Assembly: GCA_022340825.1 (NCBI GenBank) | Contig: JAJDNE010000009.1 | Span: 10,849 to 74,848 of the forward strand | Reading direction: 5' to 3' | DNA: 64,000 bases | DNA from: Acidiferrobacterales bacterium | GTDB taxonomy: Bacteria; Pseudomonadota; Gammaproteobacteria; Acidiferrobacterales; JAJDNE01 | Shown here: positions 1 through 64,000 of the stretch, piece by piece | Layout: every line of letters begins with the position of its first letter | Position numbering within the stretch: position 1 is the stretch's first letter | Translations under genes and position numbers: made by a program | The notes under the pieces: model-generated | Databases searched by the model: none | What the model was told of the DNA's origin: nothing | Seen by the model: the letters and a program-made list of their open reading frames with translations, nothing else

Positions 1-1717
1 CCTGTGATCGCCGGAAATCTTCCTCTGCCTGTTTCTGTTTAGTGATATCGCGCAAGAAGGCCTGGATCATGCTGACGCCACCCAATCGCAGGCGTGCCGC
101 ATGCACGTCGACTACCACCGGCCTGCCATTTCGGCTGACTGCAAGTTCTGCCTGACACTGAACACTCTCGCCCTCGGAAATAGTCTCCATGCTTTCCAGC
201 AGGTACCCCGGCTTGCAATTGGCAACGAACTCCCTGACCAGTGTGCCAATGAGCTGCTCGCGCGACTTGCCCAGTAGACGCTCGGCAGCATGATTGATCT
301 CGGTCAACCTGCCGGCCGCGTCGATCAGCAGAATCGGGTCTGGCGCCAGTTCATTGAGTTCACGATAGCGCCGTTCGGCGCGCTGTTGTTCCTGGTTAAG
401 AATCAACGTGTTGGTAACCAGCGCCGCTTCTTGCGCCAGTGCCTCAATCAACCTTGTATCGCGGGTCGTATAGTGCCGTTCTTCCAGGCTGGTGCTTGCG
501 ACCAATACGCCGATCATGGCGTCACCATAACGCAGCGGTGTGGCGATCGACGACACGATCTTCTGTTCTTTCACGACTTCCTGATTTACCCGGTTATCGC
601 CAACAACATTGTCAATGGCAATCGTCTGCCCACCCTTGAAGGCAAGTACAGCCAGGGAAGAATCGCTGGTCAGTGACAGGCGATAGTAGCCATCTTCTTT
701 ATAAGTGGCGCCGGAATAAGCCACATTTACCAACTCATTACTGACGGGATCGTAAATCAGCAGAAATGATTTATCGGCACCGAGCGCGACATCGGAAATA
801 TCAAGTATGGTAATAAAGGCTTCCTCCAGCATGTTGCTGGCACTGCCGGCGGCCAGGATCTGGTTGCGGATTTCCAGTATTTCGCTTTGCAAGCGTAGTT
901 GCTCGGCCAGTCCCTGTATGTTCGAGGTAATGACGCCAAGCTCATCGGTTGATTGCGCCTGCAACTCTGACATGGCGAAACCACTGACACCGCCACGCGA
1001 GTCGACGAATTCACTTAGCGGCTTGATGGACTGACCAAAGCTTCGCGCGAATATCAGACTACCGCCTATCGCAATAAGTTCGAGCACCAGCCAGACCACG
1101 AACAGCTCAACATCAAATTGACCGGTTCGCGTCCAGAAATATTGCACCAGCGTGGTATCGATGAGCAGCGGGACTAGCGCACCGATCATAAATACCTTCA
1201 TACGAATAGTCAGGCTGGGTTGCTTGATTGGAATGCCGTTCAGTGAGCGACCAAACAGGTCATAAAATCTGAAGAAGATCGGAAGACCAACAACAATTGA
1301 GACAATTAACGCGGTCAGATGAACACGGAACCAGTCCACCGGTTGTGCCACATAGCCGGTGTAATACTGAACACTCAGGATGACTGACGCGGGCGCCAAC
1401 AACAGGTAACCAAGAAACAGTCCCCAGAACAATAGCGAGAAACGCCGCACACGATCGAGCACCTGTTCAGGCGATACTGCCCGCCTGTCTTCAAGATATT
1501 GCGCGAGCGGTTCAACCCAGCGGCCAAGTAGCCAGAAGGCGAGAGACAGATTTGCAATGACAAAGATTGGCTGCAGTGGCGTAACCACGATGGTCACGAT
1601 CTGGTCGGGCGTGAAGATACCGAGAAACAGCAAAAATGCCATGCCGAAAACTGGCGGCACAATCCACGCAAGCAGGACGAGCTGCCGGAACGTGCGCCGA
1701 AACGCAATCGAAGTCAT
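1..1717 (-). CDS. Membrane sensor protein, N-terminal part (TM segments, HAMP-like linker, GAF, PAS); 3' end runs off the left window edge
   Basis: Absent from the ORF track because the window edge truncates it. Manual minus-strand translation from ATG at 1717 is open to base 1: MTSIAFRRTFRQLVLLAWIVPPVFGMAFLLF..., several hydrophobic segments, a GAF-like block (..DKSFLLIYDPVSNELVNVAYSG..IATPLRYGDAMIGVLVAS..) and a PAS block ending ..FLRDITKQKQAEEDFRRSQ. Confidence 0.75.
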   Translation of the reverse strand, partial: MTSIAFRRTFRQLVLLAWIVPPVFGMAFLLFLGIFTPDQIVTIVVTPLQPIFVIANLSLAFWLLGRWVEPLAQYLEDRRAVSPEQVLDRVRRFSLLFWGLFLGYLLLAPASVILSVQYYTGYVAQPVDWFRVHLTALIVSIVVGLPIFFRFYDLFGRSLNGIPIKQPSLTIRMKVFMIGALVPLLIDTTLVQYFWTRTGQFDVELFVVWLVLELIAIGGSLIFARSFGQSIKPLSEFVDSRGGVSGFAMSELQAQSTDELGVITSNIQGLAEQLRLQSEILEIRNQILAAGSASNMLEEAFITILDISDVALGADKSFLLIYDPVSNELVNVAYSGATYKEDGYYRLSLTSDSSLAVLAFKGGQTIAIDNVVGDNRVNQEVVKEQKIVSSIATPLRYGDAMIGVLVASTSLEERHYTTRDTRLIEALAQEAALVTNTLILNQEQQRAERRYRELNELAPDPILLIDAAGRLTEINHAAERLLGKSREQLIGTLVREFVANCKPGYLLESMETISEGESVQCQAELAVSRNGRPVVVDVHAARLRLGGVSMIQAFLRDITKQKQAEEDFRRSQ

Positions 1718-1846
1718 ATTGGATGGTGGCAAGAAGCAGTCCCTGACAGTCGGGCGCGGACAAGTCACCTGGGGACGACCGCAGCCCTAATTGATCAATC
1801 TTTTAATTAAGTATAGACAAGCAGGGAAGCAGGAATCAGGCCATTA

Positions 1847-3061
1847 TCAGGGGCGTTTCAGGCGGGCAGCAATGCGCAGGCGCAGGGCATTTAGCTTGAT
1901 GAAACCACCTGCATCGGCCTGATCATAGGCGCCAGCATCCTCTTCGAATGTGGCGATATTGGCATCGAAAAGACTATCACTGTCCGACTTTCTGCCAGCG
2001 ACGCAGACATTTCCCTTATACAGCTTGACCTTGACCGTACCATTCACATTCTCCTGCGAGGCATCGATCATTTGCTGCATCATCTTGCGCTCGGGACTCC
2101 ACCAGTAGCCGTTATAGATCAGGCTGGCGTAACGCGGCATCAGCTCATCTTTTAAATGAGCAACTTCCCGGTCCAACGTCAGTGATTCCATCGCCCGATG
2201 CGCCTTCAACATAATGGTGCCAGCAGGCGTTTCGTAACAACCACGGGATTTCATGCCGACGTAGCGGTTCTCGACAATATCGTCGCGACCAATACCATTG
2301 GCGGACCCGAGTTTGTTCAGTGTCTCCATGACTACGGCCGGCGTCAGGTCGTCACCGTCAATGGCAACGATATCGCCCTTGCGGTAGGTGAGATCGACGT
2401 AGGTCGGTTCATCGGGTGCCTGCTCCGGGGAAACTGACCAGCGCCACATGCCCTCTTCCGGCTCTGCCCACGGATCCTCAAGGATGCCACCTTCATAGGA
2501 GATATGAAGCAGGTTGGCATCCATGGAGTACGGTGACTTTTCACCCGGCTTCTTGTCTACCGCAATGCCATGCCTGTCGGCATAAGCCAGTAATTTTTCA
2601 CGCGAGGTCAGGTCCCACTCACGCCAGGGTGCGATCACCTTGATATCAGGCGCCAGGGCATAGGCACCCAGCTCGAATCGTACCTGGTCGTTACCTTTGC
2701 CAGTTGCTCCGTGCGAGATCGCATCGCCGCCAGTATCCGCGGCTATCTCAACCAGACGTTTCGCGATCAATGGCCGCGCAATGGAGGTGCCCAGCAGGTA
2801 CTCGCCTTCGTAAATCGTGTTGGCGCGGAACATGGGGAACACATAGTCCCGCGCGAACTCCTCGCGCAGGTCCTCGATATAGATTTCCTTGATACCCATG
2901 GCCTCAGCCTTGGCCCGTGCCGGTTCCACTTCTTCACCCTGACCAATGTCGGCGGTAAAGGTCACCACTTCACACTGGTAGGTCTCCTGAAGCCACTTGA
3001 GAATGACCGAGGTGTCCAGGCCGCCTGAATAGGCAAGCACTACTTTTTTAACTTGCGACAT
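1847..3061 (-). CDS. argG: Argininosuccinate synthase
   Basis: N-terminus [24 protein letters not shown] (SGGLDTS ATP-PPase motif) and full-length ArgG-like sequence. ATG at 3061 preferred over the TTG at 3073 used by the ORF track. Confidence 0.93.
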
Positions 3062-3219
3062 GATACTGCGCAAACTCCATGATCAGGTTGAACGAATACG
3101 GTATACCGATTCAGGAAAAAACTGTAGGGAATCCCACTGCCACCGCAACAGCACCGCAAAGTATACACAAGCCATCAAGGTCGGGGCGAGACTGGCGGAC
3201 TATTACCCGCCGAGTCCTG

Positions 3220-6200
3220 TTACTTCTTGCGCGCCTCGCTGCGACGCAAGCGAGATAGCAACCGACGTGCCATGTCACCAAAGAGCTCGGTCTGGGTCGG
3301 GTGCGGATGAATTGCCATCGCTGCCTGATCCAGGGTCATCTCACCGGAGACCATCATGACTGCTTCACCGATTAGTGTATCGGCATGCTCGGTCAGGAAG
3401 TGAACACCGATAATCCGGTGGCTGGATTTGTCTGCCACGATCTTGATCATGCCGTCGGTTTCACCGGTAATCATGGCCTTGGCATCGATGCTCATCGGGG
3501 CCTTCACTTCGACAGGATCCAGGCCCTTGGCCTTGGCCTGGTCAACGGACAGACCGACAAATGCGGCCTGTGGCCGGGTAAAGATCACACCGCAGTCTTT
3601 GCTCTCATCATAAAACGCGGCTTCGCCAGTGAGGGTCATCGCCGCAACCCGGCCTTGTTGGCCGGCGGTATGCGCAAGCATCAAGCCACCGATGACATCA
3701 CCGACGGCAAAGATGTGTGGCACGCTGCTACGACAGGTAGCATCCACCTTGATCGCGCCGTTTTCGACTGCAACGCCAGCCTTGTCGAGATCCAGCGGCT
3801 CCAATACCGGTCGCTTGCCGGTGGCCATGACGACATAGTCACATTTGAAATTGCGGTTCTTGCCTTCGCCATCTTCAAACGCCAACGTCATCTCGCCGGG
3901 CTTGCCTGAAATCTTTTTCGCCTTGGCGTTGGTCACCAGCGTCAGGTTCTTTTCCTGTTCGAGCAGGCCGGCCAGGTTCTTCGCGATTTCGGGCTCGACC
4001 TCTTTCAGCGGTCGATCGGCTGCCTCCAGCACGGTGACCTTTGCACCGAAGTCAGCAAAGATCTGGGCCATCTCGAGACCAATGGCACCGGCACCAATGA
4101 TGCCGAGGCGCGCCGGCGCATCTTTCAGACCCCAGACGGTATCCGAGGTGAGCACACCCTTGTTGTCCGCTCCCTCAACCGGCGGCACAAACGGTGGTGC
4201 CCCGGTCGCAACAACGGCAGCACCGAAGCTAATGGTTTTGGTCTTCTTGCCGTCACCCGGTGTGGCGCGGACGTGGGGGTCCTTGGTGTTCCCGCCAGTA
4301 TCCACCGTGATGCTGTGATCGGAGGCAAACCGGGCAAATCCCTGAATCACGTCAATCTTGACACCCTTATCGGTCTTGAGCGCCATTTCACCGCGCGCCT
4401 CCAGTACACCACGACGGGTTTCTTCCAGCTTCTTCCAGTTGAGTTCTGGCTTGGCGGTGTTTTTTACACCGAGACGTGCGTCATGAGCACGATCGCGCAT
4501 GCGGTCGGCACCGGCACGCCACGCCTTAGACGGGATACAGCCACGCCATAGACATTCGCCGCCCGGGAATGGCGCATCATTGATCATCGCTACCTTGAGT
4601 CCATGCTGCACCAGGTCGCGCGCGCAGTCTTCGCCACCGGGACCGCCGCCAATGACAACGACATCATAATCCCAGTCACCGGCAGGAATCGCGGACTCGC
4701 CCCTGGCAGCAGGTGCCGGCACTGACGCCGCGCCACTTATCCAGCCGGGGTTTTCTACCAGCTCTTTGAAGGTATTAAGGAACTTGGCGGCATCGGCACC
4801 ATTCACGATGCGATGATCCGCGGTAATCGTGACCGGCATTCCTTGTGGGCCGGCGGTTGCAATCGCAAAAATCGCGGACGTGCCCGGAGACGGTATCGCG
4901 TCAAACAGTGCCACACCCATCATACCCATATTGGAAATCGTAAACGTTGGGTTGGAATATTCCTCCGGTTTCAGGCGACGCTTGCGCGCGCGGTCAACCA
5001 GATCGGTCCAGTTTGCTGTCAGCTCGGCTAAAGAGCGGTGAGCGGCGTTACGCAATACCGGTACCACCAGGCCCATGCCTTCGGTCTCCACGGCCAAACC
5101 GATATCAATCTGCTCTCGCTCAACGATCCGATCTTCGTGCTGATACACGGCATTAATGGAAGGATGTTTCATGATTGCCAGTGCGGCCGCCTTGGCAATG
5201 GCCACGGTCAACGAGGCACCGGCCTGCTTAGATGCCACCTTCAATGCATCGGGCTGGATATTCGCGGTTACCCGGAACAGCGGCATGGAGAGTGAGTACT
5301 CCATGTTGTGGGCAACGGCCTTTTCCATCGCGGTCATCGCGCGGCCTTCGCCCGGCACCTGGAATACACGCTTGATGGAGGTCTTCTGGGTTTCCTTGTT
5401 GAGCACGTCGGCGGCGATGATGACACCACGCGGCCCGGTGCCGCTGATACTGCTCAGGTCAATACCGTGTGCACCGGCGAGCTGGCGTGCATACGGTGTC
5501 GCCTGGCCGCTGGCTGGGCGTGGCGCTGGCGTAGCGCCATGCGGCATGGCAGGAATCTTGGTTTTGGCCTTGGGCGTGCCCGCTGGCTCGAATTTCGGTT
5601 TTTCCTCTTTCGGCCCGGATGCAATCACAGAGCGTTCGCTTTTAAGCACCTTGGATTTGTCGTCGACCAGGTAAGCGATGGCCTCACCGACAGGGACAAC
5701 ACTGTCGACTGCCGCCAACGGGCCCGAGAGATACCCCTCGCGAAACACCTCGACATCCATCACGGCCTTGTCGGTCTCCACGGTCGCGACCACGGTGCCG
5801 CGGGCAATGTGATCACCGATTTCCTTTTCCCAAGTCACCATTGTGCCCTCGGTCATGGTATCGGAGAGTTGTGGCATCTTGACCGGATGGGCTTTGGCAG
5901 GTGTTTCGTCTGCTGGCTGGGCAGGTTCTGCACCAGCTTTTTCGTCAGCTCCCGCACTGGCCGCCACCGGGGCGCTATCCGCCGCGACAACCTCTTTCTC
6001 GCTGGCTACCAGCATGGCGATGGCATCACCAACCGGGATAACGCTGTCGACTGCCGCCAACGGGCCGGAAAGATAACCCTCGCGAAACACCTCGACATCC
6101 ATAATTGCCTTGTCGGTCTCCACGGTCGCGACCACGGTACCGCGTTCAATGAAATCACCGATATTCTTTTCCCAGGAAACGATCGTGCCCTCGGACATGG

Positions 6201-6243
6201 TGTCCGAGAGTTGGGGCATCTTGATTATGTATGGATCACTCAT
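3220..6243 (-). CDS. Fused dihydrolipoamide acyltransferase (E2) - dihydrolipoamide dehydrogenase (E3), 1007 aa
   Basis: Single uninterrupted ORF. It holds two lipoyl domains (VETDKA[IV]MDVE twice), a subunit-binding domain (ATPYARQLAGAHGIDLSSISGTGPRG) and an acyltransferase catalytic domain (TITADHRIVNGADAAKFL). After a short Ala/Pro linker comes an FAD/NAD disulfide reductase (DYDVVVIGGGPGG, GGECLWRGCIPSK, HPHPTQTE). The junction lies near nt 4675. Confidence 0.85.
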   Translation of the reverse strand: MSDPYIIKMPQLSDTMSEGTIVSWEKNIGDFIERGTVVATVETDKAIMDVEVFREGYLSGPLAAVDSVIPVGDAIAMLVASEKEVVAADSAPVAASAGADEKAGAEPAQPADETPAKAHPVKMPQLSDTMTEGTMVTWEKEIGDHIARGTVVATVETDKAVMDVEVFREGYLSGPLAAVDSVVPVGEAIAYLVDDKSKVLKSERSVIASGPKEEKPKFEPAGTPKAKTKIPAMPHGATPAPRPASGQATPYARQLAGAHGIDLSSISGTGPRGVIIAADVLNKETQKTSIKRVFQVPGEGRAMTAMEKAVAHNMEYSLSMPLFRVTANIQPDALKVASKQAGASLTVAIAKAAALAIMKHPSINAVYQHEDRIVEREQIDIGLAVETEGMGLVVPVLRNAAHRSLAELTANWTDLVDRARKRRLKPEEYSNPTFTISNMGMMGVALFDAIPSPGTSAIFAIATAGPQGMPVTITADHRIVNGADAAKFLNTFKELVENPGWISGAASVPAPAARGESAIPAGDWDYDVVVIGGGPGGEDCARDLVQHGLKVAMINDAPFPGGECLWRGCIPSKAWRAGADRMRDRAHDARLGVKNTAKPELNWKKLEETRRGVLEARGEMALKTDKGVKIDVIQGFARFASDHSITVDTGGNTKDPHVRATPGDGKKTKTISFGAAVVATGAPPFVPPVEGADNKGVLTSDTVWGLKDAPARLGIIGAGAIGLEMAQIFADFGAKVTVLEAADRPLKEVEPEIAKNLAGLLEQEKNLTLVTNAKAKKISGKPGEMTLAFEDGEGKNRNFKCDYVVMATGKRPVLEPLDLDKAGVAVENGAIKVDATCRSSVPHIFAVGDVIGGLMLAHTAGQQGRVAAMTLTGEAAFYDESKDCGVIFTRPQAAFVGLSVDQAKAKGLDPVEVKAPMSIDAKAMITGETDGMIKIVADKSSHRIIGVHFLTEHADTLIGEAVMMVSGEMTLDQAAMAIHPHPTQTELFGDMARRLLSRLRRSEARKK

Positions 6244-6322
6244 AGTGGCACAGCTATTGTGCAGGGCACGGGCCCTGCATACTTTAAATTAACAGGAATA
6301 GACCGGACGCTCCCTCTGGGAA

Positions 6323-7303
6323 CTAGATCTTGCCCAACGCTTTCAACGCGCCCTGGTAAACGTCCTCGACATCGGGGATCGCTTCCTTTTCCAGACGGGC
6401 GTTATACGGCACCGGCACATCGGCAGCGTGCACACGAATCGGCTGGGCATCCAGAGCGAAGAAACAGTCTTCGTTGATGGCAGCCATGATCTCGGCACCC
6501 ACGCCAACCGGCGCTTCATCTTCCTCGGCGATGACCACACGATGCGTCTTTTCTACTGAACGACGAATGGTTTCACGGTCGAGCGGCTTGAGTGAGCGTA
6601 AGTCCAGGACTTCGGCGCTAATGCCATCTTTGGCCAGCTTGTCGGCGGCACCCAGACACAGGTGCACATTGTAGTTGTAACCGATGAGGGTGATATCAGT
6701 ACCGCGACGAACAATCTCGGCACCTTCCAGCGGTCGAAAGAATTCCTCTTCCGGCATTTCCTCTTTCATGTTGTACATGCGCTCATGTTCGATAATCACC
6801 ACCGGGTCATTACAACGAACCGCGGACTTGAGCATACCGTAGGCATCCACCGGGCCACGCGGAGTAACCACACGCAGGCCGGCTGTACTCATAAACATAC
6901 GTGCCAGACGCGCCGAGTGCTGTGCCGCCAACTGGTGCGCGGTACCGCCTGGCGTGCGGATCACAAGCGGACAGGCAATTCGACCACCTGACATGTAACG
7001 AATCTTGGCGGCGGCATTAACAATAGTATCCAGTGCGAGCAATGCGAAGTTGATCGACATGATCTCGATGATAGGACGCATACCGACCATGGAGGCGCCA
7101 ATACCGATACCGGTATAAGAGTTTTCCGAGATCGGGGTATCAATGATGCGCTCCGGACCATACTTGTCGAACAGGCCTGAAGTGGCCTTGTAGGTTCCAC
7201 CAGCGACGCCTATGTCCTCGCCCATGGCGATTACCATCTTGTCGTTGGCCATTTCTTCGTCGTGGGCGCGCCGAATGGCTTCCCAATATGCAGTCTCGGC
7301 CAC
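6323..7303 (-). CDS. pdhB: Pyruvate/2-oxoacid dehydrogenase E1 component beta subunit
   Basis: 326 aa, MAETAYWEAIRRAHDEEM..., transketolase-like pyrimidine-binding and C-terminal domains typical of heterotetrameric E1 beta. Lies 2 nt after the E1 alpha stop. Confidence 0.88.
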   Translation of the reverse strand: MAETAYWEAIRRAHDEEMANDKMVIAMGEDIGVAGGTYKATSGLFDKYGPERIIDTPISENSYTGIGIGASMVGMRPIIEIMSINFALLALDTIVNAAAKIRYMSGGRIACPLVIRTPGGTAHQLAAQHSARLARMFMSTAGLRVVTPRGPVDAYGMLKSAVRCNDPVVIIEHERMYNMKEEMPEEEFFRPLEGAEIVRRGTDITLIGYNYNVHLCLGAADKLAKDGISAEVLDLRSLKPLDRETIRRSVEKTHRVVIAEEDEAPVGVGAEIMAAINEDCFFALDAQPIRVHAADVPVPYNARLEKEAIPDVEDVYQGALKALGKI

Positions 7304-7305
7304 GC

Positions 7306-8313
7306 TTATTCTCCTTCGTTTACCAACGGCCCGATCCAGCGCGGATCCGGGTTGTCATCAAGCACGTAACGGGTAAGGTCCTCGATCTTCGGCTCAGGGC
7401 TTTCCTCGGCAAACTTGATAATGTCATTCTCGACTTCATCGTCGATTTCCTTTTCCATCGCCTTGATATCGGCATCACTGATGACGCCGGCTTTCTTCAG
7501 GCGACGACTGTAAACCTTGATCGGATCGCGCTTCTCCCACTCGGCCTCTTCTTCCTTGGTGCGGTAGCTCTTGGCGTCGGACATGGAGTGGCCGCGGAAG
7601 CGGTAGGTCATGAATTCGATGAAGTATGGTTTCGATTCGCCGCGCACGTAATCAATCGCCTTACTGGCGGCTTCCATGACAACATCGATATCCATGCCAT
7701 CGTGCTGGCTGGCTTCCATGTTGTAACCACAAACACGCTTGTACTGGTCGCGCACGGCAGTTGAACGATCAATGTGGGTACCGATGGCATATTCGTTATT
7801 CTCGCAAACAAACAGCACCGGCAGATTCCACACTGAAGCCATGTTCATGGTCTCGTGGAACGTGCCCTGGTTATTAGCGCCGTCGCCAAGAAAACAGATG
7901 GCGATCTGGCCTTCGCCGCGGTGCTTGGCGCCGAGCGCAAGACCCGCCGCTAACGGGAACGGTTGACCCACCAGGGCATAGCCACCCATAAAATTCACGG
8001 TCGGATCAAAAATATGCATGGAACCGCCACGGCCCTTGCTGGAGCCGGTCTCCTTACCATATAACTCTGCCATCACTTCTCTGGCAGGCGCGCCAGATTT
8101 GAGGGCATGCACGTGATCACGGTAACCGGTAATCACATAGTCGTGACCAGGCTTGGCTCTCTCCAGCACACCGGTAGCCACCGCCTCCTGCCCCGAATAC
8201 AGGTGCAGGAATCCGCCGACCTTCCGCTCCATATAGGCCTCGAAGCAGCGATCTTCGAAGCGGCGATAAAAAATCATTTCACGCAGTAGGCGTTTCTGGT
8301 CCTCTGGCTTCAT
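7306..8313 (-). CDS. pdhA: Pyruvate/2-oxoacid dehydrogenase E1 component alpha subunit (TPP-binding)
   Basis: 335 aa, ..GFLHLYSGQEAV..GYRDH..GKGGSMH-like (SKGRGGSMH), GDGANNQG TPP motif. Confidence 0.88.
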   Translation of the reverse strand: MKPEDQKRLLREMIFYRRFEDRCFEAYMERKVGGFLHLYSGQEAVATGVLERAKPGHDYVITGYRDHVHALKSGAPAREVMAELYGKETGSSKGRGGSMHIFDPTVNFMGGYALVGQPFPLAAGLALGAKHRGEGQIAICFLGDGANNQGTFHETMNMASVWNLPVLFVCENNEYAIGTHIDRSTAVRDQYKRVCGYNMEASQHDGMDIDVVMEAASKAIDYVRGESKPYFIEFMTYRFRGHSMSDAKSYRTKEEEAEWEKRDPIKVYSRRLKKAGVISDADIKAMEKEIDDEVENDIIKFAEESPEPKIEDLTRYVLDDNPDPRWIGPLVNEGE

Positions 8314-8760
8314 GGAACTCCCTTAGAATTGGTGGGATAGCGAGTCGTCACCACGCTTATGTATTCGTTGTTGACGGACAGGCGCTACTTAGCCTGCCGT
8401 TGCGAGGGCGGTATGATCGTTTTTTTGCCTATACAGGTCAAGAAGACAAAATTTTTCCCGATCGATGTCCAACGGGCAAAATGCCATCACCAACTGATGT
8501 TGCACGTTACCGACAAATAATGCGAGTTGTCAGCATGTTGTCATATTTTAATGCTAAATAGGCGCAACTGTTTGATTGGCTGGAAGGACTGACGATCGCG
8601 GTGCCGCAACCGATAACCCTGCCGTTCTGGCAGAGACACGGGTGCAGAAAATGCCTGATTTCCTGTAGCATGAACCGCTCCCGACAAAGTCGGTATTTAA
8701 TGATACAAGCCTGACTGGAAAATGGCAGGCGAAAAATCACTTTCGGAGGAAGCATTAACC

Positions 8761-9177
8761 ATGGGTCTTGATATTGCACAGCGCTGGCTTGAAGACTTGC
8801 AGCAATCGGCCAACGACAAAGACTACCAGGCACACATGGACCTCATTTCACGACAAGTTAGCGTTTTCGGCTTTCCCGGTTTCGAGGTCATCGGGTACGA
8901 CGACTGGGCGCGTCAATGCAAGCATGAATTCGAAAACAATATTCTGAAACAGGTGTCCTACGGACCCATGAAAATCGTCGCGCACGCGCCCGGTCGCGTG
9001 ATGTTCAAAACCATTGAAACGGTGGAGGCCACTGACGGCACCAGCAATACCAATGGTGTCGAAATCATTATCCAGAAAGAAGACGACGGGAAGTGGCGTG
9101 TACTTCAGGAGCGCCTGCTGGCGGAAGACGAGCTCAGCCTCGATGGGCTGTCACTCGACGCCGAATCTGTTGCTTGA
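8761..9177 (+). CDS. Hypothetical protein (possibly NTF2/SnoaL-like fold)
   Basis: ORF 8722..9177. ATG at 8761 is preceded by GGAGGA (8745-8750) at good spacing. No diagnostic motif recognised. Confidence 0.5.
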   Translation: MGLDIAQRWLEDLQQSANDKDYQAHMDLISRQVSVFGFPGFEVIGYDDWARQCKHEFENNILKQVSYGPMKIVAHAPGRVMFKTIETVEATDGTSNTNGVEIIIQKEDDGKWRVLQERLLAEDELSLDGLSLDAESVA

Positions 9178-9268
9178 AATCGAGTAGGCTCTGGCTTAGA
9201 TTAGCGCCCGACAGTTTTAGTCAACTATTTTTGTCATACCAACCCAAAAAATTCAAAGAGGCAAGACT

Positions 9269-9373
9269 ATGAAGAATCCACTGGATTCCATCACCGGAAC
9301 CATCATTTCAGGACTCGTTCTGACCGTTATCCTTTACCTGATTGCTTCCAAGTTTCTGGTTGTCGCCGGTTAA
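9269..9373 (+). CDS. Putative 34-aa single-TM membrane peptide
   Basis: Manual read: ATG 9269, MKNPLDSITGTIISGLVLTVILYLIASKFLVVAG, TAA 9371-9373. AGAGG-like SD lies upstream. Sits 41 nt before the next membrane-protein gene. Below the ORF-track size cutoff. Confidence 0.35.
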   Translation: MKNPLDSITGTIISGLVLTVILYLIASKFLVVAG

Positions 9374-9414
9374 ACAATCAATTTAAAACGAATTCACTAT
9401 AAAGGGTATTAGCT

Positions 9415-9909
9415 ATGGATCTCATCCTTGACCGTTGGTTACACGTTATGGCCGGTATTACCTGGATCGGCTTACTCTACTACTTCAATTTCATTCAAGT
9501 GCCTTCTGTCGGCAAAGCCAAGGCTGACGGCATCGCCGCCGACATCGTACCGAAACTGATCGCTCCCAAGGCGCTGCTGTGGTTCCGTTATGCTGCGCTC
9601 GTCACCTGGCTGAGCGGTGCCTATTATCTGTTCAGTGCTGCTCACCTGAGCTTCGCGGACGCATTCATGCTCAAGGGCGCCAGCGCCATCATCGGTATCG
9701 GCGCATGGCTGGGCACCATTATGCTCTTCAATGTCTGGGTTCTGATCTGGCCGAACCAGAAGAAAGTACTTGGTATTACCCAGGCTTCCGACGAGCAGAA
9801 GGCAAGCGCTGCGCGTATCGCCTTCCTCGCATCCCGCACCAACACCATGCTGTCGATCCCGATGGCGTTCTTCATGGTAAGCGGTCCGCACGGTCTCCCC
9901 ATGATGTAA
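9415..9909 (+). CDS. Integral membrane protein (PuuD/CopD-like N-terminal motif HxxxGxxWIGxxxYFNF); function unknown
   Basis: 164 aa with about 4 hydrophobic helices; MDLILDRWLHVMAGITWIGLLYYFNFIQ... Confidence 0.6.
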   Translation: MDLILDRWLHVMAGITWIGLLYYFNFIQVPSVGKAKADGIAADIVPKLIAPKALLWFRYAALVTWLSGAYYLFSAAHLSFADAFMLKGASAIIGIGAWLGTIMLFNVWVLIWPNQKKVLGITQASDEQKASAARIAFLASRTNTMLSIPMAFFMVSGPHGLPMM

Positions 9910-9941
9910 CTCGCTGATCTGGAACATGAGATTTTGCGTGG

Positions 9942-9973
9942 ACAGGCCCGGTTTTTACCGGGCCTGTTTCGTT
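9942..9973 (+). terminator. Rho-independent terminator after the 9415-9909 gene
   Basis: 10-bp perfect stem acaggcccgg (9942-9951) / ccgggcctgt (9958-9967), loop ttttta, then ttcgttt. Confidence 0.7.
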
Positions 9974-10028
9974 TAAAGGGGTTGGCAGGCCCGTTTTTAG
10001 GGTCTAGAATTTCGTTTTAATTGAAGGT

Positions 10029-10060
10029 AGCGCCCTGCTTGCAGGGCGCTTTCTGTTTTT
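10029..10060 (+). terminator. Terminator-like hairpin + T-tract directly abutting the argD start codon
   Basis: 9-bp stem agcgccctg (10029-10037) / cagggcgct (10042-10050), loop cttg, then ttctgttttt ending at 10060. The argD ATG is at 10061. Confidence 0.55.
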
Positions 10061-11248
10061 ATGGCACAAGACTCTTATCTGATGCACACCTATGGCCGGC
10101 TACCCGTGGCAATGGCCCGCGGCGAAGGCGCATGGCTATGGGACACCGACGGCAACAAGTACCTCGATGCCATGACCGGTATTGCGGTGTGTTCGCTCGG
10201 CCATGCTCACCCGACAGTGAGCCAGGCCATTTGCGACCAGGCCGGCACCCTGATGCACACCTCCAACTGGTACCAGATCCCCAGGCAGGAAGCGCTGGCC
10301 GAACGGCTGTGCAAACTTGCCGGAATGGACGCCGTGTTTTTCAGCAACTCCGGCGCCGAGGCCAACGAGGCTGCCATCAAGTTGGCAAGGTTATTCGGCC
10401 ACAACAAGGGCATCGATTTGCCGTCAATCGTGGTCACGGAGCACAGCTTCCATGGCCGCACCATGGCAACCCTGACCGCCACCGGTAGCCGCAAGGTTCA
10501 GGCAGGATTCGAGCCATTGGTGCAAGGGTTCAATCGAGTGCCGTACAACGACCTCGAGGCAGTCCGGCAGGTTGCCGCCAACAACAGCAATGTTGTGGCA
10601 GTGATGGTGGAACCGATACTCGGTGAAGGCGGCGTGGTCATCCCCGACGACGGTTACCTCAAAGGTCTACGCGAGATATGTGATGAAAATGGCTGGTTAC
10701 TGATGCTCGATGAGATTCAAACCGGCATGTGCCGTACCGGCAAGTGGTTTGCCAGCCAGCACGAGGGTGTGGTGCCTGATGTGATGACGTTGGCCAAAGC
10801 CCTCGGCAACGGCATGCCCATCGGCGCCTGCCTGGCACGTGGTACTGCCGCGGAGACGCTAGGTGCCGGTAAACACGGTTCGACCTTTGGTGGTAATCCG
10901 CTGGCCTGCGCCGCTGCCTCGGCCGTTGTCGATACCATGGAATCGGGTTCGCTGGACAAGCGTGCAGCCCAGTTGGGCAAACGAATTCTGGAGGGTCTCA
11001 CATCCTCACTCAACACAACGGAGGGCGTTCGCGAGATTCGTGGCAAAGGCCTGATGATTGCTGTTGAGCTGGACCGTGACTGTGGCGACCTGATGGCACT
11101 GGCCTTGAAAAAGAATCTGCTGATCAATGTGACCGCCGGTAACGTGGTTCGTTTGCTGCCGCCGATGATCCTGAGTGATGATGAAGCCGGCCAGATTGCT
11201 ACGGGTGTGGCGGACCTTATCATCGACTTCATGGCGACCGCACAATGA
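10061..11248 (+). CDS. argD: Acetylornithine aminotransferase
   Basis: 395 aa, [36 protein letters not shown]..., class-III PLP aminotransferase ([14 protein letters not shown]; TLAKALGNG lysine). Confidence 0.9.
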
Positions 11249-12147
11249 AACGCCATTTCCTGTCGTTGATGGACCTGAGCACAGACGAATTCCGCCAGCT
11301 GCTGGCGCGCGCTGCCGAACTCAAGACTGTCCATAAGTCGGGAAAGGTGATCAAGCCTTTGGATGGTAAAACCCTGGCCATGGTGTTCGACAAGTCCAGC
11401 ACCCGCACACGCGTTTCGTTCGAAGCTGGCATGGCGCAACTGGGTGGTAGCTCGATGTTCCTGTCGCCGCGGGACCTGCAGATCGGTCGTGGTGAGCCAA
11501 TAGAAGATACCGCGCGCGTAATGTCGCGCATGGTAGATGTGATCGTCATGCGCACGGGCGAACACAGTAACGTTGAGACCTTCGCCGCCAACTCCGAGGT
11601 ACCGGTCATCAACGCCTTAACCGATATGTATCACCCGTGCCAGCTGTTGGCTGATATGCAAACCTATATCGAGCATCGAGGCGATATTCGCGGCAAGACG
11701 GTGGCCTGGATTGGCGACGGCAACAATGTCTGTCATTCGTGGATGAACGCTGCGCGCCTGCTCGATTTCAAGCTGGTTATCGCCGTACCGGAAGGTTATG
11801 AGCCAGACGCGCAATTACTGGCGATTTGTAAAGACCGCGTCTCGCTTACCACTGATCCCGTCGCCGCGGCAACGGGTGCCGACGTCGTCGTCACTGACAC
11901 CTGGGCAAGTATGGGCCAGGAAGATGAAAAGGCGGCCCGGATGAAGGCGTTTGCCCCGTATATCGTAACCCGAGCCACCATGGCCGCGGCCAAGCCGGAG
12001 GCCATCTTCATGCATTGCCTGCCTGCCTACCGCGGCTCCGAAGTGGAAACCGAGGTGATCGATGGACCGCAGAGCGTGGTCTGGGATGAAGCCGAAAATC
12101 GCCTGCACGCGCAGAAGGCGCTACTCGAATTCCTGCTCACCCGGTAA
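11245..12147 (+). CDS. argF: Ornithine carbamoyltransferase
   Basis: 300 aa with [17 protein letters not shown] and HCLPA motifs. Overlaps the argD stop by 4 nt. Confidence 0.92.
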
Positions 12148-12233
12148 CGCGCCAGTCGATTTAGTCGCACATCAGTGAATGAGATTTGTTATCATTTACT
12201 GACTTTACGTAATCTTTCCAGGAAGCCACCCCG

Positions 12234-13280
12234 TTGAGCGAGCTGCTCTCCCTAAAAGGCGTTCAGTGCAGTTACGAAGATCGCACCGTCGTGCGCGACC
12301 TGACTATGCACGTTAATCGTGGCAGTCTGGTCTGTCTGCTGGGTCCCAGCGGTTGCGGCAAGACCACCGTGTTGCGCGCCATCGCCGGCTTTCATCCACT
12401 GGACGCTGGCGAAATCTGCATTCACGGCCGGCCGGTATCCTCGCCCGGCTACACCTTGCCACCGGAAAAACGACGGCTGGGGATGGTGTTCCAGGACTAC
12501 GCCCTGTTCCCACACCTGGATCTGGCGAAAAATATTGCGTTTGGCCTGCGCCATCTGCCCGAAAACCGTCAAAAACAGGTAGTCCAGGCAATGCTGGAAG
12601 TGGTGGGACTCGAAGGCATGGACCATCGCTATCCGCACGAATTATCGGGCGGACAACAACAGCGTGTCGCCCTCGCCCGCGCCCTGGCGCCGCAACCAGA
12701 CCTGTTACTGATGGATGAACCCTTCTCTAATCTGGACGTGGAATTGCGTGAACGACTGAGCGAGGAAGTGCGACAAATTCTGAAGAAACAGGGGATTACA
12801 ATGGTATTGGTCACCCACGACCAGCACGAGGCCTTCGCCCTCGGTGACCAGGTCGGGGTGATGCACGAGGGCAGTCTGCTGCAATGGGATACACCCTACA
12901 ACCTTTACCACGAACCGAACTGTCGCTTCGTCGCGGATTTTATCGGTCAGGGGGTATTTCTGGGCGGGAGGCTGACGTCACCCGACCGGGTTGAAACCGA
13001 GCTGGGCGAGTACCAGGGTAACCGGGCATATGACTGGGGTGCAGGTACGCCGGTCGAGGTTTTATTGCGGCCTGATGACATTATTCCCGATCCGGACAGC
13101 ACGCTACAGCTGGAAATACTGCAAAAGGCCTTCAAAGGGGCCGAAATCATGTATACCCTTAAGCTACCCAACGGCGGTCGTCTGCTGTCACTGTTCCCGA
13201 GTCACGCCGACCACCGTATTGGCGAAAAAGTAGGCATCCGCATTGAGGCGGACCACCTGGTTGCATTTCCCCAAACCTGA
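12234..13280 (+). CDS. ABC transporter ATP-binding protein (FbpC/PotA-like importer ATPase with C-terminal TOBE-like domain)
   Basis: GPSGCGKTT Walker A, LSGGQQQRVALARAL signature, LLLMDEP Walker B. No permease or binding-protein gene adjacent. Confidence 0.85.
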   Translation: MSELLSLKGVQCSYEDRTVVRDLTMHVNRGSLVCLLGPSGCGKTTVLRAIAGFHPLDAGEICIHGRPVSSPGYTLPPEKRRLGMVFQDYALFPHLDLAKNIAFGLRHLPENRQKQVVQAMLEVVGLEGMDHRYPHELSGGQQQRVALARALAPQPDLLLMDEPFSNLDVELRERLSEEVRQILKKQGITMVLVTHDQHEAFALGDQVGVMHEGSLLQWDTPYNLYHEPNCRFVADFIGQGVFLGGRLTSPDRVETELGEYQGNRAYDWGAGTPVEVLLRPDDIIPDPDSTLQLEILQKAFKGAEIMYTLKLPNGGRLLSLFPSHADHRIGEKVGIRIEADHLVAFPQT

Positions 13281-13392
13281 CCGGGCCTGTACGCTCGAGA
13301 AGGATCGGCTATATTTATTGCTGTGGCCGGGGGGCACGCACGCAGCCGGAAGTCAGCACCCAGATTAACAACACGGACATGCTCAGGCACCC

Positions 13393-15606
13393 ATGGATAA
13401 TAAGGTATTAAGCGTACTGATCATCGACGACTCTCCGGATGACGCAGAGCTCCCGGTAAAGGAACTGCGCGCAGCCGGCTATCGCCTGAAGACCGAGCGC
13501 GTCTACAATCTCGCCGGTATGGAAGCAGCACTGCAGAAAGACAAGTGGGATATGGTGCTTTCGGATTTCACCCTTCTGCAATACGGCGCCCAGATGGCGC
13601 TGGAATTGCTGAAGCGCAAGAAACTGGACACCCCGCTAATTGTTATCACCCGATCCCTGAGCGATGAAGACTTCGCCGCCGTCACAGCCGCCGGTGCTCG
13701 CGATGTCATTCGCAAGAACTACACGGGGCGACTGGTGCCCGCCATTCGTCGCGAACTCGAGGTGGCCGACATGCGACGCGAACTCGAAGTCGCGCGGAAG
13801 AAAGTGCAGGAAATGGAGGCCCAGCATTCGGCCATGGTAACCGGAACCCAGGAGGCGGTTTGCTATTGTCACGACGGCATGCACATCGAGGCAAACCAGG
13901 CGTACCTGAATATGTTCGGCTACGACAACCTGGCGGATCTCGAAATCATTCCGGTTCTGGACCTCATCGCCAAGAACGATCAGAAACAATTCAAGGATGC
14001 GCTAAAAAAGGCCGCCAAGGGAAAACTCGACTCGAGTCTCGAATTGGTAGGCATTCGGGAAAATGGCGAAAACATCAACATTGAGGCCGTGTTCGCACCA
14101 GTCAAGCTTAAGGGTGAAGACACGATCCAGATTACCTTTGCTGATATCTCCGCGCGCAAGGCCACCGAAGATCGGCTGCAATATCTGACCCAGCGAGATG
14201 CGCTGACCGGGCTGTTCAACCGGCACTATTTCACCAAGGAACTGGGTCACGCCCTGAATGCCGCGCGAAAAGACGGTAAAACCAGTTCGCTAATCTACTT
14301 CGATCTTTACCAACTTGAAGAGATCAACAACACATTGGGATATACCGTTGGCGACGGCATGTTGCTCAAGGTAACCAAGGTGTTGAAAGAGCGCTTGGGC
14401 AAAGACAGTATGCTGGCTCGTTTCGGCGATGAGGAACTGACCATCCTGTTGCCTGACGCTGACAAATCCAAGGCCGACAGTCTGGCGGCCGAACTGAAGC
14501 AGGCGCTGGATGACGCCAATATCAGCGCCGGCGCGCAACAACAGAAATGTGGTTGCGCCGTAGGGACTGCCGAAATCACCAGTGACATGAAGAGCGTGCA
14601 CGAGGCGATTACCCAGGCGGTGATTCAAAGCAAGGGTCAACGTCCGACGCCTAAAACACCGGCACCCGCCGCGCCTCCAGTGCCTGGCGCGGCCGCACCA
14701 GCCGTTAAACCTCCGACTACGGAGACAAGTCTTGAAGTTGAAGCACCCCCGGCAACACCGGAGGTGCCCGTGCCGGCGACAGCGGCGACGGAAGCTACAC
14801 CCGCCACGGGTGGCGACCCGCTGATTTCCGCCGCGTTGCAAAGCAACGGTTTCCGGCTGGTCTACCAACCCGTCGTCAGCATGCAGGGAGAGACCCACGA
14901 AATGTACGAGGTACTGGTGCGCATGCTCGGCGAAAACGATGAGCTGATATCGCCAGGACAATTCATACCCAAGGCAGAAGCAAGCGGACAACTTGTCGAG
15001 ATCGACTGCTGGGTGATGCAGCGCACGCTGGAGGCAATGACCGCCATGGCCGAGGCCGGCCGCGCTGTCAGTTATTTCGTTAACGTTTCGCCAATGAGTT
15101 TCGGTAGTGAAGCGCTGCTCAATATCATCAGGGACGGGATTAAAAATGCCGGCATCGATGCACATAACCTTGTGATAGAAATGTCACAACCGGCAGTGGC
15201 GCAGAATGTAGACAAGGTTTCCGAGTTTATCTCACAGATCAGGAAACTGGGCTGCCAGATCTCCCTGGACAATTCCGGTCCGGCAACCGAGACCTTGCTC
15301 AAGCTTCCGCGCCAGTCAGTAAAATATCTGAAATTCGACGGCAACGTCATCAATGAATTGGCACAGTCCGAGGACAAGAATGCGCTGACTTCCATCATGG
15401 ACATGGCCAAACAGCTGGCGATTCGCACTGTCGCAACGCATATCGAGGATGCCTCGGCCCTGTCGGAAATCTGGCCCTACGGTTTTGATTTTGTCCAGGG
15501 CCATTACTTCCAGCAACCGGATGCGGACATGAGTTACGAGTTTGCCGCTGACGACGAAACTACCTTGTCAGAAGACGGCCTGTCCACGCCGACCTGGTCC
15601 CAGTAA
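13393..15606 (+). CDS. Response-regulator receiver - PAS - GGDEF - (Pro/Ala linker) - EAL protein; both c-di-GMP domains look degenerate
   Basis: N-terminal REC (VLIIDDSPDD..MVLSDF). The GGDEF position reads ARFGDEELTILL. The EAL domain has YEVLVR, LVIEMSQ, ISLDNSGP and ATHIE in place of EALxR, ExTE, DDFGTG and AEGVE. Confidence 0.85.
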   Translation: MDNKVLSVLIIDDSPDDAELPVKELRAAGYRLKTERVYNLAGMEAALQKDKWDMVLSDFTLLQYGAQMALELLKRKKLDTPLIVITRSLSDEDFAAVTAAGARDVIRKNYTGRLVPAIRRELEVADMRRELEVARKKVQEMEAQHSAMVTGTQEAVCYCHDGMHIEANQAYLNMFGYDNLADLEIIPVLDLIAKNDQKQFKDALKKAAKGKLDSSLELVGIRENGENINIEAVFAPVKLKGEDTIQITFADISARKATEDRLQYLTQRDALTGLFNRHYFTKELGHALNAARKDGKTSSLIYFDLYQLEEINNTLGYTVGDGMLLKVTKVLKERLGKDSMLARFGDEELTILLPDADKSKADSLAAELKQALDDANISAGAQQQKCGCAVGTAEITSDMKSVHEAITQAVIQSKGQRPTPKTPAPAAPPVPGAAAPAVKPPTTETSLEVEAPPATPEVPVPATAATEATPATGGDPLISAALQSNGFRLVYQPVVSMQGETHEMYEVLVRMLGENDELISPGQFIPKAEASGQLVEIDCWVMQRTLEAMTAMAEAGRAVSYFVNVSPMSFGSEALLNIIRDGIKNAGIDAHNLVIEMSQPAVAQNVDKVSEFISQIRKLGCQISLDNSGPATETLLKLPRQSVKYLKFDGNVINELAQSEDKNALTSIMDMAKQLAIRTVATHIEDASALSEIWPYGFDFVQGHYFQQPDADMSYEFAADDETTLSEDGLSTPTWSQ

Positions 15607-15730
15607 CACCCCCGCTCATTTCCAAACCTTTCCGATCGTCCGGATACTGCGATTAGCCGGATACACGCCTCGTTTTGCCATTCCCGCTTGTGTACACTCA
15701 GGCTCTTTCTGGTAATCCCGATATAGTCCC

Positions 15731-17536
15731 ATGCGTGTTCGTCATTATGGCGCCCCACCGAAAAATCGTGACGATTGGAAGACGATCGCCACCCTGTTGC
15801 CTTACCTGTGGGAGTTTCGCGGCCGGGTACTGCTGGCGCTGACACTGCTGGCATTGGCCAAATTCGCCAATGTCGGTATCCCGCTAATTTTAAAAGAAGT
15901 CGTCGACTCCCTGGACAAGCCGCAGGCGCTGTTAACGCTACCGGTGTTCCTGCTGCTGGCGTATGGCGCCCTGCGACTGGCAACCTCGCTTTTCGGTGAA
16001 TTGCGTGACGCTGTGTTCGCCAAAGTAGTTCAACGTTCAATCCGGCGCGTCGCAATCAAGGTATTTCGACACTTGCACGCACTGTCCCTGCGTTTTCACC
16101 TGGAACGACAGACGGGCGGCATGTCGCGCGACATCGAACGCGGCACTGCCGGGATTCGTTTTCTGCTGAACTTCATGCTGTTCAATATCCTGCCGACGAT
16201 CCTGGAAATTGCACTGGTGGCAGCCATCCTGTTAAGCAAATACGCGGCGGTATTCACGCTAGTCATACTGGCGACGCTCGTGGCATACATCGCTTTCACC
16301 CTGATCGTTACCGAGTGGCGCATGGTGTTCCGCCGCAACATGAACGAGATGGACTCAAAGGCCAATACCGCGGCGATTGATAGCCTGCTGAATTACGAAA
16401 CCGTAAAATATTTTGGTAACGAGGAATATGAGACACGGCGTTACGACAGCAGCATGCAGCAGTGGGAAAAGGCGGCGGTGCGAAACCAGACCTCGCTGTC
16501 GTTTCTCAACAGTGGCCAGAGCGCAATCATTGCCATCGGCGTCACTATTCTTATGATGCTGGCCGGTCAGGGCGTGGTCGATGGCGAGATGACGCTGGGT
16601 GACCTGGTCATGATCAACGCCTTCCTGCTGCAGCTGTATATGCCGCTGCATTTCCTCGGGTTTGTTTACCGTGAAATCCGGCACTCACTCGCCGACATGG
16701 AGCGCATGTTTAGCTTGCTGGAAACCAACACGGAGGTTCAGGACAAGCCGGATGCGGCAGACCTGGACATCTCTGCCGGCAGCATTCGATTCGAGCACGT
16801 CAGTTTTGGTTATGACCCGAAACGCCAGATCCTGTACGACGTCGACTTTGAAGTGCCTGCGGGCAACAAGGTTGCGGTGGTGGGTCACAGTGGTGCCGGC
16901 AAATCCACCTTGTCGCGTTTGCTGTTCCGGTTTTACGACGTGACTGGCGGGCGGATCACCATCGACGGCCAGGATATTCGCGATGTCACGCAGAAAAGCG
17001 TACGAGACGCTATAGGAATCGTGCCGCAGGATACGGTGCTGTTTAACGATTCAATCTACTACAACATCGCCTACGGTAATCCGGATGCTACCCGCGAGCA
17101 GATAATACGGGCAGCACAACGGGCGCATATTCATGACTTCGTGGAGACGCTACCCGACGGCTACGACACACTGGTTGGTGAACGTGGACTCAAGCTTTCC
17201 GGTGGCGAGAAACAGCGGGTAGCGATTGCACGCACGCTGCTCAAGGATCCCTGTATTCTGGTTTTCGATGAAGCAACCTCAGCACTGGATTCGACGACGG
17301 AGAAGCGTATTCAGGCAGAACTCGCCGACATTGCACGTCACCATACGACTCTCGTGATCGCACATCGGCTGTCTACCATCATGGATGCGGATCAGATCCT
17401 GGTCATGCATCAGGGCCGGATCATCGAGCGCGGCAGTCACCAGCAATTGATTTCACAAAATAATGTCTATGCCCGGATGTGGGCGATTCAACAACAGGAA
17501 GAAAGCGCCGAAACACCGTTGTCTGCCGGCGCCTAG
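15731..17536 (+). CDS. Atm1/ABCB6-type ABC exporter (fused permease + ATPase)
   Basis: 601 aa, 6-TM N-terminal domain, GHSGAGKST Walker A, LSGGEKQRVAIAR signature, ILVFDEATS Walker B. Confidence 0.85.
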   Translation: MRVRHYGAPPKNRDDWKTIATLLPYLWEFRGRVLLALTLLALAKFANVGIPLILKEVVDSLDKPQALLTLPVFLLLAYGALRLATSLFGELRDAVFAKVVQRSIRRVAIKVFRHLHALSLRFHLERQTGGMSRDIERGTAGIRFLLNFMLFNILPTILEIALVAAILLSKYAAVFTLVILATLVAYIAFTLIVTEWRMVFRRNMNEMDSKANTAAIDSLLNYETVKYFGNEEYETRRYDSSMQQWEKAAVRNQTSLSFLNSGQSAIIAIGVTILMMLAGQGVVDGEMTLGDLVMINAFLLQLYMPLHFLGFVYREIRHSLADMERMFSLLETNTEVQDKPDAADLDISAGSIRFEHVSFGYDPKRQILYDVDFEVPAGNKVAVVGHSGAGKSTLSRLLFRFYDVTGGRITIDGQDIRDVTQKSVRDAIGIVPQDTVLFNDSIYYNIAYGNPDATREQIIRAAQRAHIHDFVETLPDGYDTLVGERGLKLSGGEKQRVAIARTLLKDPCILVFDEATSALDSTTEKRIQAELADIARHHTTLVIAHRLSTIMDADQILVMHQGRIIERGSHQQLISQNNVYARMWAIQQQEESAETPLSAGA

Positions 17537-17558
17537 GCAAAGGCACTGGCGTTAACGA

Positions 17559-19907
17559 CTACGCCAACGCCTGGCGTATCGGCCATGGCGACTGACGGCT
17601 CCAGGCAAAGAACTCGTCCGCCGGCAACGGGCGACTGATAAAATAACCCTGCGCAGCATCACAACCCTGCGTGCCCAGCATATCCAGCAGGTCCCTGCTT
17701 TCCACACCTTCGGCAACCACTTTCAAACCCAGGTTGTGTGCAAGGTCGACACTGGTACGAACGATGGCGGCATCGTTGGGATCCTGCAACATACCGATAA
17801 TAAAGGACTTGTCGATTTTTACTGAATTGGCCGGCAGGCGTTTTAGGTAGGCGAGCGACGAGTAACCGGTACCAAAATCATCAATGGTGATATTGATACC
17901 CATCGCGGACAGGTGCCCCAGGATATCGAGCGCGCGAATGGGATCGTGCATCATTGAGCTTTCGGTAATCTCCAGTTCCAGCCGATGAGAACTGATCTGT
18001 TTGTCGGACAACAACGTGGAAATGCGAATGGCGATATCCGGATCCTGCAGGTCACGGGTAGACAAATTTATCGCAATCCGTGTATTCAGGCCCTGCTCCT
18101 TCCAGCGCTGGTACTGGCTCAGCGACTCTTCCAGCACCCATTGCGTCAGGTTCCGGATCTGGCCGGTCTGTTCCAGTATCGGGATAAATACTTCGGGTGA
18201 CGTGACTTCATGGCCGTTGCGCTTCCAACGTGCCAGCGCCTCGACGCCTTCTACCTCCCGGGTACGAAGATTTATTTTTGGCTGGTAGTAAAGCTCGAAT
18301 GCCTTGAGATCAACCGCCTGACGCAAGTCACCCATCAACTCCAGGCGACTTGAGCTATCCCGATCAAGCTCCTCGTTGTAAACGGTAAACCCTTTCTTTT
18401 CGTTCTTCGCTTCATACATGGAGATATCGGCTTTTTGCATCAGGGTGCTGACGTTGTCTCCGTGAGCAGGGAACATGGCAATACCGATACTGGCGCTGAT
18501 ATAAAACTTGTCGCCGTTGACCTCGAACGGCAGACGGAGTGCCTCCAGCAGGCTCGTAGCCATTTGCGTTGCAAAATGCCTGTCGACAGATTGCAGCAGG
18601 ATGGCGAATTCATCGCCGCCCAGTCGCGCAACGGTGTCGCTCTCGCGCAATTGATCCACCAGTCGCATGCCCACCTGTTGCAGTATCAAATCGCCAACGT
18701 GATGGCCGACGGTATCGTTAATCTCCTTGAACCGGTCCAGATCCATAATGAACACGGCAAAGGAGCGTTCTGAGCGACGGGCTGCCAGAACGGATTGCTC
18801 AAGACGGTCGTGAAACAGTGTGCGATTGGGCAACTTGGTCAATGGATCCATGAATGCCATGCGCTGCAGATTCTCGTAGGACTCCTTGAGCTTGGCGGTC
18901 ATTTCATTGAAACCTTCAGCCAACTCATAGACTTCGGCATTGCCCTCGGCAACGACTTTTCTTCCAAGCTCAGTCTGGTCAGCGCGAATCTTGGCGACCT
19001 GGTAGGTCAGCTCGGTAATGGGCTCGATTGCAGTACGCTGCAACACGCTGATGGAGACAACGATCACGATCAGCACTACCACGCCAGCGACGATAAGCAC
19101 GATATAACTGGTACGACCCAACTCACTACGCAGGCCGGCAAGATCCCTGGCAGCCTGTATATCGACCTGGGCCGCTGCCGGGCTGGTGCTGAGTGCAGTA
19201 TCCGTGATGACGAAATTCGACTGCCGATTGTGCGGCGGGAATCCTGCCGATCGAAACAACTCTTTGCCGCCGGAAGTTGTCACGCGAATCGGCATGCCCA
19301 GACTCTTCTCAGTTGCCGCAAAGCGCGGCAACAGGCTGGATACCACTTCGACATACCCGGCAGCGGCCATCTCACCCAGCGGCATGACCGTGACAAATAG
19401 CGCACTACCACCGGATTGACACACCTCGGATACCGGAGTCGTATTACTATTGACTGCACTTTTCAAAACCTTTTTGTGCAAGTCCGGACACATACCGGGG
19501 ATGAGTAATTCCTTGAAATCTTTCTGCGGAGACTGGGTCAGAAATTTCAGATTGGCGTCATACAGGTAGAGGCGACGAATACTGTGATTCCCTGGAGACT
19601 GCAGGTAAGAGTTCATCTGCATGCGCAGATGTTCGGTCAATGCGCGAACATCCCCTTTTTTTGCATCAGGAAGAAACTGCTGCCGAAGCACCAATGTGCT
19701 GATTAGCTGGTGCGAAGTTTGCTCGAGATCACGCCTGAGATTTTTCACTTCCGTCTCGGTGATCTGTCGCACCAGCGCTTCCTCGCGCTGGATAGAGTTA
19801 TATTGAAACACCTCGCCGCTGATATAAACGAGCACAACTGCCAGGTTGCCAATCACAAAGATGGCACCGGCAAGAATCGTCCGGATCGAAATGCGTTTAA
19901 AATTCAA
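17559..19907 (-). CDS. Membrane sensor diguanylate cyclase/phosphodiesterase (TM - periplasmic domain - TM - HAMP - GGDEF - EAL)
   Basis: 782 aa with canonical RLGGDEFAILL, EALARW, EITE, DDFGTGYSSL, AEGVES and QGYF motifs. Confidence 0.9.
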   Translation of the reverse strand: MNFKRISIRTILAGAIFVIGNLAVVLVYISGEVFQYNSIQREEALVRQITETEVKNLRRDLEQTSHQLISTLVLRQQFLPDAKKGDVRALTEHLRMQMNSYLQSPGNHSIRRLYLYDANLKFLTQSPQKDFKELLIPGMCPDLHKKVLKSAVNSNTTPVSEVCQSGGSALFVTVMPLGEMAAAGYVEVVSSLLPRFAATEKSLGMPIRVTTSGGKELFRSAGFPPHNRQSNFVITDTALSTSPAAAQVDIQAARDLAGLRSELGRTSYIVLIVAGVVVLIVIVVSISVLQRTAIEPITELTYQVAKIRADQTELGRKVVAEGNAEVYELAEGFNEMTAKLKESYENLQRMAFMDPLTKLPNRTLFHDRLEQSVLAARRSERSFAVFIMDLDRFKEINDTVGHHVGDLILQQVGMRLVDQLRESDTVARLGGDEFAILLQSVDRHFATQMATSLLEALRLPFEVNGDKFYISASIGIAMFPAHGDNVSTLMQKADISMYEAKNEKKGFTVYNEELDRDSSSRLELMGDLRQAVDLKAFELYYQPKINLRTREVEGVEALARWKRNGHEVTSPEVFIPILEQTGQIRNLTQWVLEESLSQYQRWKEQGLNTRIAINLSTRDLQDPDIAIRISTLLSDKQISSHRLELEITESSMMHDPIRALDILGHLSAMGINITIDDFGTGYSSLAYLKRLPANSVKIDKSFIIGMLQDPNDAAIVRTSVDLAHNLGLKVVAEGVESRDLLDMLGTQGCDAAQGYFISRPLPADEFFAWSRQSPWPIRQALA

Positions 19908-20219
19908 TGTAATTGTCAGTCAGCAAGGGGTTTGGGGAAACAGCTTTCTGCACGCAAGCCGGTTTCGCACAGCTCGGGACCACGCGAAAATCGCTCACTC
20001 GTTGCCAGTTCAGCCAGAACTCCATTTCGTCAGTTAACCTCGATAATCTCCGGTATCAGGATTGATCTTCAAAAAGCTCTTAAATTCAGACCCAATATCT
20101 TTATCGTCAGGCCAACTTAATTTCCCTGCCAGTCCGTAAGCGGGGGATCGGCAACCAGGCTCACCCCGACAGAGACCGGGTGTCCAGAACGCAATCGTGT
20201 CCCGGTCAGGGTCCAGTTC

Positions 20220-20239
20220 ATAACTATATAATTAGTTAT
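20220..20239. promoter_or_regulatory. 7-bp inverted repeat flanking a TATAAT hexamer (ATAACTA-TATAAT-TAGTTAT)
   Basis: Read directly from the sequence. Located about 130 bp upstream of the methyltransferase gene, in a 460-bp non-coding gap. Confidence 0.3.
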
Positions 20240-20366
20240 TCTAGCGCAAACTGCGAAGCTGGCCAGCGGCTTTAGCCCCCATCCACGTAGTCATTGCCAG
20301 CGAAAACGACTAACATTGGCGCCCCACGCCCCACCGGCCACTTAAAAACAGAATTTCAGCAAAATA

Positions 20367-21215
20367 ATGAGCTCAAAACACAAGAAAAGCGGAAAAACAC
20401 TGGCCGACGCGGCCAATATCCACGACCTCTATCAGAATGCCGTGCAGGCACCTGAGGCCGATGTCGAATTCTTCATTGATACGTATAAAAAGCTGCGTGG
20501 CAAGCAAGCCCTGCTAATGCGCGAGGACTTCTGCGGCACTGCCTTGCTCTCGGTCGAGTGGTGTAAAACCGACCCCGCGCGCACTGCCATTGGTATCGAT
20601 CTCGACAAGCCAACGCTGGACTGGGGACAAGAACACAACATAGATGCTGCTGGCGGCGACATGAAGGAACGGGTAACACTGATCGAGGCCAACGTGCTCG
20701 ACAGCAATGCCAGCAAGGTCAAGGCCGACATCACCTGCGCGCTAAATTTCAGCTATAACATTTTCAAAACCCGCGATGCCTTGCGCGAGTATTTCGCTGC
20801 CGCTCACAAGGGTCTGAAAGAAGACGGTCTCTTTATTATCGATATGTTCGGTGGCACAGAAACCATGGATGAACTGGAAGAAGAGCGCGATGTCGATGAT
20901 GAGGACTTCACCTACATCTGGGATCAGGACAAGTTCAATCCCATCACTCATGAAATGCTTTGCTATATCCATTTCAAGTTCTCCGACGGCTCGAAGTTAA
21001 AAAAGGCTTTTACGTATGACTGGCGCCTGTGGACCATGCCCGAGGTGATCGAGCTGATGAAAGAAGCCGGTTTCAGCAAGGTGCGGGTCTTCTGGGAAGA
21101 ATTCGTCGACAGTGATGATGACGATGATGAAATGGAAGGTACCGGTAACTACGAAGAAGTGACCGAGCCGGAGAATCAGGAATCCTGGGTCAACTACATC
21201 GTCGCGGAATATTAG
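20367..21215 (+). CDS. Class I SAM-dependent methyltransferase with acidic C-terminal tail
   Basis: 282 aa, motif-I-like EDFCGTA, Rossmann-like alternation, DSDDDDDEMEG tail. Confidence 0.7.
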   Translation: MSSKHKKSGKTLADAANIHDLYQNAVQAPEADVEFFIDTYKKLRGKQALLMREDFCGTALLSVEWCKTDPARTAIGIDLDKPTLDWGQEHNIDAAGGDMKERVTLIEANVLDSNASKVKADITCALNFSYNIFKTRDALREYFAAAHKGLKEDGLFIIDMFGGTETMDELEEERDVDDEDFTYIWDQDKFNPITHEMLCYIHFKFSDGSKLKKAFTYDWRLWTMPEVIELMKEAGFSKVRVFWEEFVDSDDDDDEMEGTGNYEEVTEPENQESWVNYIVAEY

Positions 21216-21865
21216 GTCGGTCCGTTCTCACGGCCTTGAAACCAGCGCTTCATCAGCCAGTGGGTAGGCAGGAATATTATCAATGGTACCGCCAGCATAA
21301 ACAGGATCAAGTAGACCTGATCCGACATCCAGACCGGTGGTATCGGTCCAACACCATAGACCCAGTTAATATTTTGTTCTACATCACTTGCCAGATAGCT
21401 AACGGGTATGACGAACCAGGCAACCGCTGTCATCCAGACCAGGGCACGAGAGTCATAGCCGACACGATAAACCATCCAGACCAGCATCGGCGCAAGGAAG
21501 ACATGGAACAGGGACAAGGCGCGGACGAATAACGGCATCGACTGTTCAAACATGTAGCTGGTCGCATCGACACCCAACACATCCCGCCCTGAGAAAAGAT
21601 GTAACAGAAAGTCTGTATTCCAGACAATATCAGGGATCAATGTCACCAGCAGTGCCATGCTCGCCGGTAGCGCTGCATTTCTCCAAAGTGCAACCCACGT
21701 CAGGAGCAATGCGATATCACAACCCCAGAGGAAATTCTGCGGTCCGCGGTAGATCCAGTAGATGACAACCAAGATTGCCATAAACAGGGAATAGGTATAA
21801 ACCAGCCAGCGCGGAAAATCGGGTAACGCCGAATTGTCTTTGTATCCCGATGTGACCTGGTTCAT
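21212..21865 (-). CDS. Integral membrane protein, unknown function
   Basis: 217 aa with about 6 hydrophobic helices. Its stop overlaps the convergent methyltransferase stop by 4 nt. Confidence 0.6.
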   Translation of the reverse strand: MNQVTSGYKDNSALPDFPRWLVYTYSLFMAILVVIYWIYRGPQNFLWGCDIALLLTWVALWRNAALPASMALLVTLIPDIVWNTDFLLHLFSGRDVLGVDATSYMFEQSMPLFVRALSLFHVFLAPMLVWMVYRVGYDSRALVWMTAVAWFVIPVSYLASDVEQNINWVYGVGPIPPVWMSDQVYLILFMLAVPLIIFLPTHWLMKRWFQGRENGPT

Positions 21866-21939
21866 CTATCGCCATCCTGCCTATGCCGGGTACCAACCAG
21901 CATAAACACAACACGTTGAGATACCAACAACCGATACCG

Positions 21940-22515
21940 CTATCGGATTACTACGCGATCGTTTTCAATATCGATGCGTGCCAGTGCCACCACTGGCGCT
22001 TCAATTTCCCGCATGTGATCTCGACCGTGTTCGAACACCTTTTCGATGACGTAGCCAATGCCGCAGAGCGTAGCGCCGCTCTGCTCGACCAGGTCCAGCA
22101 TGGCTTCAGCGGTATCGCCGGTGCCGAGAAAATCATCGATGATCACCACGCGATCATCTGGGGAAAGATATTCGCCTGAGATATGAAGGGTCGCCAGTTC
22201 TCCCTTGGTATGACTGCGCGCGCTGGACTGATAGCAGTCGCCTACCAGTGTCACCGGCCGCTTCTTGCGGGCAAACACCATGGGCACTCCCAGCGCCTGG
22301 GCAGTTGTCAGTGCCGGGGCAATGCCGCTGGTCTCTGCGGTGACCACCTTGTTGACCGACGACGCGCCGCCCTCTAGCAGCAGGCGTGCCAGCTCCTTTC
22401 CGATCCCGGTCATCAGAATGGTGTCTATGCGATGGTTCAGAAAGCTGTCGAGCTTGACGATGCCATTTCCAAGATAGACTGCTTCCGCCAGTATGCGTTG
22501 ATCCAGTTCGTGCAT
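21940..22515 (-). CDS. xpt: Xanthine phosphoribosyltransferase
   Basis: 191 aa, collinear by eye with B. subtilis-type Xpt (KLDSFLNHRID, VTAETSGIAPA, VVIIDDFLGTGDT PRPP loop). Confidence 0.88.
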   Translation of the reverse strand: MHELDQRILAEAVYLGNGIVKLDSFLNHRIDTILMTGIGKELARLLLEGGASSVNKVVTAETSGIAPALTTAQALGVPMVFARKKRPVTLVGDCYQSSARSHTKGELATLHISGEYLSPDDRVVIIDDFLGTGDTAEAMLDLVEQSGATLCGIGYVIEKVFEHGRDHMREIEAPVVALARIDIENDRVVIR

Positions 22516-22535
22516 ACCGACGCGACTGCCGATCT

Positions 22536-23198
22536 CTATGCCGTGCCGAGGTGCTGGCTGAACCAGTCACACGCCAGGCTCGCAGCCTGATCCAGTGTGC
22601 CGGGCTCTTCGAACAGATGCGTGGCACCGGGTACAATTTCCAGCTGCCGGGTACATTGCAAAGCTGCGTAGGCACTCTGGTTCAGCTCGATGACAACGTC
22701 ATCGTAACCGCCAACAATCAGCAGTGTCGGCGCCTGCACCCGGGCCAGGTCTGTCTCGCCGGCCATATCGGGTCGACCTCCCCGGGAGACCACGGCACCA
22801 ATCCTGTCACCGAGTTCGGCTGCTGCCTTCAATGCGGCCGCGGCACCGGTGCTGGCACCAAAATAACCGATAGCCATATTCGCCAGGGCCTCCTGTGTCG
22901 AAAGCCAATGGGTGACTTCGATCAAACGATTCGTCAGCCGCGGGATATCAAACCGGTTTTCATACACCCGGTCCTCATCTTCGGTCAGCAGATCAAACAG
23001 CAGGGTGGCGATGCCGCGAGCACGAATGAGCTCGGCCACGTAATTGTTGCGCCGACTGTGTCGACTGCTGCCGCTGCCGTGGGCAAAAACGACAATGGCT
23101 TTCGCAGATGGTGGAATACCCAGCAATCCCATGTGCACTCGCCCGCCAATGGGAATCTCGATATCGGTGACACCGGAAGCAGCCATTGCGTCGCTCAT
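22536..23198 (-). CDS. Dienelactone-hydrolase-like alpha/beta hydrolase
   Basis: 220 aa, VVFAHGSGSSRHS, nucleophile elbow GASTG, GATHLF histidine. Overlaps the upstream PRTase stop by 4 nt. Confidence 0.8.
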   Translation of the reverse strand: MSDAMAASGVTDIEIPIGGRVHMGLLGIPPSAKAIVVFAHGSGSSRHSRRNNYVAELIRARGIATLLFDLLTEDEDRVYENRFDIPRLTNRLIEVTHWLSTQEALANMAIGYFGASTGAAAALKAAAELGDRIGAVVSRGGRPDMAGETDLARVQAPTLLIVGGYDDVVIELNQSAYAALQCTRQLEIVPGATHLFEEPGTLDQAASLACDWFSQHLGTA

Positions 23199-23881
23199 GA
23201 TTGTTTCAAAAATCCACGATCGTCGAGTTGCTTCATCATCTCAAGCACTTCCTGATCACTAACCTGGCTGAAGTTGTCATAGTAGGCACCGACTGCACCC
23301 ATGTAGTGGGCATCGATCGACAAGGCAACGACATCATCAACCTCTTGCGCCAGCAATGATGCCGTGTCTTCTGGTACGACCGGGATGGCGACGACAACAT
23401 GGGCTGCTTTACGGGCCCGCATGTCCTTGACCGCGGCGCGCATGGTCAGGCCCGTGGCGATGCCATCATCCACGAGAATCGCGGTTTTGCCCTCGATTAC
23501 CGCCGGCGACCTGCCGGCCAGGTACAGTTCTCGTCGGCGTCGGGATTCCTCGCGCTCCTCCGCCACGCGTTGCTCGAACCACTCCTTGTCCGCGCGCGCC
23601 AGTTCGCGCTCGTTGCAGACAGTCTCGCCGGTCTCGGCGACGGCACAGATGGCATATTCCGGATTGTATGGATGACCGATTTTGCGCGGGATCACCAGGT
23701 CCAGTGGCATGTTAAGCGCACGTGCAAGCTCAAGCCCTAGTGGTACGCCGCCTCGCGGAAGTGGATAGACAACGCAGTCCGTCCCCTTGTATTTTTCGGC
23801 TACCAGTTCGGCAAGCTGTTTCCCGGCGTCGATGCGGTCATGAAAGCGCATGGGTGTACCCGGCTCAAATCGCGGTGGCAT
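23195..23881 (-). CDS. Orphan phosphoribosyltransferase-family protein (paralog 1)
   Basis: 228 aa, FHDRIDAGKQLA, PRGGVPLG, AILVDDGIATGLT PRPP-binding loop. Start could be the internal MRFHDR at 23851. Confidence 0.8.
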   Translation of the reverse strand: MPPRFEPGTPMRFHDRIDAGKQLAELVAEKYKGTDCVVYPLPRGGVPLGLELARALNMPLDLVIPRKIGHPYNPEYAICAVAETGETVCNERELARADKEWFEQRVAEEREESRRRRELYLAGRSPAVIEGKTAILVDDGIATGLTMRAAVKDMRARKAAHVVVAIPVVPEDTASLLAQEVDDVVALSIDAHYMGAVGAYYDNFSQVSDQEVLEMMKQLDDRGFLKQS

Positions 23882-23895
23882 CCCGAACGATCGCG

Positions 23896-24249
23896 CTAAT
23901 CATATTGCGCATGGGTCTTGACGTCGCCACGCTGCTTACGCACGTAATCCTGCAACTGGCGTTTGGCTGCCTCGAACGAATCACGAATGGAAACATAAAT
24001 GTCTTCGTGTGCCGAATGCTTGGCCGGATCACGCTTTACCACAATCTCGGCACCTGGCGCGGTGATATCAATGCTAATGTGGTACAGCTTGCCCTTATGC
24101 TGATGGCCATGCGGCACCTCGATCACAACACGACATGACATGATGTGATCACAGAATTGATCCAGTTTTTCAGCATGTTCGCGGATCGATGTTTCAATGG
24201 CATCAGACTGATCCATATTTCGCCAGGTGATTTGTAATGGTAACTTCAT
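23896..24249 (-). CDS. hpf: Ribosome hibernation factor, HPF/RaiA (S30AE) family, short form
   Basis: 117 aa with the beta-alpha-beta-beta-beta-alpha pattern: LQITWRNMDQSDAIETSIREHAEKL...VVIE...ISIDITAPGAEIVV...DIYVSIRDSFEAAKRQLQDY. Confidence 0.75.
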   Translation of the reverse strand: MKLPLQITWRNMDQSDAIETSIREHAEKLDQFCDHIMSCRVVIEVPHGHQHKGKLYHISIDITAPGAEIVVKRDPAKHSAHEDIYVSIRDSFEAAKRQLQDYVRKQRGDVKTHAQYD

Positions 24250-24270
24250 CCCGCCCTCCTGTTGTGGGTA

Positions 24271-24510
24271 CTATTTTTCATAGCAGGAACCTTCACGTAT
24301 CCAGACGCCGCGTTCTTCACAGCGCAACAACTCGTTTCCGCTACAGACATAGGCGCCGATATCAAAGGTTTCGTTGTTAAAAAAGCAAACGCCTTCCTCG
24401 AGCTCGACATCCAGATCAAGTTCATCACTGCTGCTTTCATCAAAAATCGGGGAATTGCGTAATTCGGGATCGGGTGCGCCGACATCGGGGGCCTTACCTA
24501 ATTCAGACAT
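24271..24510 (-). CDS. Small acidic protein with a C-terminal 4-Cys module (C-x13-C-x7-C-x11-C), unknown function
   Basis: 79 aa, AAGGAAAC SD-like sequence 8 nt upstream. First gene after the predicted FNR-type promoter. The alternative-frame ORF 24246..24485 looks non-coding. Confidence 0.5.
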   Translation of the reverse strand: MSELGKAPDVGAPDPELRNSPIFDESSSDELDLDVELEEGVCFFNNETFDIGAYVCSGNELLRCEERGVWIREGSCYEK

Positions 24511-24577
24511 ATATTGTTTCCTTGTACTGTTTATTTAGCTAACAAATACATTACACCGCCTGTTAGCGGTGGCCGCA

Positions 24578-24591
24578 TTGATCTGGCTCAA
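24578..24591 (-). promoter_or_regulatory. FNR/CRP-family box 1 (TTGATctggCTCAA), 9/10 to TTGAT-N4-ATCAA
   Basis: Centre lies 74.5 bp upstream of the ATG at 24510. With the centre set at -41.5, TGTAAT (minus strand, 24550-24555) falls exactly at -12..-7. Confidence 0.5.
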
Positions 24592-24605
24592 GACTTGATG
24601 AAAGG

Positions 24606-25181
24606 CTAGCGGGAAATGGAAACCGTGGAATATCGGTCGACTTGCACATCCGTAGACCAGAAATCCACTGGCAGGCCGGCTTTACGCTTTAGCTGCTGGA
24701 GAAATTCACGCGCATCAGGCAGGGATTCCCATACCGATGGCAGGAAGGTACCACGCTGCATACCCAGCGACAGGATCAGGCCGTCTACCCCCGGCTGCAA
24801 TTGCTCAATCAGGTCCGCCTCGGAATGAAAGCTCATCGGGGTCGCGGGCGTCAGGACCGAAATATGGATATCGAGCTGCGGCAGATCCCTGGCGGTAACA
24901 GGAGCAAACCTGGGATCGCGGAAGGCCGCACTGCGGGCATTGCTGCTGACATCCACCACCAGTGGCTGCCGTGCCTCCAGCGAGCCAATACAACCACGCA
25001 AGTTTCCCGATTGGTTGAGTGTCACAAAACTGGCGCCGTTTTCACCGAGCACGCCGTCGTAGTGGATCGCACTGATTCTGGCGCGCTCGCCATGAAGGCC
25101 CCGTTCGATAGATTCTCGCGCAAGCCATAACAGCGTTTCCCGCTGCGCCGGGTTAAAATCGAATTTTTCAGTGGAAGACAT
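24606..25181 (-). CDS. AmmeMemoRadiSam system protein A (AMMECR1 domain)
   Basis: LRGCIGSLEA AMMECR1 signature. Start at MSSTEKFD (25181) preferred over the ORF-track start at 25244, which would overlap the upstream gene by 77 nt. Confidence 0.85.
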   Translation of the reverse strand: MSSTEKFDFNPAQRETLLWLARESIERGLHGERARISAIHYDGVLGENGASFVTLNQSGNLRGCIGSLEARQPLVVDVSSNARSAAFRDPRFAPVTARDLPQLDIHISVLTPATPMSFHSEADLIEQLQPGVDGLILSLGMQRGTFLPSVWESLPDAREFLQQLKRKAGLPVDFWSTDVQVDRYSTVSISR

Positions 25182-25980
25182 ACGCTCCGTAGCCAACGAC
25201 CTGGTTCCGCGGCCCGGCAGTATCCCCGGAGTTCCGCAGATCAATCGTCTTTCCCTTCAGTCCGCGCTTGCGGGCCTGTAGCAGCAGACCGCTCACCGGC
25301 GTACGCCCGCAGGCCTGATCAAAATGAATTTCGTCATAGGCAAGGTGTTCGATTGCCAGGGACGTCGCGCTGTCCATTTGCCGGGCTGTCTGATAGTCGT
25401 GGTAATGGCTTAGATCCGAACTGATAACGATCAGGGTTTCCGGTCCACCCCACAGTCGCTCCAGTACTTCTGCCACTTCTTCTGCGCTGGCATCCCCGAC
25501 AACCAGTGGTACCAGCTGGAAATCCGCTAATACCGACTGCAAGAATGGCAGATGCACTTCGAGGCTGTGTTCCAGGGTATGGGCGTCATCGAACACGCGC
25601 ACTTGTGGCAAACCGCGGATTTGTTCCACCGCCTCACGATCTATCTCGATCTTCCCCAGCGGTGTGGCAAAGGCGTCACTCGCTGGTAATGCCAACCCAT
25701 GCACCGGGACCCGATGGGCCGGGCCGAGCAGGACTACCCGGGAGATGACGGAACTTGCTTGTCGGAGACTGGCATAGGCACTGGCGGCGACCGGCCCCGA
25801 ATAAATGTACCCGGCATGCGGTGCAATGATGGCCTTTGGTGGGCTATCGGAAGCGATTGCCGGATCGACGTCGGCAAGCATTTGCTCGACCATGGAACGC
25901 AGCTCCTGCGCATTCGCAGGGTAAAACATGCCCGCAACAGCAGGTGATCTGATCTGAGACAAAGCGGCACTCCCGAACAT
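25168..25980 (-). CDS. AmmeMemoRadiSam system protein B (Memo/MEMO1-like)
   Basis: 270 aa, AGMFYPANAQEL, IIAPHAGYIYSGPVAA, SSDLSHYH motifs typical of the Memo family. Confidence 0.85.
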   Translation of the reverse strand: MFGSAALSQIRSPAVAGMFYPANAQELRSMVEQMLADVDPAIASDSPPKAIIAPHAGYIYSGPVAASAYASLRQASSVISRVVLLGPAHRVPVHGLALPASDAFATPLGKIEIDREAVEQIRGLPQVRVFDDAHTLEHSLEVHLPFLQSVLADFQLVPLVVGDASAEEVAEVLERLWGGPETLIVISSDLSHYHDYQTARQMDSATSLAIEHLAYDEIHFDQACGRTPVSGLLLQARKRGLKGKTIDLRNSGDTAGPRNQVVGYGAYVFH

Positions 25981-26103
25981 CGTGTATCTCTATATAAATG
26001 ATGCGGGCGGCACCGGATTTCAAGCCTTTATTGATTTGCCGACGGAATGTCCGCATTTACTGTCTATCTGCGCACAAAACCGGCACTGACCGGCCTGAAA
26101 AAC

Positions 26104-27201
26104 ATGACTGAATTTATCACCGACACGGTCGTCAAAACGAAATACTGGCACACGCTTAGTGACGGCCGTGTCCAGTGCGACCTCTGCCCGCGCGAATGCA
26201 AAATGCACGATGGCCAGCAAGGCCTCTGTTATGTACGCGAGAACCGGGGTGGCGAGGTGGTGCTGACCACCTACGGGCGTTCCAGCGGTTTCTGCATCGA
26301 TCCGATTGAAAAGAAACCGTTGAATCATTTCCTGCCCGGCACACCTGTACTGTCTTTCGGCACTGCCGGTTGCAACCTGGCTTGCAAGTTTTGCCAGAAC
26401 TGGGACATCAGTAAATCGCGCGAAATGGATACGTTGGCTGATGACGCCTCACCACAAACCATCGCCCGGGCAGCCAAGGCCCATGGTGCACGCAGTGTCG
26501 CCTACACCTATAACGATCCGACCATCTTTCACGAATATGCCATCGATGTCGCCCAGGCCTGTCGTGACGAAGGCATCAAGAATGTCGCCGTCAGTGCCGG
26601 CTACGTATTGCCGGAACCTCGTGCGGAATTTTACGCACACATGGATGCGGCCAATATTGATCTCAAAGGCTTCACCGATGAGTTCTACTTCAAGCTTACC
26701 GGCGCGCACTTGCAGCCGGTACTGGATACACTGAAATACATCAAACACGAGACCAGCGTCTGGCTCGAGACCACCACCCTGCTGATACCGGGCAAAAACG
26801 ATTCGGACGATGAACTGAACGAGATGACTCAGTGGGTAGTCGAGAACCTGGGGCCAGACATGCCGATGCACTTCAGTGCGTTTCATCCGGACTGGAAAAT
26901 GATGGATATCCCGCCGACCCCCGCAGCGACACTCACCCGGGCGCGTGACATCGCCATGAAAAATGGTGTGCGCTATGCCTATGTCGGCAATGTCCACGAT
27001 CCAGCGGCGGACAGTACCTGGTGTCATCAGTGTGGCGAAAAACTGATTGGCCGTGACTGGTATGTGTTGAGCGACTGGAATATCACTGCCGATGGCAAGT
27101 GCAAAAACTGTCAGGCACCGGTCGCCGGCGTATTCGAGGAAAAACCCGGTGACTGGGGTGCGCGCCGGCAACCCGTGCGCCTGCACAATTTCGCCGCTTG
27201 A
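26104..27201 (+). CDS. AmmeMemoRadiSam system radical SAM enzyme
   Basis: GCNLACKFCQNW (CxxxCxxC) radical-SAM cluster, N-terminal CDLCPRECK and C-terminal CHQC...CKNC Cys pairs. Start at MTEFITD (26104) preferred over 26047. Confidence 0.85.
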   Translation: MTEFITDTVVKTKYWHTLSDGRVQCDLCPRECKMHDGQQGLCYVRENRGGEVVLTTYGRSSGFCIDPIEKKPLNHFLPGTPVLSFGTAGCNLACKFCQNWDISKSREMDTLADDASPQTIARAAKAHGARSVAYTYNDPTIFHEYAIDVAQACRDEGIKNVAVSAGYVLPEPRAEFYAHMDAANIDLKGFTDEFYFKLTGAHLQPVLDTLKYIKHETSVWLETTTLLIPGKNDSDDELNEMTQWVVENLGPDMPMHFSAFHPDWKMMDIPPTPAATLTRARDIAMKNGVRYAYVGNVHDPAADSTWCHQCGEKLIGRDWYVLSDWNITADGKCKNCQAPVAGVFEEKPGDWGARRQPVRLHNFAA

Positions 27202-27211
27202 TGCTGGTCAA
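27198..27211 (+). promoter_or_regulatory. FNR/CRP-family box 2 (TTGATgctgGTCAA), 9/10 to consensus
   Basis: Overlaps the radical-SAM stop codon. Centre is exactly 41.5 bp upstream of the ATG at 27246. Extended -10-like TGcTACATA at 27231-27239. Confidence 0.45.
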
Positions 27212-27245
27212 TAAGCCCTAGACCCGCAAGTGCTACATATCCCCT

Positions 27246-27932
27246 ATGTGGCACCCTCCCGCAAACGTCACCGAAGACCCGGCACTGCACAATCGCGGCC
27301 CGGTATTTACCGATCGAATCGACGCCGGTAAGCAGCTGGCAGCACTGTTATCTGGCCGACATAAAAGCGATGCCATTGTCTGCGCCATCCCCGCGGGCGG
27401 CGTACCCGTCGGAATTACCGTTGCACGGGAACTGGCACTCACATTCGATGTGCTGGTGGTTAGCAAAATGACCCTGCCCTGGAATTCAGAGGCAGGCTTC
27501 GGCGCCATGACAACCGATGGCACCAGCATGCTCAATCGGGCGCTGATCGACGCGATCGGCCTGGATAAGAACGCGATCAACGACGCCACTGATTCAACTC
27601 GAGCCAAAGTCCTGCGTCGGGAAAAACACTACCGGGAGATCATTGGCAAACAGGACATGACCAACCGGGAGGTCATCCTTGTTGATGATGGACTTGCCTC
27701 CGGCTTTACCCTGCGTGTCGCCATTGAATCCGCCAGATCGCAAAAGGCGAAACATGTTGTCGTTGCTGTCCCCACCGGCCATAGTGCGTCAGTCGAGTTG
27801 ATCGCCGCGGAGTGTGACTGGCTGGTTTGCGCCAACGTGCGCGAAGGTATGCGTTTCGCGGTGGCCGACGCCTATCAGCAATGGACGGATGTCAGCGAGG
27901 GTGAAGTCGTGCAATTACTGGAACAGGTGTAA
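27246..27932 (+). CDS. Orphan phosphoribosyltransferase-family protein (paralog 2)
   Basis: 228 aa, FTDRIDAGKQLA, PAGGVPVG, VILVDDGLASGFT PRPP loop; collinear with paralog 1. Confidence 0.8.
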   Translation: MWHPPANVTEDPALHNRGPVFTDRIDAGKQLAALLSGRHKSDAIVCAIPAGGVPVGITVARELALTFDVLVVSKMTLPWNSEAGFGAMTTDGTSMLNRALIDAIGLDKNAINDATDSTRAKVLRREKHYREIIGKQDMTNREVILVDDGLASGFTLRVAIESARSQKAKHVVVAVPTGHSASVELIAAECDWLVCANVREGMRFAVADAYQQWTDVSEGEVVQLLEQV

Positions 27933-28360
27933 TGACGCAATCCGCTGCTTACTGGGAACATTTTGACCACGAAGCCGACATCGGTGTACGCGGTGTTGGC
28001 CCGACACTTGCCCAGGCGTTTGAACAGGCTGCACTGGCCATGAGCGCGGTAATCACACCGCTGGAAAATATCGATACCAGGCAGGCTATCACGATCGAGT
28101 GCACTGGCGATGATCCGGAGGTGCTTCTGGTAGATTGGTTGAACGCGCTGGTGTATGAAATGGCGACGCGCAATATGCTGTTCGGCCGATATGCCGTTCA
28201 GATAGAAAGCGGCACACTAACTGCCACCGCCTGGGGTGAACCCGTTGACGTGCAAAAACACCAGCCCGCCGTTGAAATCAAGGGCGCTACCTATACTGCC
28301 CTGCGTGTCACTAAAACAGGAGACGGTTCGTGGATCGCCGAAACCGTGGTCGACGTCTGA
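27932..28360 (+). CDS. Archease (RtcB activator/chaperone family)
   Basis: 142 aa, WEHFDHEADIGVRGVG (HxAD motif), C-terminal IKGATYTAL. ATG overlaps the PRTase TAA (taATGa). Confidence 0.85.
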   Translation: MTQSAAYWEHFDHEADIGVRGVGPTLAQAFEQAALAMSAVITPLENIDTRQAITIECTGDDPEVLLVDWLNALVYEMATRNMLFGRYAVQIESGTLTATAWGEPVDVQKHQPAVEIKGATYTALRVTKTGDGSWIAETVVDV

Positions 28361-28372
28361 CAGGAAACGAAT

Positions 28373-29803
<1,431 letters not shown>

Positions 29804-29820
29804 CTCGACGTGTGTGATAT

Positions 29821-29834
29821 CTGATTGATATCAA
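29821..29834 (+). promoter_or_regulatory. FNR/CRP-family box 3 (CTGATtgatATCAA), 9/10 to consensus
   Basis: Centre lies 66.5 bp upstream of the nrdJ ATG. TATAGT at 29858-29863 falls at -11..-6 if the centre is -41.5. Embedded in the 12-bp palindrome ATTGATATCAAT (29824-29835), with a TGATATC direct repeat at 29815 and 29826. Confidence 0.5.
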
Positions 29835-29893
29835 TACTTATTAATACCTGTTTCCACTATAGTTATATCGACTGAGTACTTGCTGGCTAATCC

Positions 29894-31723
29894 ATGTCCG
29901 AATCATTTTTCAGCACCGATATCGCGCGTCATATCTGGGAAACCAAATATCGTTTTCTCTCGGACACTGAAACATCAGACCAGTCTATCGATGACACCTG
30001 GCGGCGCATCGCCAGATCGCTGGCAGCCGTCGAGCCCGATGACCAGGCACAGTGGGAACAACAGTTTTACGACATCCTGCGCGAGTTCAGATTCCTGCCC
30101 GCCGGCAGAATCCAGGCCGGCGCCGGCACCGGGCGCGACGTCACGCTGTTTAATTGTTTTGTCATGGGTAACATCGAAGACTCCATGGACGGCATCTTCG
30201 ATGCGTTAAAGGAAGGCGCACTGACCATGCAACAAGGTGGCGGTGTTGGCTATGACTTTTCTACCCTGCGTCCCCATGGCGCGCCTGCCCGCCGAACCGG
30301 TTCGGTCGCCTCGGGACCGGTTTCCTTCATGAAAATCTGGGACAGTATGTGCGCCACCCTGCTCTCCACCGGCGCGCGCCGTGGCGCGATGATGGCAACA
30401 TTGCGTTGCGATCACCCCGATATTGAAGCCTTTATCGATGCCAAGCGCGACCAGCATTCACTACGAAATTTCAACCTGTCAGTTCAAATCAGCGACGCAT
30501 TTATGAAGGCCGTGCGCGACGACAGCACCTGGCAACTGGTGTTTCCGGCGGATGCAATTGCTGACACAGATAGCGAGTTGGTAATGCGGACCTGGCCAGG
30601 CCGGGACAATGAAATCGAATGCCGGGTACTGCACGAGCTGCCAGCGCGCGAGCTCTGGTTGAAGTTAATGCAAGCGACCTACGACTATGCCGAACCGGGT
30701 GTGTTGTTCGTCGATCACATTAACAAAACGAACAACCTGTACTACCGCGAACAGATTTCAGCCAGCAATCCTTGCGGGGAGGTGCCGCTACCACCCTACG
30801 GTGCCTGCAATCTCGGCTCGATCAATCTTACGCGTTTTGTTGGCAATCCTTTCACTGATAAAGCCGCAATCGATACCGAAGCGTTGATCTCCACGGTCGC
30901 TACCGCAGTGCGCCTGATGGACAACGTGATTAGCGCTTCGAAATTTCCGCTGGCGTCCCAGCGCGAACAGGCAGAAGGATCCCGTCGTATTGGCCTAGGG
31001 GTAACCGGTCTCGGTGATGCCTTGATCATGCTGGGCTTGCGTTATGACTCGGCGGAAGCGCGGCAGGCAGCTGCCAACATCATGCAAGCGATTACCCACA
31101 GTGCCTATCGCGCCTCAATTGCACTCACAGAAGAACGTGGACCGTTCCCGTTTTATGAGCGCGATGCTTACCTGCAAAGCGCATTCATCAAAACCCTGCC
31201 CGACGACATTCAGCAGGGTATCCGCGACCACGGCATCCGTAACAGCCATCTGCTTGCTATAGCGCCGACCGGTACAATAAGCCTGCTGGCCAACAACATT
31301 TCCAGCGGAATTGAGCCAGTCTACGACTTTGAATACACCCGGCGGGTACGTGAAAGCAATGGCAATGACGTTGAATACCGCCTGACCAGCTATGCCCTGC
31401 GGCAACGACAAGCGATTGGCGAGGGTGAAGAATTGACTGATGCATTTGTCCGGGCCTGGGATGTCGACCCGGTCGCCCACCTGGACATGCAGGCAGCTAT
31501 CCAGCCATATGTCGACAGCGCCATTTCCAAGACCATCAACGTTCCCGAAAATTTTCCGTTCGAGCAATTTAAGTCGTTGTATGAACAGGCGTTTGATCGC
31601 GGCCTGAAAGGCTGTACCACGTTTCGCCCCAACCCGGTTACCGGGTCCGTTCTGCAAACCGGCGTGACCCATATTCACCGGGCACGCCATCATTGCTGTG
31701 ACATCGATCGCGAAATTGATTGA
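29894..31723 (+). CDS. nrdJ: Class II (adenosylcobalamin-dependent) ribonucleotide reductase
   Basis: 609 aa, WETKYRF N-terminus, active-site SNPCGEVPLPPYGACNLGS, C-terminal Cys pair. Confidence 0.88.
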   Translation: MSESFFSTDIARHIWETKYRFLSDTETSDQSIDDTWRRIARSLAAVEPDDQAQWEQQFYDILREFRFLPAGRIQAGAGTGRDVTLFNCFVMGNIEDSMDGIFDALKEGALTMQQGGGVGYDFSTLRPHGAPARRTGSVASGPVSFMKIWDSMCATLLSTGARRGAMMATLRCDHPDIEAFIDAKRDQHSLRNFNLSVQISDAFMKAVRDDSTWQLVFPADAIADTDSELVMRTWPGRDNEIECRVLHELPARELWLKLMQATYDYAEPGVLFVDHINKTNNLYYREQISASNPCGEVPLPPYGACNLGSINLTRFVGNPFTDKAAIDTEALISTVATAVRLMDNVISASKFPLASQREQAEGSRRIGLGVTGLGDALIMLGLRYDSAEARQAAANIMQAITHSAYRASIALTEERGPFPFYERDAYLQSAFIKTLPDDIQQGIRDHGIRNSHLLAIAPTGTISLLANNISSGIEPVYDFEYTRRVRESNGNDVEYRLTSYALRQRQAIGEGEELTDAFVRAWDVDPVAHLDMQAAIQPYVDSAISKTINVPENFPFEQFKSLYEQAFDRGLKGCTTFRPNPVTGSVLQTGVTHIHRARHHCCDIDREID

Positions 31724-31803
31724 ATTCCACGTTTCGTATTCACGGTTTCTTTTTTCGGAAATGGTGGTACCCTTGATCCAAAGTCTGACGGCACGCAACG
31801 AGG

Positions 31804-32283
31804 ATGCACGTGGCAGCTAGAACGGCCAAGCTCGACAAAGTCATTCCTGATCTCAAGGTCACCACCACCGGTGACAAGTCATTCAAACTCTCTGAACTTC
31901 GCGGCCAAAAGGTCGTTCTTTATTTTTATCCAAAAGACAACACCCCCGGTTGTACAACGGAAGGGCAGGATTTTCGCAATGCCCATGGAAAATTCAAACG
32001 CAAAAATGCAGTCGTGCTGGGCATATCCCGCGACAGCATCAAGTCACACGACAATTTCAAGGCCAAACAGAAGTTTCCCTTCGACCTGATATCGGACCCC
32101 GATGAAAAACTGTGTAACGCGTTCGACGTCATCAAAGAGAAAAATATGTATGGTAAAAAAGTAATGGGTATCGAACGGAGTACATTTATAATCGATGAAA
32201 AAGGCATACTTAGAAAAGAGTTCCGCAAGGTCAAAGTCCCCGGACACGTCGAAGCCGTCCTCGAAGCACTCAAAGAGCTTTAG
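31804..32283 (+). CDS. bcp: Thiol peroxidase / peroxiredoxin Bcp
   Basis: 159 aa, VVLYFYPKDNTPGCTTE peroxidatic Cys motif. Confidence 0.9.
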   Translation: MHVAARTAKLDKVIPDLKVTTTGDKSFKLSELRGQKVVLYFYPKDNTPGCTTEGQDFRNAHGKFKRKNAVVLGISRDSIKSHDNFKAKQKFPFDLISDPDEKLCNAFDVIKEKNMYGKKVMGIERSTFIIDEKGILRKEFRKVKVPGHVEAVLEALKEL

Positions 32284-32302
32284 ACCGACGACACTGACCT
32301 TA

Positions 32303-33691
32303 ATGTCATCCGATACAAAGAAGATTTTCGTGCTCGACACCAATGTGTTGATGCATGATCCCACCGCCCTATTCCGCTTTGAAGAACACGACATCATCCT
32401 GCCGATGGTGGTCCTGGAAGAGCTTGATCGAGGCAAGAAAGGCCTGACCGAGGTGGCCCGCAATGTCCGCCAGGTAAGCCGCTACCTTGACGAAATGGTG
32501 GAAAAGGTTAACGGCGAGATCGACAAGGGCATCCCCCTGCCGACTACCGAGGGCAGGGAAGCTGGCCGCCTGTATTTTCACCTGGATCCGGTTCAGCACC
32601 CGATGCCGCATGGCCTGCATGCCGACACCGCGGACAACTCGTTACTCGGCATCACGCTGGATCTCAGCCGTCGCCATCCGGACAGTGACGTCGCGCTGGT
32701 CACCAAGGACATCAACCTGCGAATCAAGGCACGTGCCCTGGGTATACTTGCCGAGGACTACACCAGCGATCAGGCGCTGGAAGACAGCGATCTGCTGTAC
32801 ACCGGTGCCGATGAATTTGGCAGCGACTTCTGGGAGACACAGGGCCAGATTGAAGCGTGGACCAGCAACGAAGGTCGCGCGGGCTACCGCCTTACCGGCA
32901 TCAATCCGCAAGAATGGTACCCAAACCAGTTTATCCAGGTCTCCGGCGACAAACCGTTTGAGGCGACGGTTCGCGCCATTGAGGACGATGCTGTCGTACT
33001 GGAAACAGTGCGCGACTACAGCAGCGAAGCCGGTGCTGTCTGGGGCATTCAGGCACGCAATCGCGAACAAAACTTCGCGCTAAACCTGTTAATGGACCCG
33101 GAAATCGATTTCATTACCTTGCTGGGACAAGCAGGTACCGGCAAAACGCTGCTGACCCTCGCCGCCGCGCTGACCCAGACACTGGACGATCAACGCTATA
33201 GCGAGATTATTTTTACCCGCATTACCGTGCCGGTAGGCGAGGACATCGGCTTCCTGCCCGGCACCGAAGAAGAGAAGATGAATCCCTGGATGGGTGCACT
33301 GAATGACAACCTGGAAGTGTTACACGAAACAGCAGAGGAACACGGTGAGTGGGGAAAGGCTGCCACCAAGGATTTTCTCTACAGCAAGATCCGGGTGAAG
33401 TCGCTCAATTTCATGCGCGGTCGTACGTTCCTGCGCAAATTCCTCATTATCGATGAAGCGCAGAATCTGAGTCCACATCAACTGAAAACCCTGATTACAC
33501 GTGCTGGCCCGGGCAGCAAGGTAATTTGTCTCGGTAACCTGACGCAGATTGATACCCCCTACCTTACTGAAACCACGTCCGGACTAACCTATGTTGTGGA
33601 TCGCTTCAAGCACTGGCAACATAGTGGGCACATCACACTACAACGAGGAGAACGTTCGCGGCTGGCCGACTTCGCCAGCGGAATACTCTAA
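32303..33691 (+). CDS. PIN-domain + PhoH-like ATPase (YlaK family)
   Basis: MSSDTKKIFVLDTNVLMHDP (PIN), GQAGTGKT Walker A, LIIDEAQN Walker B. ATG at 32303 preferred over 32195, which overlaps bcp. Confidence 0.85.
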   Translation: MSSDTKKIFVLDTNVLMHDPTALFRFEEHDIILPMVVLEELDRGKKGLTEVARNVRQVSRYLDEMVEKVNGEIDKGIPLPTTEGREAGRLYFHLDPVQHPMPHGLHADTADNSLLGITLDLSRRHPDSDVALVTKDINLRIKARALGILAEDYTSDQALEDSDLLYTGADEFGSDFWETQGQIEAWTSNEGRAGYRLTGINPQEWYPNQFIQVSGDKPFEATVRAIEDDAVVLETVRDYSSEAGAVWGIQARNREQNFALNLLMDPEIDFITLLGQAGTGKTLLTLAAALTQTLDDQRYSEIIFTRITVPVGEDIGFLPGTEEEKMNPWMGALNDNLEVLHETAEEHGEWGKAATKDFLYSKIRVKSLNFMRGRTFLRKFLIIDEAQNLSPHQLKTLITRAGPGSKVICLGNLTQIDTPYLTETTSGLTYVVDRFKHWQHSGHITLQRGERSRLADFASGIL

Positions 33692-33693
33692 CC

Positions 33694-34413
33694 ATGCGTC
33701 GTGTCATGATACTCAATGCCAAGGGCGGTGCCGGCAAGACCATGCTGGCCACCAACCTTGCCAGCTATCTCACCAGCAATCACAAATCCGTGGCGATCGC
33801 CGACATGGACCCACAGGGCTCCAGTCTGGCGTGGCTGGCGGCACGACCTGAAGACCGTCGACCTATCCAGGGGATTGACGGCATCGACGGGCCGGTGCGA
33901 GCGCCCAAGCATACCGATTTTCTGATCATCGACACGCCTGCTTCGGTGTATGGCAAAGACCTGACAGCACTCGTTCGACGGGCTGAAACCATTCTGATAC
34001 CGGTACAACCGTCGGCGACGGACATGCGCGCCGCTGCCAAGTTCATCGATGAGTTACTGGATGTCGGCAAAATCTCGCGCAAGGAAGTCAAGCTGGCGCT
34101 AGTTGCCAATCGAATGCGGGAAGCCGGCCGGACTGCAGGATTTATGGAACGGCTATTGCAATCCGTTCATATCCCGTTTGCGACTCAAAGCACAGAAATC
34201 AACGAAACACTGGAGAACTTCCTGAAGGGAATGAAAATTCCACTGGTGGCGGAAATACATGATAGCGAGAGCTACCTGCTTGCAGACAGCCAGGGCTTGG
34301 GTATTTTTGAGCTGGACAGCTCCGATGCAGAGCGCGATGTCGAAACCTGGAAGCCGTTAATCCAATGGCTGGAAAGTCGACGCAGCATCCCGCGCATCCG
34401 CAAAAAATCCTGA
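33694..34413 (+). CDS. Orphan ParA/MinD-family P-loop ATPase
   Basis: VMILNAKGGAGKTMLATNLA deviant Walker A. No parB-like partner is visible. Starts 3 nt after the PhoH-like stop. Confidence 0.8.
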   Translation: MRRVMILNAKGGAGKTMLATNLASYLTSNHKSVAIADMDPQGSSLAWLAARPEDRRPIQGIDGIDGPVRAPKHTDFLIIDTPASVYGKDLTALVRRAETILIPVQPSATDMRAAAKFIDELLDVGKISRKEVKLALVANRMREAGRTAGFMERLLQSVHIPFATQSTEINETLENFLKGMKIPLVAEIHDSESYLLADSQGLGIFELDSSDAERDVETWKPLIQWLESRRSIPRIRKKS

Positions 34414-34570
34414 TGCTCGGCATCAAAAAACTCCCTGTCGCCGTCTATTCGGATGGCCCTTGAAACAGATCTGGCATCTTTTAAACAACAACCAGCCGGT
34501 GCGGCGCATGGCAGGCATGGTCCGGATTGCGACCGAACAAACGCCCAATTATGCAAGTTAACCTCGTTTT

Positions 34571-34975
34571 CTACTTGTATCCTTGTGGTTCTATTATTGC
34601 CGGTATGACTTTACCATTCATCAGAACCACATAAATACTCATTTTGGTTTTCATTGCATCGTTGGTAGTTTTTATAAGATAGTGCCATCGTGTTTCATGA
34701 TTTGGCACTTGTCTAATTTCAATTTCTTTTATCTTGCCATCTGTTTTTGAGGGTTTACTAAATTCCTTGACGGCTTTTATGGCATCTCCAACAGACAATG
34801 GAGGAGAATCCAGATCGGGATTCCATTCAGGATCATTGTTAATGTCTTTTACACTAATAAACGCAACCATTCTTAAATTATCAAATTGCTCAATTATTTC
34901 TATTTTAGGCTGAAATGCATAAGCATTCGTAGATAAGACAAGAATAGCTACGAAGAGAAACCGGTAATATTTCAT
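34571..34975 (-). CDS. Secreted hypothetical protein (AT-rich islet)
   Basis: MKYYRFLFVAILVLSTNAYA signal peptide. ATG at 34975 preferred over 35002. Codon usage is visibly AT-rich compared with its neighbours. Confidence 0.55.
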   Translation of the reverse strand: MKYYRFLFVAILVLSTNAYAFQPKIEIIEQFDNLRMVAFISVKDINNDPEWNPDLDSPPLSVGDAIKAVKEFSKPSKTDGKIKEIEIRQVPNHETRWHYLIKTTNDAMKTKMSIYVVLMNGKVIPAIIEPQGYK

Positions 34976-35120
34976 CTGATAAATTTCCTGATCGTTGTGC
35001 AAGTAATGTTCGCTTTATTGGGCGGCATGACACCAGAAATCATGTGACTGGCTATACCAAGCAGAGCGAAGCGGCATGGTGTATTGATGGGACAACTGAA
35101 TCACGTTGGAAGGAATTTTG

Positions 35121-35495
35121 CTAAATTATCTGATGCACCAAGTAAACAATCAAAAAAACAGCTATAAAAATCATTAGAGCAGACAATGACAAATTTGTCT
35201 TCTTGACACTGTAAGGAATAAATTCTTCCGACTCGATGGATTTTTTATACATAAAGAATCTGATTGTCGCTGTAACAATGATAAGAACTCCAACCAGGAA
35301 CAAACTCAGGCCCGCCAGTTCTGCAGACAGTGATGGCTTGAAATGCTTCTCATCACCGACAGCTTTGCCAATATAAGAGATAAATATATCAAATTTTTCT
35401 ATCAGGAATCCAAACGCCATGATAGCGACGGAAGTACGAATCCAGGCAAGATAGGTGCGCTCGTTGGCCGAATGATCTGTATATCTTTTTATCAT
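35121..35495 (-). CDS. YidH/DUF202 family inner-membrane protein
   Basis: SANERTYLAWIRTSVAIMAFGF motif and 3 TM helices. ATG at 35495 preferred over the TTG at 35537. Confidence 0.7.
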   Translation of the reverse strand: MIKRYTDHSANERTYLAWIRTSVAIMAFGFLIEKFDIFISYIGKAVGDEKHFKPSLSAELAGLSLFLVGVLIIVTATIRFFMYKKSIESEEFIPYSVKKTNLSLSALMIFIAVFLIVYLVHQII

Positions 35496-35611
35496 ATCTT
35501 TAAATTTTAACCCCCAATACTGGTACCCCCCCTTCAAAATGACGCATCACAACATCTCTTAGGTGGGAACGAATTATTATCCAAAATTTTCAATTATTTT
35601 CTGGCTAGCAT

Positions 35612-35953
35612 CTATACCTTTTTGACGAACTCCGACTTTAATTGAATTGCCCCGATACCATCTATTTTGCAATCAATGTTGTGATCACCCTCAACCAACC
35701 GAATATTTTTTACTTTTGTACCTACTTTGACAACGCTAGAGCTTCCTTTAATCTTGAGATCTTTTATTACCGCGACACTGTCCCCGTCATGCAATACATT
35801 GCCATTGGAATCCTTGACAGTCGTTGCATCGTCAACAGTCAACGCTTCACCTTCTTTTAACCACTCGTTGGCACACTCCGGGCATACATACATGTTACCG
35901 TCTTCATAGACATACTCTGAGTTGCATTGGGGACAGTTTGGAATTTCGCTCAT
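35612..35953 (-). CDS. phnA: PhnA-family zinc-ribbon protein
   Basis: 113 aa, [21 protein letters not shown] zinc ribbon plus a C-terminal PhnA domain ([24 protein letters not shown]). Confidence 0.85.
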
Positions 35954-36040
35954 TTCTTCGCTTTTAAGCTATAAACGGTTTCTGGAATTTTCAACTAGCG
36001 AGAGTCATGGATTTCTGCCTTGGATCGAAAGCGGACGCAA

Positions 36041-36394
36041 TCAGGATTCCTGCTGTTCCAGTACCGTTTTATAGTGGGCTTGAAAGAGCAATTCGAGATC
36101 ATCAATAACCTTTTCGGCATCCTGTCCCTGCAGGAGATGTTTGTTCATCAGCTCTGACGTTTCCGCCAGCAAGTGGCTCGGATCCAGCATCGGGTAGGTC
36201 GACCGCAGTCTTTTAATGGCGGCGATGACCGTCTCATCTTCCGGTCGGGGAATGTCCTGCAGTGTCTGCGATTCGGGGTGAGCGCCATGCTGTTCATTCA
36301 AAAACTGGGCATAATCAAGCAAACTGCGCGCCTGGGCATCCGGTAACCGGCGAAACCACTCCAGCAATTTTTCTTCGTCTCTTTTCCGGGACAT
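36041..36394 (-). CDS. Hypothetical helical acidic protein, translationally coupled to the upstream LysR gene
   Basis: 117-aa ORF. Its start lies 3 nt after the LysR stop. No recognised motif. Confidence 0.5.
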   Translation of the reverse strand: MSRKRDEEKLLEWFRRLPDAQARSLLDYAQFLNEQHGAHPESQTLQDIPRPEDETVIAAIKRLRSTYPMLDPSHLLAETSELMNKHLLQGQDAEKVIDDLELLFQAHYKTVLEQQES

Positions 36395-36397
36395 AAC

Positions 36398-37318
36398 TCA
36401 GGCTTCAGACTTGCCCTTGGTTGCCTTTTTCTCGCAGTGGTCGTAGGCAAACTCCATAAACTCGTCCATGGCGCGGATACGGAACTTCTGGCGCTGGAAG
36501 ACAATGGAGAACGGGCGCTCCAGCGGCGGGTCGAGCGGCAATGCCACCAGCGTACCCAGCTTCACCTCTTTCTCAACCGTTGCCTGTGATACGACCGAAA
36601 TTCCCAGCCCGGCCTCGACCATACTCTTGACGGCCTCGGGGCTGCCGACCTCCATGTTTATGTCAATGTCCTGCATCTGGATATTGCTTGCAGCCAGATG
36701 CGCACAAATAAATTCGCGTGTACCCGAACCCTCTTCACGGCAGACAAATGGCATGTCCGTTAACGAGGTAACCGGGATCGACTTCTCCCTGGCCATCGGA
36801 TGATCCGGAGGACAGATAAATACCAGCTTGTCGTGCCAGCACACCTTCACTTCCAGGTTCTTGTTACTTATCGGCGATTCGACGATACCAACATCGACAG
36901 AATTGTTTTCCACCATGTGCACCACGCCGACCGAATTGGATACGCTCAGCCGCATGTTCACGTTCGGATGCTTCTCCTTGAACTCGCCCAACAGGCTGGG
37001 CAGGACGTATTCAGCAATGGTCGTGCTGGCTCCAATCAGTAGCACCCCGCTGACATCACCGGTTAATTCGCGCACCTTGTTGTCCATCTCGCCATAGAGC
37101 GACAGGATCTGGTCCGCGTACTCATACACCTTGTCACCGGCGGCGGTAAGGCTGATACGATTGTGGGTACGATCGAACAGGCGGGTATTAAAGTGTTCTT
37201 CCAGTTGACGAATCTGGAACGTGACGGCGGGCTGCGTCATGTGCAGTGTTTCTGCAGCCTTGGTAAAGCTTAACAGTCTGGCGACGGTATGAAATACCTG
37301 GAGTCGACGATCCGCCAT
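36398..37318 (-). CDS. LysR-family transcriptional regulator
   Basis: 306 aa, N-terminal wHTH RLQVFHTVARLLSFTKAAETLHMTQPAVTFQIRQLEEHF plus a LysR substrate-binding domain. Confidence 0.88.
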   Translation of the reverse strand: MADRRLQVFHTVARLLSFTKAAETLHMTQPAVTFQIRQLEEHFNTRLFDRTHNRISLTAAGDKVYEYADQILSLYGEMDNKVRELTGDVSGVLLIGASTTIAEYVLPSLLGEFKEKHPNVNMRLSVSNSVGVVHMVENNSVDVGIVESPISNKNLEVKVCWHDKLVFICPPDHPMAREKSIPVTSLTDMPFVCREEGSGTREFICAHLAASNIQMQDIDINMEVGSPEAVKSMVEAGLGISVVSQATVEKEVKLGTLVALPLDPPLERPFSIVFQRQKFRIRAMDEFMEFAYDHCEKKATKGKSEA

Positions 37319-37452
37319 GTGTTTTCCTCAAGTCGAACGCTTTGTACCGCAAGGAGGACTCGGACAGAGCCAACCATGCCGCCAATAAACAGCCATTATA
37401 CCCTATTAAAGGTTTCTATTACCTAATAGTCGTACAAATGACGGGTATTGGA

Positions 37453-38574
37453 TCAGTAGCCTTCGAGCTTGAGTTTCAGGTCGGTGGGGCTGGAGGCGTA
37501 TTGCAACGCAGTTTCCGCGTCGATTTCCCCTGCTTTCACCATGCCATGGAGACAGCTGTCAAAACTGAGCATGCCTTCCGCCACGGTGCCCTTCTTGATC
37601 AGCTCGCCCAGTTCCTTCACCTTCATCGGGTCCAGAATCAGTTCCCGCGATAGCGCGGACGCGGTGAGCACCTCGCAGGCAATGGTGCGCCCCTTACCGC
37701 TACGATGGGGAAGTAAGCGCTGACTAACGATACCGATAATGTTCTGCGCAAGCTTGGCCCTAATACTGGTCTGGCTTTCGGCAGGAAACGCGGTAACGAT
37801 TCGGGTGATGGTCTCGGCGGCGGCAGGGGAATGCACCGTGGAAAATACCAGGTGCCCGGTCTCGGAGGCAGCCAGCGCCGCCTCGATGGTTTCCGGATCA
37901 CGCATTTCGCCCAGCAGAATCACATCCGGATCTTCTCGCAACGCAGCCTTCATCGCGTCAGCAAATGTGTTCGTATCTACCCCGACTTCACGTTGCGTGA
38001 TGATGGACTTCTGCTCCGTGAAGAGAAACTCGATCGGGTCCTCGATAGTAATAATGTGCTTGCCTTTGACGCGGTTTACCTCATTCACCAACGAGGCGAG
38101 CGTGGTCGACTTACCGGAACCGGTGGCGCCGGTAATCAGCACCAGCCCGCGCTCATGTTCGGTTAGTTTGTTGACGATATCTGGCAGTTTAAGTTCTTGC
38201 GGCGTCGGTACCTTGGTATTGATAACACGCAGCACCATGGCGATACTGCCGCGCTGGTAATAGATATTGGCACGGACGCGACCGATGTCTTTGAACCCGA
38301 TTGACAAATCAACCTGGTGATCCCGTTTAAATTGCTCCTGATGCCGCGCCGACATCATGGTGCCGGATAGTGTTTCCATGAAATCCGGAGTGAGTGGCGG
38401 GACTTCGCGTACCGAGCGCAACAAACCGTCTATTCGAAGTATTGGATGATTGCGGCTGCGCAAATGAATATCGGATGCACTCAGGCGAACGCCCAATGCC
38501 AGTATCTGGCCCAGCAACTGCAGTGGATCGGTACCGTCCGCTAAAGCGGCGGGTGCAGGACTTGTGTCTGCCAT
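37453..38574 (-). CDS. PilT/PilU-family type IV pilus retraction-type ATPase
   Basis: 373 aa, ASDIHL, GATGSGKST Walker A, ILLGEMRD, His box TGHLVFSTVH. Confidence 0.85.
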   Translation of the reverse strand: MADTSPAPAALADGTDPLQLLGQILALGVRLSASDIHLRSRNHPILRIDGLLRSVREVPPLTPDFMETLSGTMMSARHQEQFKRDHQVDLSIGFKDIGRVRANIYYQRGSIAMVLRVINTKVPTPQELKLPDIVNKLTEHERGLVLITGATGSGKSTTLASLVNEVNRVKGKHIITIEDPIEFLFTEQKSIITQREVGVDTNTFADAMKAALREDPDVILLGEMRDPETIEAALAASETGHLVFSTVHSPAAAETITRIVTAFPAESQTSIRAKLAQNIIGIVSQRLLPHRSGKGRTIACEVLTASALSRELILDPMKVKELGELIKKGTVAEGMLSFDSCLHGMVKAGEIDAETALQYASSPTDLKLKLEGY

Positions 38575-38688
38575 AGGGCTCTCTCGATATTCCGTATTGT
38601 TATATTAGGGTGTGCGGTTAATCTGAAATTAGTGGGGCTGGCTGTGGTTGTCAAATAAGTTTCCGGTCAGGAAGGGGCACAAACTGCA

Positions 38689-38714
38689 TAATAAAAGGGG
38701 TGCCGAAGCACCCC
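38689..38714 (-). terminator. Rho-independent terminator after dsrE2
   Basis: Stem ggggtgc (38697-38703) / gcacccc (38708-38714), loop cgaa, followed on the minus strand by TTTTAT. Confidence 0.65.
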
Positions 38715-38759
38715 TCTTATCAAACTAACCCGGATTCCCGCAGGAATCCGTCGGGACAA

Positions 38760-39239
38760 TTAAACAAACAGGTTGATATCTGCATCACCGGCAAAAGCCA
38801 AGGCAGATGACGCGCCTGCGTATTCGACCCCATCAATCAAATCAGTTGGTTTGAAATCAAAGAGATCGACGGTCATCTGGCAAGCAATCATTTTTACATC
38901 AGCTTCCAGACAGAGGCCGCGCAATTCTTCTACGCTTGCCACGCCTTTCTTTTTCATCTTCGATTTCATCATCATGGTCATCATGCCTTGCATGCCAGGA
39001 ATTGCAGTACCCAACACAGGGAACCACTTATCCATTGCCATCGGCATTGGCATACCTGGATTACCCAGAGGTGTAACACCCAGGCTCAGATTCTTTTTCA
39101 GAAGCTGTAGACCGTAGAAGGTAAAGAAGATATTTACCTCCATACCCAACGCTGCCGCAGTAGAGCTGAGGATGAAAGGCGGATAAGCCCAATCCAGAGA
39201 ACCCTTGGTAGCAATAATCATCATTTTCTTGTCTGCCAT
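38760..39239 (-). CDS. dsrE2: DsrE2-like DsrE/DsrF-family sulfur-relay protein
   Basis: MADKKMMIIATKGSLDWAYPPFILSSTAAALG..., Met/Pro-rich hydrophobic insert, directly downstream of tusA as in the tusA-dsrE2 pairs of sulfur oxidisers. ATG at 39239 preferred. Confidence 0.7.
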   Translation of the reverse strand: MADKKMMIIATKGSLDWAYPPFILSSTAAALGMEVNIFFTFYGLQLLKKNLSLGVTPLGNPGMPMPMAMDKWFPVLGTAIPGMQGMMTMMMKSKMKKKGVASVEELRGLCLEADVKMIACQMTVDLFDFKPTDLIDGVEYAGASSALAFAGDADINLFV

Positions 39240-39325
39240 AACCCCCTCCATAAAGAAGTTATCAAGTGAATTGAACTACGCGCTTATCCGTGCCCGTTAT
39301 TATTATTTCCTCTTCAGTGCCTGTT

Positions 39326-39553
39326 TTATGCCTTCTTCTTGATGAGGAAGGTGAATTCGCCATTGGTCTCGCCGGATTCCAGTAATTCGTTGCCGGTCTG
39401 CTTGGCGAAGGCCTGGAAGTCCTTTACTGAGCCCGGATCGGTAGCAATGATTGACAGGGTTTGACCGCCTTCCAGATCGTTCAGCGCTTTTTTGGCGCGC
39501 AGGATTGGCAGTGGGCAGTTCAAACCACGTGCGTCGAGTTCTTGATCAGCCAT
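39326..39553 (-). CDS. tusA: Sulfur carrier protein TusA
   Basis: 75 aa, LDARGLNCPLPILRAKKAL (conserved Cys-Pro motif). Confidence 0.88.
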   Translation of the reverse strand: MADQELDARGLNCPLPILRAKKALNDLEGGQTLSIIATDPGSVKDFQAFAKQTGNELLESGETNGEFTFLIKKKA

Positions 39554-39697
39554 TTTTCCTCCTGAAGAAATATTTTGACTAATTTGCGTGTTAAACAGAA
39601 TGTGCCGGTGAGTTCGTAAAACCTGTTTCGAACTCCAGGTGAATTCTTGTCTCTAACTTGAGGAGCGAGAGTTTATCGCTACCACCTGATAAAGGCC

Positions 39698-39731
39698 ATG
39701 ATTCAATAAAATTAGTATATTATTGAATCAT
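39698..39731. promoter_or_regulatory. Perfect 12-bp inverted repeat ATGATTCAATAA-N10-TTATTGAATCAT upstream of tusA
   Basis: Read directly. Lies 145-178 bp upstream of the tusA ATG, in the 423-bp AT-rich divergent region shared with the M48 protease gene. Confidence 0.4.
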
Positions 39732-39976
39732 TATCCTTAGGGACTGTAGATTGCCCATTTGCCGGAAGGTTCGCAAGCCTTGAGAATGGTTTTTTGACAA
39801 CGTGAACGGCTGTGTTTCAATCAAACGACTGGATTGGCTGCATTAAAGAGTAACCTATTGATAAATATAGATATTATTAATTTACATTTTCGAAGCTATA
39901 TTTTCCCGGCTTTCACCCCCATTTTGTCTCTAGTATCGTGATATCGTCACGTCCCTGAGCCAGGATTAAAGATAAC

Positions 39977-41431
39977 TTGCTGTATTATTTAAGAAAATTG
40001 TCAATTTTTTCGCTGGCGGGCATTATTCTCCTTTCTGCGCATCCGGGGATTGCCAGCGAGCTGCCCGAGCTTGGGCAGGATGCGGCGACCATCATTTCTC
40101 CCTACGAAGAACGGCGAATCGGCGAAGAGGCCATGGTTCAGATTCGGCAGTCGCTGGACTTCGTCAATGATCCCGAACTGAGCCATTACCTGCAGCAAAT
40201 CGGGGACCGGCTGGTGGCATCGTTACCGGAGCATCGCAACGACTTCCTGTTTTTCCTGATCGCCCACCCGGAGATTAACGCCTTCGCCCTGCCAGGCGGT
40301 TTTGTCGGCGTGAACACGGGACTTATCATCGCATCTCGCAATGAGTCCGAGCTGGCCGCGGTGCTGGCCCACGAAATTTCGCATGTCACCCAGCGCCACT
40401 GGCCTCGAATGGTGGCAGCCCAGAAAGACCGGGCTGGAATGACTCTCGCGGCAATTCTGGCATCAATTGTTCTCGCCAGCTCGGGAAATCCAAATAGCGC
40501 GGGAGTTGCGATGGCGGCTATGGCAGCCGACGCCGACAGTCAGCTGGCCTTCACCCGCTCATTTGAACGCGAAGCAGACCGCATTGGTATCAGTCTGCTG
40601 TCAGACGGCGGCTATGATGTCTCGGCCATGGCTGGGTTCTTCGAAAGACTGGCGGAAGACAATCGCTATACCGGAGTTGAGGTGCCGGAGTTCATGCGCA
40701 CTCACCCTGTCACCACCGACCGAATTGCCGAAGCTCGAAATAATGAAAAGCGCTTTCCCCACCATCCGTCGAAACAAAGCGAGACATTTCTCCACCTGGT
40801 TGCCCGGATCAAGGCACTTTATCCGCCGAACGGTTCACCGCTGCCAGGATTTCGTGCTGAACTGGCCGACGAGTCCGCGAGCAAGCTTTCTAAACAGGCC
40901 GCTCGCTACGGTCTGGCGCTTGCCTTGATGGTTTCCGGAGAATTTGCCGACGCGAAAAAGGAAATCTCCATACTTCGCGTCGAAAGACCGGATTTTCTGC
41001 AATACCAGGTAGCGGAGGCAGATATCGAGCTGGGAGCCGGTCGTGTCGATAATGGCTTACGCCTGTATCAACATATATATAAGAATCATTCACGCACTAC
41101 CTGGGTAGTGCAGCGCTATGCTGAAGTGTTGATTGCCAATCAACGCGCAGCAACCGCGTTGACCGTGTTAAAACCCTCCCTGAAGCAACACCCCAAGGAT
41201 CCGATTCTGAACAAGCTGATGGCGACAGCGTCGGGCGATACTGGCGACCTGATCCAGGCCCATCGCTCCATGGCCGAATACTATGTTCTGAACGGCGATC
41301 CGCACGCGGCAATCAATCAGCTCAATATCGCCGAGCGCAATGCCGGGAAAAACTTCTACGTACTTGCAGCGATCAAGGCAAGACGCCGCGAAATCGAAAA
41401 TAGTTTGGCAGCCGCCGCTCCAGCAAAATAA
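39977..41431 (+). CDS. M48-family periplasmic metalloprotease with TPR domain (BepA/YfgC-like)
   Basis: Signal peptide, HEISHV (HExxH), C-terminal TPR-like repeats. Uses a TTG start. Confidence 0.8.
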   Translation: MLYYLRKLSIFSLAGIILLSAHPGIASELPELGQDAATIISPYEERRIGEEAMVQIRQSLDFVNDPELSHYLQQIGDRLVASLPEHRNDFLFFLIAHPEINAFALPGGFVGVNTGLIIASRNESELAAVLAHEISHVTQRHWPRMVAAQKDRAGMTLAAILASIVLASSGNPNSAGVAMAAMAADADSQLAFTRSFEREADRIGISLLSDGGYDVSAMAGFFERLAEDNRYTGVEVPEFMRTHPVTTDRIAEARNNEKRFPHHPSKQSETFLHLVARIKALYPPNGSPLPGFRAELADESASKLSKQAARYGLALALMVSGEFADAKKEISILRVERPDFLQYQVAEADIELGAGRVDNGLRLYQHIYKNHSRTTWVVQRYAEVLIANQRAATALTVLKPSLKQHPKDPILNKLMATASGDTGDLIQAHRSMAEYYVLNGDPHAAINQLNIAERNAGKNFYVLAAIKARRREIENSLAAAAPAK

Positions 41432-41492
41432 ACTTGGCGGTCCTTATTTCGGAATAATAATAATCGTATCGTGATACCAAAGCTGTTCAGCT

Positions 41493-41510
41493 TATTATTA
41501 ATTAATAATA
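41493..41510. promoter_or_regulatory. 18-bp perfect AT palindrome TATTATTAATTAATAATA upstream of soxX
   Basis: Read directly; about 280 bp upstream of the soxX ATG. Confidence 0.25.
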
Positions 41511-41788
41511 TATCAGCCTGTTAACACTCTGATCGAAAAGGTAATACGTTTTTGAGCTTCTAAGCGCTTCGATTTATTTTAACTTGTCCTGACAACAAGT
41601 TTTCGGGGTTGCTATCTTATCTACTAGCTATGTATGCTATGTCCCTCTCGCGGGGGATAAGTCTTACAATAACTCGTCTTCCCGTCATGAAAGGTTTCAA
41701 AAAAACCAAGACTAAGCCCGGAAAAATCGGGTCAAACAAAACAACCCCGGACCACCGGATTCAAAGTAACACAAGAGTAGGAGGAGTA

Positions 41789-42223
41789 ATGCGCAATATC
41801 CCCAAAATCTTGGCCGGAGCCAGTGCTGCTGTTGCACTTATCGTCGGTCTTGCACTGTCACCAACTGTTTATGCAGGTGCTGGTGCCAAAGGCGAAATGC
41901 CAAGTAAAAAAGCATGTGCGGCAGCCATGAAAGACGGTTCCGACAAAGTCACCATGGGTGGCTGCATCGCAACCGACCGAAAAGGCGGTAACTGCCACGC
42001 CTGTCATTTCTTCAAAGGTCTTGAGACGACCCGCCTGCAAGCCGGTAACATCGCCCCGCCATTTGTTCAAATTGGCTCGCGTTACTCCAAGGAGCAGTTG
42101 AAGGAACGTCTCTACGACCCGACCAAGCTGAATCCCAATACCTCCATGCCTCCATACGGTAAGCACAAAATCCTAAGTGGCAAGGAAATTGACCTCGTAA
42201 TTGATTGGCTGGTTACCCTGTAA
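41789..42223 (+). CDS. soxX: Sulfur oxidation c-type cytochrome SoxX
   Basis: AGGAGGA SD, then ATG at 41789 (MRNIPKILAGASAAVALI signal peptide). Single CHACH heme motif. The upstream part of ORF 41609.. is rejected. Confidence 0.85.
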   Translation: MRNIPKILAGASAAVALIVGLALSPTVYAGAGAKGEMPSKKACAAAMKDGSDKVTMGGCIATDRKGGNCHACHFFKGLETTRLQAGNIAPPFVQIGSRYSKEQLKERLYDPTKLNPNTSMPPYGKHKILSGKEIDLVIDWLVTL

Positions 42224-42299
42224 GGGTATTCAGCAACAATTCAGCTACGAGTGCGTAGGATTAAAAATACCTATTAGATTTGTTAAGAGGAGATAGAAC

Positions 42300-42776
42300 G
42301 TGAACACAATGAAACGCAGAACTTTTCTGAAAGGCACTCTTGCTAGCGGCGTCATTGTCGCTGCTGCCGGTGCCGGTCTGCTGCGGCCTAGCGAGGTGTT
42401 AGCCTCCGAGTACCCTGCGGGTGCGTTTGGCCAGAAGGGTCTCGACGAGACCATGAAAGCGCTGTTTGGTACTTCTGATGTCACCAAGAGTGACAAGATC
42501 AAATTTATCAATCCGCCGATTCAGGCAGAAAACGCCGCCGTTGTTCCGATTACGATCGAAACTTCGCTGAAGGCCGATACCATTGCCATCATGGTTACCA
42601 AGAATCCGGGTACCCTGGCTGCCAGTCTGGATTTGACCAGCAGCTCCCTGGGTTACTTCAAGACCCGTATCAAAATGGCTGGCACGTCTGACGTACACGC
42701 TGTCGTGAAATCCGGTGGCAAGCTGTACTCCAACGACGTCGTGATCAAGGTAACTGTTGGCGGTTGCGGTGGTTAA
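42300..42776 (+). CDS. soxY: Thiosulfate oxidation carrier protein SoxY
   Basis: Tat signal KRRTFLKG and the diagnostic C-terminal GGCGG. Confidence 0.92.
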   Translation: MNTMKRRTFLKGTLASGVIVAAAGAGLLRPSEVLASEYPAGAFGQKGLDETMKALFGTSDVTKSDKIKFINPPIQAENAAVVPITIETSLKADTIAIMVTKNPGTLAASLDLTSSSLGYFKTRIKMAGTSDVHAVVKSGGKLYSNDVVIKVTVGGCGG

Positions 42777-42822
42777 TCCACGCTTCAACAGCAACGTATA
42801 GCGAAAGCGAGAGGAATTAGAA

Positions 42823-43137
42823 ATGGCAAGAGATATTCGAATCAAGACCCGTACGTCGGGCGGTTCCACCGAGATCCTGACGATGGTTAACCATCCGATG
42901 GAAACTGGTCAACGTAAAGACAAGAAGACTGGCAAGAAAATTCCAGCTCACTATATTGAAAAAGTGAACATCGAGCTGAATGGCAAGCTGGTTGCTTCTG
43001 CCAATCTGGGTGCTGCTGTATCCAAGCGTCCGATGATTGGTGTTCGTGTGAAAGGTGCCAAAGCTGGCGACACCGTCAAGGTGAGCTGGCGCGATAACCA
43101 AAAAGAGAGTGGCACTCAAACTGCATCCGTTAGTTAA
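42823..43137 (+). CDS. soxZ: Thiosulfate oxidation carrier complex protein SoxZ
   Basis: 104 aa, MARDIRIKTR...HPMETG...IEKV motifs typical of SoxZ. Confidence 0.9.
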   Translation: MARDIRIKTRTSGGSTEILTMVNHPMETGQRKDKKTGKKIPAHYIEKVNIELNGKLVASANLGAAVSKRPMIGVRVKGAKAGDTVKVSWRDNQKESGTQTASVS

Positions 43138-43210
43138 GCAATTGATTCACGCAGCACCGGCCACCCCTAGGGAGAGCCGGTGCGAAAGTGACTCACCCAG
43201 GAGGATTTCG

Positions 43211-44038
43211 ATGAAAAAAATTACGAGCGCCCTCGTCATCATGGGGGTAATTTTCGGGCTACCGCTCGCTGCGCAGGCAGATCCGTACTCTGACCTGCAG
43301 GCGTTCCGCGCCCACTTCAAGAAAAAATTCCCGACAGTCAAGCTGTCCGAATACAAAAACGGTCTGTACGCACTGCCGATCGCGAAAGAGCTTCGTACCG
43401 AATGGGAAGAAATCATGGTATTCCCGCCGGCTGAACCGGAAGTAGAATCTGGTAAGAAGTTCTGGAACAAGCACAATTTGGGTTCTTGCTTCAAGAACAA
43501 GGGTGTTGGCATTGCTCAATCCTATCCGCGCTGGGACGACAAGGCGAAAGCTGTTGTTACCGCCGAGGAAGACATCAACAACTGCTTGAAGAGCAAAGGC
43601 CAGAAACCGATCAAGAACATGAAGAAGGGCACGATGGCTTCTGTCACCGCCTACTTCCGCTCCATGGCAAACGGCAAGGCGGTGCGTCTGGATTTGTCCA
43701 ATCCGGGCATGCGCGCCGAGTACGAGTACGGTAAGAAATTCTTCTGGGCACGTCGTGGCCAGCTGAATTTCTCCTGCGCTACCTGCCACGTGCACAATGC
43801 CGGTATGCGCATCGGTGGTAACATCCTGAGCGCGGCGCTGGGCCACACCACCGGTTTCCCGGTATATCGTTCCAAGTGGGGCGGGCTGGGCACTATTCAC
43901 CGTCGCTACGGTGGTTGCAACAAGCAGGTACGTGCAAAGCCGTTTAAGGCACAAAGCCGTGAATACAAGGCGCTCGAAGTCTACGAGACCTACATGAGCA
44001 CCGGTATTCCGCTGTCCGTACCTGGACAACGCGGCTAA
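43211..44038 (+). CDS. soxA: L-cysteine S-thiosulfotransferase subunit SoxA (monoheme type)
   Basis: ATG at 43211 (MKKITSALVIMGV.. signal peptide). Single CATCH heme motif and a conserved GGCNKQ Cys. No second CxxCH. Confidence 0.88.
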   Translation: MKKITSALVIMGVIFGLPLAAQADPYSDLQAFRAHFKKKFPTVKLSEYKNGLYALPIAKELRTEWEEIMVFPPAEPEVESGKKFWNKHNLGSCFKNKGVGIAQSYPRWDDKAKAVVTAEEDINNCLKSKGQKPIKNMKKGTMASVTAYFRSMANGKAVRLDLSNPGMRAEYEYGKKFFWARRGQLNFSCATCHVHNAGMRIGGNILSAALGHTTGFPVYRSKWGGLGTIHRRYGGCNKQVRAKPFKAQSREYKALEVYETYMSTGIPLSVPGQRG

Positions 44039-44062
44039 ACAAAAGACGCAAATGCAAAATCG

Positions 44063-44095
44063 AGCCCGGCCCCTTTCAGGGCCGGGCTTTTTTAT
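44063..44095 (+). terminator. Rho-independent terminator between soxA and soxB
   Basis: 10-bp stem agcccggccc (44063-44072) / gggccgggct (44079-44088), loop ctttca, then tttttat. Confidence 0.75.
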
Positions 44096-44181
44096 CTTCG
44101 ATAAAGAATTTTAGTTGGAATATTTTCAGCATTTAACTCATCTTACAAAGATCAATTTTTTAGTTTTCGGGAGGATCCCAA

Positions 44182-45954
44182 ATGAGCCTATCTCGGCGTG
44201 AATTTTTACAGATGTTGGCCGTCGCTTCTGCGGCCGGCTTCAATTTGGCAGGCTGCGCCAGAGACGCCAATAGCGGTACTGGCAGCAGTATGTACGATTT
44301 CGAGGCATTCGGTAATGTCAGCCTGCTGCATTTTACCGACTGCCATGCACAACTGCTGCCCATCTACTTCCGTGAACCCAATATCAATATTGGTATCGGC
44401 GGAGCCAGGGGCAAGGCACCTCATCTGGTTGGTGAACACCTGCTCAAGGCGTTCGGCATCAAGCCCGGCACTCCGGAAGCTCATGCCTTCACCTATCTGG
44501 ACTTCGTCGAAGCCAGCCGCAAGTACGGAAAGGTAGGCGGATTTGCCCATCTTGCGACACTGATCAAAAAGGTCCAGGGCGCACGCCCGGGTCGCACGTT
44601 GCTGCTCGATAGTGGTGACACCTGGCAAGGCTCTGCCACGGCATTGTGGACACGCGGCAAGGATATGGTGGGCGCCACCAATCTGCTGGGTGTGGACGTC
44701 ATGACTGGCCACTGGGAATTTACCTACAAGGATTCCGAGACGATCTCCAATATCAAGGACTTCAAAGGTGAGTTCGTTGCGCAGAATGTGTTCGTCAAAG
44801 ACGAGGCTGCATTCGACTATCAGTTTGCCGACTTCCCCGGTTTCAACGAGAACACCATGCGCGCGTTCAAGCCATACACCATCAAGGTGGTAAATGGCGT
44901 ACGTGTAGCTATTATCGGTCAGGCCTTCCCGTATACCCCGATTGCGAATCCAAAGTTCAACATCCCGTCATGGACTTTCGGTATCCGCGATTCGGAAATG
45001 CAATCTGTGGTCGATGAAATCCGTGCGAAGGAGAAGCCGGGCGCAGTGGTGGTCATCTCGCACAACGGTATGGATGTGGACCTGAAGATGGCCAGCCGTG
45101 TTAGTGGCGTAGATGCCGTTCTCGGCGGCCACACGCATGATGCGGTTCCGGGCGCCATCCCGGTCAAGAACAAGGGTGGCACTACACTAGTTATTAATTC
45201 TGGCTCCAACGGCAAGTTCCTGTCGGTGCTTGACCTGGATGTGAAGGGTGGAAAAGTCCGCGACTTTCGCTTCAAGCTGGTGCCGGTCTTCGCCAATATG
45301 CTGGAACCGGACCCGGAAATGGCTTCCTACATTGAAAAAGTACGCGCGCCGTACAAACCCAAGCTGGACGAAGTGCTGGCTGTGAATGAGGGCGTGCTTT
45401 ACCGTCGCGGCAACTTCAACGGTACTTTCGATCAGCTTATTCTGGATGCCATGGTTGAAGTACGCGGCGCCGATCTGGCGTTCTCCCCCGGTTTCCGCTG
45501 GGGAACCTCCATCCTGCCCGGTGACGCCATCACCATGGATCGGGTCATGGACCAGACAGCCATCACGTATCCGAAATCAACCGTCAACGAGATGACCGGT
45601 GAACAGATCAAGATCGTGCTGGAAGACATCGCTGACAACTTGTTTAACGTTGATCCCTACTACCAGCAGGGCGGTGATATGGTGCGCGTGGGTGAACTCA
45701 AGTATGCCATCAACCCGAATGCCAAGATGGGCAGCCGTATTTCCAACATGGAGCTAAAGGGCAAGCCGATCGACGCCAACAAGAAGTACAAGGTTGCTGG
45801 CTGGGCCAGTATCAACGAGCAGCCGGATGAACTGCCGGATATCTGGGATGTGGTCGCGGAATATTGCCGCAACAAGAAGACTATCAACATCAAGGAAGCC
45901 AATGTTCCGGTGATCAAGGGTCTCAACAACAATCCTGGTGTAGCCAAAGCCTGA
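44182..45954 (+). CDS. soxB: Thiosulfohydrolase SoxB
   Basis: 590 aa, Tat signal SRREFLQM, metallophosphoesterase (HFTDCH, GDTWQGS, GHWEF) and 5'-nucleotidase C-terminal domain. Confidence 0.92.
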   Translation: MSLSRREFLQMLAVASAAGFNLAGCARDANSGTGSSMYDFEAFGNVSLLHFTDCHAQLLPIYFREPNINIGIGGARGKAPHLVGEHLLKAFGIKPGTPEAHAFTYLDFVEASRKYGKVGGFAHLATLIKKVQGARPGRTLLLDSGDTWQGSATALWTRGKDMVGATNLLGVDVMTGHWEFTYKDSETISNIKDFKGEFVAQNVFVKDEAAFDYQFADFPGFNENTMRAFKPYTIKVVNGVRVAIIGQAFPYTPIANPKFNIPSWTFGIRDSEMQSVVDEIRAKEKPGAVVVISHNGMDVDLKMASRVSGVDAVLGGHTHDAVPGAIPVKNKGGTTLVINSGSNGKFLSVLDLDVKGGKVRDFRFKLVPVFANMLEPDPEMASYIEKVRAPYKPKLDEVLAVNEGVLYRRGNFNGTFDQLILDAMVEVRGADLAFSPGFRWGTSILPGDAITMDRVMDQTAITYPKSTVNEMTGEQIKIVLEDIADNLFNVDPYYQQGGDMVRVGELKYAINPNAKMGSRISNMELKGKPIDANKKYKVAGWASINEQPDELPDIWDVVAEYCRNKKTINIKEANVPVIKGLNNNPGVAKA

Positions 45955-45971
45955 TTGTTTCCTGGCGTGCC

Positions 45972-46012
45972 AAAAAAGCCTGGCCGTGAAAGCGGGCCAG
46001 GCTTTTTTATTT
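45972..46012. terminator. Bidirectional terminator between convergent soxB and the 46026-46412 gene
   Basis: A-tract, stem agcctggccg / cgggccaggct with a GAAA loop, then T-tract ttttttatttt. Confidence 0.75.
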
Positions 46013-46025
46013 TCTGTTGAACTGA

Positions 46026-46412
46026 TCAGTTAACCGTAAATCGATCACCCGATTTTCGGGTCAGGTCGACCCGCACACGCTGCTTGCTCCAGCCGTGCAC
46101 CTTGTCATGTGCCTCCACGAATACCGTCTTGGTTCCGGCGGGTATCTCGATACCTCCCTGGCTTCGGGTAAAGGGCTGTTCGTGCTCATGTGGGTGATAC
46201 AGGATACGCTTACCCAGAACGCTGCCCTTCTCATCCACCACACGCCACTGATCAGCGTAGTGATCCCAACCTGTATCCTGGTGGCGCAAGGTCGTACTGA
46301 CATACCAGCTACCCCCCTGGCGGCTGAATTCCGTGCTAACCACTTCCACCTCATTGGCCTGAATCGACGCCCAGGGCAACAATGCCGCCAGCCAGTAAAT
46401 CGAATATTTCAT
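46026..46412 (-). CDS. Periplasmic hypothetical protein with a His-rich motif (YHPHEHEQPF)
   Basis: 128 aa, signal peptide MKYSIYWLAALLPWASIQA, predicted all-beta by eye. No family recognised. Confidence 0.6.
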   Translation of the reverse strand: MKYSIYWLAALLPWASIQANEVEVVSTEFSRQGGSWYVSTTLRHQDTGWDHYADQWRVVDEKGSVLGKRILYHPHEHEQPFTRSQGGIEIPAGTKTVFVEAHDKVHGWSKQRVRVDLTRKSGDRFTVN

Positions 46413-46606
46413 ATTCTCTCCTCCCCAGGATAAATATCCATTATACCGAGATCGTCGTCGAATCAGGATAATTACATTCTTTCAACAGGTTACGGCTCCA
46501 ACCCGGCGCCGATCGGAATGGAAGTTGGCGTGCGCCTTAGGTAGAATCGGCGGCTTCAACTTTTTGGCTATTTACATTAATTCAAATATTTCGGGGAGAA
46601 CCCTCT

Positions 46607-47473
46607 ATGTCTGCAAAACATCCCGTCATTGCCATCACCGGATCTTCCGGCGCCGGCACGACCACCGTTAAGCGTGCGTTCGAACATATTTTCTTTCGGG
46701 AAAAAATTAATCCGGTCATCATCGAGGGTGACAGTTTCCACCGCTACAACCGCGCAGAAATGAAAGCCGCGGTGGCCAAAGATGCCACCGGTCACTTCAG
46801 TCACTTCGGTGCCGAGGCGAATGAATTCGAAAAGCTGGCGAATCTGTTCAGGCAGTATGGTGAGAACGGTACCGGTGAGAAACGTTTGTACCTCCACAGC
46901 GACGAAGAAGCTGCCCCCTATGAAGGTCTGAGTCCTGGTGAGTTTACGCCCTGGGAGAAGATCCCTGAAGGCACCGATCTGCTGTTCTACGAGGGGCTGC
47001 ACGGCGGTATCGCCACTGACACCATCAATGCAGCGCAGTTTGTCGATTTACTCGTCGGCGTGGTGCCGATCGTGAATCTCGAATGGATCCAGAAAATCCA
47101 TCGTGACACGGCAGAACGCGGATATTCCCCGGAAGCCGTAACCGACACCATCCTGCGTCGCATGAACGACTACGTCAATTACATCACACCACAGTTCTCA
47201 CGGGCGCATGTTAACTTCCAGCGTGTTCCGACGGTTGATACCTCCAACCCGTTTATTGCGCGCGATATTCCAACGCCGGATGAGAGCTTCATCGTCATTC
47301 GTTTTCGCGATCACAATGGTGCGGACTTCCCCTTCCTGCTGAACATGATCCATGATTCATTCATGTCTCGCCCGAATACCATTGTCGTACCGGGTGGCAA
47401 AATGGGCTTTGCCATGGAACTGATCCTGACTCCAATGATTCACGACATGATGGCGAAAAAACGCGCCGCCTGA
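46607..47473 (+). CDS. prk: Phosphoribulokinase
   Basis: 288 aa, MSAKHPVIAITGSSGAGTTTVKRAFEHIF... typical of bacterial CbbP/PrkB. Confidence 0.92.
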   Translation: MSAKHPVIAITGSSGAGTTTVKRAFEHIFFREKINPVIIEGDSFHRYNRAEMKAAVAKDATGHFSHFGAEANEFEKLANLFRQYGENGTGEKRLYLHSDEEAAPYEGLSPGEFTPWEKIPEGTDLLFYEGLHGGIATDTINAAQFVDLLVGVVPIVNLEWIQKIHRDTAERGYSPEAVTDTILRRMNDYVNYITPQFSRAHVNFQRVPTVDTSNPFIARDIPTPDESFIVIRFRDHNGADFPFLLNMIHDSFMSRPNTIVVPGGKMGFAMELILTPMIHDMMAKKRAA

Positions 47474-47497
47474 TTTTTCCGGCGTGGAAATACCGAG

Positions 47498-47529
47498 GCC
47501 CTGCAGTCGTGAGACTGCAGGGCTTTTTT
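47498..47529 (+). terminator. Rho-independent terminator after prk
   Basis: 11-bp stem gccctgcagtc / gactgcagggc, loop gtga, then ttttttg. Confidence 0.8.
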
Positions 47530-47539
47530 GTCGCTTGCC

Positions 47540-48106
47540 CTAGTCTTTTACCGGTTCGAATTGATCGAGAATGTGGTAATGGGCACCTTCAGCATCCAGC
47601 ACCGATTCGACCAGCGCAAACCGGTCAAAGTGGCACTCCAGCGCCGACATCCCCGATTCTTCCGGTCCGCGTTTTACCTTTCGCGCCAACGTCAGGTGCG
47701 GCTGATATCGTCGTTGCTCGGGCTGATAGCCACAGTGAGAAAGGCGTTGATTCAACTGATCCACCAGGTCAGTCAGTTGCGTGACTGGCTGGCTACAGCC
47801 GGCCCACATTACACGCGCTCGCGGAAACCAGCCCAGGCAATCGAACACCAGCGGGAACGGCTGCCAGTGAATCTCGGCCGCCGCCCTGCGCGCGCAGTCG
47901 GCGAACGCCGCGTCAACCGGCCCCAGAAACGCCAGTGTCAGGTGTATTTTATCTTTCTGGGTGAGTCGGGCAGCGCGGCCTTGTAGCTGCTTCTGGGCCA
48001 CCTGATGCAAAGCCACCTGGTGATCGGCAGACGGCCACCAGGCAAAAAACAACCTGCGGTGGACCGGCCCTTCGGAGATCTGGTTGTCACCAGTAGTGGA
48101 CTGCAT
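47540..48106 (-). CDS. thpR: RNA 2',3'-cyclic phosphodiesterase / 2'-5' RNA ligase family (ThpR/LigT)
   Basis: Two HxTxxF-type motifs (HLTLAFLG, HLTLARKV). ATG at 48106. The longer ORF-track version reads through the tRNA gene. Confidence 0.8.
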   Translation of the reverse strand: MQSTTGDNQISEGPVHRRLFFAWWPSADHQVALHQVAQKQLQGRAARLTQKDKIHLTLAFLGPVDAAFADCARRAAAEIHWQPFPLVFDCLGWFPRARVMWAGCSQPVTQLTDLVDQLNQRLSHCGYQPEQRRYQPHLTLARKVKRGPEESGMSALECHFDRFALVESVLDAEGAHYHILDQFEPVKD

Positions 48107-48192
48107 TCCGTTTCCTGCATTTGCTTGGAGACCTGAACCAAGATAATACGTCGCGGGTGCCCGCGGGCACAGTCTGAAAAAAGGGAGAAAAA

Positions 48193-48268
48193 TGGTGGGC
48201 CGTGTAGGACTTGAACCTACGACCAATGGATTAAAAGTCCACTGCTCTACCAACTGAGCTAACGGCCC
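48193..48268 (-). tRNA. tRNA-Lys (anticodon UUU)
   Basis: Manual cloverleaf, 76 nt: GGGCCGT/ACGGCCC acceptor, GCTC/GAGC D stem, anticodon loop CTTTTAA, GTAGG/CCTAC T stem with TTCAAGT loop, encoded CCA. Confidence 0.93.
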
Positions 48269-48360
48269 GGAGGAAATGAGGCGCGATTATCCCGGGCACC
48301 TACCGGGTTGTCAAACCGGCCTCCCGATGATTCAGGAGGCCGATTGACGGGGGAAACAAG

Positions 48361-49530
48361 CTATTTTGCTTTTGGCAGCAGCTTCATTTCAGCCAACGAG
48401 GAACGCAGGGCCTGGAAGATATTCTGTTCGTCCATCATGTTGAACTGGACCTTCATCGTCAGCGCACTACCGAAGACGATGGAGATCAATACCAGGAAAG
48501 AGCCCAGTGCCAGCGTAGAAACACCGGTGATGCCTTGACCGATGGTACAACCCATTCCAAGCACGCCACCGAAGCCCATCAGAAGACCGCCTACGATGTG
48601 GTTTGCGGCGTCCTTTCCGTTCACGAACCATTCGATACGGAACTTCTTGCTGATGACGGCATAAAGGAACGATCCAACAATCACGCCGGTCAGCGCCATG
48701 ACGCCGAAGTTAATGAATTCCGAGTGGCTTGGGTTCATCAAATAGCGCGCGGTGTCACCCATGGGGCTAATGAAGGTGAAGGACTGGACCGCGACCCGGG
48801 TCGGCGGCAATTCGGCAAACATTGCCTCTTCCATCCAGGTCTTGCCCATCGCGCTGCCGGTAATGTACCAGCCGATGATCACGGCAACACCTACGACCAC
48901 ACCGCCAAGAATGTTATCGAAACTGGAGCGGAATTCATCTGACTTGAATACATACCAGAGCATCACTACGGCAATGAACTCGCCGATGAACAGTTTGAGC
49001 AACAGCGGAGCATTCAGCAGGCTGCCGATATCCTGACCCTTGATGCCGTACTTTGCGAGATCAATGGTCGTTGCGGAAATCCATGGCAACATGTACAGCC
49101 CGAAGAAATCAGTATGGAGCATGATATAGGCCATGATTGAGGCAACGATCAGCACGAAAACAGATTTGATATTGCCAGCGCCAATCCGGATCAAGGTCTT
49201 GTTGCCGCAGCCGGATCCCAGGGTCATACCAATACCGAAAAGGAAGCCGCCGACAATATAGCGTCCCCAGGCGAAGCTTGCAGTGCGATACGGCGGAAAT
49301 ACCTGGCTTGGATCTGCCGGGTAGGTAAAGATGCCGGTGCCTTCCATAAACACCAGGCCACCCATGGCAACGGCAATTGCCAGAATCCATGCGCGTAAAC
49401 GACCCTTGTCACCCATGTTTACCCAGTCAGAGACAGCACCCATGGTGCAGAAATTGGTTTTGTTAACCACGGCACCCATGACCACGGCCGTGACGAAAAC
49501 GGTTAAGAGAATTTGCAGGTGAATGGACAT
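48361..49530 (-). CDS. YeeE/YedE-family sulfur-compound (thiosulfate-type) transporter
   Basis: 389 aa, polytopic, with the repeated Cys-containing motifs (TNFCTMGA, GSGCGNK, GMGCTIGQG) typical of YeeE/YedE. Confidence 0.8.
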   Translation of the reverse strand: MSIHLQILLTVFVTAVVMGAVVNKTNFCTMGAVSDWVNMGDKGRLRAWILAIAVAMGGLVFMEGTGIFTYPADPSQVFPPYRTASFAWGRYIVGGFLFGIGMTLGSGCGNKTLIRIGAGNIKSVFVLIVASIMAYIMLHTDFFGLYMLPWISATTIDLAKYGIKGQDIGSLLNAPLLLKLFIGEFIAVVMLWYVFKSDEFRSSFDNILGGVVVGVAVIIGWYITGSAMGKTWMEEAMFAELPPTRVAVQSFTFISPMGDTARYLMNPSHSEFINFGVMALTGVIVGSFLYAVISKKFRIEWFVNGKDAANHIVGGLLMGFGGVLGMGCTIGQGITGVSTLALGSFLVLISIVFGSALTMKVQFNMMDEQNIFQALRSSLAEMKLLPKAK

Positions 49531-49656
49531 ATTATTTTTCCTGGTGCATTTTGTTGTCCGCGCATGTATTAGACGCGAGTTAATTGTAGATATTCTGGTC
49601 GGGGCCGGATTTTACTTGGTTTGCGTAAACCGCACCACAACATGGCAACCGCCAGA

Positions 49657-50367
49657 TCAGTCGAATTCCGGGGGCTTTTCCCGATATTTCGTGGGGTCTG
49701 CCACGCCGGCATCACGAAATCCCTGCGCCCGCAGGCGACAGGAATCACAGCGCCCGCAGGCCTCGCCCCGCGGGCCCGGATTATAACAAGACACGGTCAG
49801 GCCATAATTTATTCCCAGCGCTTCACCGCGACGAATGATCTCCGCCTTGGTCAAATCTATTAACGGCGCATGTACCGTAAACCGGTCTCCCTCAACACCC
49901 GCCTTGGTTGCCAGGTTGGCCAGCTGCTGGAATGCCTCGATAAAAGCCGGACGACAGTCCGGATAACCGGAGTAGTCAACAGCGTTGGCACCGATAAAAA
50001 TATCCCGTGCCGTCAACACCTCGGCCCAACCAAGGGCTACCGAGAGAAAAATGGTGTTGCGCGCCGGTACATAGGTAATGGGAATTCCCGGCTCCTCGAC
50101 CTCTGGCATGGCAATGCTGCTATCGGTCAACGCAGATCCGCCCATCCAGCCGATATCGAGTGCCACCGTCTCGTGCTGCACGGCGCCGAGGCTCTCCGCC
50201 ACCAGTTGTGCGGATTCCAGCTCAATTCGGTGGCGCTGGCCGTAGTCGAAGGAGAGGCAATAGCATGCGAAACCCTGCTCACGCGCAATTGCCAGCGTCG
50301 TGGCCGAATCGAGCCCACCGGAAACCAGCACGACTGCTTTTTTCCTGTTCTTATCGTGCACGCTCAT
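49657..50367 (-). CDS. queC: 7-cyano-7-deazaguanine synthase
   Basis: 236 aa, [15 protein letters not shown]-loop, C-terminal CGxCxxCxxR Zn motif ([10 protein letters not shown]). Confidence 0.92.
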
Positions 50368-51034
50368 CGCCCCAAATCAGTTTGTGCAGCTGCACCTGCA
50401 GACGTACTGGCAATTTGTCCTCCAGTATCCATTCGGCAAGATCGCGCGTTTCGAGCCGGCCATGAACCGGAGAAAACAACACCTCGCATTTCTGATCGAG
50501 CCGGTATTTTTCCAGTTGCTGCCGACTCCACTCATAGTCTTCGCGATCCTGTATGACGAACTTGACCTGATCATTGCTGTCTAGCCGGTCGATATTGTCG
50601 TAGAGATTCTTGTCGCACTCACCCGAGCCCGGTGTCTTCAGGTCCATGACCACACTCACCCGCTCATCCACTGCAGCAATGTCTCGACTGCCGCTGGTTT
50701 CGAGCGAAACTTCGAGTCCACTGTCGCACAACATTTTTAACAGGGGGATAACATCCGGTTGTGCCAGCGGCTCACCACCGGTAACGGTAACGAAATGTGC
50801 ACCATGATGCCTGACCTGGTCGACGACCTGCGCGAGTGTCATCCATTCGCCGCCGCTGAAGGCGTAAGCGGTATCACAATAACCGCATCGTAGCGGACAT
50901 CCAGTCAGGCGAACGAACACCGTCGGCCAACCCACCGTGCGTGACTCACCCTGCAACGAATGGAATATTTCGGTAACGCGAATACGTGGCTCGCCAGCGT
51001 TCGCGTTACCTGCTTTGTTCGAGCTCGTCGTCAT
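50351..51034 (-). CDS. queE: 7-carboxy-7-deazaguanine synthase (radical SAM)
   Basis: 227 aa, [22 protein letters not shown] cluster motif. Confidence 0.9.
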
Positions 51035-51087
51035 TGTGGATTACGGGGTGCTGCGGCCAACCGGCCAGGATTGCCGGTGGAAAATGA

Positions 51088-51855
51088 CTAGTGGCCTTCT
51101 TTTTTCATTATCGCAAGGCGCGAACTGGCAGAGCGCGCATTACGGGAATTCGGGTAGCGATCAATCACTTTTTGCAGATACTGGCGTGATTTCGTCCACT
51201 CACCAAGTTCATAGTAGGTATACCCGATTTTGAGCAAGGCATCGGATAGCTTACGACTGTTCGGGTATAGTTCCTCGACCTTGAGAAACTCTTTCAACGC
51301 CAGATTGAAATTACGCACAAAATAGTTCGATTCGGCAATCCAGTATTGCGCATTAGCCGCTAACGGACTGCCTGGATAACGTGTGATAAAGGCCCGAAAC
51401 GAGCGCGATGCGCCGGTGTAGTCCCCCTCTTTCATCAGCTGAAAAGCGGCCTCGTACTCCTGCTGTTCCTGGCCTGACGTTGGTGCCGCCACCGGGGGTG
51501 TGGCGGCCGGGCTGGCCGCAGACTGGTTTGCCGGTCGGCTCGCTGTACCGCCACCGCGCTCCAGCGTCCGTACGCGCCGATCAAGATCTTGCGTCAGATC
51601 CTGTACGCGAGACTGCAACTGGCGGATCTCGTTTTCCTGCACCTCGGTCTGGTTGCGCAACTCACGCACTTCTGCCTGCAATGCCTCAAGCTGGTTCAGC
51701 AACTCGAGCAGGGTTTCGCTCGTGGGACTGGCAGTTTTTGTTGATTCCTTGTCCGGGGCCGTGGAACGCCACTGGGCCGCGGGGGCATCCATCGACACCC
51801 CTGCCAGCACCAATGGCAGCACCAGAAGCCAGTTGCGACTGACACTAATCATCAA
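51088..51855 (-). CDS. cpoB: Tol-Pal system protein CpoB/YbgF
   Basis: Signal peptide, coiled coil, C-terminal TPR (YPNS...ALLKIGYTYYELGEW). Confidence 0.88.
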   Translation of the reverse strand: MMISVSRNWLLVLPLVLAGVSMDAPAAQWRSTAPDKESTKTASPTSETLLELLNQLEALQAEVRELRNQTEVQENEIRQLQSRVQDLTQDLDRRVRTLERGGGTASRPANQSAASPAATPPVAAPTSGQEQQEYEAAFQLMKEGDYTGASRSFRAFITRYPGSPLAANAQYWIAESNYFVRNFNLALKEFLKVEELYPNSRKLSDALLKIGYTYYELGEWTKSRQYLQKVIDRYPNSRNARSASSRLAIMKKEGH

Positions 51856-52343
51856 TAAATAATCTCGACACGACGATTCATTTTCCAGGCGGCTTCGTTG
51901 TGCCCTTCATCCAGCGGTTTCTCCTCGCCGTAAGAGGTATCCGTCAATCGACTGCTATCGATGCCCAGCACGGTCAGCATGCGCGACACCGACTGCGCGC
52001 GACGCTCGCCCAATGCCAGATTGTATTCCCGGGTACCACGTTCATCACAGTGACCTTCGAGTTTGACGTTAATCGACGGGTTGGCGTTCAGATAGGCAGC
52101 GTGGGCCTCCAGCGTTTCGCGGTTGTCGCTGTCAATTGCGCTGCTGTCAAACGCGAAGTGAATGCGCATGACGCTCGGGCGACCACCCAGCTCTTCACCG
52201 GCAAGGGCGCCCTCTTCGGCTGCACCTTGTACCACGGCTTCTTCACCCGTGGCTGATGTCGCGGCCTCCTCAGGCTTGCTGGCGCACGCGCTTAACATCA
52301 ACGCGAAAACGAAGAGTAACAACAATTTTGAAATCGGCTTCAT
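51852..52343 (-). CDS. pal: Peptidoglycan-associated lipoprotein Pal
   Basis: Lipobox LSAC and an OmpA-like C-terminal domain (FAFDSS...GHCDERGTREYNLALGERRA). Confidence 0.92.
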   Translation of the reverse strand: MKPISKLLLLFVFALMLSACASKPEEAATSATGEEAVVQGAAEEGALAGEELGGRPSVMRIHFAFDSSAIDSDNRETLEAHAAYLNANPSINVKLEGHCDERGTREYNLALGERRAQSVSRMLTVLGIDSSRLTDTSYGEEKPLDEGHNEAAWKMNRRVEIIY

Positions 52344-52369
52344 AAAGGCTCCTTGTAATTCCTTCCAGT

Positions 52370-53677
52370 CTAGGGGTTGTAGGGGGACCAGGCAGGCTCA
52401 CGGATATCACCTTCCGTCAGCGTAAACAAATGTCTCACTCGGCCGTCAGCGGATACCGATGCCAGAACCCCGCGACCTTGTCTCTCAGTGGCGTATAAAA
52501 GCATCTGGCCATTCGGCGCAAAGGATGGCGATTCGTCCAACCGGGTATCGGTTAATACCTGCATTGATTTATCCGCCAGACTGATCACGCCAACATTATA
52601 TTTACCGTTTCTGCGCGTGATCATTGTAATCTGTTGTCCGTCCGGCGAATAGGACGGGCGGGCATTGTAGTTACCCTCGAAACTCAGCCGTTCGGCCTGA
52701 CCACCGGCAACAGGTTTGCGGTAGATCTGCGGACCCCCGGCGCGGTCTGACGTAAACACCAGGTCGCGACCATCGGGTGACCATGCTGGTTCGGTATCAA
52801 TCGCCCGGTTGAAGGTCAGGCGCTGCAGACTCTTCTTGGCGATATCGATGATATAAATCTCCGGATTTCCATCCTTTGACAGGGTCACTGCCATCCGGGC
52901 TCCATCTGGCGACCACGCCGGCGCACTGTTGATACCACGGAAAGCCGCCACGCGAACCCGTTTGCCCTGCTTCAGATCCTGCAGGTAAACCATGGAGCGT
53001 TTCTGCTCGAACGAGACATACGCCAGTTGCTTCCCGTCCGGCGACCACGCCGGCGACATCAGCGGCTCTGCCGATGACAGAATCGTTTGCGGATTGACCC
53101 CGTCTGAATCGGCAATGGAAAGACGATAGAGGCGTTTGCCGTCCTTGCCACGCTCCTGACTGACATAGGCAATACGGGAACCGAACACACCCTTCTCGCC
53201 GGTCAACTTTTCGTAGACCAGATCGCTGATCTGGTGTGCCACTGAACGCAGGCGATCGGCCTTGACCGTATACCGGTAACCGGCAAGCTGGCGTTCTCTG
53301 AACACATCATACAATCGGAATTCGACCCGGTACTGATCGGGCTTGACTGGTGTGACATGACCAATCACCAGTGCCGTCGCCTTGACCAGGCGCCAGTCCT
53401 TGAAAACCACGTCCTTGTCTTTGAACGGCTCGGCTGGCATTTGCTCGCGTGTCAACGGCGCAAATCGACCGCTGCGACGTAAATCGGCAGTCACGATACC
53501 GGACACGTCGGTTGGCACGCTCCCGCTCCCTTGCCATTTAAACGGTGAGATGGCGATCGGTGTGCCGCCTTCACCGCCTTCGGTAATCGTAATTGTAATG
53601 ATGGCGTGTGCCGGCGTGCTGACCAGCGCCAAAACCGTCACAAAAGAGGTAAACAGGATTTTTCGAAAGTTCGTCAT
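52370..53677 (-). CDS. tolB: Tol-Pal system beta-propeller protein TolB
   Basis: ATG at 53677 (MTNFRKILFTSFVTVLALVSTPAHA signal peptide). Repeated PAWSPDG propeller motifs. The 96-codon upstream extension in the ORF track overlaps tolA and is rejected. Confidence 0.92.
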   Translation of the reverse strand: MTNFRKILFTSFVTVLALVSTPAHAIITITITEGGEGGTPIAISPFKWQGSGSVPTDVSGIVTADLRRSGRFAPLTREQMPAEPFKDKDVVFKDWRLVKATALVIGHVTPVKPDQYRVEFRLYDVFRERQLAGYRYTVKADRLRSVAHQISDLVYEKLTGEKGVFGSRIAYVSQERGKDGKRLYRLSIADSDGVNPQTILSSAEPLMSPAWSPDGKQLAYVSFEQKRSMVYLQDLKQGKRVRVAAFRGINSAPAWSPDGARMAVTLSKDGNPEIYIIDIAKKSLQRLTFNRAIDTEPAWSPDGRDLVFTSDRAGGPQIYRKPVAGGQAERLSFEGNYNARPSYSPDGQQITMITRRNGKYNVGVISLADKSMQVLTDTRLDESPSFAPNGQMLLYATERQGRGVLASVSADGRVRHLFTLTEGDIREPAWSPYNP

Positions 53678-53678
53678 G

Positions 53679-54401
53679 TCAAAGCTTTTCTGTATCGATA
53701 TTAAATTCACGCAGAAGTTCCGCCGCATCCGGATCCGTTGGCATGGGCAAAGGTTCCGCCAGGTACACTGCATCTTCAACGCTTTTATCAAACAGCGGAT
53801 CACCACTTGAACGCACCACTGACACACTGAGGATGCGGCCCGTTGGTGTGACCCGTACCCGCACGACGGCGAAGGCATCCTTGGGCGAACTCTGTGGCCG
53901 GCGCCACTTGCTGCTGATACGGTTGCCAATGCGTGCCATATATTCTGCCGCCTTGGACTGCGCAACGGTTAAACGCGCCGCACGTTCACGCTCGGCTTCT
54001 TCCGCGGCCAGTTGTTGTTGCAGCAACTCCTGCGCCTGCTTCTGGCGCGCTTCCGCTGCTGCCTTGCGCTTGCGATCGGCAGCCTGCTGGCGCGCAATTT
54101 CCGCCTTCTTGTCCGCCGCCTTTTTCTTTCGCAGCGCCTCTGCTTTGCGTTCAGCTTCCTGCTGCCTGCGTTTTGCCGTGTCGTCCACTTTCGGTGGTGC
54201 CGGCACTGGCACCACTTGTTTTTTTGCCGGCGCCTCGGTGACCACCACGGCCTTGATCACGTTCACCTGCGCCGGCGCCACGCTCGAACTCCAGTTGAAA
54301 TTCAGCACCAACATCAACAAGGCAGCCAGATGAACGGCGGCGGCCAGTACCAGCGCCTTGACGCTGTCTACCGGTGGTTGCGCGTGAGCTGCCGCGATCA
54401 T
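53679..54401 (-). CDS. tolA: Tol-Pal system protein TolA
   Basis: N-terminal TM, Lys/Ala/Glu-rich helical domain II, C-terminal TolA domain III. Confidence 0.85.
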   Translation of the reverse strand: MIAAAHAQPPVDSVKALVLAAAVHLAALLMLVLNFNWSSSVAPAQVNVIKAVVVTEAPAKKQVVPVPAPPKVDDTAKRRQQEAERKAEALRKKKAADKKAEIARQQAADRKRKAAAEARQKQAQELLQQQLAAEEAERERAARLTVAQSKAAEYMARIGNRISSKWRRPQSSPKDAFAVVRVRVTPTGRILSVSVVRSSGDPLFDKSVEDAVYLAEPLPMPTDPDAAELLREFNIDTEKL

Positions 54402-54832
54402 CTCGACCTGGCGGGCGGCTCCGTGATCAGGCCAACGCTGCCGGCGCCGCTTTGCTGCAACAACACCATTGCCTGCACCACCGTTCCGTAAGGCACCTGC
54501 CGATCACCCCGGATCAGCACCGGTGTCTGCGGTTGCTGGGCGAGAATACTACTGACCTTCTTTTTCAATGCCGCTGCCTGGATCGGCCGATCGTCCAGAA
54601 AATAGCTGCCGGACTTGTCAACCGTTACCACCAGTGTCTCGAGCTCCGACACGTCGACCGGTTTCGCAGCCGCCTCCGGCAGATCCACCTTCACTCCCTG
54701 GCTTAGCAATGGCGCGGTAATAATAAAAATCACCAGCAGCACCAGCATTACGTCGATGTATGGTACGACATTGATTTCCGACATCGGTTTGCGCCGGCGC
54801 TGACGATAACTGACGGTGACCGCGTCACTCAT
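54398..54832 (-). CDS. tolR: Tol-Pal system protein TolR (ExbD family)
   Basis: 144 aa, MSEINVVPYIDVMLVLLVIFIITAP. Confidence 0.9.
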   Translation of the reverse strand: MSDAVTVSYRQRRRKPMSEINVVPYIDVMLVLLVIFIITAPLLSQGVKVDLPEAAAKPVDVSELETLVVTVDKSGSYFLDDRPIQAAALKKKVSSILAQQPQTPVLIRGDRQVPYGTVVQAMVLLQQSGAGSVGLITEPPARSR

Positions 54833-55509
54833 TTTGCCACCTGCCGTTGCACGATACTCGAGAACTCCTCGACGAAGATTTCGTAGCGGGTCACCAGACG
54901 CTCAACGTTATTGGAGTAGCGGTTGTAGGCAATCACGGCCGGAATCGCGGCAAACAGGCCCATGGCGGTTGCGATCAATGCCTCGGCAATACCCGGCGCG
55001 ACCTGGGCAATGGTCGCCTGCGACGATGCACCCAGCGATCGAAATGAATTCATAATGCCCCAGACCGTTCCGAACAGGCCGACATAAGGACTGGTGGAGC
55101 CGACGGTGGCCAAAAACGACAGGTGCGTCTCCAGGAAATCGATCTCTTCGGTCAGCGCCACGCGCATGGCACGTCTGACCGCTTCCAGGATATCGGCCTT
55201 GGTCGCATGACCCTGCTGCTCCTGCCGCCGCAATTCGCGAAAACCTGCGAGAAAAATACTTTCGATGCCGGTGGCTTCGGCATCTTTCCGGTTTACCTCG
55301 GTGTACAGTCGCTCAAGCGCCGTACCGGACCAGAATTTTTCCTCGAAGCGATCGGTCGCACGACGGGCACTGCGCAACTGGAACCACTTCAGGAATATCA
55401 TCATCCAGGAAATGAACGACGCCACGAGCAACAGCAGCATTACCAGCTGTACTGGCAAGCTCGCATTACCAATGAGTGCACCGATCGGGAGACTGTCTGC
55501 AGAAGTCAT
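54829..55509 (-). CDS. tolQ: Tol-Pal system protein TolQ (MotA/ExbB family)
   Basis: 226 aa, 3 TM, GLFGTVWGIMNSF, PGIAEALIATAMGL. Confidence 0.92.
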   Translation of the reverse strand: MTSADSLPIGALIGNASLPVQLVMLLLLVASFISWMMIFLKWFQLRSARRATDRFEEKFWSGTALERLYTEVNRKDAEATGIESIFLAGFRELRRQEQQGHATKADILEAVRRAMRVALTEEIDFLETHLSFLATVGSTSPYVGLFGTVWGIMNSFRSLGASSQATIAQVAPGIAEALIATAMGLFAAIPAVIAYNRYSNNVERLVTRYEIFVEEFSSIVQRQVAK

Positions 55510-55522
55510 AATTGTCCGTTTG

Positions 55523-55918
55523 TTATCCTAGTTTTTCCATGATGGCCGCCGGAATCGCCTTTGGCCGAAAACTGTCAACATCAACACAAGCCAGCCTGAT
55601 CTCACCACTGCAAATCAATTCGTTGTTACGTTGAATTTGCTGCTGGACGGTCATGCTGGCCTTGCCATATTTTACCAACTCCACGCTTACCTGAAGTTGC
55701 TCGTTAAACCGTGCCGCCTTGATAAATTCAACATTGGCACTGCGAACTGCAAATTGCACGCCTTCACGTAGCGAAAGCTCATCCAGCTCGAAGCCAAGAT
55801 CGCGCAACCATTCTGTCCGACCGCGCTCCATAAAACGCAGGTAGTTCGCGTAGTACACGACTCCGCCGGCATCAGTATCTTCGTAGTACACCCGCACCGG
55901 AATTGAAAACGCGCTCAT
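55523..55918 (-). CDS. ybgC: Tol-Pal-associated acyl-CoA thioesterase YbgC
   Basis: 131 aa, VRVYYEDTDAGGVVYYANYLRFMERGRTEWLR hotdog fold. Confidence 0.9.
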   Translation of the reverse strand: MSAFSIPVRVYYEDTDAGGVVYYANYLRFMERGRTEWLRDLGFELDELSLREGVQFAVRSANVEFIKAARFNEQLQVSVELVKYGKASMTVQQQIQRNNELICSGEIRLACVDVDSFRPKAIPAAIMEKLG

Positions 55919-55963
55919 GGTTTTCCGCTTACTGTGATTAAACGCATGAATTCAACTATGGGG

Positions 55964-57016
55964 CTACGATTGTTGAAACAGGTCCTGCTGCAACTTGGCA
56001 GCTGATTGTGGCATCGGGATACCGAAATATTCCCACGAGCGTCGAGTGGCAACACGGCCTCTCGGTGTGCGCATGAGAAAGCCCTGCTGGATCAGGTATG
56101 GCTCGATCACATCTTCCAGTGTGCCGCGTTCCTCACTGATGGACGCCGCGAGGCTATCGATACCTACCGGACCGCCGTCGAAGTTTTCCAGGATGGTGCG
56201 CATCAACTTGCGATCCATTGTATCAAGGCCATGTGCATCAACTTCTAACATGTTGAGCGCTGATTCAGCAATGTCGCCGGTCAGTGTGCCGTTACCTTTA
56301 ATCTCGGCGAAATCGCGCGTGCGTCGCAACAACCGATTGGCGATACGCGGGGTACCACGTGAGCGTCGGGCAATGGCCTGAATTCCATCGGGCGTCGTTT
56401 CTACCTCGAGTATGCGGGCGGAACGCTCGACAATCCGGGCGAGGTCATCGTGGTCATAAAATTCGAGGCGCAAGACAATGCCAAAGCGATCACGCAGCGG
56501 CGACGTCAGCAAACCGGCGCGCGTTGTCGCACCGATCAAGGTAAACGGCGGCAGATCCAGTTTGATCGAACGCGCCGCAGGCCCTTCGCCAATGACGATA
56601 TCGAGCTGATAATCCTCCATCGCCGGGTACAGAATTTCTTCCACCACCGGGCTCAACCGGTGGATCTCGTCGATAAACAGGACGTCGTTGGGCTCAAGGT
56701 TGGTCAGTAACGCCGCCAGGTCACCGGCACGCTCGAGTACCGGCCCGGAAGTCTGTCGCAAGTTGGCACCCATCTCGTTGGCGATGATATGCGCCAGCGT
56801 GGTTTTGCCGAGGCCCGGTGGACCAAACAGCAATACGTGATCCAGCGCCTCGGCGCGTTTGCGCGCGGCGGCGATGAAGACTTCCAGTTGCTCGTGTACA
56901 TGTGGCTGCCCGATGTAGTCAGCAATCCTGATCGGCCGCAGTGCCCGGTCCTGATTGGCTTCTTCCGGGGCAGATACCACGTGAGCCGATACCAGTCTGT
57001 CGTTTTCAATTGCCAT
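55964..57016 (-). CDS. ruvB: Holliday junction branch migration helicase RuvB
   Basis: 350 aa, GPPGLGKTT Walker A, LFIDEIHR. Confidence 0.95.
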
Positions 57017-57028
57017 TGATGATCCTGT

Positions 57029-57628
57029 TTAACCCGCGGCACTCTTGAGTGCTTGTCGAATAATTTGTTCAGTATCCAGCCCATCTGCCTCCACGGCACG
57101 CACCAGCCGGGTAGCTTCATTGGGCTTGTAACCCAGGGCCATCAACGCACTAACGGCCTCGCCAGCCGGATTGAGCGGCGCGGAACCCGTTGCACTTGGC
57201 GCCATGAACCGGGCGCTGCCCTCTTCGGTGTCAACCTTGTCGCGCATCTCCACGATCAACCGCTCGGCGGTCTTGCGACCTATACCGGGTACACGCGTGA
57301 TGCGGGCAACGTCTTCACCGACGATACACTGAATGAATTCCTGGGTCGTGAGACCGGACAGGATCGCCAGTGCCACGCGCGGCCCGACACCACTTACCTT
57401 CAACAGGCTACGAAACAGGCGACGTTGGGCCTCGTTGGAGAAACCGTACAGCAGATGGGCGTCTTCGCGCACCACCAGGTGCGTATGCAGGGTGACGGTC
57501 TCGCCGGTTGCCGGCAGATCGTAGAAGGTGGTCATGGGAGCCTCGAGCTCATATCCGACGCCGTTTACGTCAACCAGCAACGCCGGCGGCTCTTTCTGCA
57601 ACAACGTGCCGCTCAATCGACCAATCAT
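57029..57628 (-). CDS. ruvA: Holliday junction DNA helicase RuvA
   Basis: 199 aa, [28 protein letters not shown], HhH motifs. Confidence 0.95.
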
Positions 57629-58149
57629 TCCGGCGCCACCTCGGTTATACGTTTCCCGAGACCGCGCGCCAGCGAATGCTGCCCGAACGCGGTATGGGCA
57701 TGGCAGATTGCAGTCGCCAATGCATCGGCGGCATCGGCTTGTGGCGAACCCGAAAGACCCAGCAATGCGGTTACCATGTGTTGCACCTGTTTCTTCTCGC
57801 CATGTCCGTTGCCCACCACCGCTCGCTTGATCTGTAGCGCCGTATACTCGCTTACCGGCAAGTCATGCTGCAGCGCCGCACACAATGCCGCACCGCGGGC
57901 CTGCCCAAGTTTCAACGCTGAATCCGGATTGCGGGCAACAAATACCTTTTCGATGGCCAGCACCTCGGGGTTGTGCGTACGAATAACTTCATCAACGCCA
58001 TCGAGGATAACTTTCAGACGCTCGGCCAGTGTGCCCTTGGGTACGCGAACACAGCCACTGGCAACATAACCAAGTTTGCCATTGCGCAAAACGGTGATGA
58101 TACCGAAACCGGTCAGTCGGGAGCCTGGATCGATACCGAGAATACGCAT
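57625..58149 (-). CDS. ruvC: Crossover junction endodeoxyribonuclease RuvC
   Basis: 174 aa, [16 protein letters not shown]...AIEKVF. Confidence 0.95.
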
Positions 58150-58184
58150 GCGGTTATGCTCGATCCATATTCATGGGCAAACCT

Positions 58185-58934
58185 TTACCCGGCTTCCTGA
58201 GCCAACAACTCGTCCGGGAAGTCGGCATTGCTGAAGACATTCTGCACATCATCAAGCTCCTCAAGCATATCCAGCAGCTTGAGCATCTTTTCGCCGTCGT
58301 CGGTATTGAGAGAAATATCGGTCGACGCCCGCTGGGTCAGCTCGGCCATCTCCGGCTCAAGACCGGCACTTACCATGGCATCGCGCACTGCTTCAAAATC
58401 TTCCAGCGATGTCTGGACTTCGATGGCGCCATCGTCATCGGTGACCACGTCCTCAGCCCCGGCTTCGAGCGCCGCCTCCATAATGGCGTCTTCGTCACTG
58501 CCAGCGGGATAACTCAGTATGCCAAGCGTGTTGAACAGGTACGCGACCGAGCCATCGGTGCCCAGGTTGCCACCATTTTTGGTAAAGGCGTGGCGCACTT
58601 CGGATACTGTACGGTTCTTGTTATCGGTGGTGCATTCCACCAGCACGGCGACACCACCCGGGCCATAACCCTCGTAGCGCACTTCTTCATAATTCACGCC
58701 TTCCAGCTCACCGGTACCGCGCTTGATCGCCCGTTCGATATTATCCTTGGGCATATTCTGGCCCAGTGCCTTGTCGATCGCCGTCCGCAGCCTGGGATTG
58801 GCGGCGGGATCACCCCCGGCCATGCGTGCCGCGATGGTGATTTCGCGAATCAGCCGGGTGAAAATTTTGCCGCGTTTGGCGTCCTGGGCCCCTTTACGGA
58901 AGCGGATATTGGCCCATTTACTATGACCGGCCAT
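58185..58934 (-). CDS. yebC: YebC/PmpR-family DNA-binding transcriptional regulator
   Basis: [28 protein letters not shown] at ATG 58934. The upstream 42 codons in the ORF track are rejected. Confidence 0.92.
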
Positions 58935-59066
58935 ACTTTTTAACTGACTCCTGCGTTTTCGATAGTTGCTAGCAAAGCAGGCGCACCGGGCGCCTGCGAG
59001 TTTGGGGCAGTTTACCACTGGACCGGGTTCGCCCCCAATTGCATCGCGCGTGGCCATCACCAGACT

Positions 59067-59915
59067 TCAGCCTGACCCATGGCGCGGCAACCAGAGATTA
59101 ATCAGCCCCAGTACACCAAGTACACCGCCGACCAGTGATGTGCCACGCTGTAACAATTGCGCATGCACCTGGCCCGTGGGCGCATCCCAGAATATCCATG
59201 CTGCCCACAGCGATAATACGAATGCCAAGGTTTGCCACGGCCGAGTCAGTCCTTGCGGCAACCGCATGCCGAGCCAGGCCCCCGCCATCGCTACCAACCA
59301 GCCGAGCGCCAGCCCGGCAAGAATATCGACCGGCCAATGAGCGCCCACCACTGCCCGCGACGCGGCCACCACAATTGCCACTGTCGCGAGCGCGAACTGC
59401 CCGCGACGGTCACGCAGATACAGGGCAAGGGTTGTCGTCAGCGTTGCAATGGCCGTGGCATGCCCTGAGGGAAACGATGCCGCGTAGAGAGACGGACCGA
59501 TGACATGAATTTGTGACGGCGCCAGCACTTCCAGTGGCCGTGGCTGGGCAAACAGATCTTTCAGCCCATGAACCGCGACGGTCGCAATCAGGCCCGCCAG
59601 CAGCAGCGTCCAGGCAATGTCCGGCCGGCGAGCAGCAATTGGCCCCAGCAGGGTAAACGCCAACAGACCCTCGCCGAGCAAGGTGATATTGGCCCAGATC
59701 GGATCACCGGTGTAACGGCTCAAGCCATTGAGCCAGCTGAACAGGGCCTGGTTAGCGCTACCGGCATGAAGTGCCAACAACACGATGATCAGCGTGGCCG
59801 GTATGCCCCAAATGAGGGCGGGCGGCGGAAAGTCGGGAGAAACAGCGGTGTCCCCGGATCGGGCAGGAAACAGCATACTTATTATATAGTGGGGGCGAAA
59901 CGCCATGTGCGGCAT
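59067..59915 (-). CDS. PAP2-family membrane phosphatase
   Basis: SFPSGHA and SRAVVGAHWPVD acid-phosphatase motifs, polytopic. The true start is uncertain (M at 59915, 59906 or 59876). Confidence 0.75.
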   Translation of the reverse strand: MPHMAFRPHYIISMLFPARSGDTAVSPDFPPPALIWGIPATLIIVLLALHAGSANQALFSWLNGLSRYTGDPIWANITLLGEGLLAFTLLGPIAARRPDIAWTLLLAGLIATVAVHGLKDLFAQPRPLEVLAPSQIHVIGPSLYAASFPSGHATAIATLTTTLALYLRDRRGQFALATVAIVVAASRAVVGAHWPVDILAGLALGWLVAMAGAWLGMRLPQGLTRPWQTLAFVLSLWAAWIFWDAPTGQVHAQLLQRGTSLVGGVLGVLGLINLWLPRHGSG

Positions 59916-60041
59916 TATAGCGATACTGAGCCCTGATTCGCCAAGGATGATTCCGGATTGCCCCCACGCACTTCAGCGACTACTTTTTAAACAGGCACCG
60001 ATTACAGCTGGCATAACAAAAACTGCATATCTTAATAATAC

Positions 60042-62105
60042 GTGAACCCGGATAGCCATACCGCGCTCCCCATCGGTTACTCCCTGGGTGAGTATGAGAT
60101 CGAATCCGTACTTGGCCATGGCGGCTTCGGTATAACTTACCTCGCCCATGACACACAACTTGGCACCCGGGTTGCCATCAAGGAATTTTTTCCGCAATCA
60201 CTGGCCTCCCGCGGTGATGACTGGGTTATTGAACCGATTGCTGACGACGAAGACCGCACTCGCTTTACCTTTGACTGGGGTCGGCAGCAATTCCTGAAAG
60301 AAGCGCAGGCACTCGGCAAGTTCAAACACAACAATATCGTGCGTGTATTGCGCTTCCTCGAGGCCAACGGCACGGCATACATGATTATGGAATACGAGGT
60401 CGGCCAGAGCCTGGCACGCATGCTGAAGATGCGTGGCGGCAAACTGGATGAACCCTCGTTGCTGCGCATTTTTATCCCCATCCTCAATGGTCTGCAGGCA
60501 GTTCATGAGGCCGGGCTTCTGCATCGAGATATCAAACCGGACAATATCTATTTGCGAGCCGATCACAGCCCGATACTGATCGACTTTGGCGCGGTTGGTC
60601 AGGCGACACAACCTGGAGCGGCCAACCAACCGGTTACGCTGACCCCGGCCTATGCCGCCGTCGAGCAATACCCGGGACAAGGTGACGAAGGTCCCTGGAC
60701 CGACATCTATTCCGTCGGTGCCAGCATGTACCGCTGTATCACCGGCGTGCAACCCGCCGGCGGATTCCAACGTTACGATGCCATCCGCAACTACCAGCCA
60801 GACCCGCTGATGCCGCTCATCGAACTGATGCCAGCGGGTTTCCCGGATTTTGTTCTCCAGTGCGTCGACTGGGCAATGCAGATTTATCCACGAAATCGGC
60901 CGCAAAGCGCGCGCGATATGCAGGATGGCCTGATGGCAAAGCGCAAGGCCCCGGGGGCAATCGCCACTCCGGCACCACCCCCGGCGACAGAGCCCGCGCC
61001 ACTTGCTGCCGGAAGCAAAGTCACACCGTCAGCGCCAAAGGAGCCAGTCGACCGGTTCCGGCTGGTGATCGCGGGGATGGGCCTGCTGTTGATCGTCGCC
61101 GCCACCGCCATCTGGCTGGACTATCGTGCCAAACCACAACACCTGGACACGGCACCGTCGGCGGCAGCGAGCAAAACAGAAATCGCACGACCGGTGTCGG
61201 TGAAGCCGGCAGTCAGCGCCACCGAGCCGGTCCGGCTGGTGCGCCACTTCAACGATTCCTCTGACCCGCTCGATGCCGTCGCCTTCTCCCCGGCCACTGA
61301 CCAGGTGGTTGCCGCAGCCCATGGTGGCGACCTGATTGTCTGGGACATTGCCAGCGGCAAGCCCCAGGGGCTCCTGAGCCGACACCGACACAACGTGAAT
61401 GCCCTGATGTCGCTCGGTGGCGCCCGAATCGCCGCCGGGGATGATGGTGGCAACATCCTGGTCTGGGACATGACCCGCAAAGAGCCGGTTCAGCGGCTCA
61501 ATGGCCACCGCGACGCCGTGGTCGCACTGGCGATTACACCTGATCAGCGCTGGCTCGCGAGCGCTGGCCGGGATCAGCAGGTTATCCTGTGGAGTCTCAA
61601 TGGTGGAAAGAATCGGGTGCTGTCCAACCGCCTGGGCCAGGTCTCGGCACTGGCCATCTCCCCTAACGGCCGTATCGTCGCCGCCGGCACCCGCCTCGGC
61701 GATATCTACCTGGTCGATCTGGAAACCGGCCGGGTACGGCAAACACTACAGTCTGACATTGGCGGCATTCAGACCCTTTGTTTCGCGCCCAATGGTGCCA
61801 AACTGGCCGCAGGCGGCCTGAGCCCGGAAATAACCGTGTGGCGGACCTCAGACGGCAAACTCAGCCGAAAACTGCAAAACCCCGGCGGTAGGGCCGTCTA
61901 CAGCCTGGCATTCTCCCCCGCCGGCAACCTGTTTGTCGGCGATGGCAGCGGCCTGATCACCCTCTGGGACACCGCACACGGCGAACTCAAGGATCGATTC
62001 CAGCGCCATCACGGGATCGTTCGCGATCTGGTATTTAGCCCCGACGGTAAGACCCTGGCCTCCGCCAGCAGTGATAAAACCCTGGGTTTATGGGCAGTTC
62101 GCTAG
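60042..62105 (+). CDS. Hanks-type Ser/Thr protein kinase - Pro/Ala linker - single TM - 7x WD40 beta-propeller
   Basis: 687 aa (GTG start): GHGGFGITY, VAIKEF, HRDIKPDNI, DFG; TM LVIAGMGLLLIVAATAIWL; then seven repeats of type ..FSPDG..LASAS.D.T..LW. Confidence 0.85.
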   Translation: MNPDSHTALPIGYSLGEYEIESVLGHGGFGITYLAHDTQLGTRVAIKEFFPQSLASRGDDWVIEPIADDEDRTRFTFDWGRQQFLKEAQALGKFKHNNIVRVLRFLEANGTAYMIMEYEVGQSLARMLKMRGGKLDEPSLLRIFIPILNGLQAVHEAGLLHRDIKPDNIYLRADHSPILIDFGAVGQATQPGAANQPVTLTPAYAAVEQYPGQGDEGPWTDIYSVGASMYRCITGVQPAGGFQRYDAIRNYQPDPLMPLIELMPAGFPDFVLQCVDWAMQIYPRNRPQSARDMQDGLMAKRKAPGAIATPAPPPATEPAPLAAGSKVTPSAPKEPVDRFRLVIAGMGLLLIVAATAIWLDYRAKPQHLDTAPSAAASKTEIARPVSVKPAVSATEPVRLVRHFNDSSDPLDAVAFSPATDQVVAAAHGGDLIVWDIASGKPQGLLSRHRHNVNALMSLGGARIAAGDDGGNILVWDMTRKEPVQRLNGHRDAVVALAITPDQRWLASAGRDQQVILWSLNGGKNRVLSNRLGQVSALAISPNGRIVAAGTRLGDIYLVDLETGRVRQTLQSDIGGIQTLCFAPNGAKLAAGGLSPEITVWRTSDGKLSRKLQNPGGRAVYSLAFSPAGNLFVGDGSGLITLWDTAHGELKDRFQRHHGIVRDLVFSPDGKTLASASSDKTLGLWAVR

Positions 62106-62189
62106 CCCGCCTGGCCAAGGGTTGATTTGCTGGCCCCCTGTCTCCATTAGTAATTCCTAATATATTCGCCATTTTTCAAGGAGTGCCTC

Positions 62190-62567
62190 ATGGCCACACT
62201 CGAAGTAACAAAAGACAATTTTTCCTCCACTGTAGATGGCAACGACCTGGTCGTTGTGGATTTCTGGGCCCCTTGGTGCGGTCCGTGCCAGTCGTTCGGA
62301 CCGGTCTATGAACAAATTTCCGAGAAACACGACGATGTTGTGTTTGCCAAGGTGAATACCGAAGCCGAGCAGGAGCTGGCTGCTCATTTCCAGATTCGCT
62401 CGATTCCGACCCTGATGATCCTGAAGGAACAGGTCGTCGTATTTGCCCAGCCTGGCGCCCTGCCCGGTTCGGCACTGGAAGACATTATCGGTAAAGCGAA
62501 GGAACTGGATATGGACAAGGTCCGTGCCGAAATCGCAGCCCAGGAAGGCGCACAAGGCAACGCCTGA
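62190..62567 (+). CDS. trx: Thioredoxin
   Basis: 125 aa, VVDFWAPWCGPCQSF active site. Confidence 0.9.
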   Translation: MATLEVTKDNFSSTVDGNDLVVVDFWAPWCGPCQSFGPVYEQISEKHDDVVFAKVNTEAEQELAAHFQIRSIPTLMILKEQVVVFAQPGALPGSALEDIIGKAKELDMDKVRAEIAAQEGAQGNA

Positions 62568-62657
62568 TCCGCGACCTGGCCCGGGGATTCCCCCGGGCCG
62601 CCGTCGGTAACCCAATCTCAACCTGAACCCTTTCCTGCGCGCCCGGTCTGATCGGGT

Positions 62658-63458
62658 ATGCGCAAATTCTCCCGTTCCTTTTTCGCGGCCGTGCTCACGC
62701 TGGGCATTGGCACCAGTTCGATCGCGCACGCTGGCAGCAAGCCGTGCTCGGTGCAAAGCGGTCAACAGCGTGTGGCCCTGGTGGAGCTATACACTTCCGA
62801 AGGTTGCAGCAGTTGTCCGCCTGCCGACAAATGGTTGAGCGGCCTGCCTGCTAGCGGACTCGGGCCGGACAAGGTCGTCCCGTTGGCGTTTCATGTCGAC
62901 TACTGGGATTACATTGGCTGGACCGACCCCTTCGCCAGGCCAGCGTATACCCGGCGACAGCGTGATACTGCCCAATTGAATAGCCTCAGGACCATCTACA
63001 CCCCGCAGGTGGTGGTCAACGGTCGCGACTTCAGGCACTGGTACTGGGAAAACAGGCTACGCAGCACCCTCGAGCGGATCAACCGATCACCCGCCGGGGC
63101 CAAGATCTCACTCTCGTTGCACGACATCAATAATCTGCAACTCCAGGCGCGAGGCAAGTTTGCCTTGCTGCCGCAGCAGTACCCGCATCGTACTGCTGCT
63201 TACATCGCGCTCTATCAGAATCGTCAATCCAGCACGGTGTCAGCGGGCGAGAATGCGGGAAAACAACTCAGGCACAACTATGTTGTACGCGAATTGCACG
63301 GGCCATTTGGTATCGGTAAAAATGGCATGATCGAAATTGATCAGACCATCAAGTTGAATCCTTCCTGGCGGCAGCGCGACATTGGCGTCGCTGCCTTTGT
63401 CCAGGACCAGAGCAATGGCGATATTCTGCAGGTGGTGGCGCGCTCCCTGTGCAAGTAA
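62658..63458 (+). CDS. DUF1223-family secreted protein
   Basis: Signal peptide and ELYTSEGCSSCPPADKWL motif. Confidence 0.75.
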   Translation: MRKFSRSFFAAVLTLGIGTSSIAHAGSKPCSVQSGQQRVALVELYTSEGCSSCPPADKWLSGLPASGLGPDKVVPLAFHVDYWDYIGWTDPFARPAYTRRQRDTAQLNSLRTIYTPQVVVNGRDFRHWYWENRLRSTLERINRSPAGAKISLSLHDINNLQLQARGKFALLPQQYPHRTAAYIALYQNRQSSTVSAGENAGKQLRHNYVVRELHGPFGIGKNGMIEIDQTIKLNPSWRQRDIGVAAFVQDQSNGDILQVVARSLCK

Positions 63459-63480
63459 CCCGCGAGCAGACCTGAAACGA

Positions 63481-63903
63481 TTATTTACAAGGGTAGAGTT
63501 TCTGCATGTCCTTGTACGCGCGGGTAACCAGTTGCCTCAACACCTTGCGATCGACGTCATCCAGCTTATTGAGATACAGGCAGGAAACAGATTTTTTATA
63601 CTTGCCCAGCTTGTCCAACAATGCCTGGTATTTGGAAAAACCGGGCATGATATAAACGGTTAGGTTCTGCTTGCGCGGCGAAAAGCCGGTCACCATCCAG
63701 TCACCTTCTCGTCCGGTCTGGTATTTGTAGTGATAGGTCCCGAACCCAACGATGCTGTCCCCCCACATCCTGGGCACTTTGCCGGTTACGGCCTTCATCA
63801 TGATCAGCAGTTCCTGGCTGTCCTTGCGTCGCTGCCCGTTCTCGACTGATCTCGGAAATACCGAGACGCTTTGTTTCGTAGGTTTGGTTTTGATCTCCGC
63901 CAT
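63481..63903 (-). CDS. DUF1801 (YdhG-like) domain protein
   Basis: 140 aa, good AGGAGA SD upstream, ..MWGDSIVGFGTYHYKY..GFSPRKQNLTVYI.. pattern. Confidence 0.65.
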   Translation of the reverse strand: MAEIKTKPTKQSVSVFPRSVENGQRRKDSQELLIMMKAVTGKVPRMWGDSIVGFGTYHYKYQTGREGDWMVTGFSPRKQNLTVYIMPGFSKYQALLDKLGKYKKSVSCLYLNKLDDVDRKVLRQLVTRAYKDMQKLYPCK

Positions 63904-64000
63904 ATCGAACTTCTCCTGAATCGTTCAAGTGACCGTGATAAACCACCTGGGCTTCATTCTCCCGAAATCCGTTCGCTTATTCTTCGCCAGTCCCTTCTTT

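Follow-up and report, generated by a model that had tools for sequence, protein, structure and literature searches.

A natural E2–E3 fusion in a probable pyruvate dehydrogenase operon of an Acidiferrobacterales bacterium and its occurrence among Gammaproteobacteria

Results

Gene arrangement and domain structure

The window, which is the whole stretch of 64,000 nucleotides that was analysed, contains three consecutive genes on the minus strand. The first two encode an E1 of the α/β type: pdhA (E1α, 7306..8313, 335 residues) matches PF00676 with 288 bits and the model TIGR03182 PDH_E1_alph_y with 416.5 bits (curated cut-off 393.85), and pdhB (E1β, 6323..7303, 326 residues) contains the Transket_pyr and Transketolase_C domains and scores 380.6 bits on NF006667 (curated cut-off 321). 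Directly downstream lies pdhC-lpd (3220..6243), an open reading frame with an ATG start and zero internal stops that encodes a fused protein of 1007 residues followed by a stop codon. The best explanation for this arrangement is a three-gene pyruvate dehydrogenase operon with the fusion gene as its third cistron. An earlier sequence-only reading had placed a complete E2 and a complete E3 in one frame behind the E1 genes, with which the single frame, the order of the Pfam domains, and the E1 scores all agree. A sigma-70-like promoter match (TTGACC-17-GATCAT, 8413..8441, minus strand) is located ~100 nt upstream of the E1α start, but it is no more than a consensus match (9 of 12 positions) in a region with eight such sites against 4.2 expected from shuffles. 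A weak terminator-like hairpin followed by a T run (3124..3137, minus strand; 5-pair stem, likewise a consensus match only) is found ~85 nt past the pdhC-lpd stop. Nearby are also genes for arginine biosynthesis, namely argG, a PF00202 aminotransferase that is argD-like by our reading, and an ornithine-carbamoyltransferase-type gene (PF00185/PF02729).

All Pfam domains of the fused protein score above their cut-offs. Lipoyl domain 1 covers approximately residues 5–80 (6004..6231; all domain coordinates are on the minus strand), with the lipoyl-lysine Lys45 in ETDKA, and is supported by Biotin_lipoyl and by β strands at 5–79 in the structural model. Lipoyl domain 2, with Lys159, covers approximately residues 119–194 (5662..5889; best Biotin_lipoyl stretch 120–192). 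They are followed by a peripheral subunit-binding domain at approximately residues 246–283 (5395..5508; PF02817 E3_binding, 50 bits, 248–281) and by the E2 acyltransferase catalytic domain at approximately residues 301–503 (4735..5343; PF00198 2-oxoacid_dh, 162 bits, 302–499), which includes Ser437, His477, and Asn481. The junction, at approximately residues 500–525 (4669..4746), leads into an E3 module of the dihydrolipoamide dehydrogenase type formed by residues 526–1007 (3220..4668; Pyr_redox_2 526–864, Pyr_redox_dim 885–991).

Catalytic motifs and family assignment

In an alignment of 21 diverse members of the family, Lys45, Lys159, Ser437, Asp476-His477-Arg478, Asn481, Cys564, Cys569, His981, and Glu986 are invariant, as are the lipoyl motifs T43 D44 K45 A46 and T157 D158 K159 A160 and, in the C-terminal ENPxW[LI] segment that closes the E2 core, P499 and W501. 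The E3 module has a GxGxxG motif for FAD (532–537) and another for NAD (717–722, with Glu740), the redox pair Cys564/Cys569 within GGECLWRGCIPSK, and the pair His981/Glu986 within HPHPTQTE (979–986). Its G532-G534, C564, C569, G717/G719/G722, E740, H981, and E986 are invariant, and P535, G536, and G537 nearly so. The motifs of an E2 (a DKA lipoyl-lysine, a subunit-binding domain, and a CAT-like core with its His and Ser) and of an E3 (both GxGxxG motifs, CxxxxC, and the His-Glu pair in HxHPTxxE) are thus all present.

Two of these motifs had been singled out as atypical from the sequence, and motif counts and alignments confirm them as genuine departures. The E2 motif DHRIVNG (476–482) has Asn where all solved E2s shown have Asp (DHRxxDG), and the disulfide loop reads CLWRGC. 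In the DHR motif, Asn is reportedly also found in E2p of Azotobacter vinelandii. Among the query and 121 relatives, CLWRGC and HPHPTQTE occur in 122 of 122 sequences and DH[RQ]xxxG in 121, every one with Asn; judging by this conservation, DHRxxNG, CLWRGC, and HPHPTQTE are hallmarks of the family rather than defects. In addition, the E2 core lacks a 13-residue hairpin before the DHR motif.

Solved E2p and E2o cores can be aligned with the N-terminal half, including its TISN[LM]G motif and its DHR motif. For the C-terminal half, the top solved matches are dihydrolipoamide dehydrogenases without exception, namely 1ebd_A (235.8 bits) and 5u25/1bhy (219–225 bits), followed at lower scores by mercuric reductase (185.9 bits) and glutathione reductase (~155 bits). 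The solved-structure search yielded no structure spanning both halves. Neither half reaches its NCBIfam equivalog cut-off (TIGR01349 PDH E2, 308 vs 445 bits; TIGR01350 lipoamide_DH, 370.8 vs 408.8; NF004943, 290.6 vs 432), and the assignment therefore rests on Pfam (PF00198, cut-off 23 bits), the motifs, and the solved relatives. The TIGR01350 score alone is not discriminating, because two glutathione reductases of the same genome reach 323.8 and 361.4 bits.

The shortfall of the C-terminal module on every NCBIfam dihydrolipoyl dehydrogenase model, the invariant Trp-Arg pair of its disulfide loop, and the long branch on which it sits in the E3 tree (length 1.11) could also indicate a flavoprotein disulfide reductase acting on a substrate other than lipoamide, CLWRGC marking the changed specificity. 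We consider this very improbable, because the best solved matches are E3s throughout, the E3-type HxHPTxxE is kept where glutathione reductases encoded in this genome carry HPTSAEE, and the E2 half on the same chain requires an E3, for which no other candidate was found in the genome. Moreover, stand-alone CLWRGC proteins adjoin genes for E1α, E1β, and a canonical E2.

These stand-alone CLWRGC-type E3s (P0124 on locus L095; L132:4001-5458) share GGECLWRGCIPSK, HPHPTQTE, and a GDWD N-terminal segment with the fused E3 modules and form their sister clade in the E3 tree with a joint support of 100/100. Since they carry CLWRGC, the motif was not caused by the fusion. They are encoded by a separate gene, divergent from those of E1α, E1β, and a canonical 449-residue E2 in which the hairpin is complete and the C-terminus free; next to it are ATP-citrate lyase-like genes. 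We rejected them as a split version of the fusion, because the E2 they accompany is a different one. Stand-alone forms are rare: the 38 CLWRGC frames among 44 loci comprise 33 that are fused, three that are clearly stand-alone, and two that are unresolved.

Distribution of the fused family and integrity of the junction

Full-length fused proteins form at least 120 clusters at 90% identity, and the 120 best of these have lengths of 985–1043 residues, 68–93% identity, and 97–100% coverage. Within the order, at least 25 of the 41 genomes considered, G000 among them, have the junction in one open frame. An even sample of 300 genomes from the class contains 60 that match the family at E≤1e-150, representing 54 of 265 genera. 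Cultured organisms are among the carriers: Thiohalophilus thiocyanatoxydans DSM 16326 has a fused protein with 71% identity over residues 1–1005, Acidithiobacillus ferriphilus DSM 100412 one with 57% over residues 1–992, and A. sulfuriphilus CJ-2, whose genome is complete, one with 58% over residues 1–991. The gene is very probably an ordinary orthologue of a fused family that is widespread in sulfur- and iron-oxidising Gammaproteobacteria, including Acidithiobacillus.

The notion that no fusion of a whole E2 to E3 is known therefore does not hold. The sequence-only reading had itself allowed that the fusion might prove to be already widespread and characterised; the former is the case, while characterisation appears to extend to the genetic level only. 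Powles and Rawlings (Microbiology, 1997) reportedly described PdhC of the Thiobacillus (now Acidithiobacillus) ferrooxidans pyruvate dehydrogenase complex as an E2–E3 fusion. Our search of the available literature returned no relevant paper on this fusion, the matches to “E2-E3 fusion” being concerned with ubiquitin enzymes.

That adjacent E2 and E3 genes were merged by a lost stop or a frameshift during metagenome assembly is a natural concern, given that the source genome is an 86%-complete assembly in 127 contigs. However, contigs of other studies cross the junction without a single inserted or deleted letter: X5 record 18 spans 4491–5731 with 0 gaps, and X9 record 29 (4168–4741) and X14 record 12 (4653–4887) show 0 differences, the last coming from an RNA library, although RNA-library contigs over the junction are no proof of transcription. 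X1, which ranks first among the DNA data sets and may be the source sample, has among its listed pieces none over 4543–5208, which might be held in favor of an artefact but is uninformative both ways. Among the best 80 named-genome loci, 67 are complete with DHRxxxG, CLWRGC, and HPHPTQTE in one frame (CLWRGC and HPHPTQTE thus in 67 of 67), and seven more pass the junction in frame before a contig end or a frameshift further on, giving 74 of 80; a stop at the junction was seen in 0 of 80. At the level of the class, 58 of the 60 matches are free of stops.

One relative, G032, does have its halves in different frames, but the change falls in a run of six G and no usable start codon exists for a separate E3, which suggests a homopolymer error or a pseudogene. 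The apparent E2 alone in G020 reflects a contig end, and P0123, seemingly a separate protein, is partial and also at a contig end. On these grounds we rejected true splits in close relatives. With the junction crossed intact in independent assemblies, we regard an artefact as refuted, the probability of one being negligible. The fusion is real, already known, and ordinary for its lineage.

The Ala/Pro-rich linker of about 25 residues that had been noticed near nt 4675 was confirmed as an Ala/Pro linker of ~16–25 residues at nt 4669–4746. No other segment of the protein is so poorly conserved or varies so much in length: the mean majority fraction of its core (residues 504–519) is 0.41 in the 21-sequence alignment, with 27 extra gap columns, compared to 0.82–0.87 for the domains, and the spacing from DHR to GxGxxG ranges from 47 to 75 residues (median 59) in the family. 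The subunit-binding domain (0.85) is as conserved as the catalytic domains. AlphaFold2 gives pLDDT <50 at 505–514 and coil at 498–525; the full-length model (mean pLDDT 68.9, pTM 0.44) shows disordered linkers and is too weak for domain packing.

Metabolic context and substrate of the complex

A profile search found only one PF00198 E2 in the source genome, and neither an aceE-type E1 nor a 2-oxoglutarate E1 scored above cut-off, so the operon encodes the only 2-oxoacid dehydrogenase complex found there. No separate lipoamide dehydrogenase was found either, while the glycine-cleavage genes gcvT, gcvH, and gcvP are present. As the genome is 86% complete, these absences are provisional. With regard to additional lpd genes, the picture in relatives is mixed: among five genomes examined, the fused E3 is the sole lipoamide dehydrogenase in G000, G022, and G015 only. 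The idea that it always is was rejected, because G013 has a canonical lpd (509 bits) and A. sulfuriphilus a stand-alone protein scoring 633 bits on NF004943 (cut-off 432).

The names given to relatives in different sources are “FAD-dependent oxidoreductase”, “pyruvate dehydrogenase”, and, for two proteins in one source, [quoted passage not shown]. The last name raises the alternative of an operon for acetoin, or another 2-oxoacid or diketone, with the fused protein as AcoC-AcoL. In line with this, the E2 half is under the cut-off of the pyruvate dehydrogenase E2 equivalog, and the hairpin-deleted core also occurs in unfused E2s without assigned specificity (P0146, P0172). A search for the lineage of P0146, aimed at a pre-fusion state, matched at E≤1e-70 only the window's own genome in a set of 401 from the phylum. 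On the other hand, both E1 chains exceed the curated cut-offs of models specific for pyruvate dehydrogenase, no other pyruvate dehydrogenase E1 was found in the genome, which is of an autotroph type and must have some way to make acetyl-CoA, and other sources call the relatives pyruvate dehydrogenase. Furthermore, the genome paper of A. ferrooxidans gives pyruvate dehydrogenase to the three genes AFE3068-70 (PMC2621215). An acetoin-type function is therefore unlikely, and pyruvate remains our preferred substrate.

Discussion

Based on the conserved residues and the domain order, a reaction cycle can be proposed for the fused complex. The α2β2-type E1 would decarboxylate pyruvate and reductively acetylate the lipoyl-lysines Lys45 and Lys159, after which the E2 core, using His477 and Ser437, would transfer the acetyl group to CoA. 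Reoxidation of the reduced lipoyl arm would then fall to the E3 module of its own or a neighboring polypeptide, acting through Cys564/Cys569, His981/Glu986, and FAD and reducing NAD+. The flexible Ala/Pro linker of variable length presumably tethers the E3 module to the C-terminal end of the core, and E1 is the most likely partner of the retained subunit-binding domain.

It is plausible, as had been suggested from the sequence, that a covalent 1:1 E2:E3 stoichiometry forces an unusual core architecture. The C-termini of E2 adjoin the two-fold contact between trimers, just past the ENPxW[LI] “knob”, and E3 modules could therefore pair across the core edges. With one such pair at each edge, a 24-mer would bear 12 E3 dimers and a 60-mer 30, an architecture that, to our knowledge, is present in no solved complex. 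We tentatively put forward, as a possibility that we ourselves hold to be rather doubtful in its entirety, that tethered E3s pair across the core edges or replace the two-fold contact, that E2 and E3 are fixed at 1:1 with all subunit-binding domains free for E1, and that the same E3 also acts as glycine-cleavage L-protein where no separate lipoamide dehydrogenase was found.

As a discovery the fusion is minor, being common in its lineage, present in public databases under vague names, and reportedly published in 1997. Its remaining value is that of a natural experiment in the architecture of 2-oxoacid dehydrogenase complexes, in which a trimer-forming core is tied 1:1 to a dimer-forming E3, and in which the long-discussed competition of E1 and E3 for the docking domain of α2β2-E1 complexes would vanish. 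It also shows that family models under-call both halves, and automated labels therefore read merely “FAD-dependent oxidoreductase” or “E2”.

Comparison with known systems

The closest known counterpart is the A. ferrooxidans PdhC fusion, which reportedly has its domains in the same order on a single chain and is encoded behind pdhA and pdhB. The A. ferriphilus and A. sulfuriphilus proteins have DHRVVNG, CLWRGC, and HPHPTQTE. The present host differs from Acidithiobacillus in being an uncultured, sediment-type gammaproteobacterium whose sequence identities place it with Acidiferrobacterales-labelled genomes, and in showing no counterpart of the extra stand-alone dihydrolipoyl dehydrogenase-type protein of A. 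sulfuriphilus. According to its genome paper (PMC2621215), A. ferrooxidans has argC (AFE3073) close to the pyruvate dehydrogenase genes AFE3068-70, and arginine-biosynthesis genes thus lie near the operon in both organisms.

The canonical complex of Geobacillus (Bacillus) stearothermophilus resembles the present system in having heterotetramer-type E1 genes and an E2 composed of lipoyl domain, subunit-binding domain, and CAT-like core, and among solved structures its E3 (1ebd_A) matches the E3 module best. In that complex, E1 is an α2β2 heterotetramer that competes with E3 for the subunit-binding domain of E2. Its E3 is a separate, non-covalently docked dimer, whereas the fusion provides E3 covalently at 1:1, and its motifs are DHRxxDG and CLNVGC instead of DHRxxNG and CLWRGC, the 13-residue hairpin being absent from the fusion core. 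Lipoyl-domain–E3 fusions, for example P64K of Neisseria meningitidis (1bhy, 1ojt, 5u25; 219–225 bits), are similar in that an E3 bears another domain of the pyruvate dehydrogenase complex on the same chain, but there the lipoyl domain alone is attached, at the E3 N-terminus, and the acyltransferase core is a separate protein.

Finally, we found distant E2–E3 fusions of 838–916 residues, some in genomes labelled Bathyarchaeota, Promethearchaeota, and Helarchaeota, of which we know no previous description. Lipoyl domain, subunit-binding domain, core, and E3 lie in one frame in nine of nine full-length examples tested with Pfam. They differ from the fused family in their identity of 28–35%, their single lipoyl domain, and their full-length core with hairpin (in the five aligned), and the ten in which the core is entire or nearly so score 222–274 bits on the Pfam core model, compared to 162 in the fused protein. 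In the E3 tree their E3s fall at no fewer than five places beside unfused E3s (e.g., P0130/P0148, support 100/99, and P0138/P0156, 98/91), and from this placement they look like separate fusion events.

Results

One gene encodes both E2 and E3

The fused E2-E3 gene of the pyruvate dehydrogenase (PDH) complex is real, well supported, and typical of its lineage. In the ORF listing it is a single minus-strand frame (3220..6243) that starts with ATG, encodes 1007 residues, and has 0 internal stops; the GC fraction stays at 0.54–0.61 throughout the gene without a break. Pfam places two Biotin_lipoyl stretches (the best at residues 120–192), a peripheral subunit-binding domain (PSBD; E3_binding, 248–281), and the 2-oxoacid_dh catalytic domain (302–499, 162 bits) ahead of Pyr_redox_2 (526–864, 222 bits) and Pyr_redox_dim (885–991). 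The E2 motif DHRIVNG occupies residues 476–482, GGECLWRGCIPSK lies around Cys564/Cys569, and HPHPTQTE is found at residues 979–986. Upstream on the same strand are the genes for E1beta (6323..7303, 326 aa) and E1alpha (7306..8313, 335 aa), each of which exceeds the curated NCBIfam cut-off for pyruvate dehydrogenase E1 subunits.

The E2 half can be aligned with E2p and E2o cores of solved structure, and the alignment takes in TISN[LM]G and DHR. For the other half, the best solved matches are dihydrolipoamide dehydrogenases (1ebd_A at 235.8 bits, followed by 5u25 and P64K), compared with 185.9 bits for mercuric reductase and about 155 for glutathione reductase. It keeps the FAD and NAD GxGxxG motifs, Glu740, Cys564/Cys569, and His981/Glu986, all invariant in 21 family members save three FAD-motif positions that are nearly so. 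Both halves miss their NCBIfam equivalog cut-offs (TIGR01350, 370.8 vs 408.8; TIGR01349, 308 vs 445) and have therefore left relatives with vague database names: 'FAD-dependent oxidoreductase', 'dihydrolipoamide dehydrogenase', 'pyruvate dehydrogenase', and 'E2 of acetoin dehydrogenase complex / dihydrolipoamide dehydrogenase'. Because the glutathione reductases of the same genome themselves score 323.8 and 361.4 bits with TIGR01350, we assign the C-terminal half as a probable E3 from its motifs, solved relatives, and context rather than from that model.

Arginine-biosynthesis genes lie on both sides of the operon (1847–3073 and 10061–12147): argG, an ornithine-carbamoyltransferase-type gene, and a class-III aminotransferase that we read as argD-like. 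A passage of the A. ferrooxidans genome paper gives pyruvate dehydrogenase as three genes, AFE3068-70, lying three genes from argC (AFE3073) (PMC2621215). Between the operon and a Urate_ox_N-type membrane-domain gene (9415–9909) there is also a 151-aa ORF (8722–9177, plus strand) with no Pfam family at E<=1e-5.

The junction is intact in independent contigs and related loci

The linker joining the two halves corresponds to about nt 4669–4746 on the minus strand. Logan contigs of four public sequencing runs were compared with window 3100–6400, and no inserted or deleted letters were found there. A DNA contig from a different study (X5 record 18) spans the junction over 4491–5731 with 0 gaps. 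A contig of an RNA library from yet another study (X14 record 12) spans it over 4653–4887 with 0 differences, its presence not being proof of transcription, and X9 record 29 (4168–4741) takes in nearly the whole linker. X1, which is the best holder and may be the source sample, has no listed piece over 4543–5208 and carries no weight either way.

The comparative evidence is stronger. When the best 80 loci of named genomes are compared, a single open frame holds the E2 motif, CLWRGC, and HPHPTQTE in 67; a further seven read through the junction before reaching a contig end or, in one locus (L058), a frameshift at residue 885 inside E3, and the remaining six end at a contig end or N run before or just past the junction. 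The near-complete relative G032 (L012:3060-3260, on G032:C2) has its E2 and E3 halves out of frame with each other; the shift occurs at a six-G run within the linker, a separate E3 would lack a start codon, and a homopolymer error or a pseudogene is the likely explanation. The single-frame fusion proposed in the sequence-only reading is borne out by the ORF listing, the Pfam order, the motifs, and the E1 genes upstream, and its junction holds without stop or frameshift, as independent contigs span it and 0/80 loci have a stop there.

The fusion is widespread among relatives

A word-index search across 5.8 billion clustered proteins scored 7999 candidates, of which 1624 were hits. The best 120 all measure 985–1043 aa, are 68–93% identical to the query over 97–100% of its length, and have the Pfam families of E2 and E3 alike. 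The ESM Atlas holds two clusters with both halves (82 and 83 members). Within the same order (41 genomes, including the window's own), the junction lies in one open frame in at least 25, some of these being one-lipoyl versions of ~905 aa. One genome has a TAA inside the match (G008), another a contig end before the junction (G020), and G032 is frame-shifted, while no family member was found in 13 of the 41, where the best hits (E 1e-46 to 1e-58) are to paralogues. An even draw from the class (300 scored genomes from 265 genera, 295 of them >=90% complete and <=5% contaminated) gave matches at E<=1e-150 in 60 genomes and 54 genera, without a stop in 58 of the 60 carriers. Among the cultured or named carriers are Thiohalophilus thiocyanatoxydans DSM 16326, Acidithiobacillus ferriphilus DSM 100412, and A. 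sulfuriphilus CJ-2 (complete genome); others are labelled Acidiferrobacter, Sulfuriflexus, Thiogranum, Thiohalobacter, and Granulosicoccaceae.

Family hallmarks

The pattern DH[RQ]xxxG is matched in 121 of 122 family sequences, one falling outside it, and all 121 have Asn at the position where every solved E2 displayed in the alignments has Asp. GGECLWRGCIPSK and HPHPTQTE are invariant (122/122 sequences and 67/67 complete loci). The E2 core (window 4735–5343) lacks a 13-residue hairpin directly before DHR (residues about 462–470), a deletion common to two unfused E2s (P0146 and P0172, 41–43% identical), whose lineage the search could not place, and not present in distant fusions or ordinary E2s. 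A conserved ENPxW[LI], with P499 and W501 invariant, closes the core. No other part of the protein is as poorly conserved or varies as much in length as the linker after it (majority fraction 0.41, 27 gap columns); the distance from DHR to GxGxxG ranges over 47–75 residues across the family. In a full-length AlphaFold2 model (mean pLDDT 68.9, pTM 0.44), both this linker and the three classical E2 linkers fall below pLDDT 50. The IPxGDWDYD segment ahead of the FAD motif is a trait of the E3 subfamily, since stand-alone members have GDWD there too.

Origin of the fusion

Stand-alone E3s with CLWRGC and HPHPTQTE are encoded at two loci on metagenome contigs, as P0124 on L095 (locus 394-5464) and at L132:4001-5458 (locus 362-6844). 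The stand-alone gene is divergently oriented relative to the genes for E1alpha, E1beta, and a canonical E2 of 449 aa, in which the hairpin is complete and the C-terminus free; the neighbours include ATP-citrate-lyase-like genes, with one such gene downstream. Among 38 CLWRGC-bearing frames in 44 related metagenome loci, 33 are fused, 3 clearly stand-alone, and 2 ambiguous. The existence of stand-alone E3s of the same subfamily shows that the CLWRGC disulfide loop either arose before the fusion or has no connection with it.

In a maximum-likelihood tree built from 38 E3 parts, midpoint-rooted for drawing only and with a weak backbone, the gammaproteobacterial fused modules group as one clade (98/96). 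Its sister is the group of stand-alone CLWRGC E3s (joint support 100/100, stem length 1.11). More distant one-lipoyl E2-E3 fusions (P0130, P0131, P0132, P0134, P0138, P0140, P0141, P0144, and P0229; 838–916 aa, 28–35% identical) occur as well, and some of their source genomes carry the labels Bathyarchaeota, Promethearchaeota, and Helarchaeota. These fusions are scattered over at least five positions in the tree, next to unfused E3s: P0130 groups with P0148 (100/99), for instance, and P0138 with P0156 (98/91). Within the limits of the weak backbone, this pattern fits several independent fusion events.

Discussion

By analogy with known PDH complexes with an alpha2beta2 E1, E1 would acetylate Lys45 and Lys159, the E2 core would pass the acetyl group to CoA, and the tethered E3 would reoxidise the lipoyl arm and reduce NAD+. 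The PSBD matches the catalytic domains in conservation across the family alignment (0.85), so it has a function; docking of E1, now without competition from E3, would be the simplest interpretation. In such an assembly E3 would have to dimerise and the core to trimerise, and pairing of E3 modules between neighbouring trimers would be allowed by a flexible tether that starts beside the two-fold contact. None of the best 60 PDB matches is a chain spanning both halves, each covering one half only. A C-terminal extension of this kind may disturb the canonical 24- or 60-mer; for another E2, a preprint raises a C-terminal tag as a possible cause of a trimeric crystal form.

The tethered E3 may hold a second job besides the PDH complex, as the lipoamide dehydrogenase (L-protein) of glycine cleavage. 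The window belongs to a genome of 2.19 Mb (127 contigs, 86% complete) whose contig 16 carries gcvT, gcvH, and two gcvP genes (G000:C16:30917-34929). Besides the fused E3, that genome has three flavoprotein disulfide reductases: two glutathione reductases and one soluble transhydrogenase. The fused gene is its only E2 gene, and no aceE-type or 2-oxoglutarate E1 was found above cut-off in this 86% complete assembly. A stand-alone protein above the TIGR01350 or NF004943 cut-off is present in the comparison genome G013 and in A. sulfuriphilus. Because none reaches either cut-off in the window's genome, in G022 (one contig, 99% complete), or in G015 (99% complete), the fused E3 (window 3220–4668) is the only candidate L-protein found in three of the five genomes examined, which is a lead and not a rule.

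The fusion of a whole E2 to E3 had been thought new; that view fails, with 60 of 300 class genomes carrying the family and cultured Acidithiobacillus encoding it as well. Our literature search for an E2-E3 fusion of the PDH complex found nothing on it. Powles and Rawlings (Microbiology, 1997) reportedly described an 'unusual E2-E3 subunit fusion' in the PDH complex of Thiobacillus ferrooxidans. We treat the fusion as already described on the basis of that paper, the three-gene PDH in the A. ferrooxidans passage, and the fused E2-E3 protein that Acidithiobacillus genomes encode.

Follow-up and report, generated by a model that had tools for sequence, protein, structure and literature searches.

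Genes for ribosome hibernation, RNA repair, base salvage and oxygen-independent dNTP supply lie side by side in a 64-kb stretch of Acidiferrobacterales DNA (64,000 nucleotides, hereafter the window), which raises the question whether they form a functional unit and what might control it. The host is a sulfur-oxidising sediment gammaproteobacterium. A previous inspection of the letters (the sequence-only reading) had proposed a self-contained module for stasis/low-oxygen survival and resuscitation. In profile HMM searches, all 12 genes listed by it were present and belonged to the families it had named. Some details had to be corrected: the Cys-rich ORF lies at 24271-24510 on the minus strand, PRT1 probably starts at 23851, as placed by gene callers, and the conserved cluster runs past NrdJ via Bcp/PrxQ and PhoH2 to position 33691, about 12 kb in total. 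The genes, sorted into putative operons A, B and C and the AmmeMemoRadiSam trio, are the following.

24271-24510, minus strand: Cys4, an acidic small protein of 79 aa, leading operon A
23896-24249, minus strand: short HPF/RaiA-type ribosome hibernation factor, 117 aa (PF02482, 62 bits)
23195-23851, ORF reaching 23881, minus strand: PRT1, TT1426-type orphan type I phosphoribosyltransferase (PRTase; Pribosyltran match only)
22536-23198, minus strand: alpha/beta (DLH-like) serine hydrolase (PF01738 DLH, 27.5 against a GA of 21)
21940-22515, minus strand: xpt, xanthine phosphoribosyltransferase, closing operon A (TIGR01744 XPRTase, 205 bits, cutoff 164)
24606-25181, minus strand: AMMECR1, AmmeMemoRadiSam system protein A (TIGR04335, 195 bits, cutoff 99)
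25168-25893, minus strand: Memo, AmmeMemoRadiSam system protein B (TIGR04336, 270 bits, above cutoff)
26047-27201, plus strand: AmmeMemoRadiSam radical SAM enzyme (rSAM), divergent from Memo (TIGR04337, 656 bits, above cutoff)
27246-27932, plus strand: PRT2, a PRT1 paralog (35% identity), leading operon B
27932-28360, plus strand: archease, its start overlapping the PRT2 stop (PF01951, 139 bits)
28373-29803, plus strand: RtcB RNA ligase of the archaeal/eukaryal archease-dependent type (PF01139, 568 bits)
29894-31723, plus strand: NrdJ, class II (adenosylcobalamin-dependent) ribonucleotide reductase (RNR), operon C (TIGR02504, 601 against 400)
31810-32283, plus strand: Bcp/PrxQ thiol peroxidase, downstream of NrdJ in relatives too (PF00578 and NF053650)
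32303-33691, plus strand: PhoH2, PIN RNase and PhoH RNA helicase, downstream of Bcp in relatives too (PF13638 and PF02562, NF053827 family)

Cys4 combines an N-terminal VGAPDPExxNSPI motif with a C-terminal CxFN...C...W domain and shares 76% identity with the homolog from the related locus L088. Its family comprises 153 representatives, across which only C42 and C64 of the four cysteines are kept, and its sole Pfam match, to DUF1496, was weak. The ORF at 24246-24485, taken for the Cys-rich acidic peptide in the sequence-only reading, was rejected as a spurious frame of equal length that overlaps the true ORF. The HPF matched the HPF structure 9T0Z (1e-28) and scored below the cutoff of the NCBIfam equivalog TIGR00741. 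Between the PRT1 stop and the first ATG of the hydrolase gene there is a 4-nt overlap. Neither the orphan PRTases PRT1 and PRT2 nor the hydrolase, whose top Pfam match was Abhydrolase_11, matched a characterised equivalog in the profile searches. The nearest solved structures were TT1426 (PDB 1WD5; 1e-36) for PRT1 and the 'dienelactone hydrolase' PDB 2O2G (4e-59) for the hydrolase. Both are direct homologs from structural genomics, of unknown function and with neither a known substrate nor a described physiological context; the PRPP motif of TT1426, which adopts a type I PRTase fold, is intact. The suggestion that these enzymes are not ordinary, characterised ones was thereby borne out, while Xpt, also listed by the sequence-only reading, is an ordinary XPRT. 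A terminator scan placed a terminator-like hairpin at 21946-21931, after xpt, and xpt holds the equivalent position in L088, L089 and L091. In L088, Cys4-PRT1-DLH-xpt lies between unrelated flanks behind the same promoter box as in the window (see below), which suggests that operon A is autonomous.

In Rhodococcus, a protein of 450 aa unites PRT1 and the hydrolase in one chain. When this fusion was aligned in place of Rv0571c as the actinobacterial representative, its N-terminal half was 39% identical to PRT1 and its C-terminal half 58% identical to the hydrolase, with GASTG, DD and ATHLF kept. Judged from this alignment, PRT1 and the hydrolase are the split form of the actinobacterial fusion. 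The Rhodococcus gene sits in a cluster with USP, Hsp20, CBS and wax-ester-synthase genes, and a TT1426-type homolog in Burkholderia sp. JP2-270 lies in an lxa-like locus with BCAM0308-family, FtsH, USP, Hsp20 and BON genes and five boxes.

RtcB of operon B matched P. horikoshii PH1602 (1e-152) and human RTCB (1e-124) and scored far below the cutoff of the E. coli-type model NF007153. As had been claimed, rtcA and rtcR are absent across the 64 kb, in which neither a sigma-54 activator nor a convincing sigma-54 promoter was found. The island resembles E. coli rtcBA, which is induced by stress damaging the translation apparatus, in encoding an RtcB RNA ligase, but differs from it in the lack of RtcA, RtcR and a sigma-54 promoter, in the long archaeal/eukaryal type of RtcB, in its partners (PRTase and archease) and in an FNR-type promoter with a predicted leaderless mRNA.

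The juxtaposition of these genes is conserved in related genomes. At least 23 loci, from Acidiferrobacterales/Sulfuricaulis/"Muproteobacteria"/SG8_45-like genomes, are syntenic at 50-90% amino-acid identity, and because of this the arrangement is, on these comparisons, more than chance; many of the loci come from close relatives, so that the counts overstate independence. The order DLH-PRT1, AMMECR1-Memo divergent from rSAM-PRT2-archease-RtcB, and then NrdJ-Bcp-PhoH2 was repeated in 16 genome loci, and also in L089, L090, L091, L095, L096 and L097. Gene content varies. Islands of the Sulfuricaulis type are without HPF, Cys4 and xpt, and relatives add Hsp20, Prs, PncA-PncB, PolX and DUF72, all absent from the window's island, as well as an aeRF1-like (baeRF) gene, which adjoins archease-RtcB in L012.

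Three of the four transcription units, namely operons A, B and C, are preceded by an FNR/Anr-type TTGA-N6-TCAA box in class II geometry.

24578-24591, minus strand: box A, TTGAGCCAGATCAA (minus-strand reading), upstream of Cys4; 24 nt, then TAATGT (-10)
27198-27211, plus strand: box B, TTGATGCTGGTCAA, overlapping the rSAM stop codon; 22 nt, TACATA (-10), 6 nt, PRT2 ATG
29821-29834, plus strand: box C, CTGATTGATATCAA (one mismatch), upstream of NrdJ; 23 nt, then TATAGT (-10)

All three promoters thus consist of the box, a spacer of 22-24 nt and TAnnnT. Exact TTGA-N6-TCAA sites occur only three times in the window, two of them at operons A and B. Box A has a counterpart upstream of Cys4 in L088, L089 and L091, and an equivalent box precedes PRT1 in nine of ten Sulfuricaulis-type relatives. 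Before PRT2, a box was present in 15 of 17 loci at a fixed distance of 40-44 nt from the ATG; in these 15 loci a Shine-Dalgarno sequence is lacking and the -10 element lies 6-7 nt before the ATG. The predicted promoter of PRT2-archease-RtcB is of class II, and its mRNA, from a putative start site, is expected to be leaderless. The NrdJ box, identical in L089 and kept in L091, occurs solely in the sublineage to which the window belongs; NrdJ of other relatives stands last in a long co-directional array. Further boxes lie between DUF6763 and Prs (six of six loci) and, in relatives, before Hsp20, PilZ-HPF-Hsp20, DLH-u347 and hemerythrin (L091). Altogether, 50 boxes were counted in 351 kb of the window's relatives as against about 2-3 expected, an excess of about 20-fold, and 32 of the 50 were intergenic where intergenic DNA makes up 11% (binomial p = 8e-19, which is inexact since the loci are related).

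The AmmeMemoRadiSam trio in the middle of the island probably lies outside this regulon. Memo and AMMECR1 start at 25893 and 25181 according to the gene callers; no FNR-type box was found in the intergenic region shared by Memo and rSAM, relatives included in the comparison, and the trio has a separate, conserved sigma-70-like promoter region. As AmmeMemoRadiSam genes occur elsewhere without RtcB and stand alone in Ideonella and Sinorhizobium, their membership in the module is unproven. The conserved boxes before the other three units lend the low-oxygen idea independent support in silico, as predicted control.

The solitary trios would suit a reading by which the synteny was merely inherited, the genes being housekeeping neighbours in one clade without common function and the palindromes incidental or serving unrelated ends. 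Full synteny is indeed limited to one gammaproteobacterial clade. Beyond the Acidiferrobacterales-like clade the neighbours of PRT2-type PRTases are inconsistent (144 Pfam families among 106 neighbours; context not conserved in Desulfobacterota, Methanobacteria and other groups) and some PRT1 orthologs are solitary (Marinobacterium, Ralstonia), so the RtcB-PRTase link could be inherited without functional necessity. However, the over-represented boxes are concentrated in promoters at fixed distance, and they accompany genes that have moved: in L095 and L096, HPF, Cys4, PRT1 and DLH are relocated within the island yet still stand behind a box, with a 186-aa HPF homolog (55% identity across the shared domain) in a boxed PilZ-HPF-DUF2934-Hsp20 operon, and in L091 archease-RtcB, split from PRT2, is preceded by a new box. 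Moreover, hypoxia-type loci of two other phyla/classes also contain members of the PRTase family. We therefore regard inheritance without common function as improbable.

The label 'self-contained' proved wrong because the window encodes no FNR/CRP-family regulator and island content varies between relatives; the resuscitation part of the proposal was not supported. The only nearby family member found is an FNR homolog with a C-X2-C-X5-C...C cluster, 3 kb from PRT2 in L080. TTGA-N6-TCAA is common to FNR, Anr, Dnr, NnrR and FixK, so the box is not diagnostic of the sensed signal and by its sequence alone cannot tell O2-sensing FNR/Anr from NO-sensing Dnr/NnrR or FixK-type regulators. The same architecture might thus serve a nitrosative/denitrification-stress or energy-starvation regulon under an NO-responsive (Dnr/NnrR-type) or redox/energy CRP/FNR factor. 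With no regulator in the window to pin down the sensor, the peroxiredoxin of the island and the boxed hemerythrin of L091 fit such a signal, but the L080 homolog carries the FNR-type four-Cys [4Fe-4S] motif, and class II RNR, Hsp20 and HPF are classic members of low-O2 regulons in Burkholderia and M. tuberculosis. A non-oxygen signal is conceivable though rather unlikely; low-oxygen control of the island operons is predicted.

Repair operons built around RtcB also occur in conflict contexts. RtcB-archease, the PRTase and PIN-PhoH2 might accordingly counter RNA cleavage by toxins or phages independently of O2, and the PIN RNase domain of PhoH2 and a faint PRTase-CE match of the L091 PRT2 point in this direction. 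Yet PADLOC returned no match for PRT1, PRT2, the hydrolase, HPF, Cys4, archease or RtcB and only marginal P-loop matches for PhoH2, GC content is even across the island, and toxin-antitoxin or mobile-element signatures are absent. Together with the metabolic partners Prs, PncAB, Xpt and NrdJ and the FNR-type boxes, this makes a defence function very improbable.

The island is probably the form that a conserved yet plastic chromosomal locus takes in this lineage, and most of its operons would be under an FNR/Anr-class activator encoded elsewhere in the genome. CRP/FNR-family proteins binding TTGA-N6-TCAA respond to low O2 or NO. Once active, the regulator would occupy boxes whose centres lie about 41-43 nt before the predicted transcription starts (class II) and switch on units A, B and C. 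From unit A, HPF would park and protect ribosomes, and Xpt and PRT1/hydrolase, as a split Rv0571c-type enzyme, may perform PRPP-dependent base salvage or recycling. Unit B would yield a leaderless PRT2-archease-RtcB transcript, and RtcB with archease would reseal tRNA or rRNA bearing 2',3'-cyclic-P/3'-P and 5'-OH ends. Unit C would provide O2-independent dNTP supply (NrdJ), peroxide removal (Bcp) and RNA turnover (PhoH2). The parts played by PRT2 and Cys4 are likewise putative.

Similar systems are known. In the low-oxygen-activated (lxa) locus of B. cenocepacia, a class II RNR and alpha-crystallin occur together with a TGA-N6-TCA motif (Sass et al. 2013, PMC3721108), and the authors remarked on the overlap with the DosR regulon (PMC3721108). 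Like the island, the lxa locus groups many operons on a proteobacterial chromosome, each behind an Anr/Fnr-like palindrome, with class II RNR in both and Hsp20/alpha-crystallin in lxa and the island's relatives. The lxa table names USPs, PHA synthesis, fermentation enzymes and a ribokinase, but not RtcB/archease, HPF, a PRTase-DLH pair or AmmeMemoRadiSam. Furthermore, lxa encodes its own Anr-related regulators, unlike the window, and its induction was measured, whereas that of the island is predicted from sequence.

The parallels to the M. tuberculosis DosR (DevR) regulon, with blocks Rv0079-81, Rv0569-74c and Rv2623-31 (PMC5309233), had been drawn correctly: (i) HPF-like Rv0079 (RafH); (ii) the B12-dependent RNR Rv0570; (iii) the PRTase Rv0571c; (iv) Rv2630 and the RtcB Rv2631 (PMC5309233). 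Genes of the relatives add nicotinate PRTase (pncB2), Hsp20 (hspX) and the aeRF1-like protein (Rv2629/Balon). DosR genes are scattered in nine blocks under a NarL-type response regulator and Dev boxes, whereas the island is one locus with an FNR-type palindrome; what is a single PRTase-hydrolase chain in actinobacteria, as judged from the Rhodococcus fusion, is two proteins in the island. Hibernation factors (Balon, RaiA) also neighbour Hsp20 and RtcB (Helena-Bueno et al. 2024, PMC10901736). The island shares with those operons the combination of a hibernation factor with the rRNA-repair ligase RtcB, but the window has a short HPF without Balon, and PMC10901736 describes neither shared FNR-type control nor PRTase and NrdJ components. 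The lxa locus and the DosR regulon are known examples of the kind to which the island belongs. The FNR-type boxes before its three operons are a new finding, and the island gives several enzymes of unknown function a testable context.

All genes listed for the island in the sequence-only reading were present and belonged to the families named there, as judged by ORF listing and profile searches.

Genes of the island in the window (ORF listing and profile searches unless stated otherwise)
21940-22515, minus strand: xpt (TIGR01744, above cutoff)
22536-23198, minus strand: DLH-like alpha/beta hydrolase
23195-23881, minus strand: orphan phosphoribosyltransferase (PRTase) PRT1; gene-caller start 23851
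23896-24249, minus strand: HPF
24271-24510, minus strand: small acidic Cys-rich peptide Cys4 (79 aa)
24606-25244, minus strand: AMMECR1; gene-caller start 25181
25168-25980, minus strand: Memo; gene-caller start 25893
26047-27201, plus strand: AmmeMemoRadiSam radical SAM enzyme (rSAM)
27246-27932, plus strand: orphan PRTase PRT2
27932-28360, plus strand: archease
28373-29803, plus strand: RtcB
29894-31723, plus strand: NrdJ

For the small peptide, an ORF at 24246-24485 was discarded because it is in the wrong frame; the true ORF overlaps it and is of equal length. Profile searches placed genes for Bcp/PrxQ, PhoH2 (PIN plus PhoH) and then ParA downstream of nrdJ. GC content is even across the island.

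The remainder of the window, with Sox genes, phosphoribulokinase, DsrE, arginine-biosynthesis genes, tolB and ruvB, identifies it as chromosome of a sulfur-oxidising autotroph, and the closest named relative is 'Acidithiobacillales bacterium SG8_45'. The left flank (20367-21865) carries two conserved genes, hyp282 and hyp217, which are syntenic in two relatives' loci (L089 and L091); hyp282 gave weak matches to methyltransferases and to PADLOC 'mad2', and hyp217 gave none. Membership in a defence system was rejected for lack of a meaningful PADLOC match. At the right edge (33694-36050), ParA (33694-34413), an uncharacterised 134-aa gene, DUF202 and YjdM occupy a stretch of low GC content (0.425 at 34-36 kb) which looks like an insertion; in relative locus L031 a u146-LysR gene pair directly follows PhoH2 at this place. 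Elsewhere in the window, an unusual 1007-aa fusion protein (3220-6243, minus strand) unites a 2-oxoacid dehydrogenase E2 (two lipoyl domains, E3-binding domain and acyltransferase) with a complete dihydrolipoamide dehydrogenase E3, with E1 alpha and beta genes (6323-8313) adjoining, and a 687-aa protein (60042-62105, plus strand) joins a Ser/Thr protein kinase to a WD40 beta-propeller.

RtcB and archease are encoded side by side and are both full-length (PF01139 model positions 1-426 of 426; PF01951 positions 1-136 of 136), and thus form a complete RtcB-archease RNA ligase system. RtcB is of the long archaeal/eukaryal type (P. horikoshii PH1602, 1e-152; human, 1e-124) and scores far under the cutoff of the E. 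coli-type model, which fits its pairing with archease. HPF matched PF02482 with 62 bits (GA 23.7) and a PDB HPF at 1e-28, whereas its TIGR00741 score (30.4 vs 40.9) is below cutoff. NrdJ is a predicted class II ribonucleotide reductase (RNR) at equivalog level (TIGR02504, 600.9 vs 399.95 bits). The three AmmeMemoRadiSam components occur in one locus (TIGR04335, 195/99 bits; TIGR04336, 270/26; TIGR04337, 656/220); our searches yielded no informative literature on their function or biochemistry. The family of Cys4 is small (153 representatives) and has a conserved N-terminal VGAPDPExxNSPI, which resembles a short linear interaction motif. A four-Cys metal site was dismissed, as the family conserves two Cys only. 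The C-terminal domain of Cys4 is repeated 14 times in a 1962-aa protein (P0318), and other large proteins contain several copies of it.

The paralogs PRT1 and PRT2 share 35% identity. Their best NCBIfam scores were 19-35 bits, compared with cutoffs of 113-484 for APRT, HGPRT, UPRT, OPRT, PyrR and Prs; neither was thus assigned to a characterised PRTase family at equivalog level, in line with the sequence-only reading. Xpt, in contrast, reaches equivalog level and is an ordinary xanthine PRTase. PRT1 matched T. thermophilus TT1426 (PDB 1WD5; 1e-36), a type I PRTase fold with intact PRPP motif, and the hydrolase encoded by the adjacent, overlapping gene matched Anabaena protein 2O2G (4e-59). Both are fused in a 450-aa Rhodococcus plasmid protein (39% identity to PRT1, 58% to the hydrolase) which, used as a stand-in for Rv0571c, identifies the pair as an Rv0571c-type PRTase-alpha/beta-hydrolase. 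The fusion gene lies in a DosR-regulon-like neighbourhood of USP, Hsp20, CBS-domain and wax-ester-synthase genes. An lxa-like locus of Burkholderia sp. JP2-270 (BON, BCAM0308-family, FtsH, USP, Hsp20), with five FNR-type boxes, also encodes a PRTase homolog, whose partner there is a protein of the erythromycin-esterase family. No informative literature was found on the biochemistry of Rv0571c. The recurring partners, i.e. Prs, Xpt, nicotinate PRTase and two esterase families, point to a PRPP-dependent chemistry that would be coupled to ester hydrolysis.

Relatives were sampled by a PRTase alignment scan with one genome per GTDB species, which gave 80 loci. When searched by tblastn with the window proteins, 16 of these showed the same gene order (DLH-PRT1, AMMECR1-Memo, divergently rSAM-PRT2-archease-RtcB and, further on, NrdJ-Bcp-PhoH2) at 50-75% amino-acid identity. 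They derive from Sulfuricaulis, Acidiferrobacteraceae/-ales, 'Ca. Muproteobacteria' and unclassified Gammaproteobacteria; two are filed under Methylomirabilis and Bacteroidota, possibly through mis-binning. The whole island including Cys4 and HPF is kept in close relatives (PRT1 identity 91% and 79%), and further versions were found in loci L095, L096 and L097. The juxtaposition of these genes is therefore not a chance arrangement.

Gene content varies around this core. Sulfuricaulis-type islands are devoid of HPF, Cys4 and xpt, and gain Hsp20, a divergent gene pair of DUF6763 and a second PRPP synthetase, a 342-aa uncharacterised gene downstream of DLH and, between RtcB and NrdJ, DUF72, PolX, an isochorismatase-family protein (PncA-like) and nicotinate PRTase. 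A PilZ-HPF(186 aa)-DUF2934-Hsp20 operon is present in L095 and L096, and a hemerythrin gene is added in L091. In L014 (14391-16390) and its equivalents L023, L026 and L051, the PncA-like and nicotinate PRTase genes are directly upstream of nrdJ, a co-directional array that mirrors the nrdZ / Rv0571c / pncB2 block of M. tuberculosis. In L012 (12180-13233), a baeRF_family12/Host_attach (aeRF1-like) gene and COQ7 come after archease-RtcB, and Hsp20, DnaJ and MerR_2 are close by; this arrangement recalls Rv2629 (Balon)-Rv2630-Rv2631. In L097 (1702-7383), the radical SAM gene precedes genes for a CMAS-like methyltransferase and an FAD oxidoreductase and then archease-RtcB, without PRT2; adjacency of AmmeMemoRadiSam and archease-RtcB thus outlives loss of PRT2. 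In L001 (11128-14581), from another metagenome assembly of the same organism, RtcB is split into products of 426 and 72 aa and NrdJ is shortened to 519 aa, due to either assembly error or strain-level pseudogenisation.

Two broader linkages were rejected. A universal association of PRT2 with RtcB or HPF is not borne out by the immediate neighbours of PRT2-type PRTases in 54 non-island genomes (106 neighbours, 144 Pfam families), among which no partner recurs, and a universal association of AmmeMemoRadiSam with RtcB is contradicted by Ideonella and Sinorhizobium loci that hold amrB/amrS without RtcB. The full arrangement is therefore clade-specific. PRT1 orthologs of Marinobacterium and Ralstonia are located outside any island.

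Inspection of the promoter regions revealed FNR/Anr-type palindromes (boxes). The region upstream of Cys4 reads TTGAGCCAGATCAA. Only three exact TTGA-N6-TCAA sites exist in the 64 kb, at positions 294, 24578 (upstream of Cys4; box A) and 27198 (upstream of PRT2), and the top site with one mismatch is at 29821, upstream of nrdJ. The positions of the three island boxes are conserved across relatives. Among relative loci, 9/10 have a box upstream of PRT1 and 15/17 have one upstream of PRT2, in the latter case always centred 40-44 nt from the ATG, and in 6/6 a box lies between the divergent DUF6763 and Prs genes. Boxes were also found in relatives upstream of Hsp20, the PilZ-HPF-Hsp20 operon, DLH-u347 and hemerythrin. 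In L091, where an inserted gene parts archease from PRT2, archease is preceded by its own box, and in L088 an operon Cys4-PRT1-DLH-xpt-DUF6763 with the same box sits between unrelated flanks. In total, 50 exact boxes were observed in 23 island loci (351 kb) vs ~2-3 expected from composition. They are strongly enriched in intergenic DNA (32 of the 50, at an intergenic share of 11%; binomial p = 8e-19, a measure of signal strength and not an exact probability since the 23 loci are related).

All three island promoters in the window share one layout, a box followed after 22-24 nt by a TAnnnT hexamer, which places the box near -41.5. This is the class II position of FNR-type activators. In nearly all loci, the -10 element of PRT2 ends 6-7 nt upstream of the ATG. 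A Shine-Dalgarno sequence was not detected at the PRT2 start in the upstream regions of the window and the relatives; a leaderless transcript is therefore predicted for the PRT2-archease-RtcB operon. Transcription would start at the A of the PRT2 ATG (27246) and, for the other two promoters, some 7 nt past the hexamers TAATGT (~24541) and TATAGT (~29870). The divergent region between Memo and rSAM is conserved and sigma-70-like, with no FNR-type box in either the window or the relatives, so that AmmeMemoRadiSam is not part of the regulon as predicted from these motifs. A terminator-like hairpin, CACCGCTAACAGGCGGTG (24554-24571, minus strand), is found 35 nt past the AMMECR1 stop codon, with box A on one side and the predicted -10 element of the Cys4-HPF-PRT1-hydrolase-Xpt operon on the other; it may end the Memo-AMMECR1 transcript and also form the spacer of the operon promoter. 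The exact box outside the island (294-307, TTGATCTCGGTCAA) is at the start of an unannotated 128-aa ORF (290-676) without a Pfam match.

Control by RtcR and sigma-54 was considered and rejected. The constituents of the RtcBA/RtcR system (rtcA, rtcR, -24/-12 promoter) were not found in the 64-kb window, nor was any sigma-54 activator or convincing sigma-54 promoter; the six-frame translation contains no GAFTGA or Walker motif of such an activator, and no intergenic -24/-12 consensus precedes the RtcB operon. No riboswitch was detected in the window, the sole Rfam match being a tRNA (48196-48268). An FNR homolog was not found in the 64 kb by tblastn with an approximate E. coli FNR sequence as query. 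The predicted regulator of the island would be encoded outside the window, and the earlier description of the module as self-contained does not hold. In relative locus L080, an FNR homolog with a C-X2-C-X5-C...C [4Fe-4S] motif is encoded 3 kb from PRT2. The sensor could respond to NO instead of O2.

The closest known system is the lxa locus of B. cenocepacia, a low-oxygen-activated cluster of 50 genes with TGA-N6-TCA at 17 intergenic points, which holds a class II RNR and an alpha-crystallin and whose overlap with the DosR regulon was noted by its authors (PMC3721108). As expected of an lxa-like regulon, palindromes TTGA(T)-N4/6-(A)TCAA occur in the member-operon promoters of the island (24578, 27198, 29821). 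In contrast to the island, the lxa locus lacks RtcB/archease, HPF, PRTase-DLH and AmmeMemoRadiSam. The members of the M. tuberculosis DosR regulon named in the sequence-only reading were borne out by the literature (PMC5309233). As the motif found here is of the FNR type, the locus is analogous to a DosR-type regulon but does not belong to one, and no NarL-type regulator is annotated in the island or beside it. Hibernation factors, Hsp20 and RtcB have been linked by gene neighbourhood (PMC10901736); no report was found of FNR-type control of rtcB or of an RtcB-archease-PRTase operon.

Overall, the initial observation was confirmed and extended, and its interpretation as a stasis/low-oxygen module is partly supported at the level of sequence. 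It is favoured by conserved synteny, by a conserved FNR-type promoter layout on three of the four transcription units and by hypoxia-type loci of Actinobacteria and Betaproteobacteria in which the PRTase-hydrolase family recurs, but does not extend to AmmeMemoRadiSam, which falls outside the predicted regulon. A more specific role seems to us rather improbable: TT1426/Rv0571c-type PRTases and their esterase, possibly along with AmmeMemoRadiSam, would act with archease-RtcB in anoxia-induced maintenance of RNA and ribosomes, not in base salvage, and leaderless mRNA would be read by post-hibernation 70S ribosomes. On damaged RNA ends, for instance, these enzymes might then make or remove a ribosyl/nucleotidyl modification; supply of the nucleotide cofactor of the RtcB ligase is another option.

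If the prediction holds, sulfur-oxidising environmental gammaproteobacteria would join in one FNR-controlled locus what is essentially the scattered DosR toolkit of M. tuberculosis, comprising hibernation factor, RtcB/archease, B12 RNR, PRTase-hydrolase, nicotinate salvage, Hsp20 and an aeRF1-like factor. This would speak for the gene set as a convergent, general answer to anoxic stasis and against a mycobacterial peculiarity, and, within the literature searched, the island would offer the first archease-dependent bacterial RtcB under FNR-type instead of RtcR/sigma-54 or DosR control. The Rv0571c/TT1426 PRTase family, its esterase partner and, less certainly, AmmeMemoRadiSam would gain an inducing condition, a promoter and partners. 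The main value of the island thus lies in placing several families of unknown function in a defined, testable regulatory setting.
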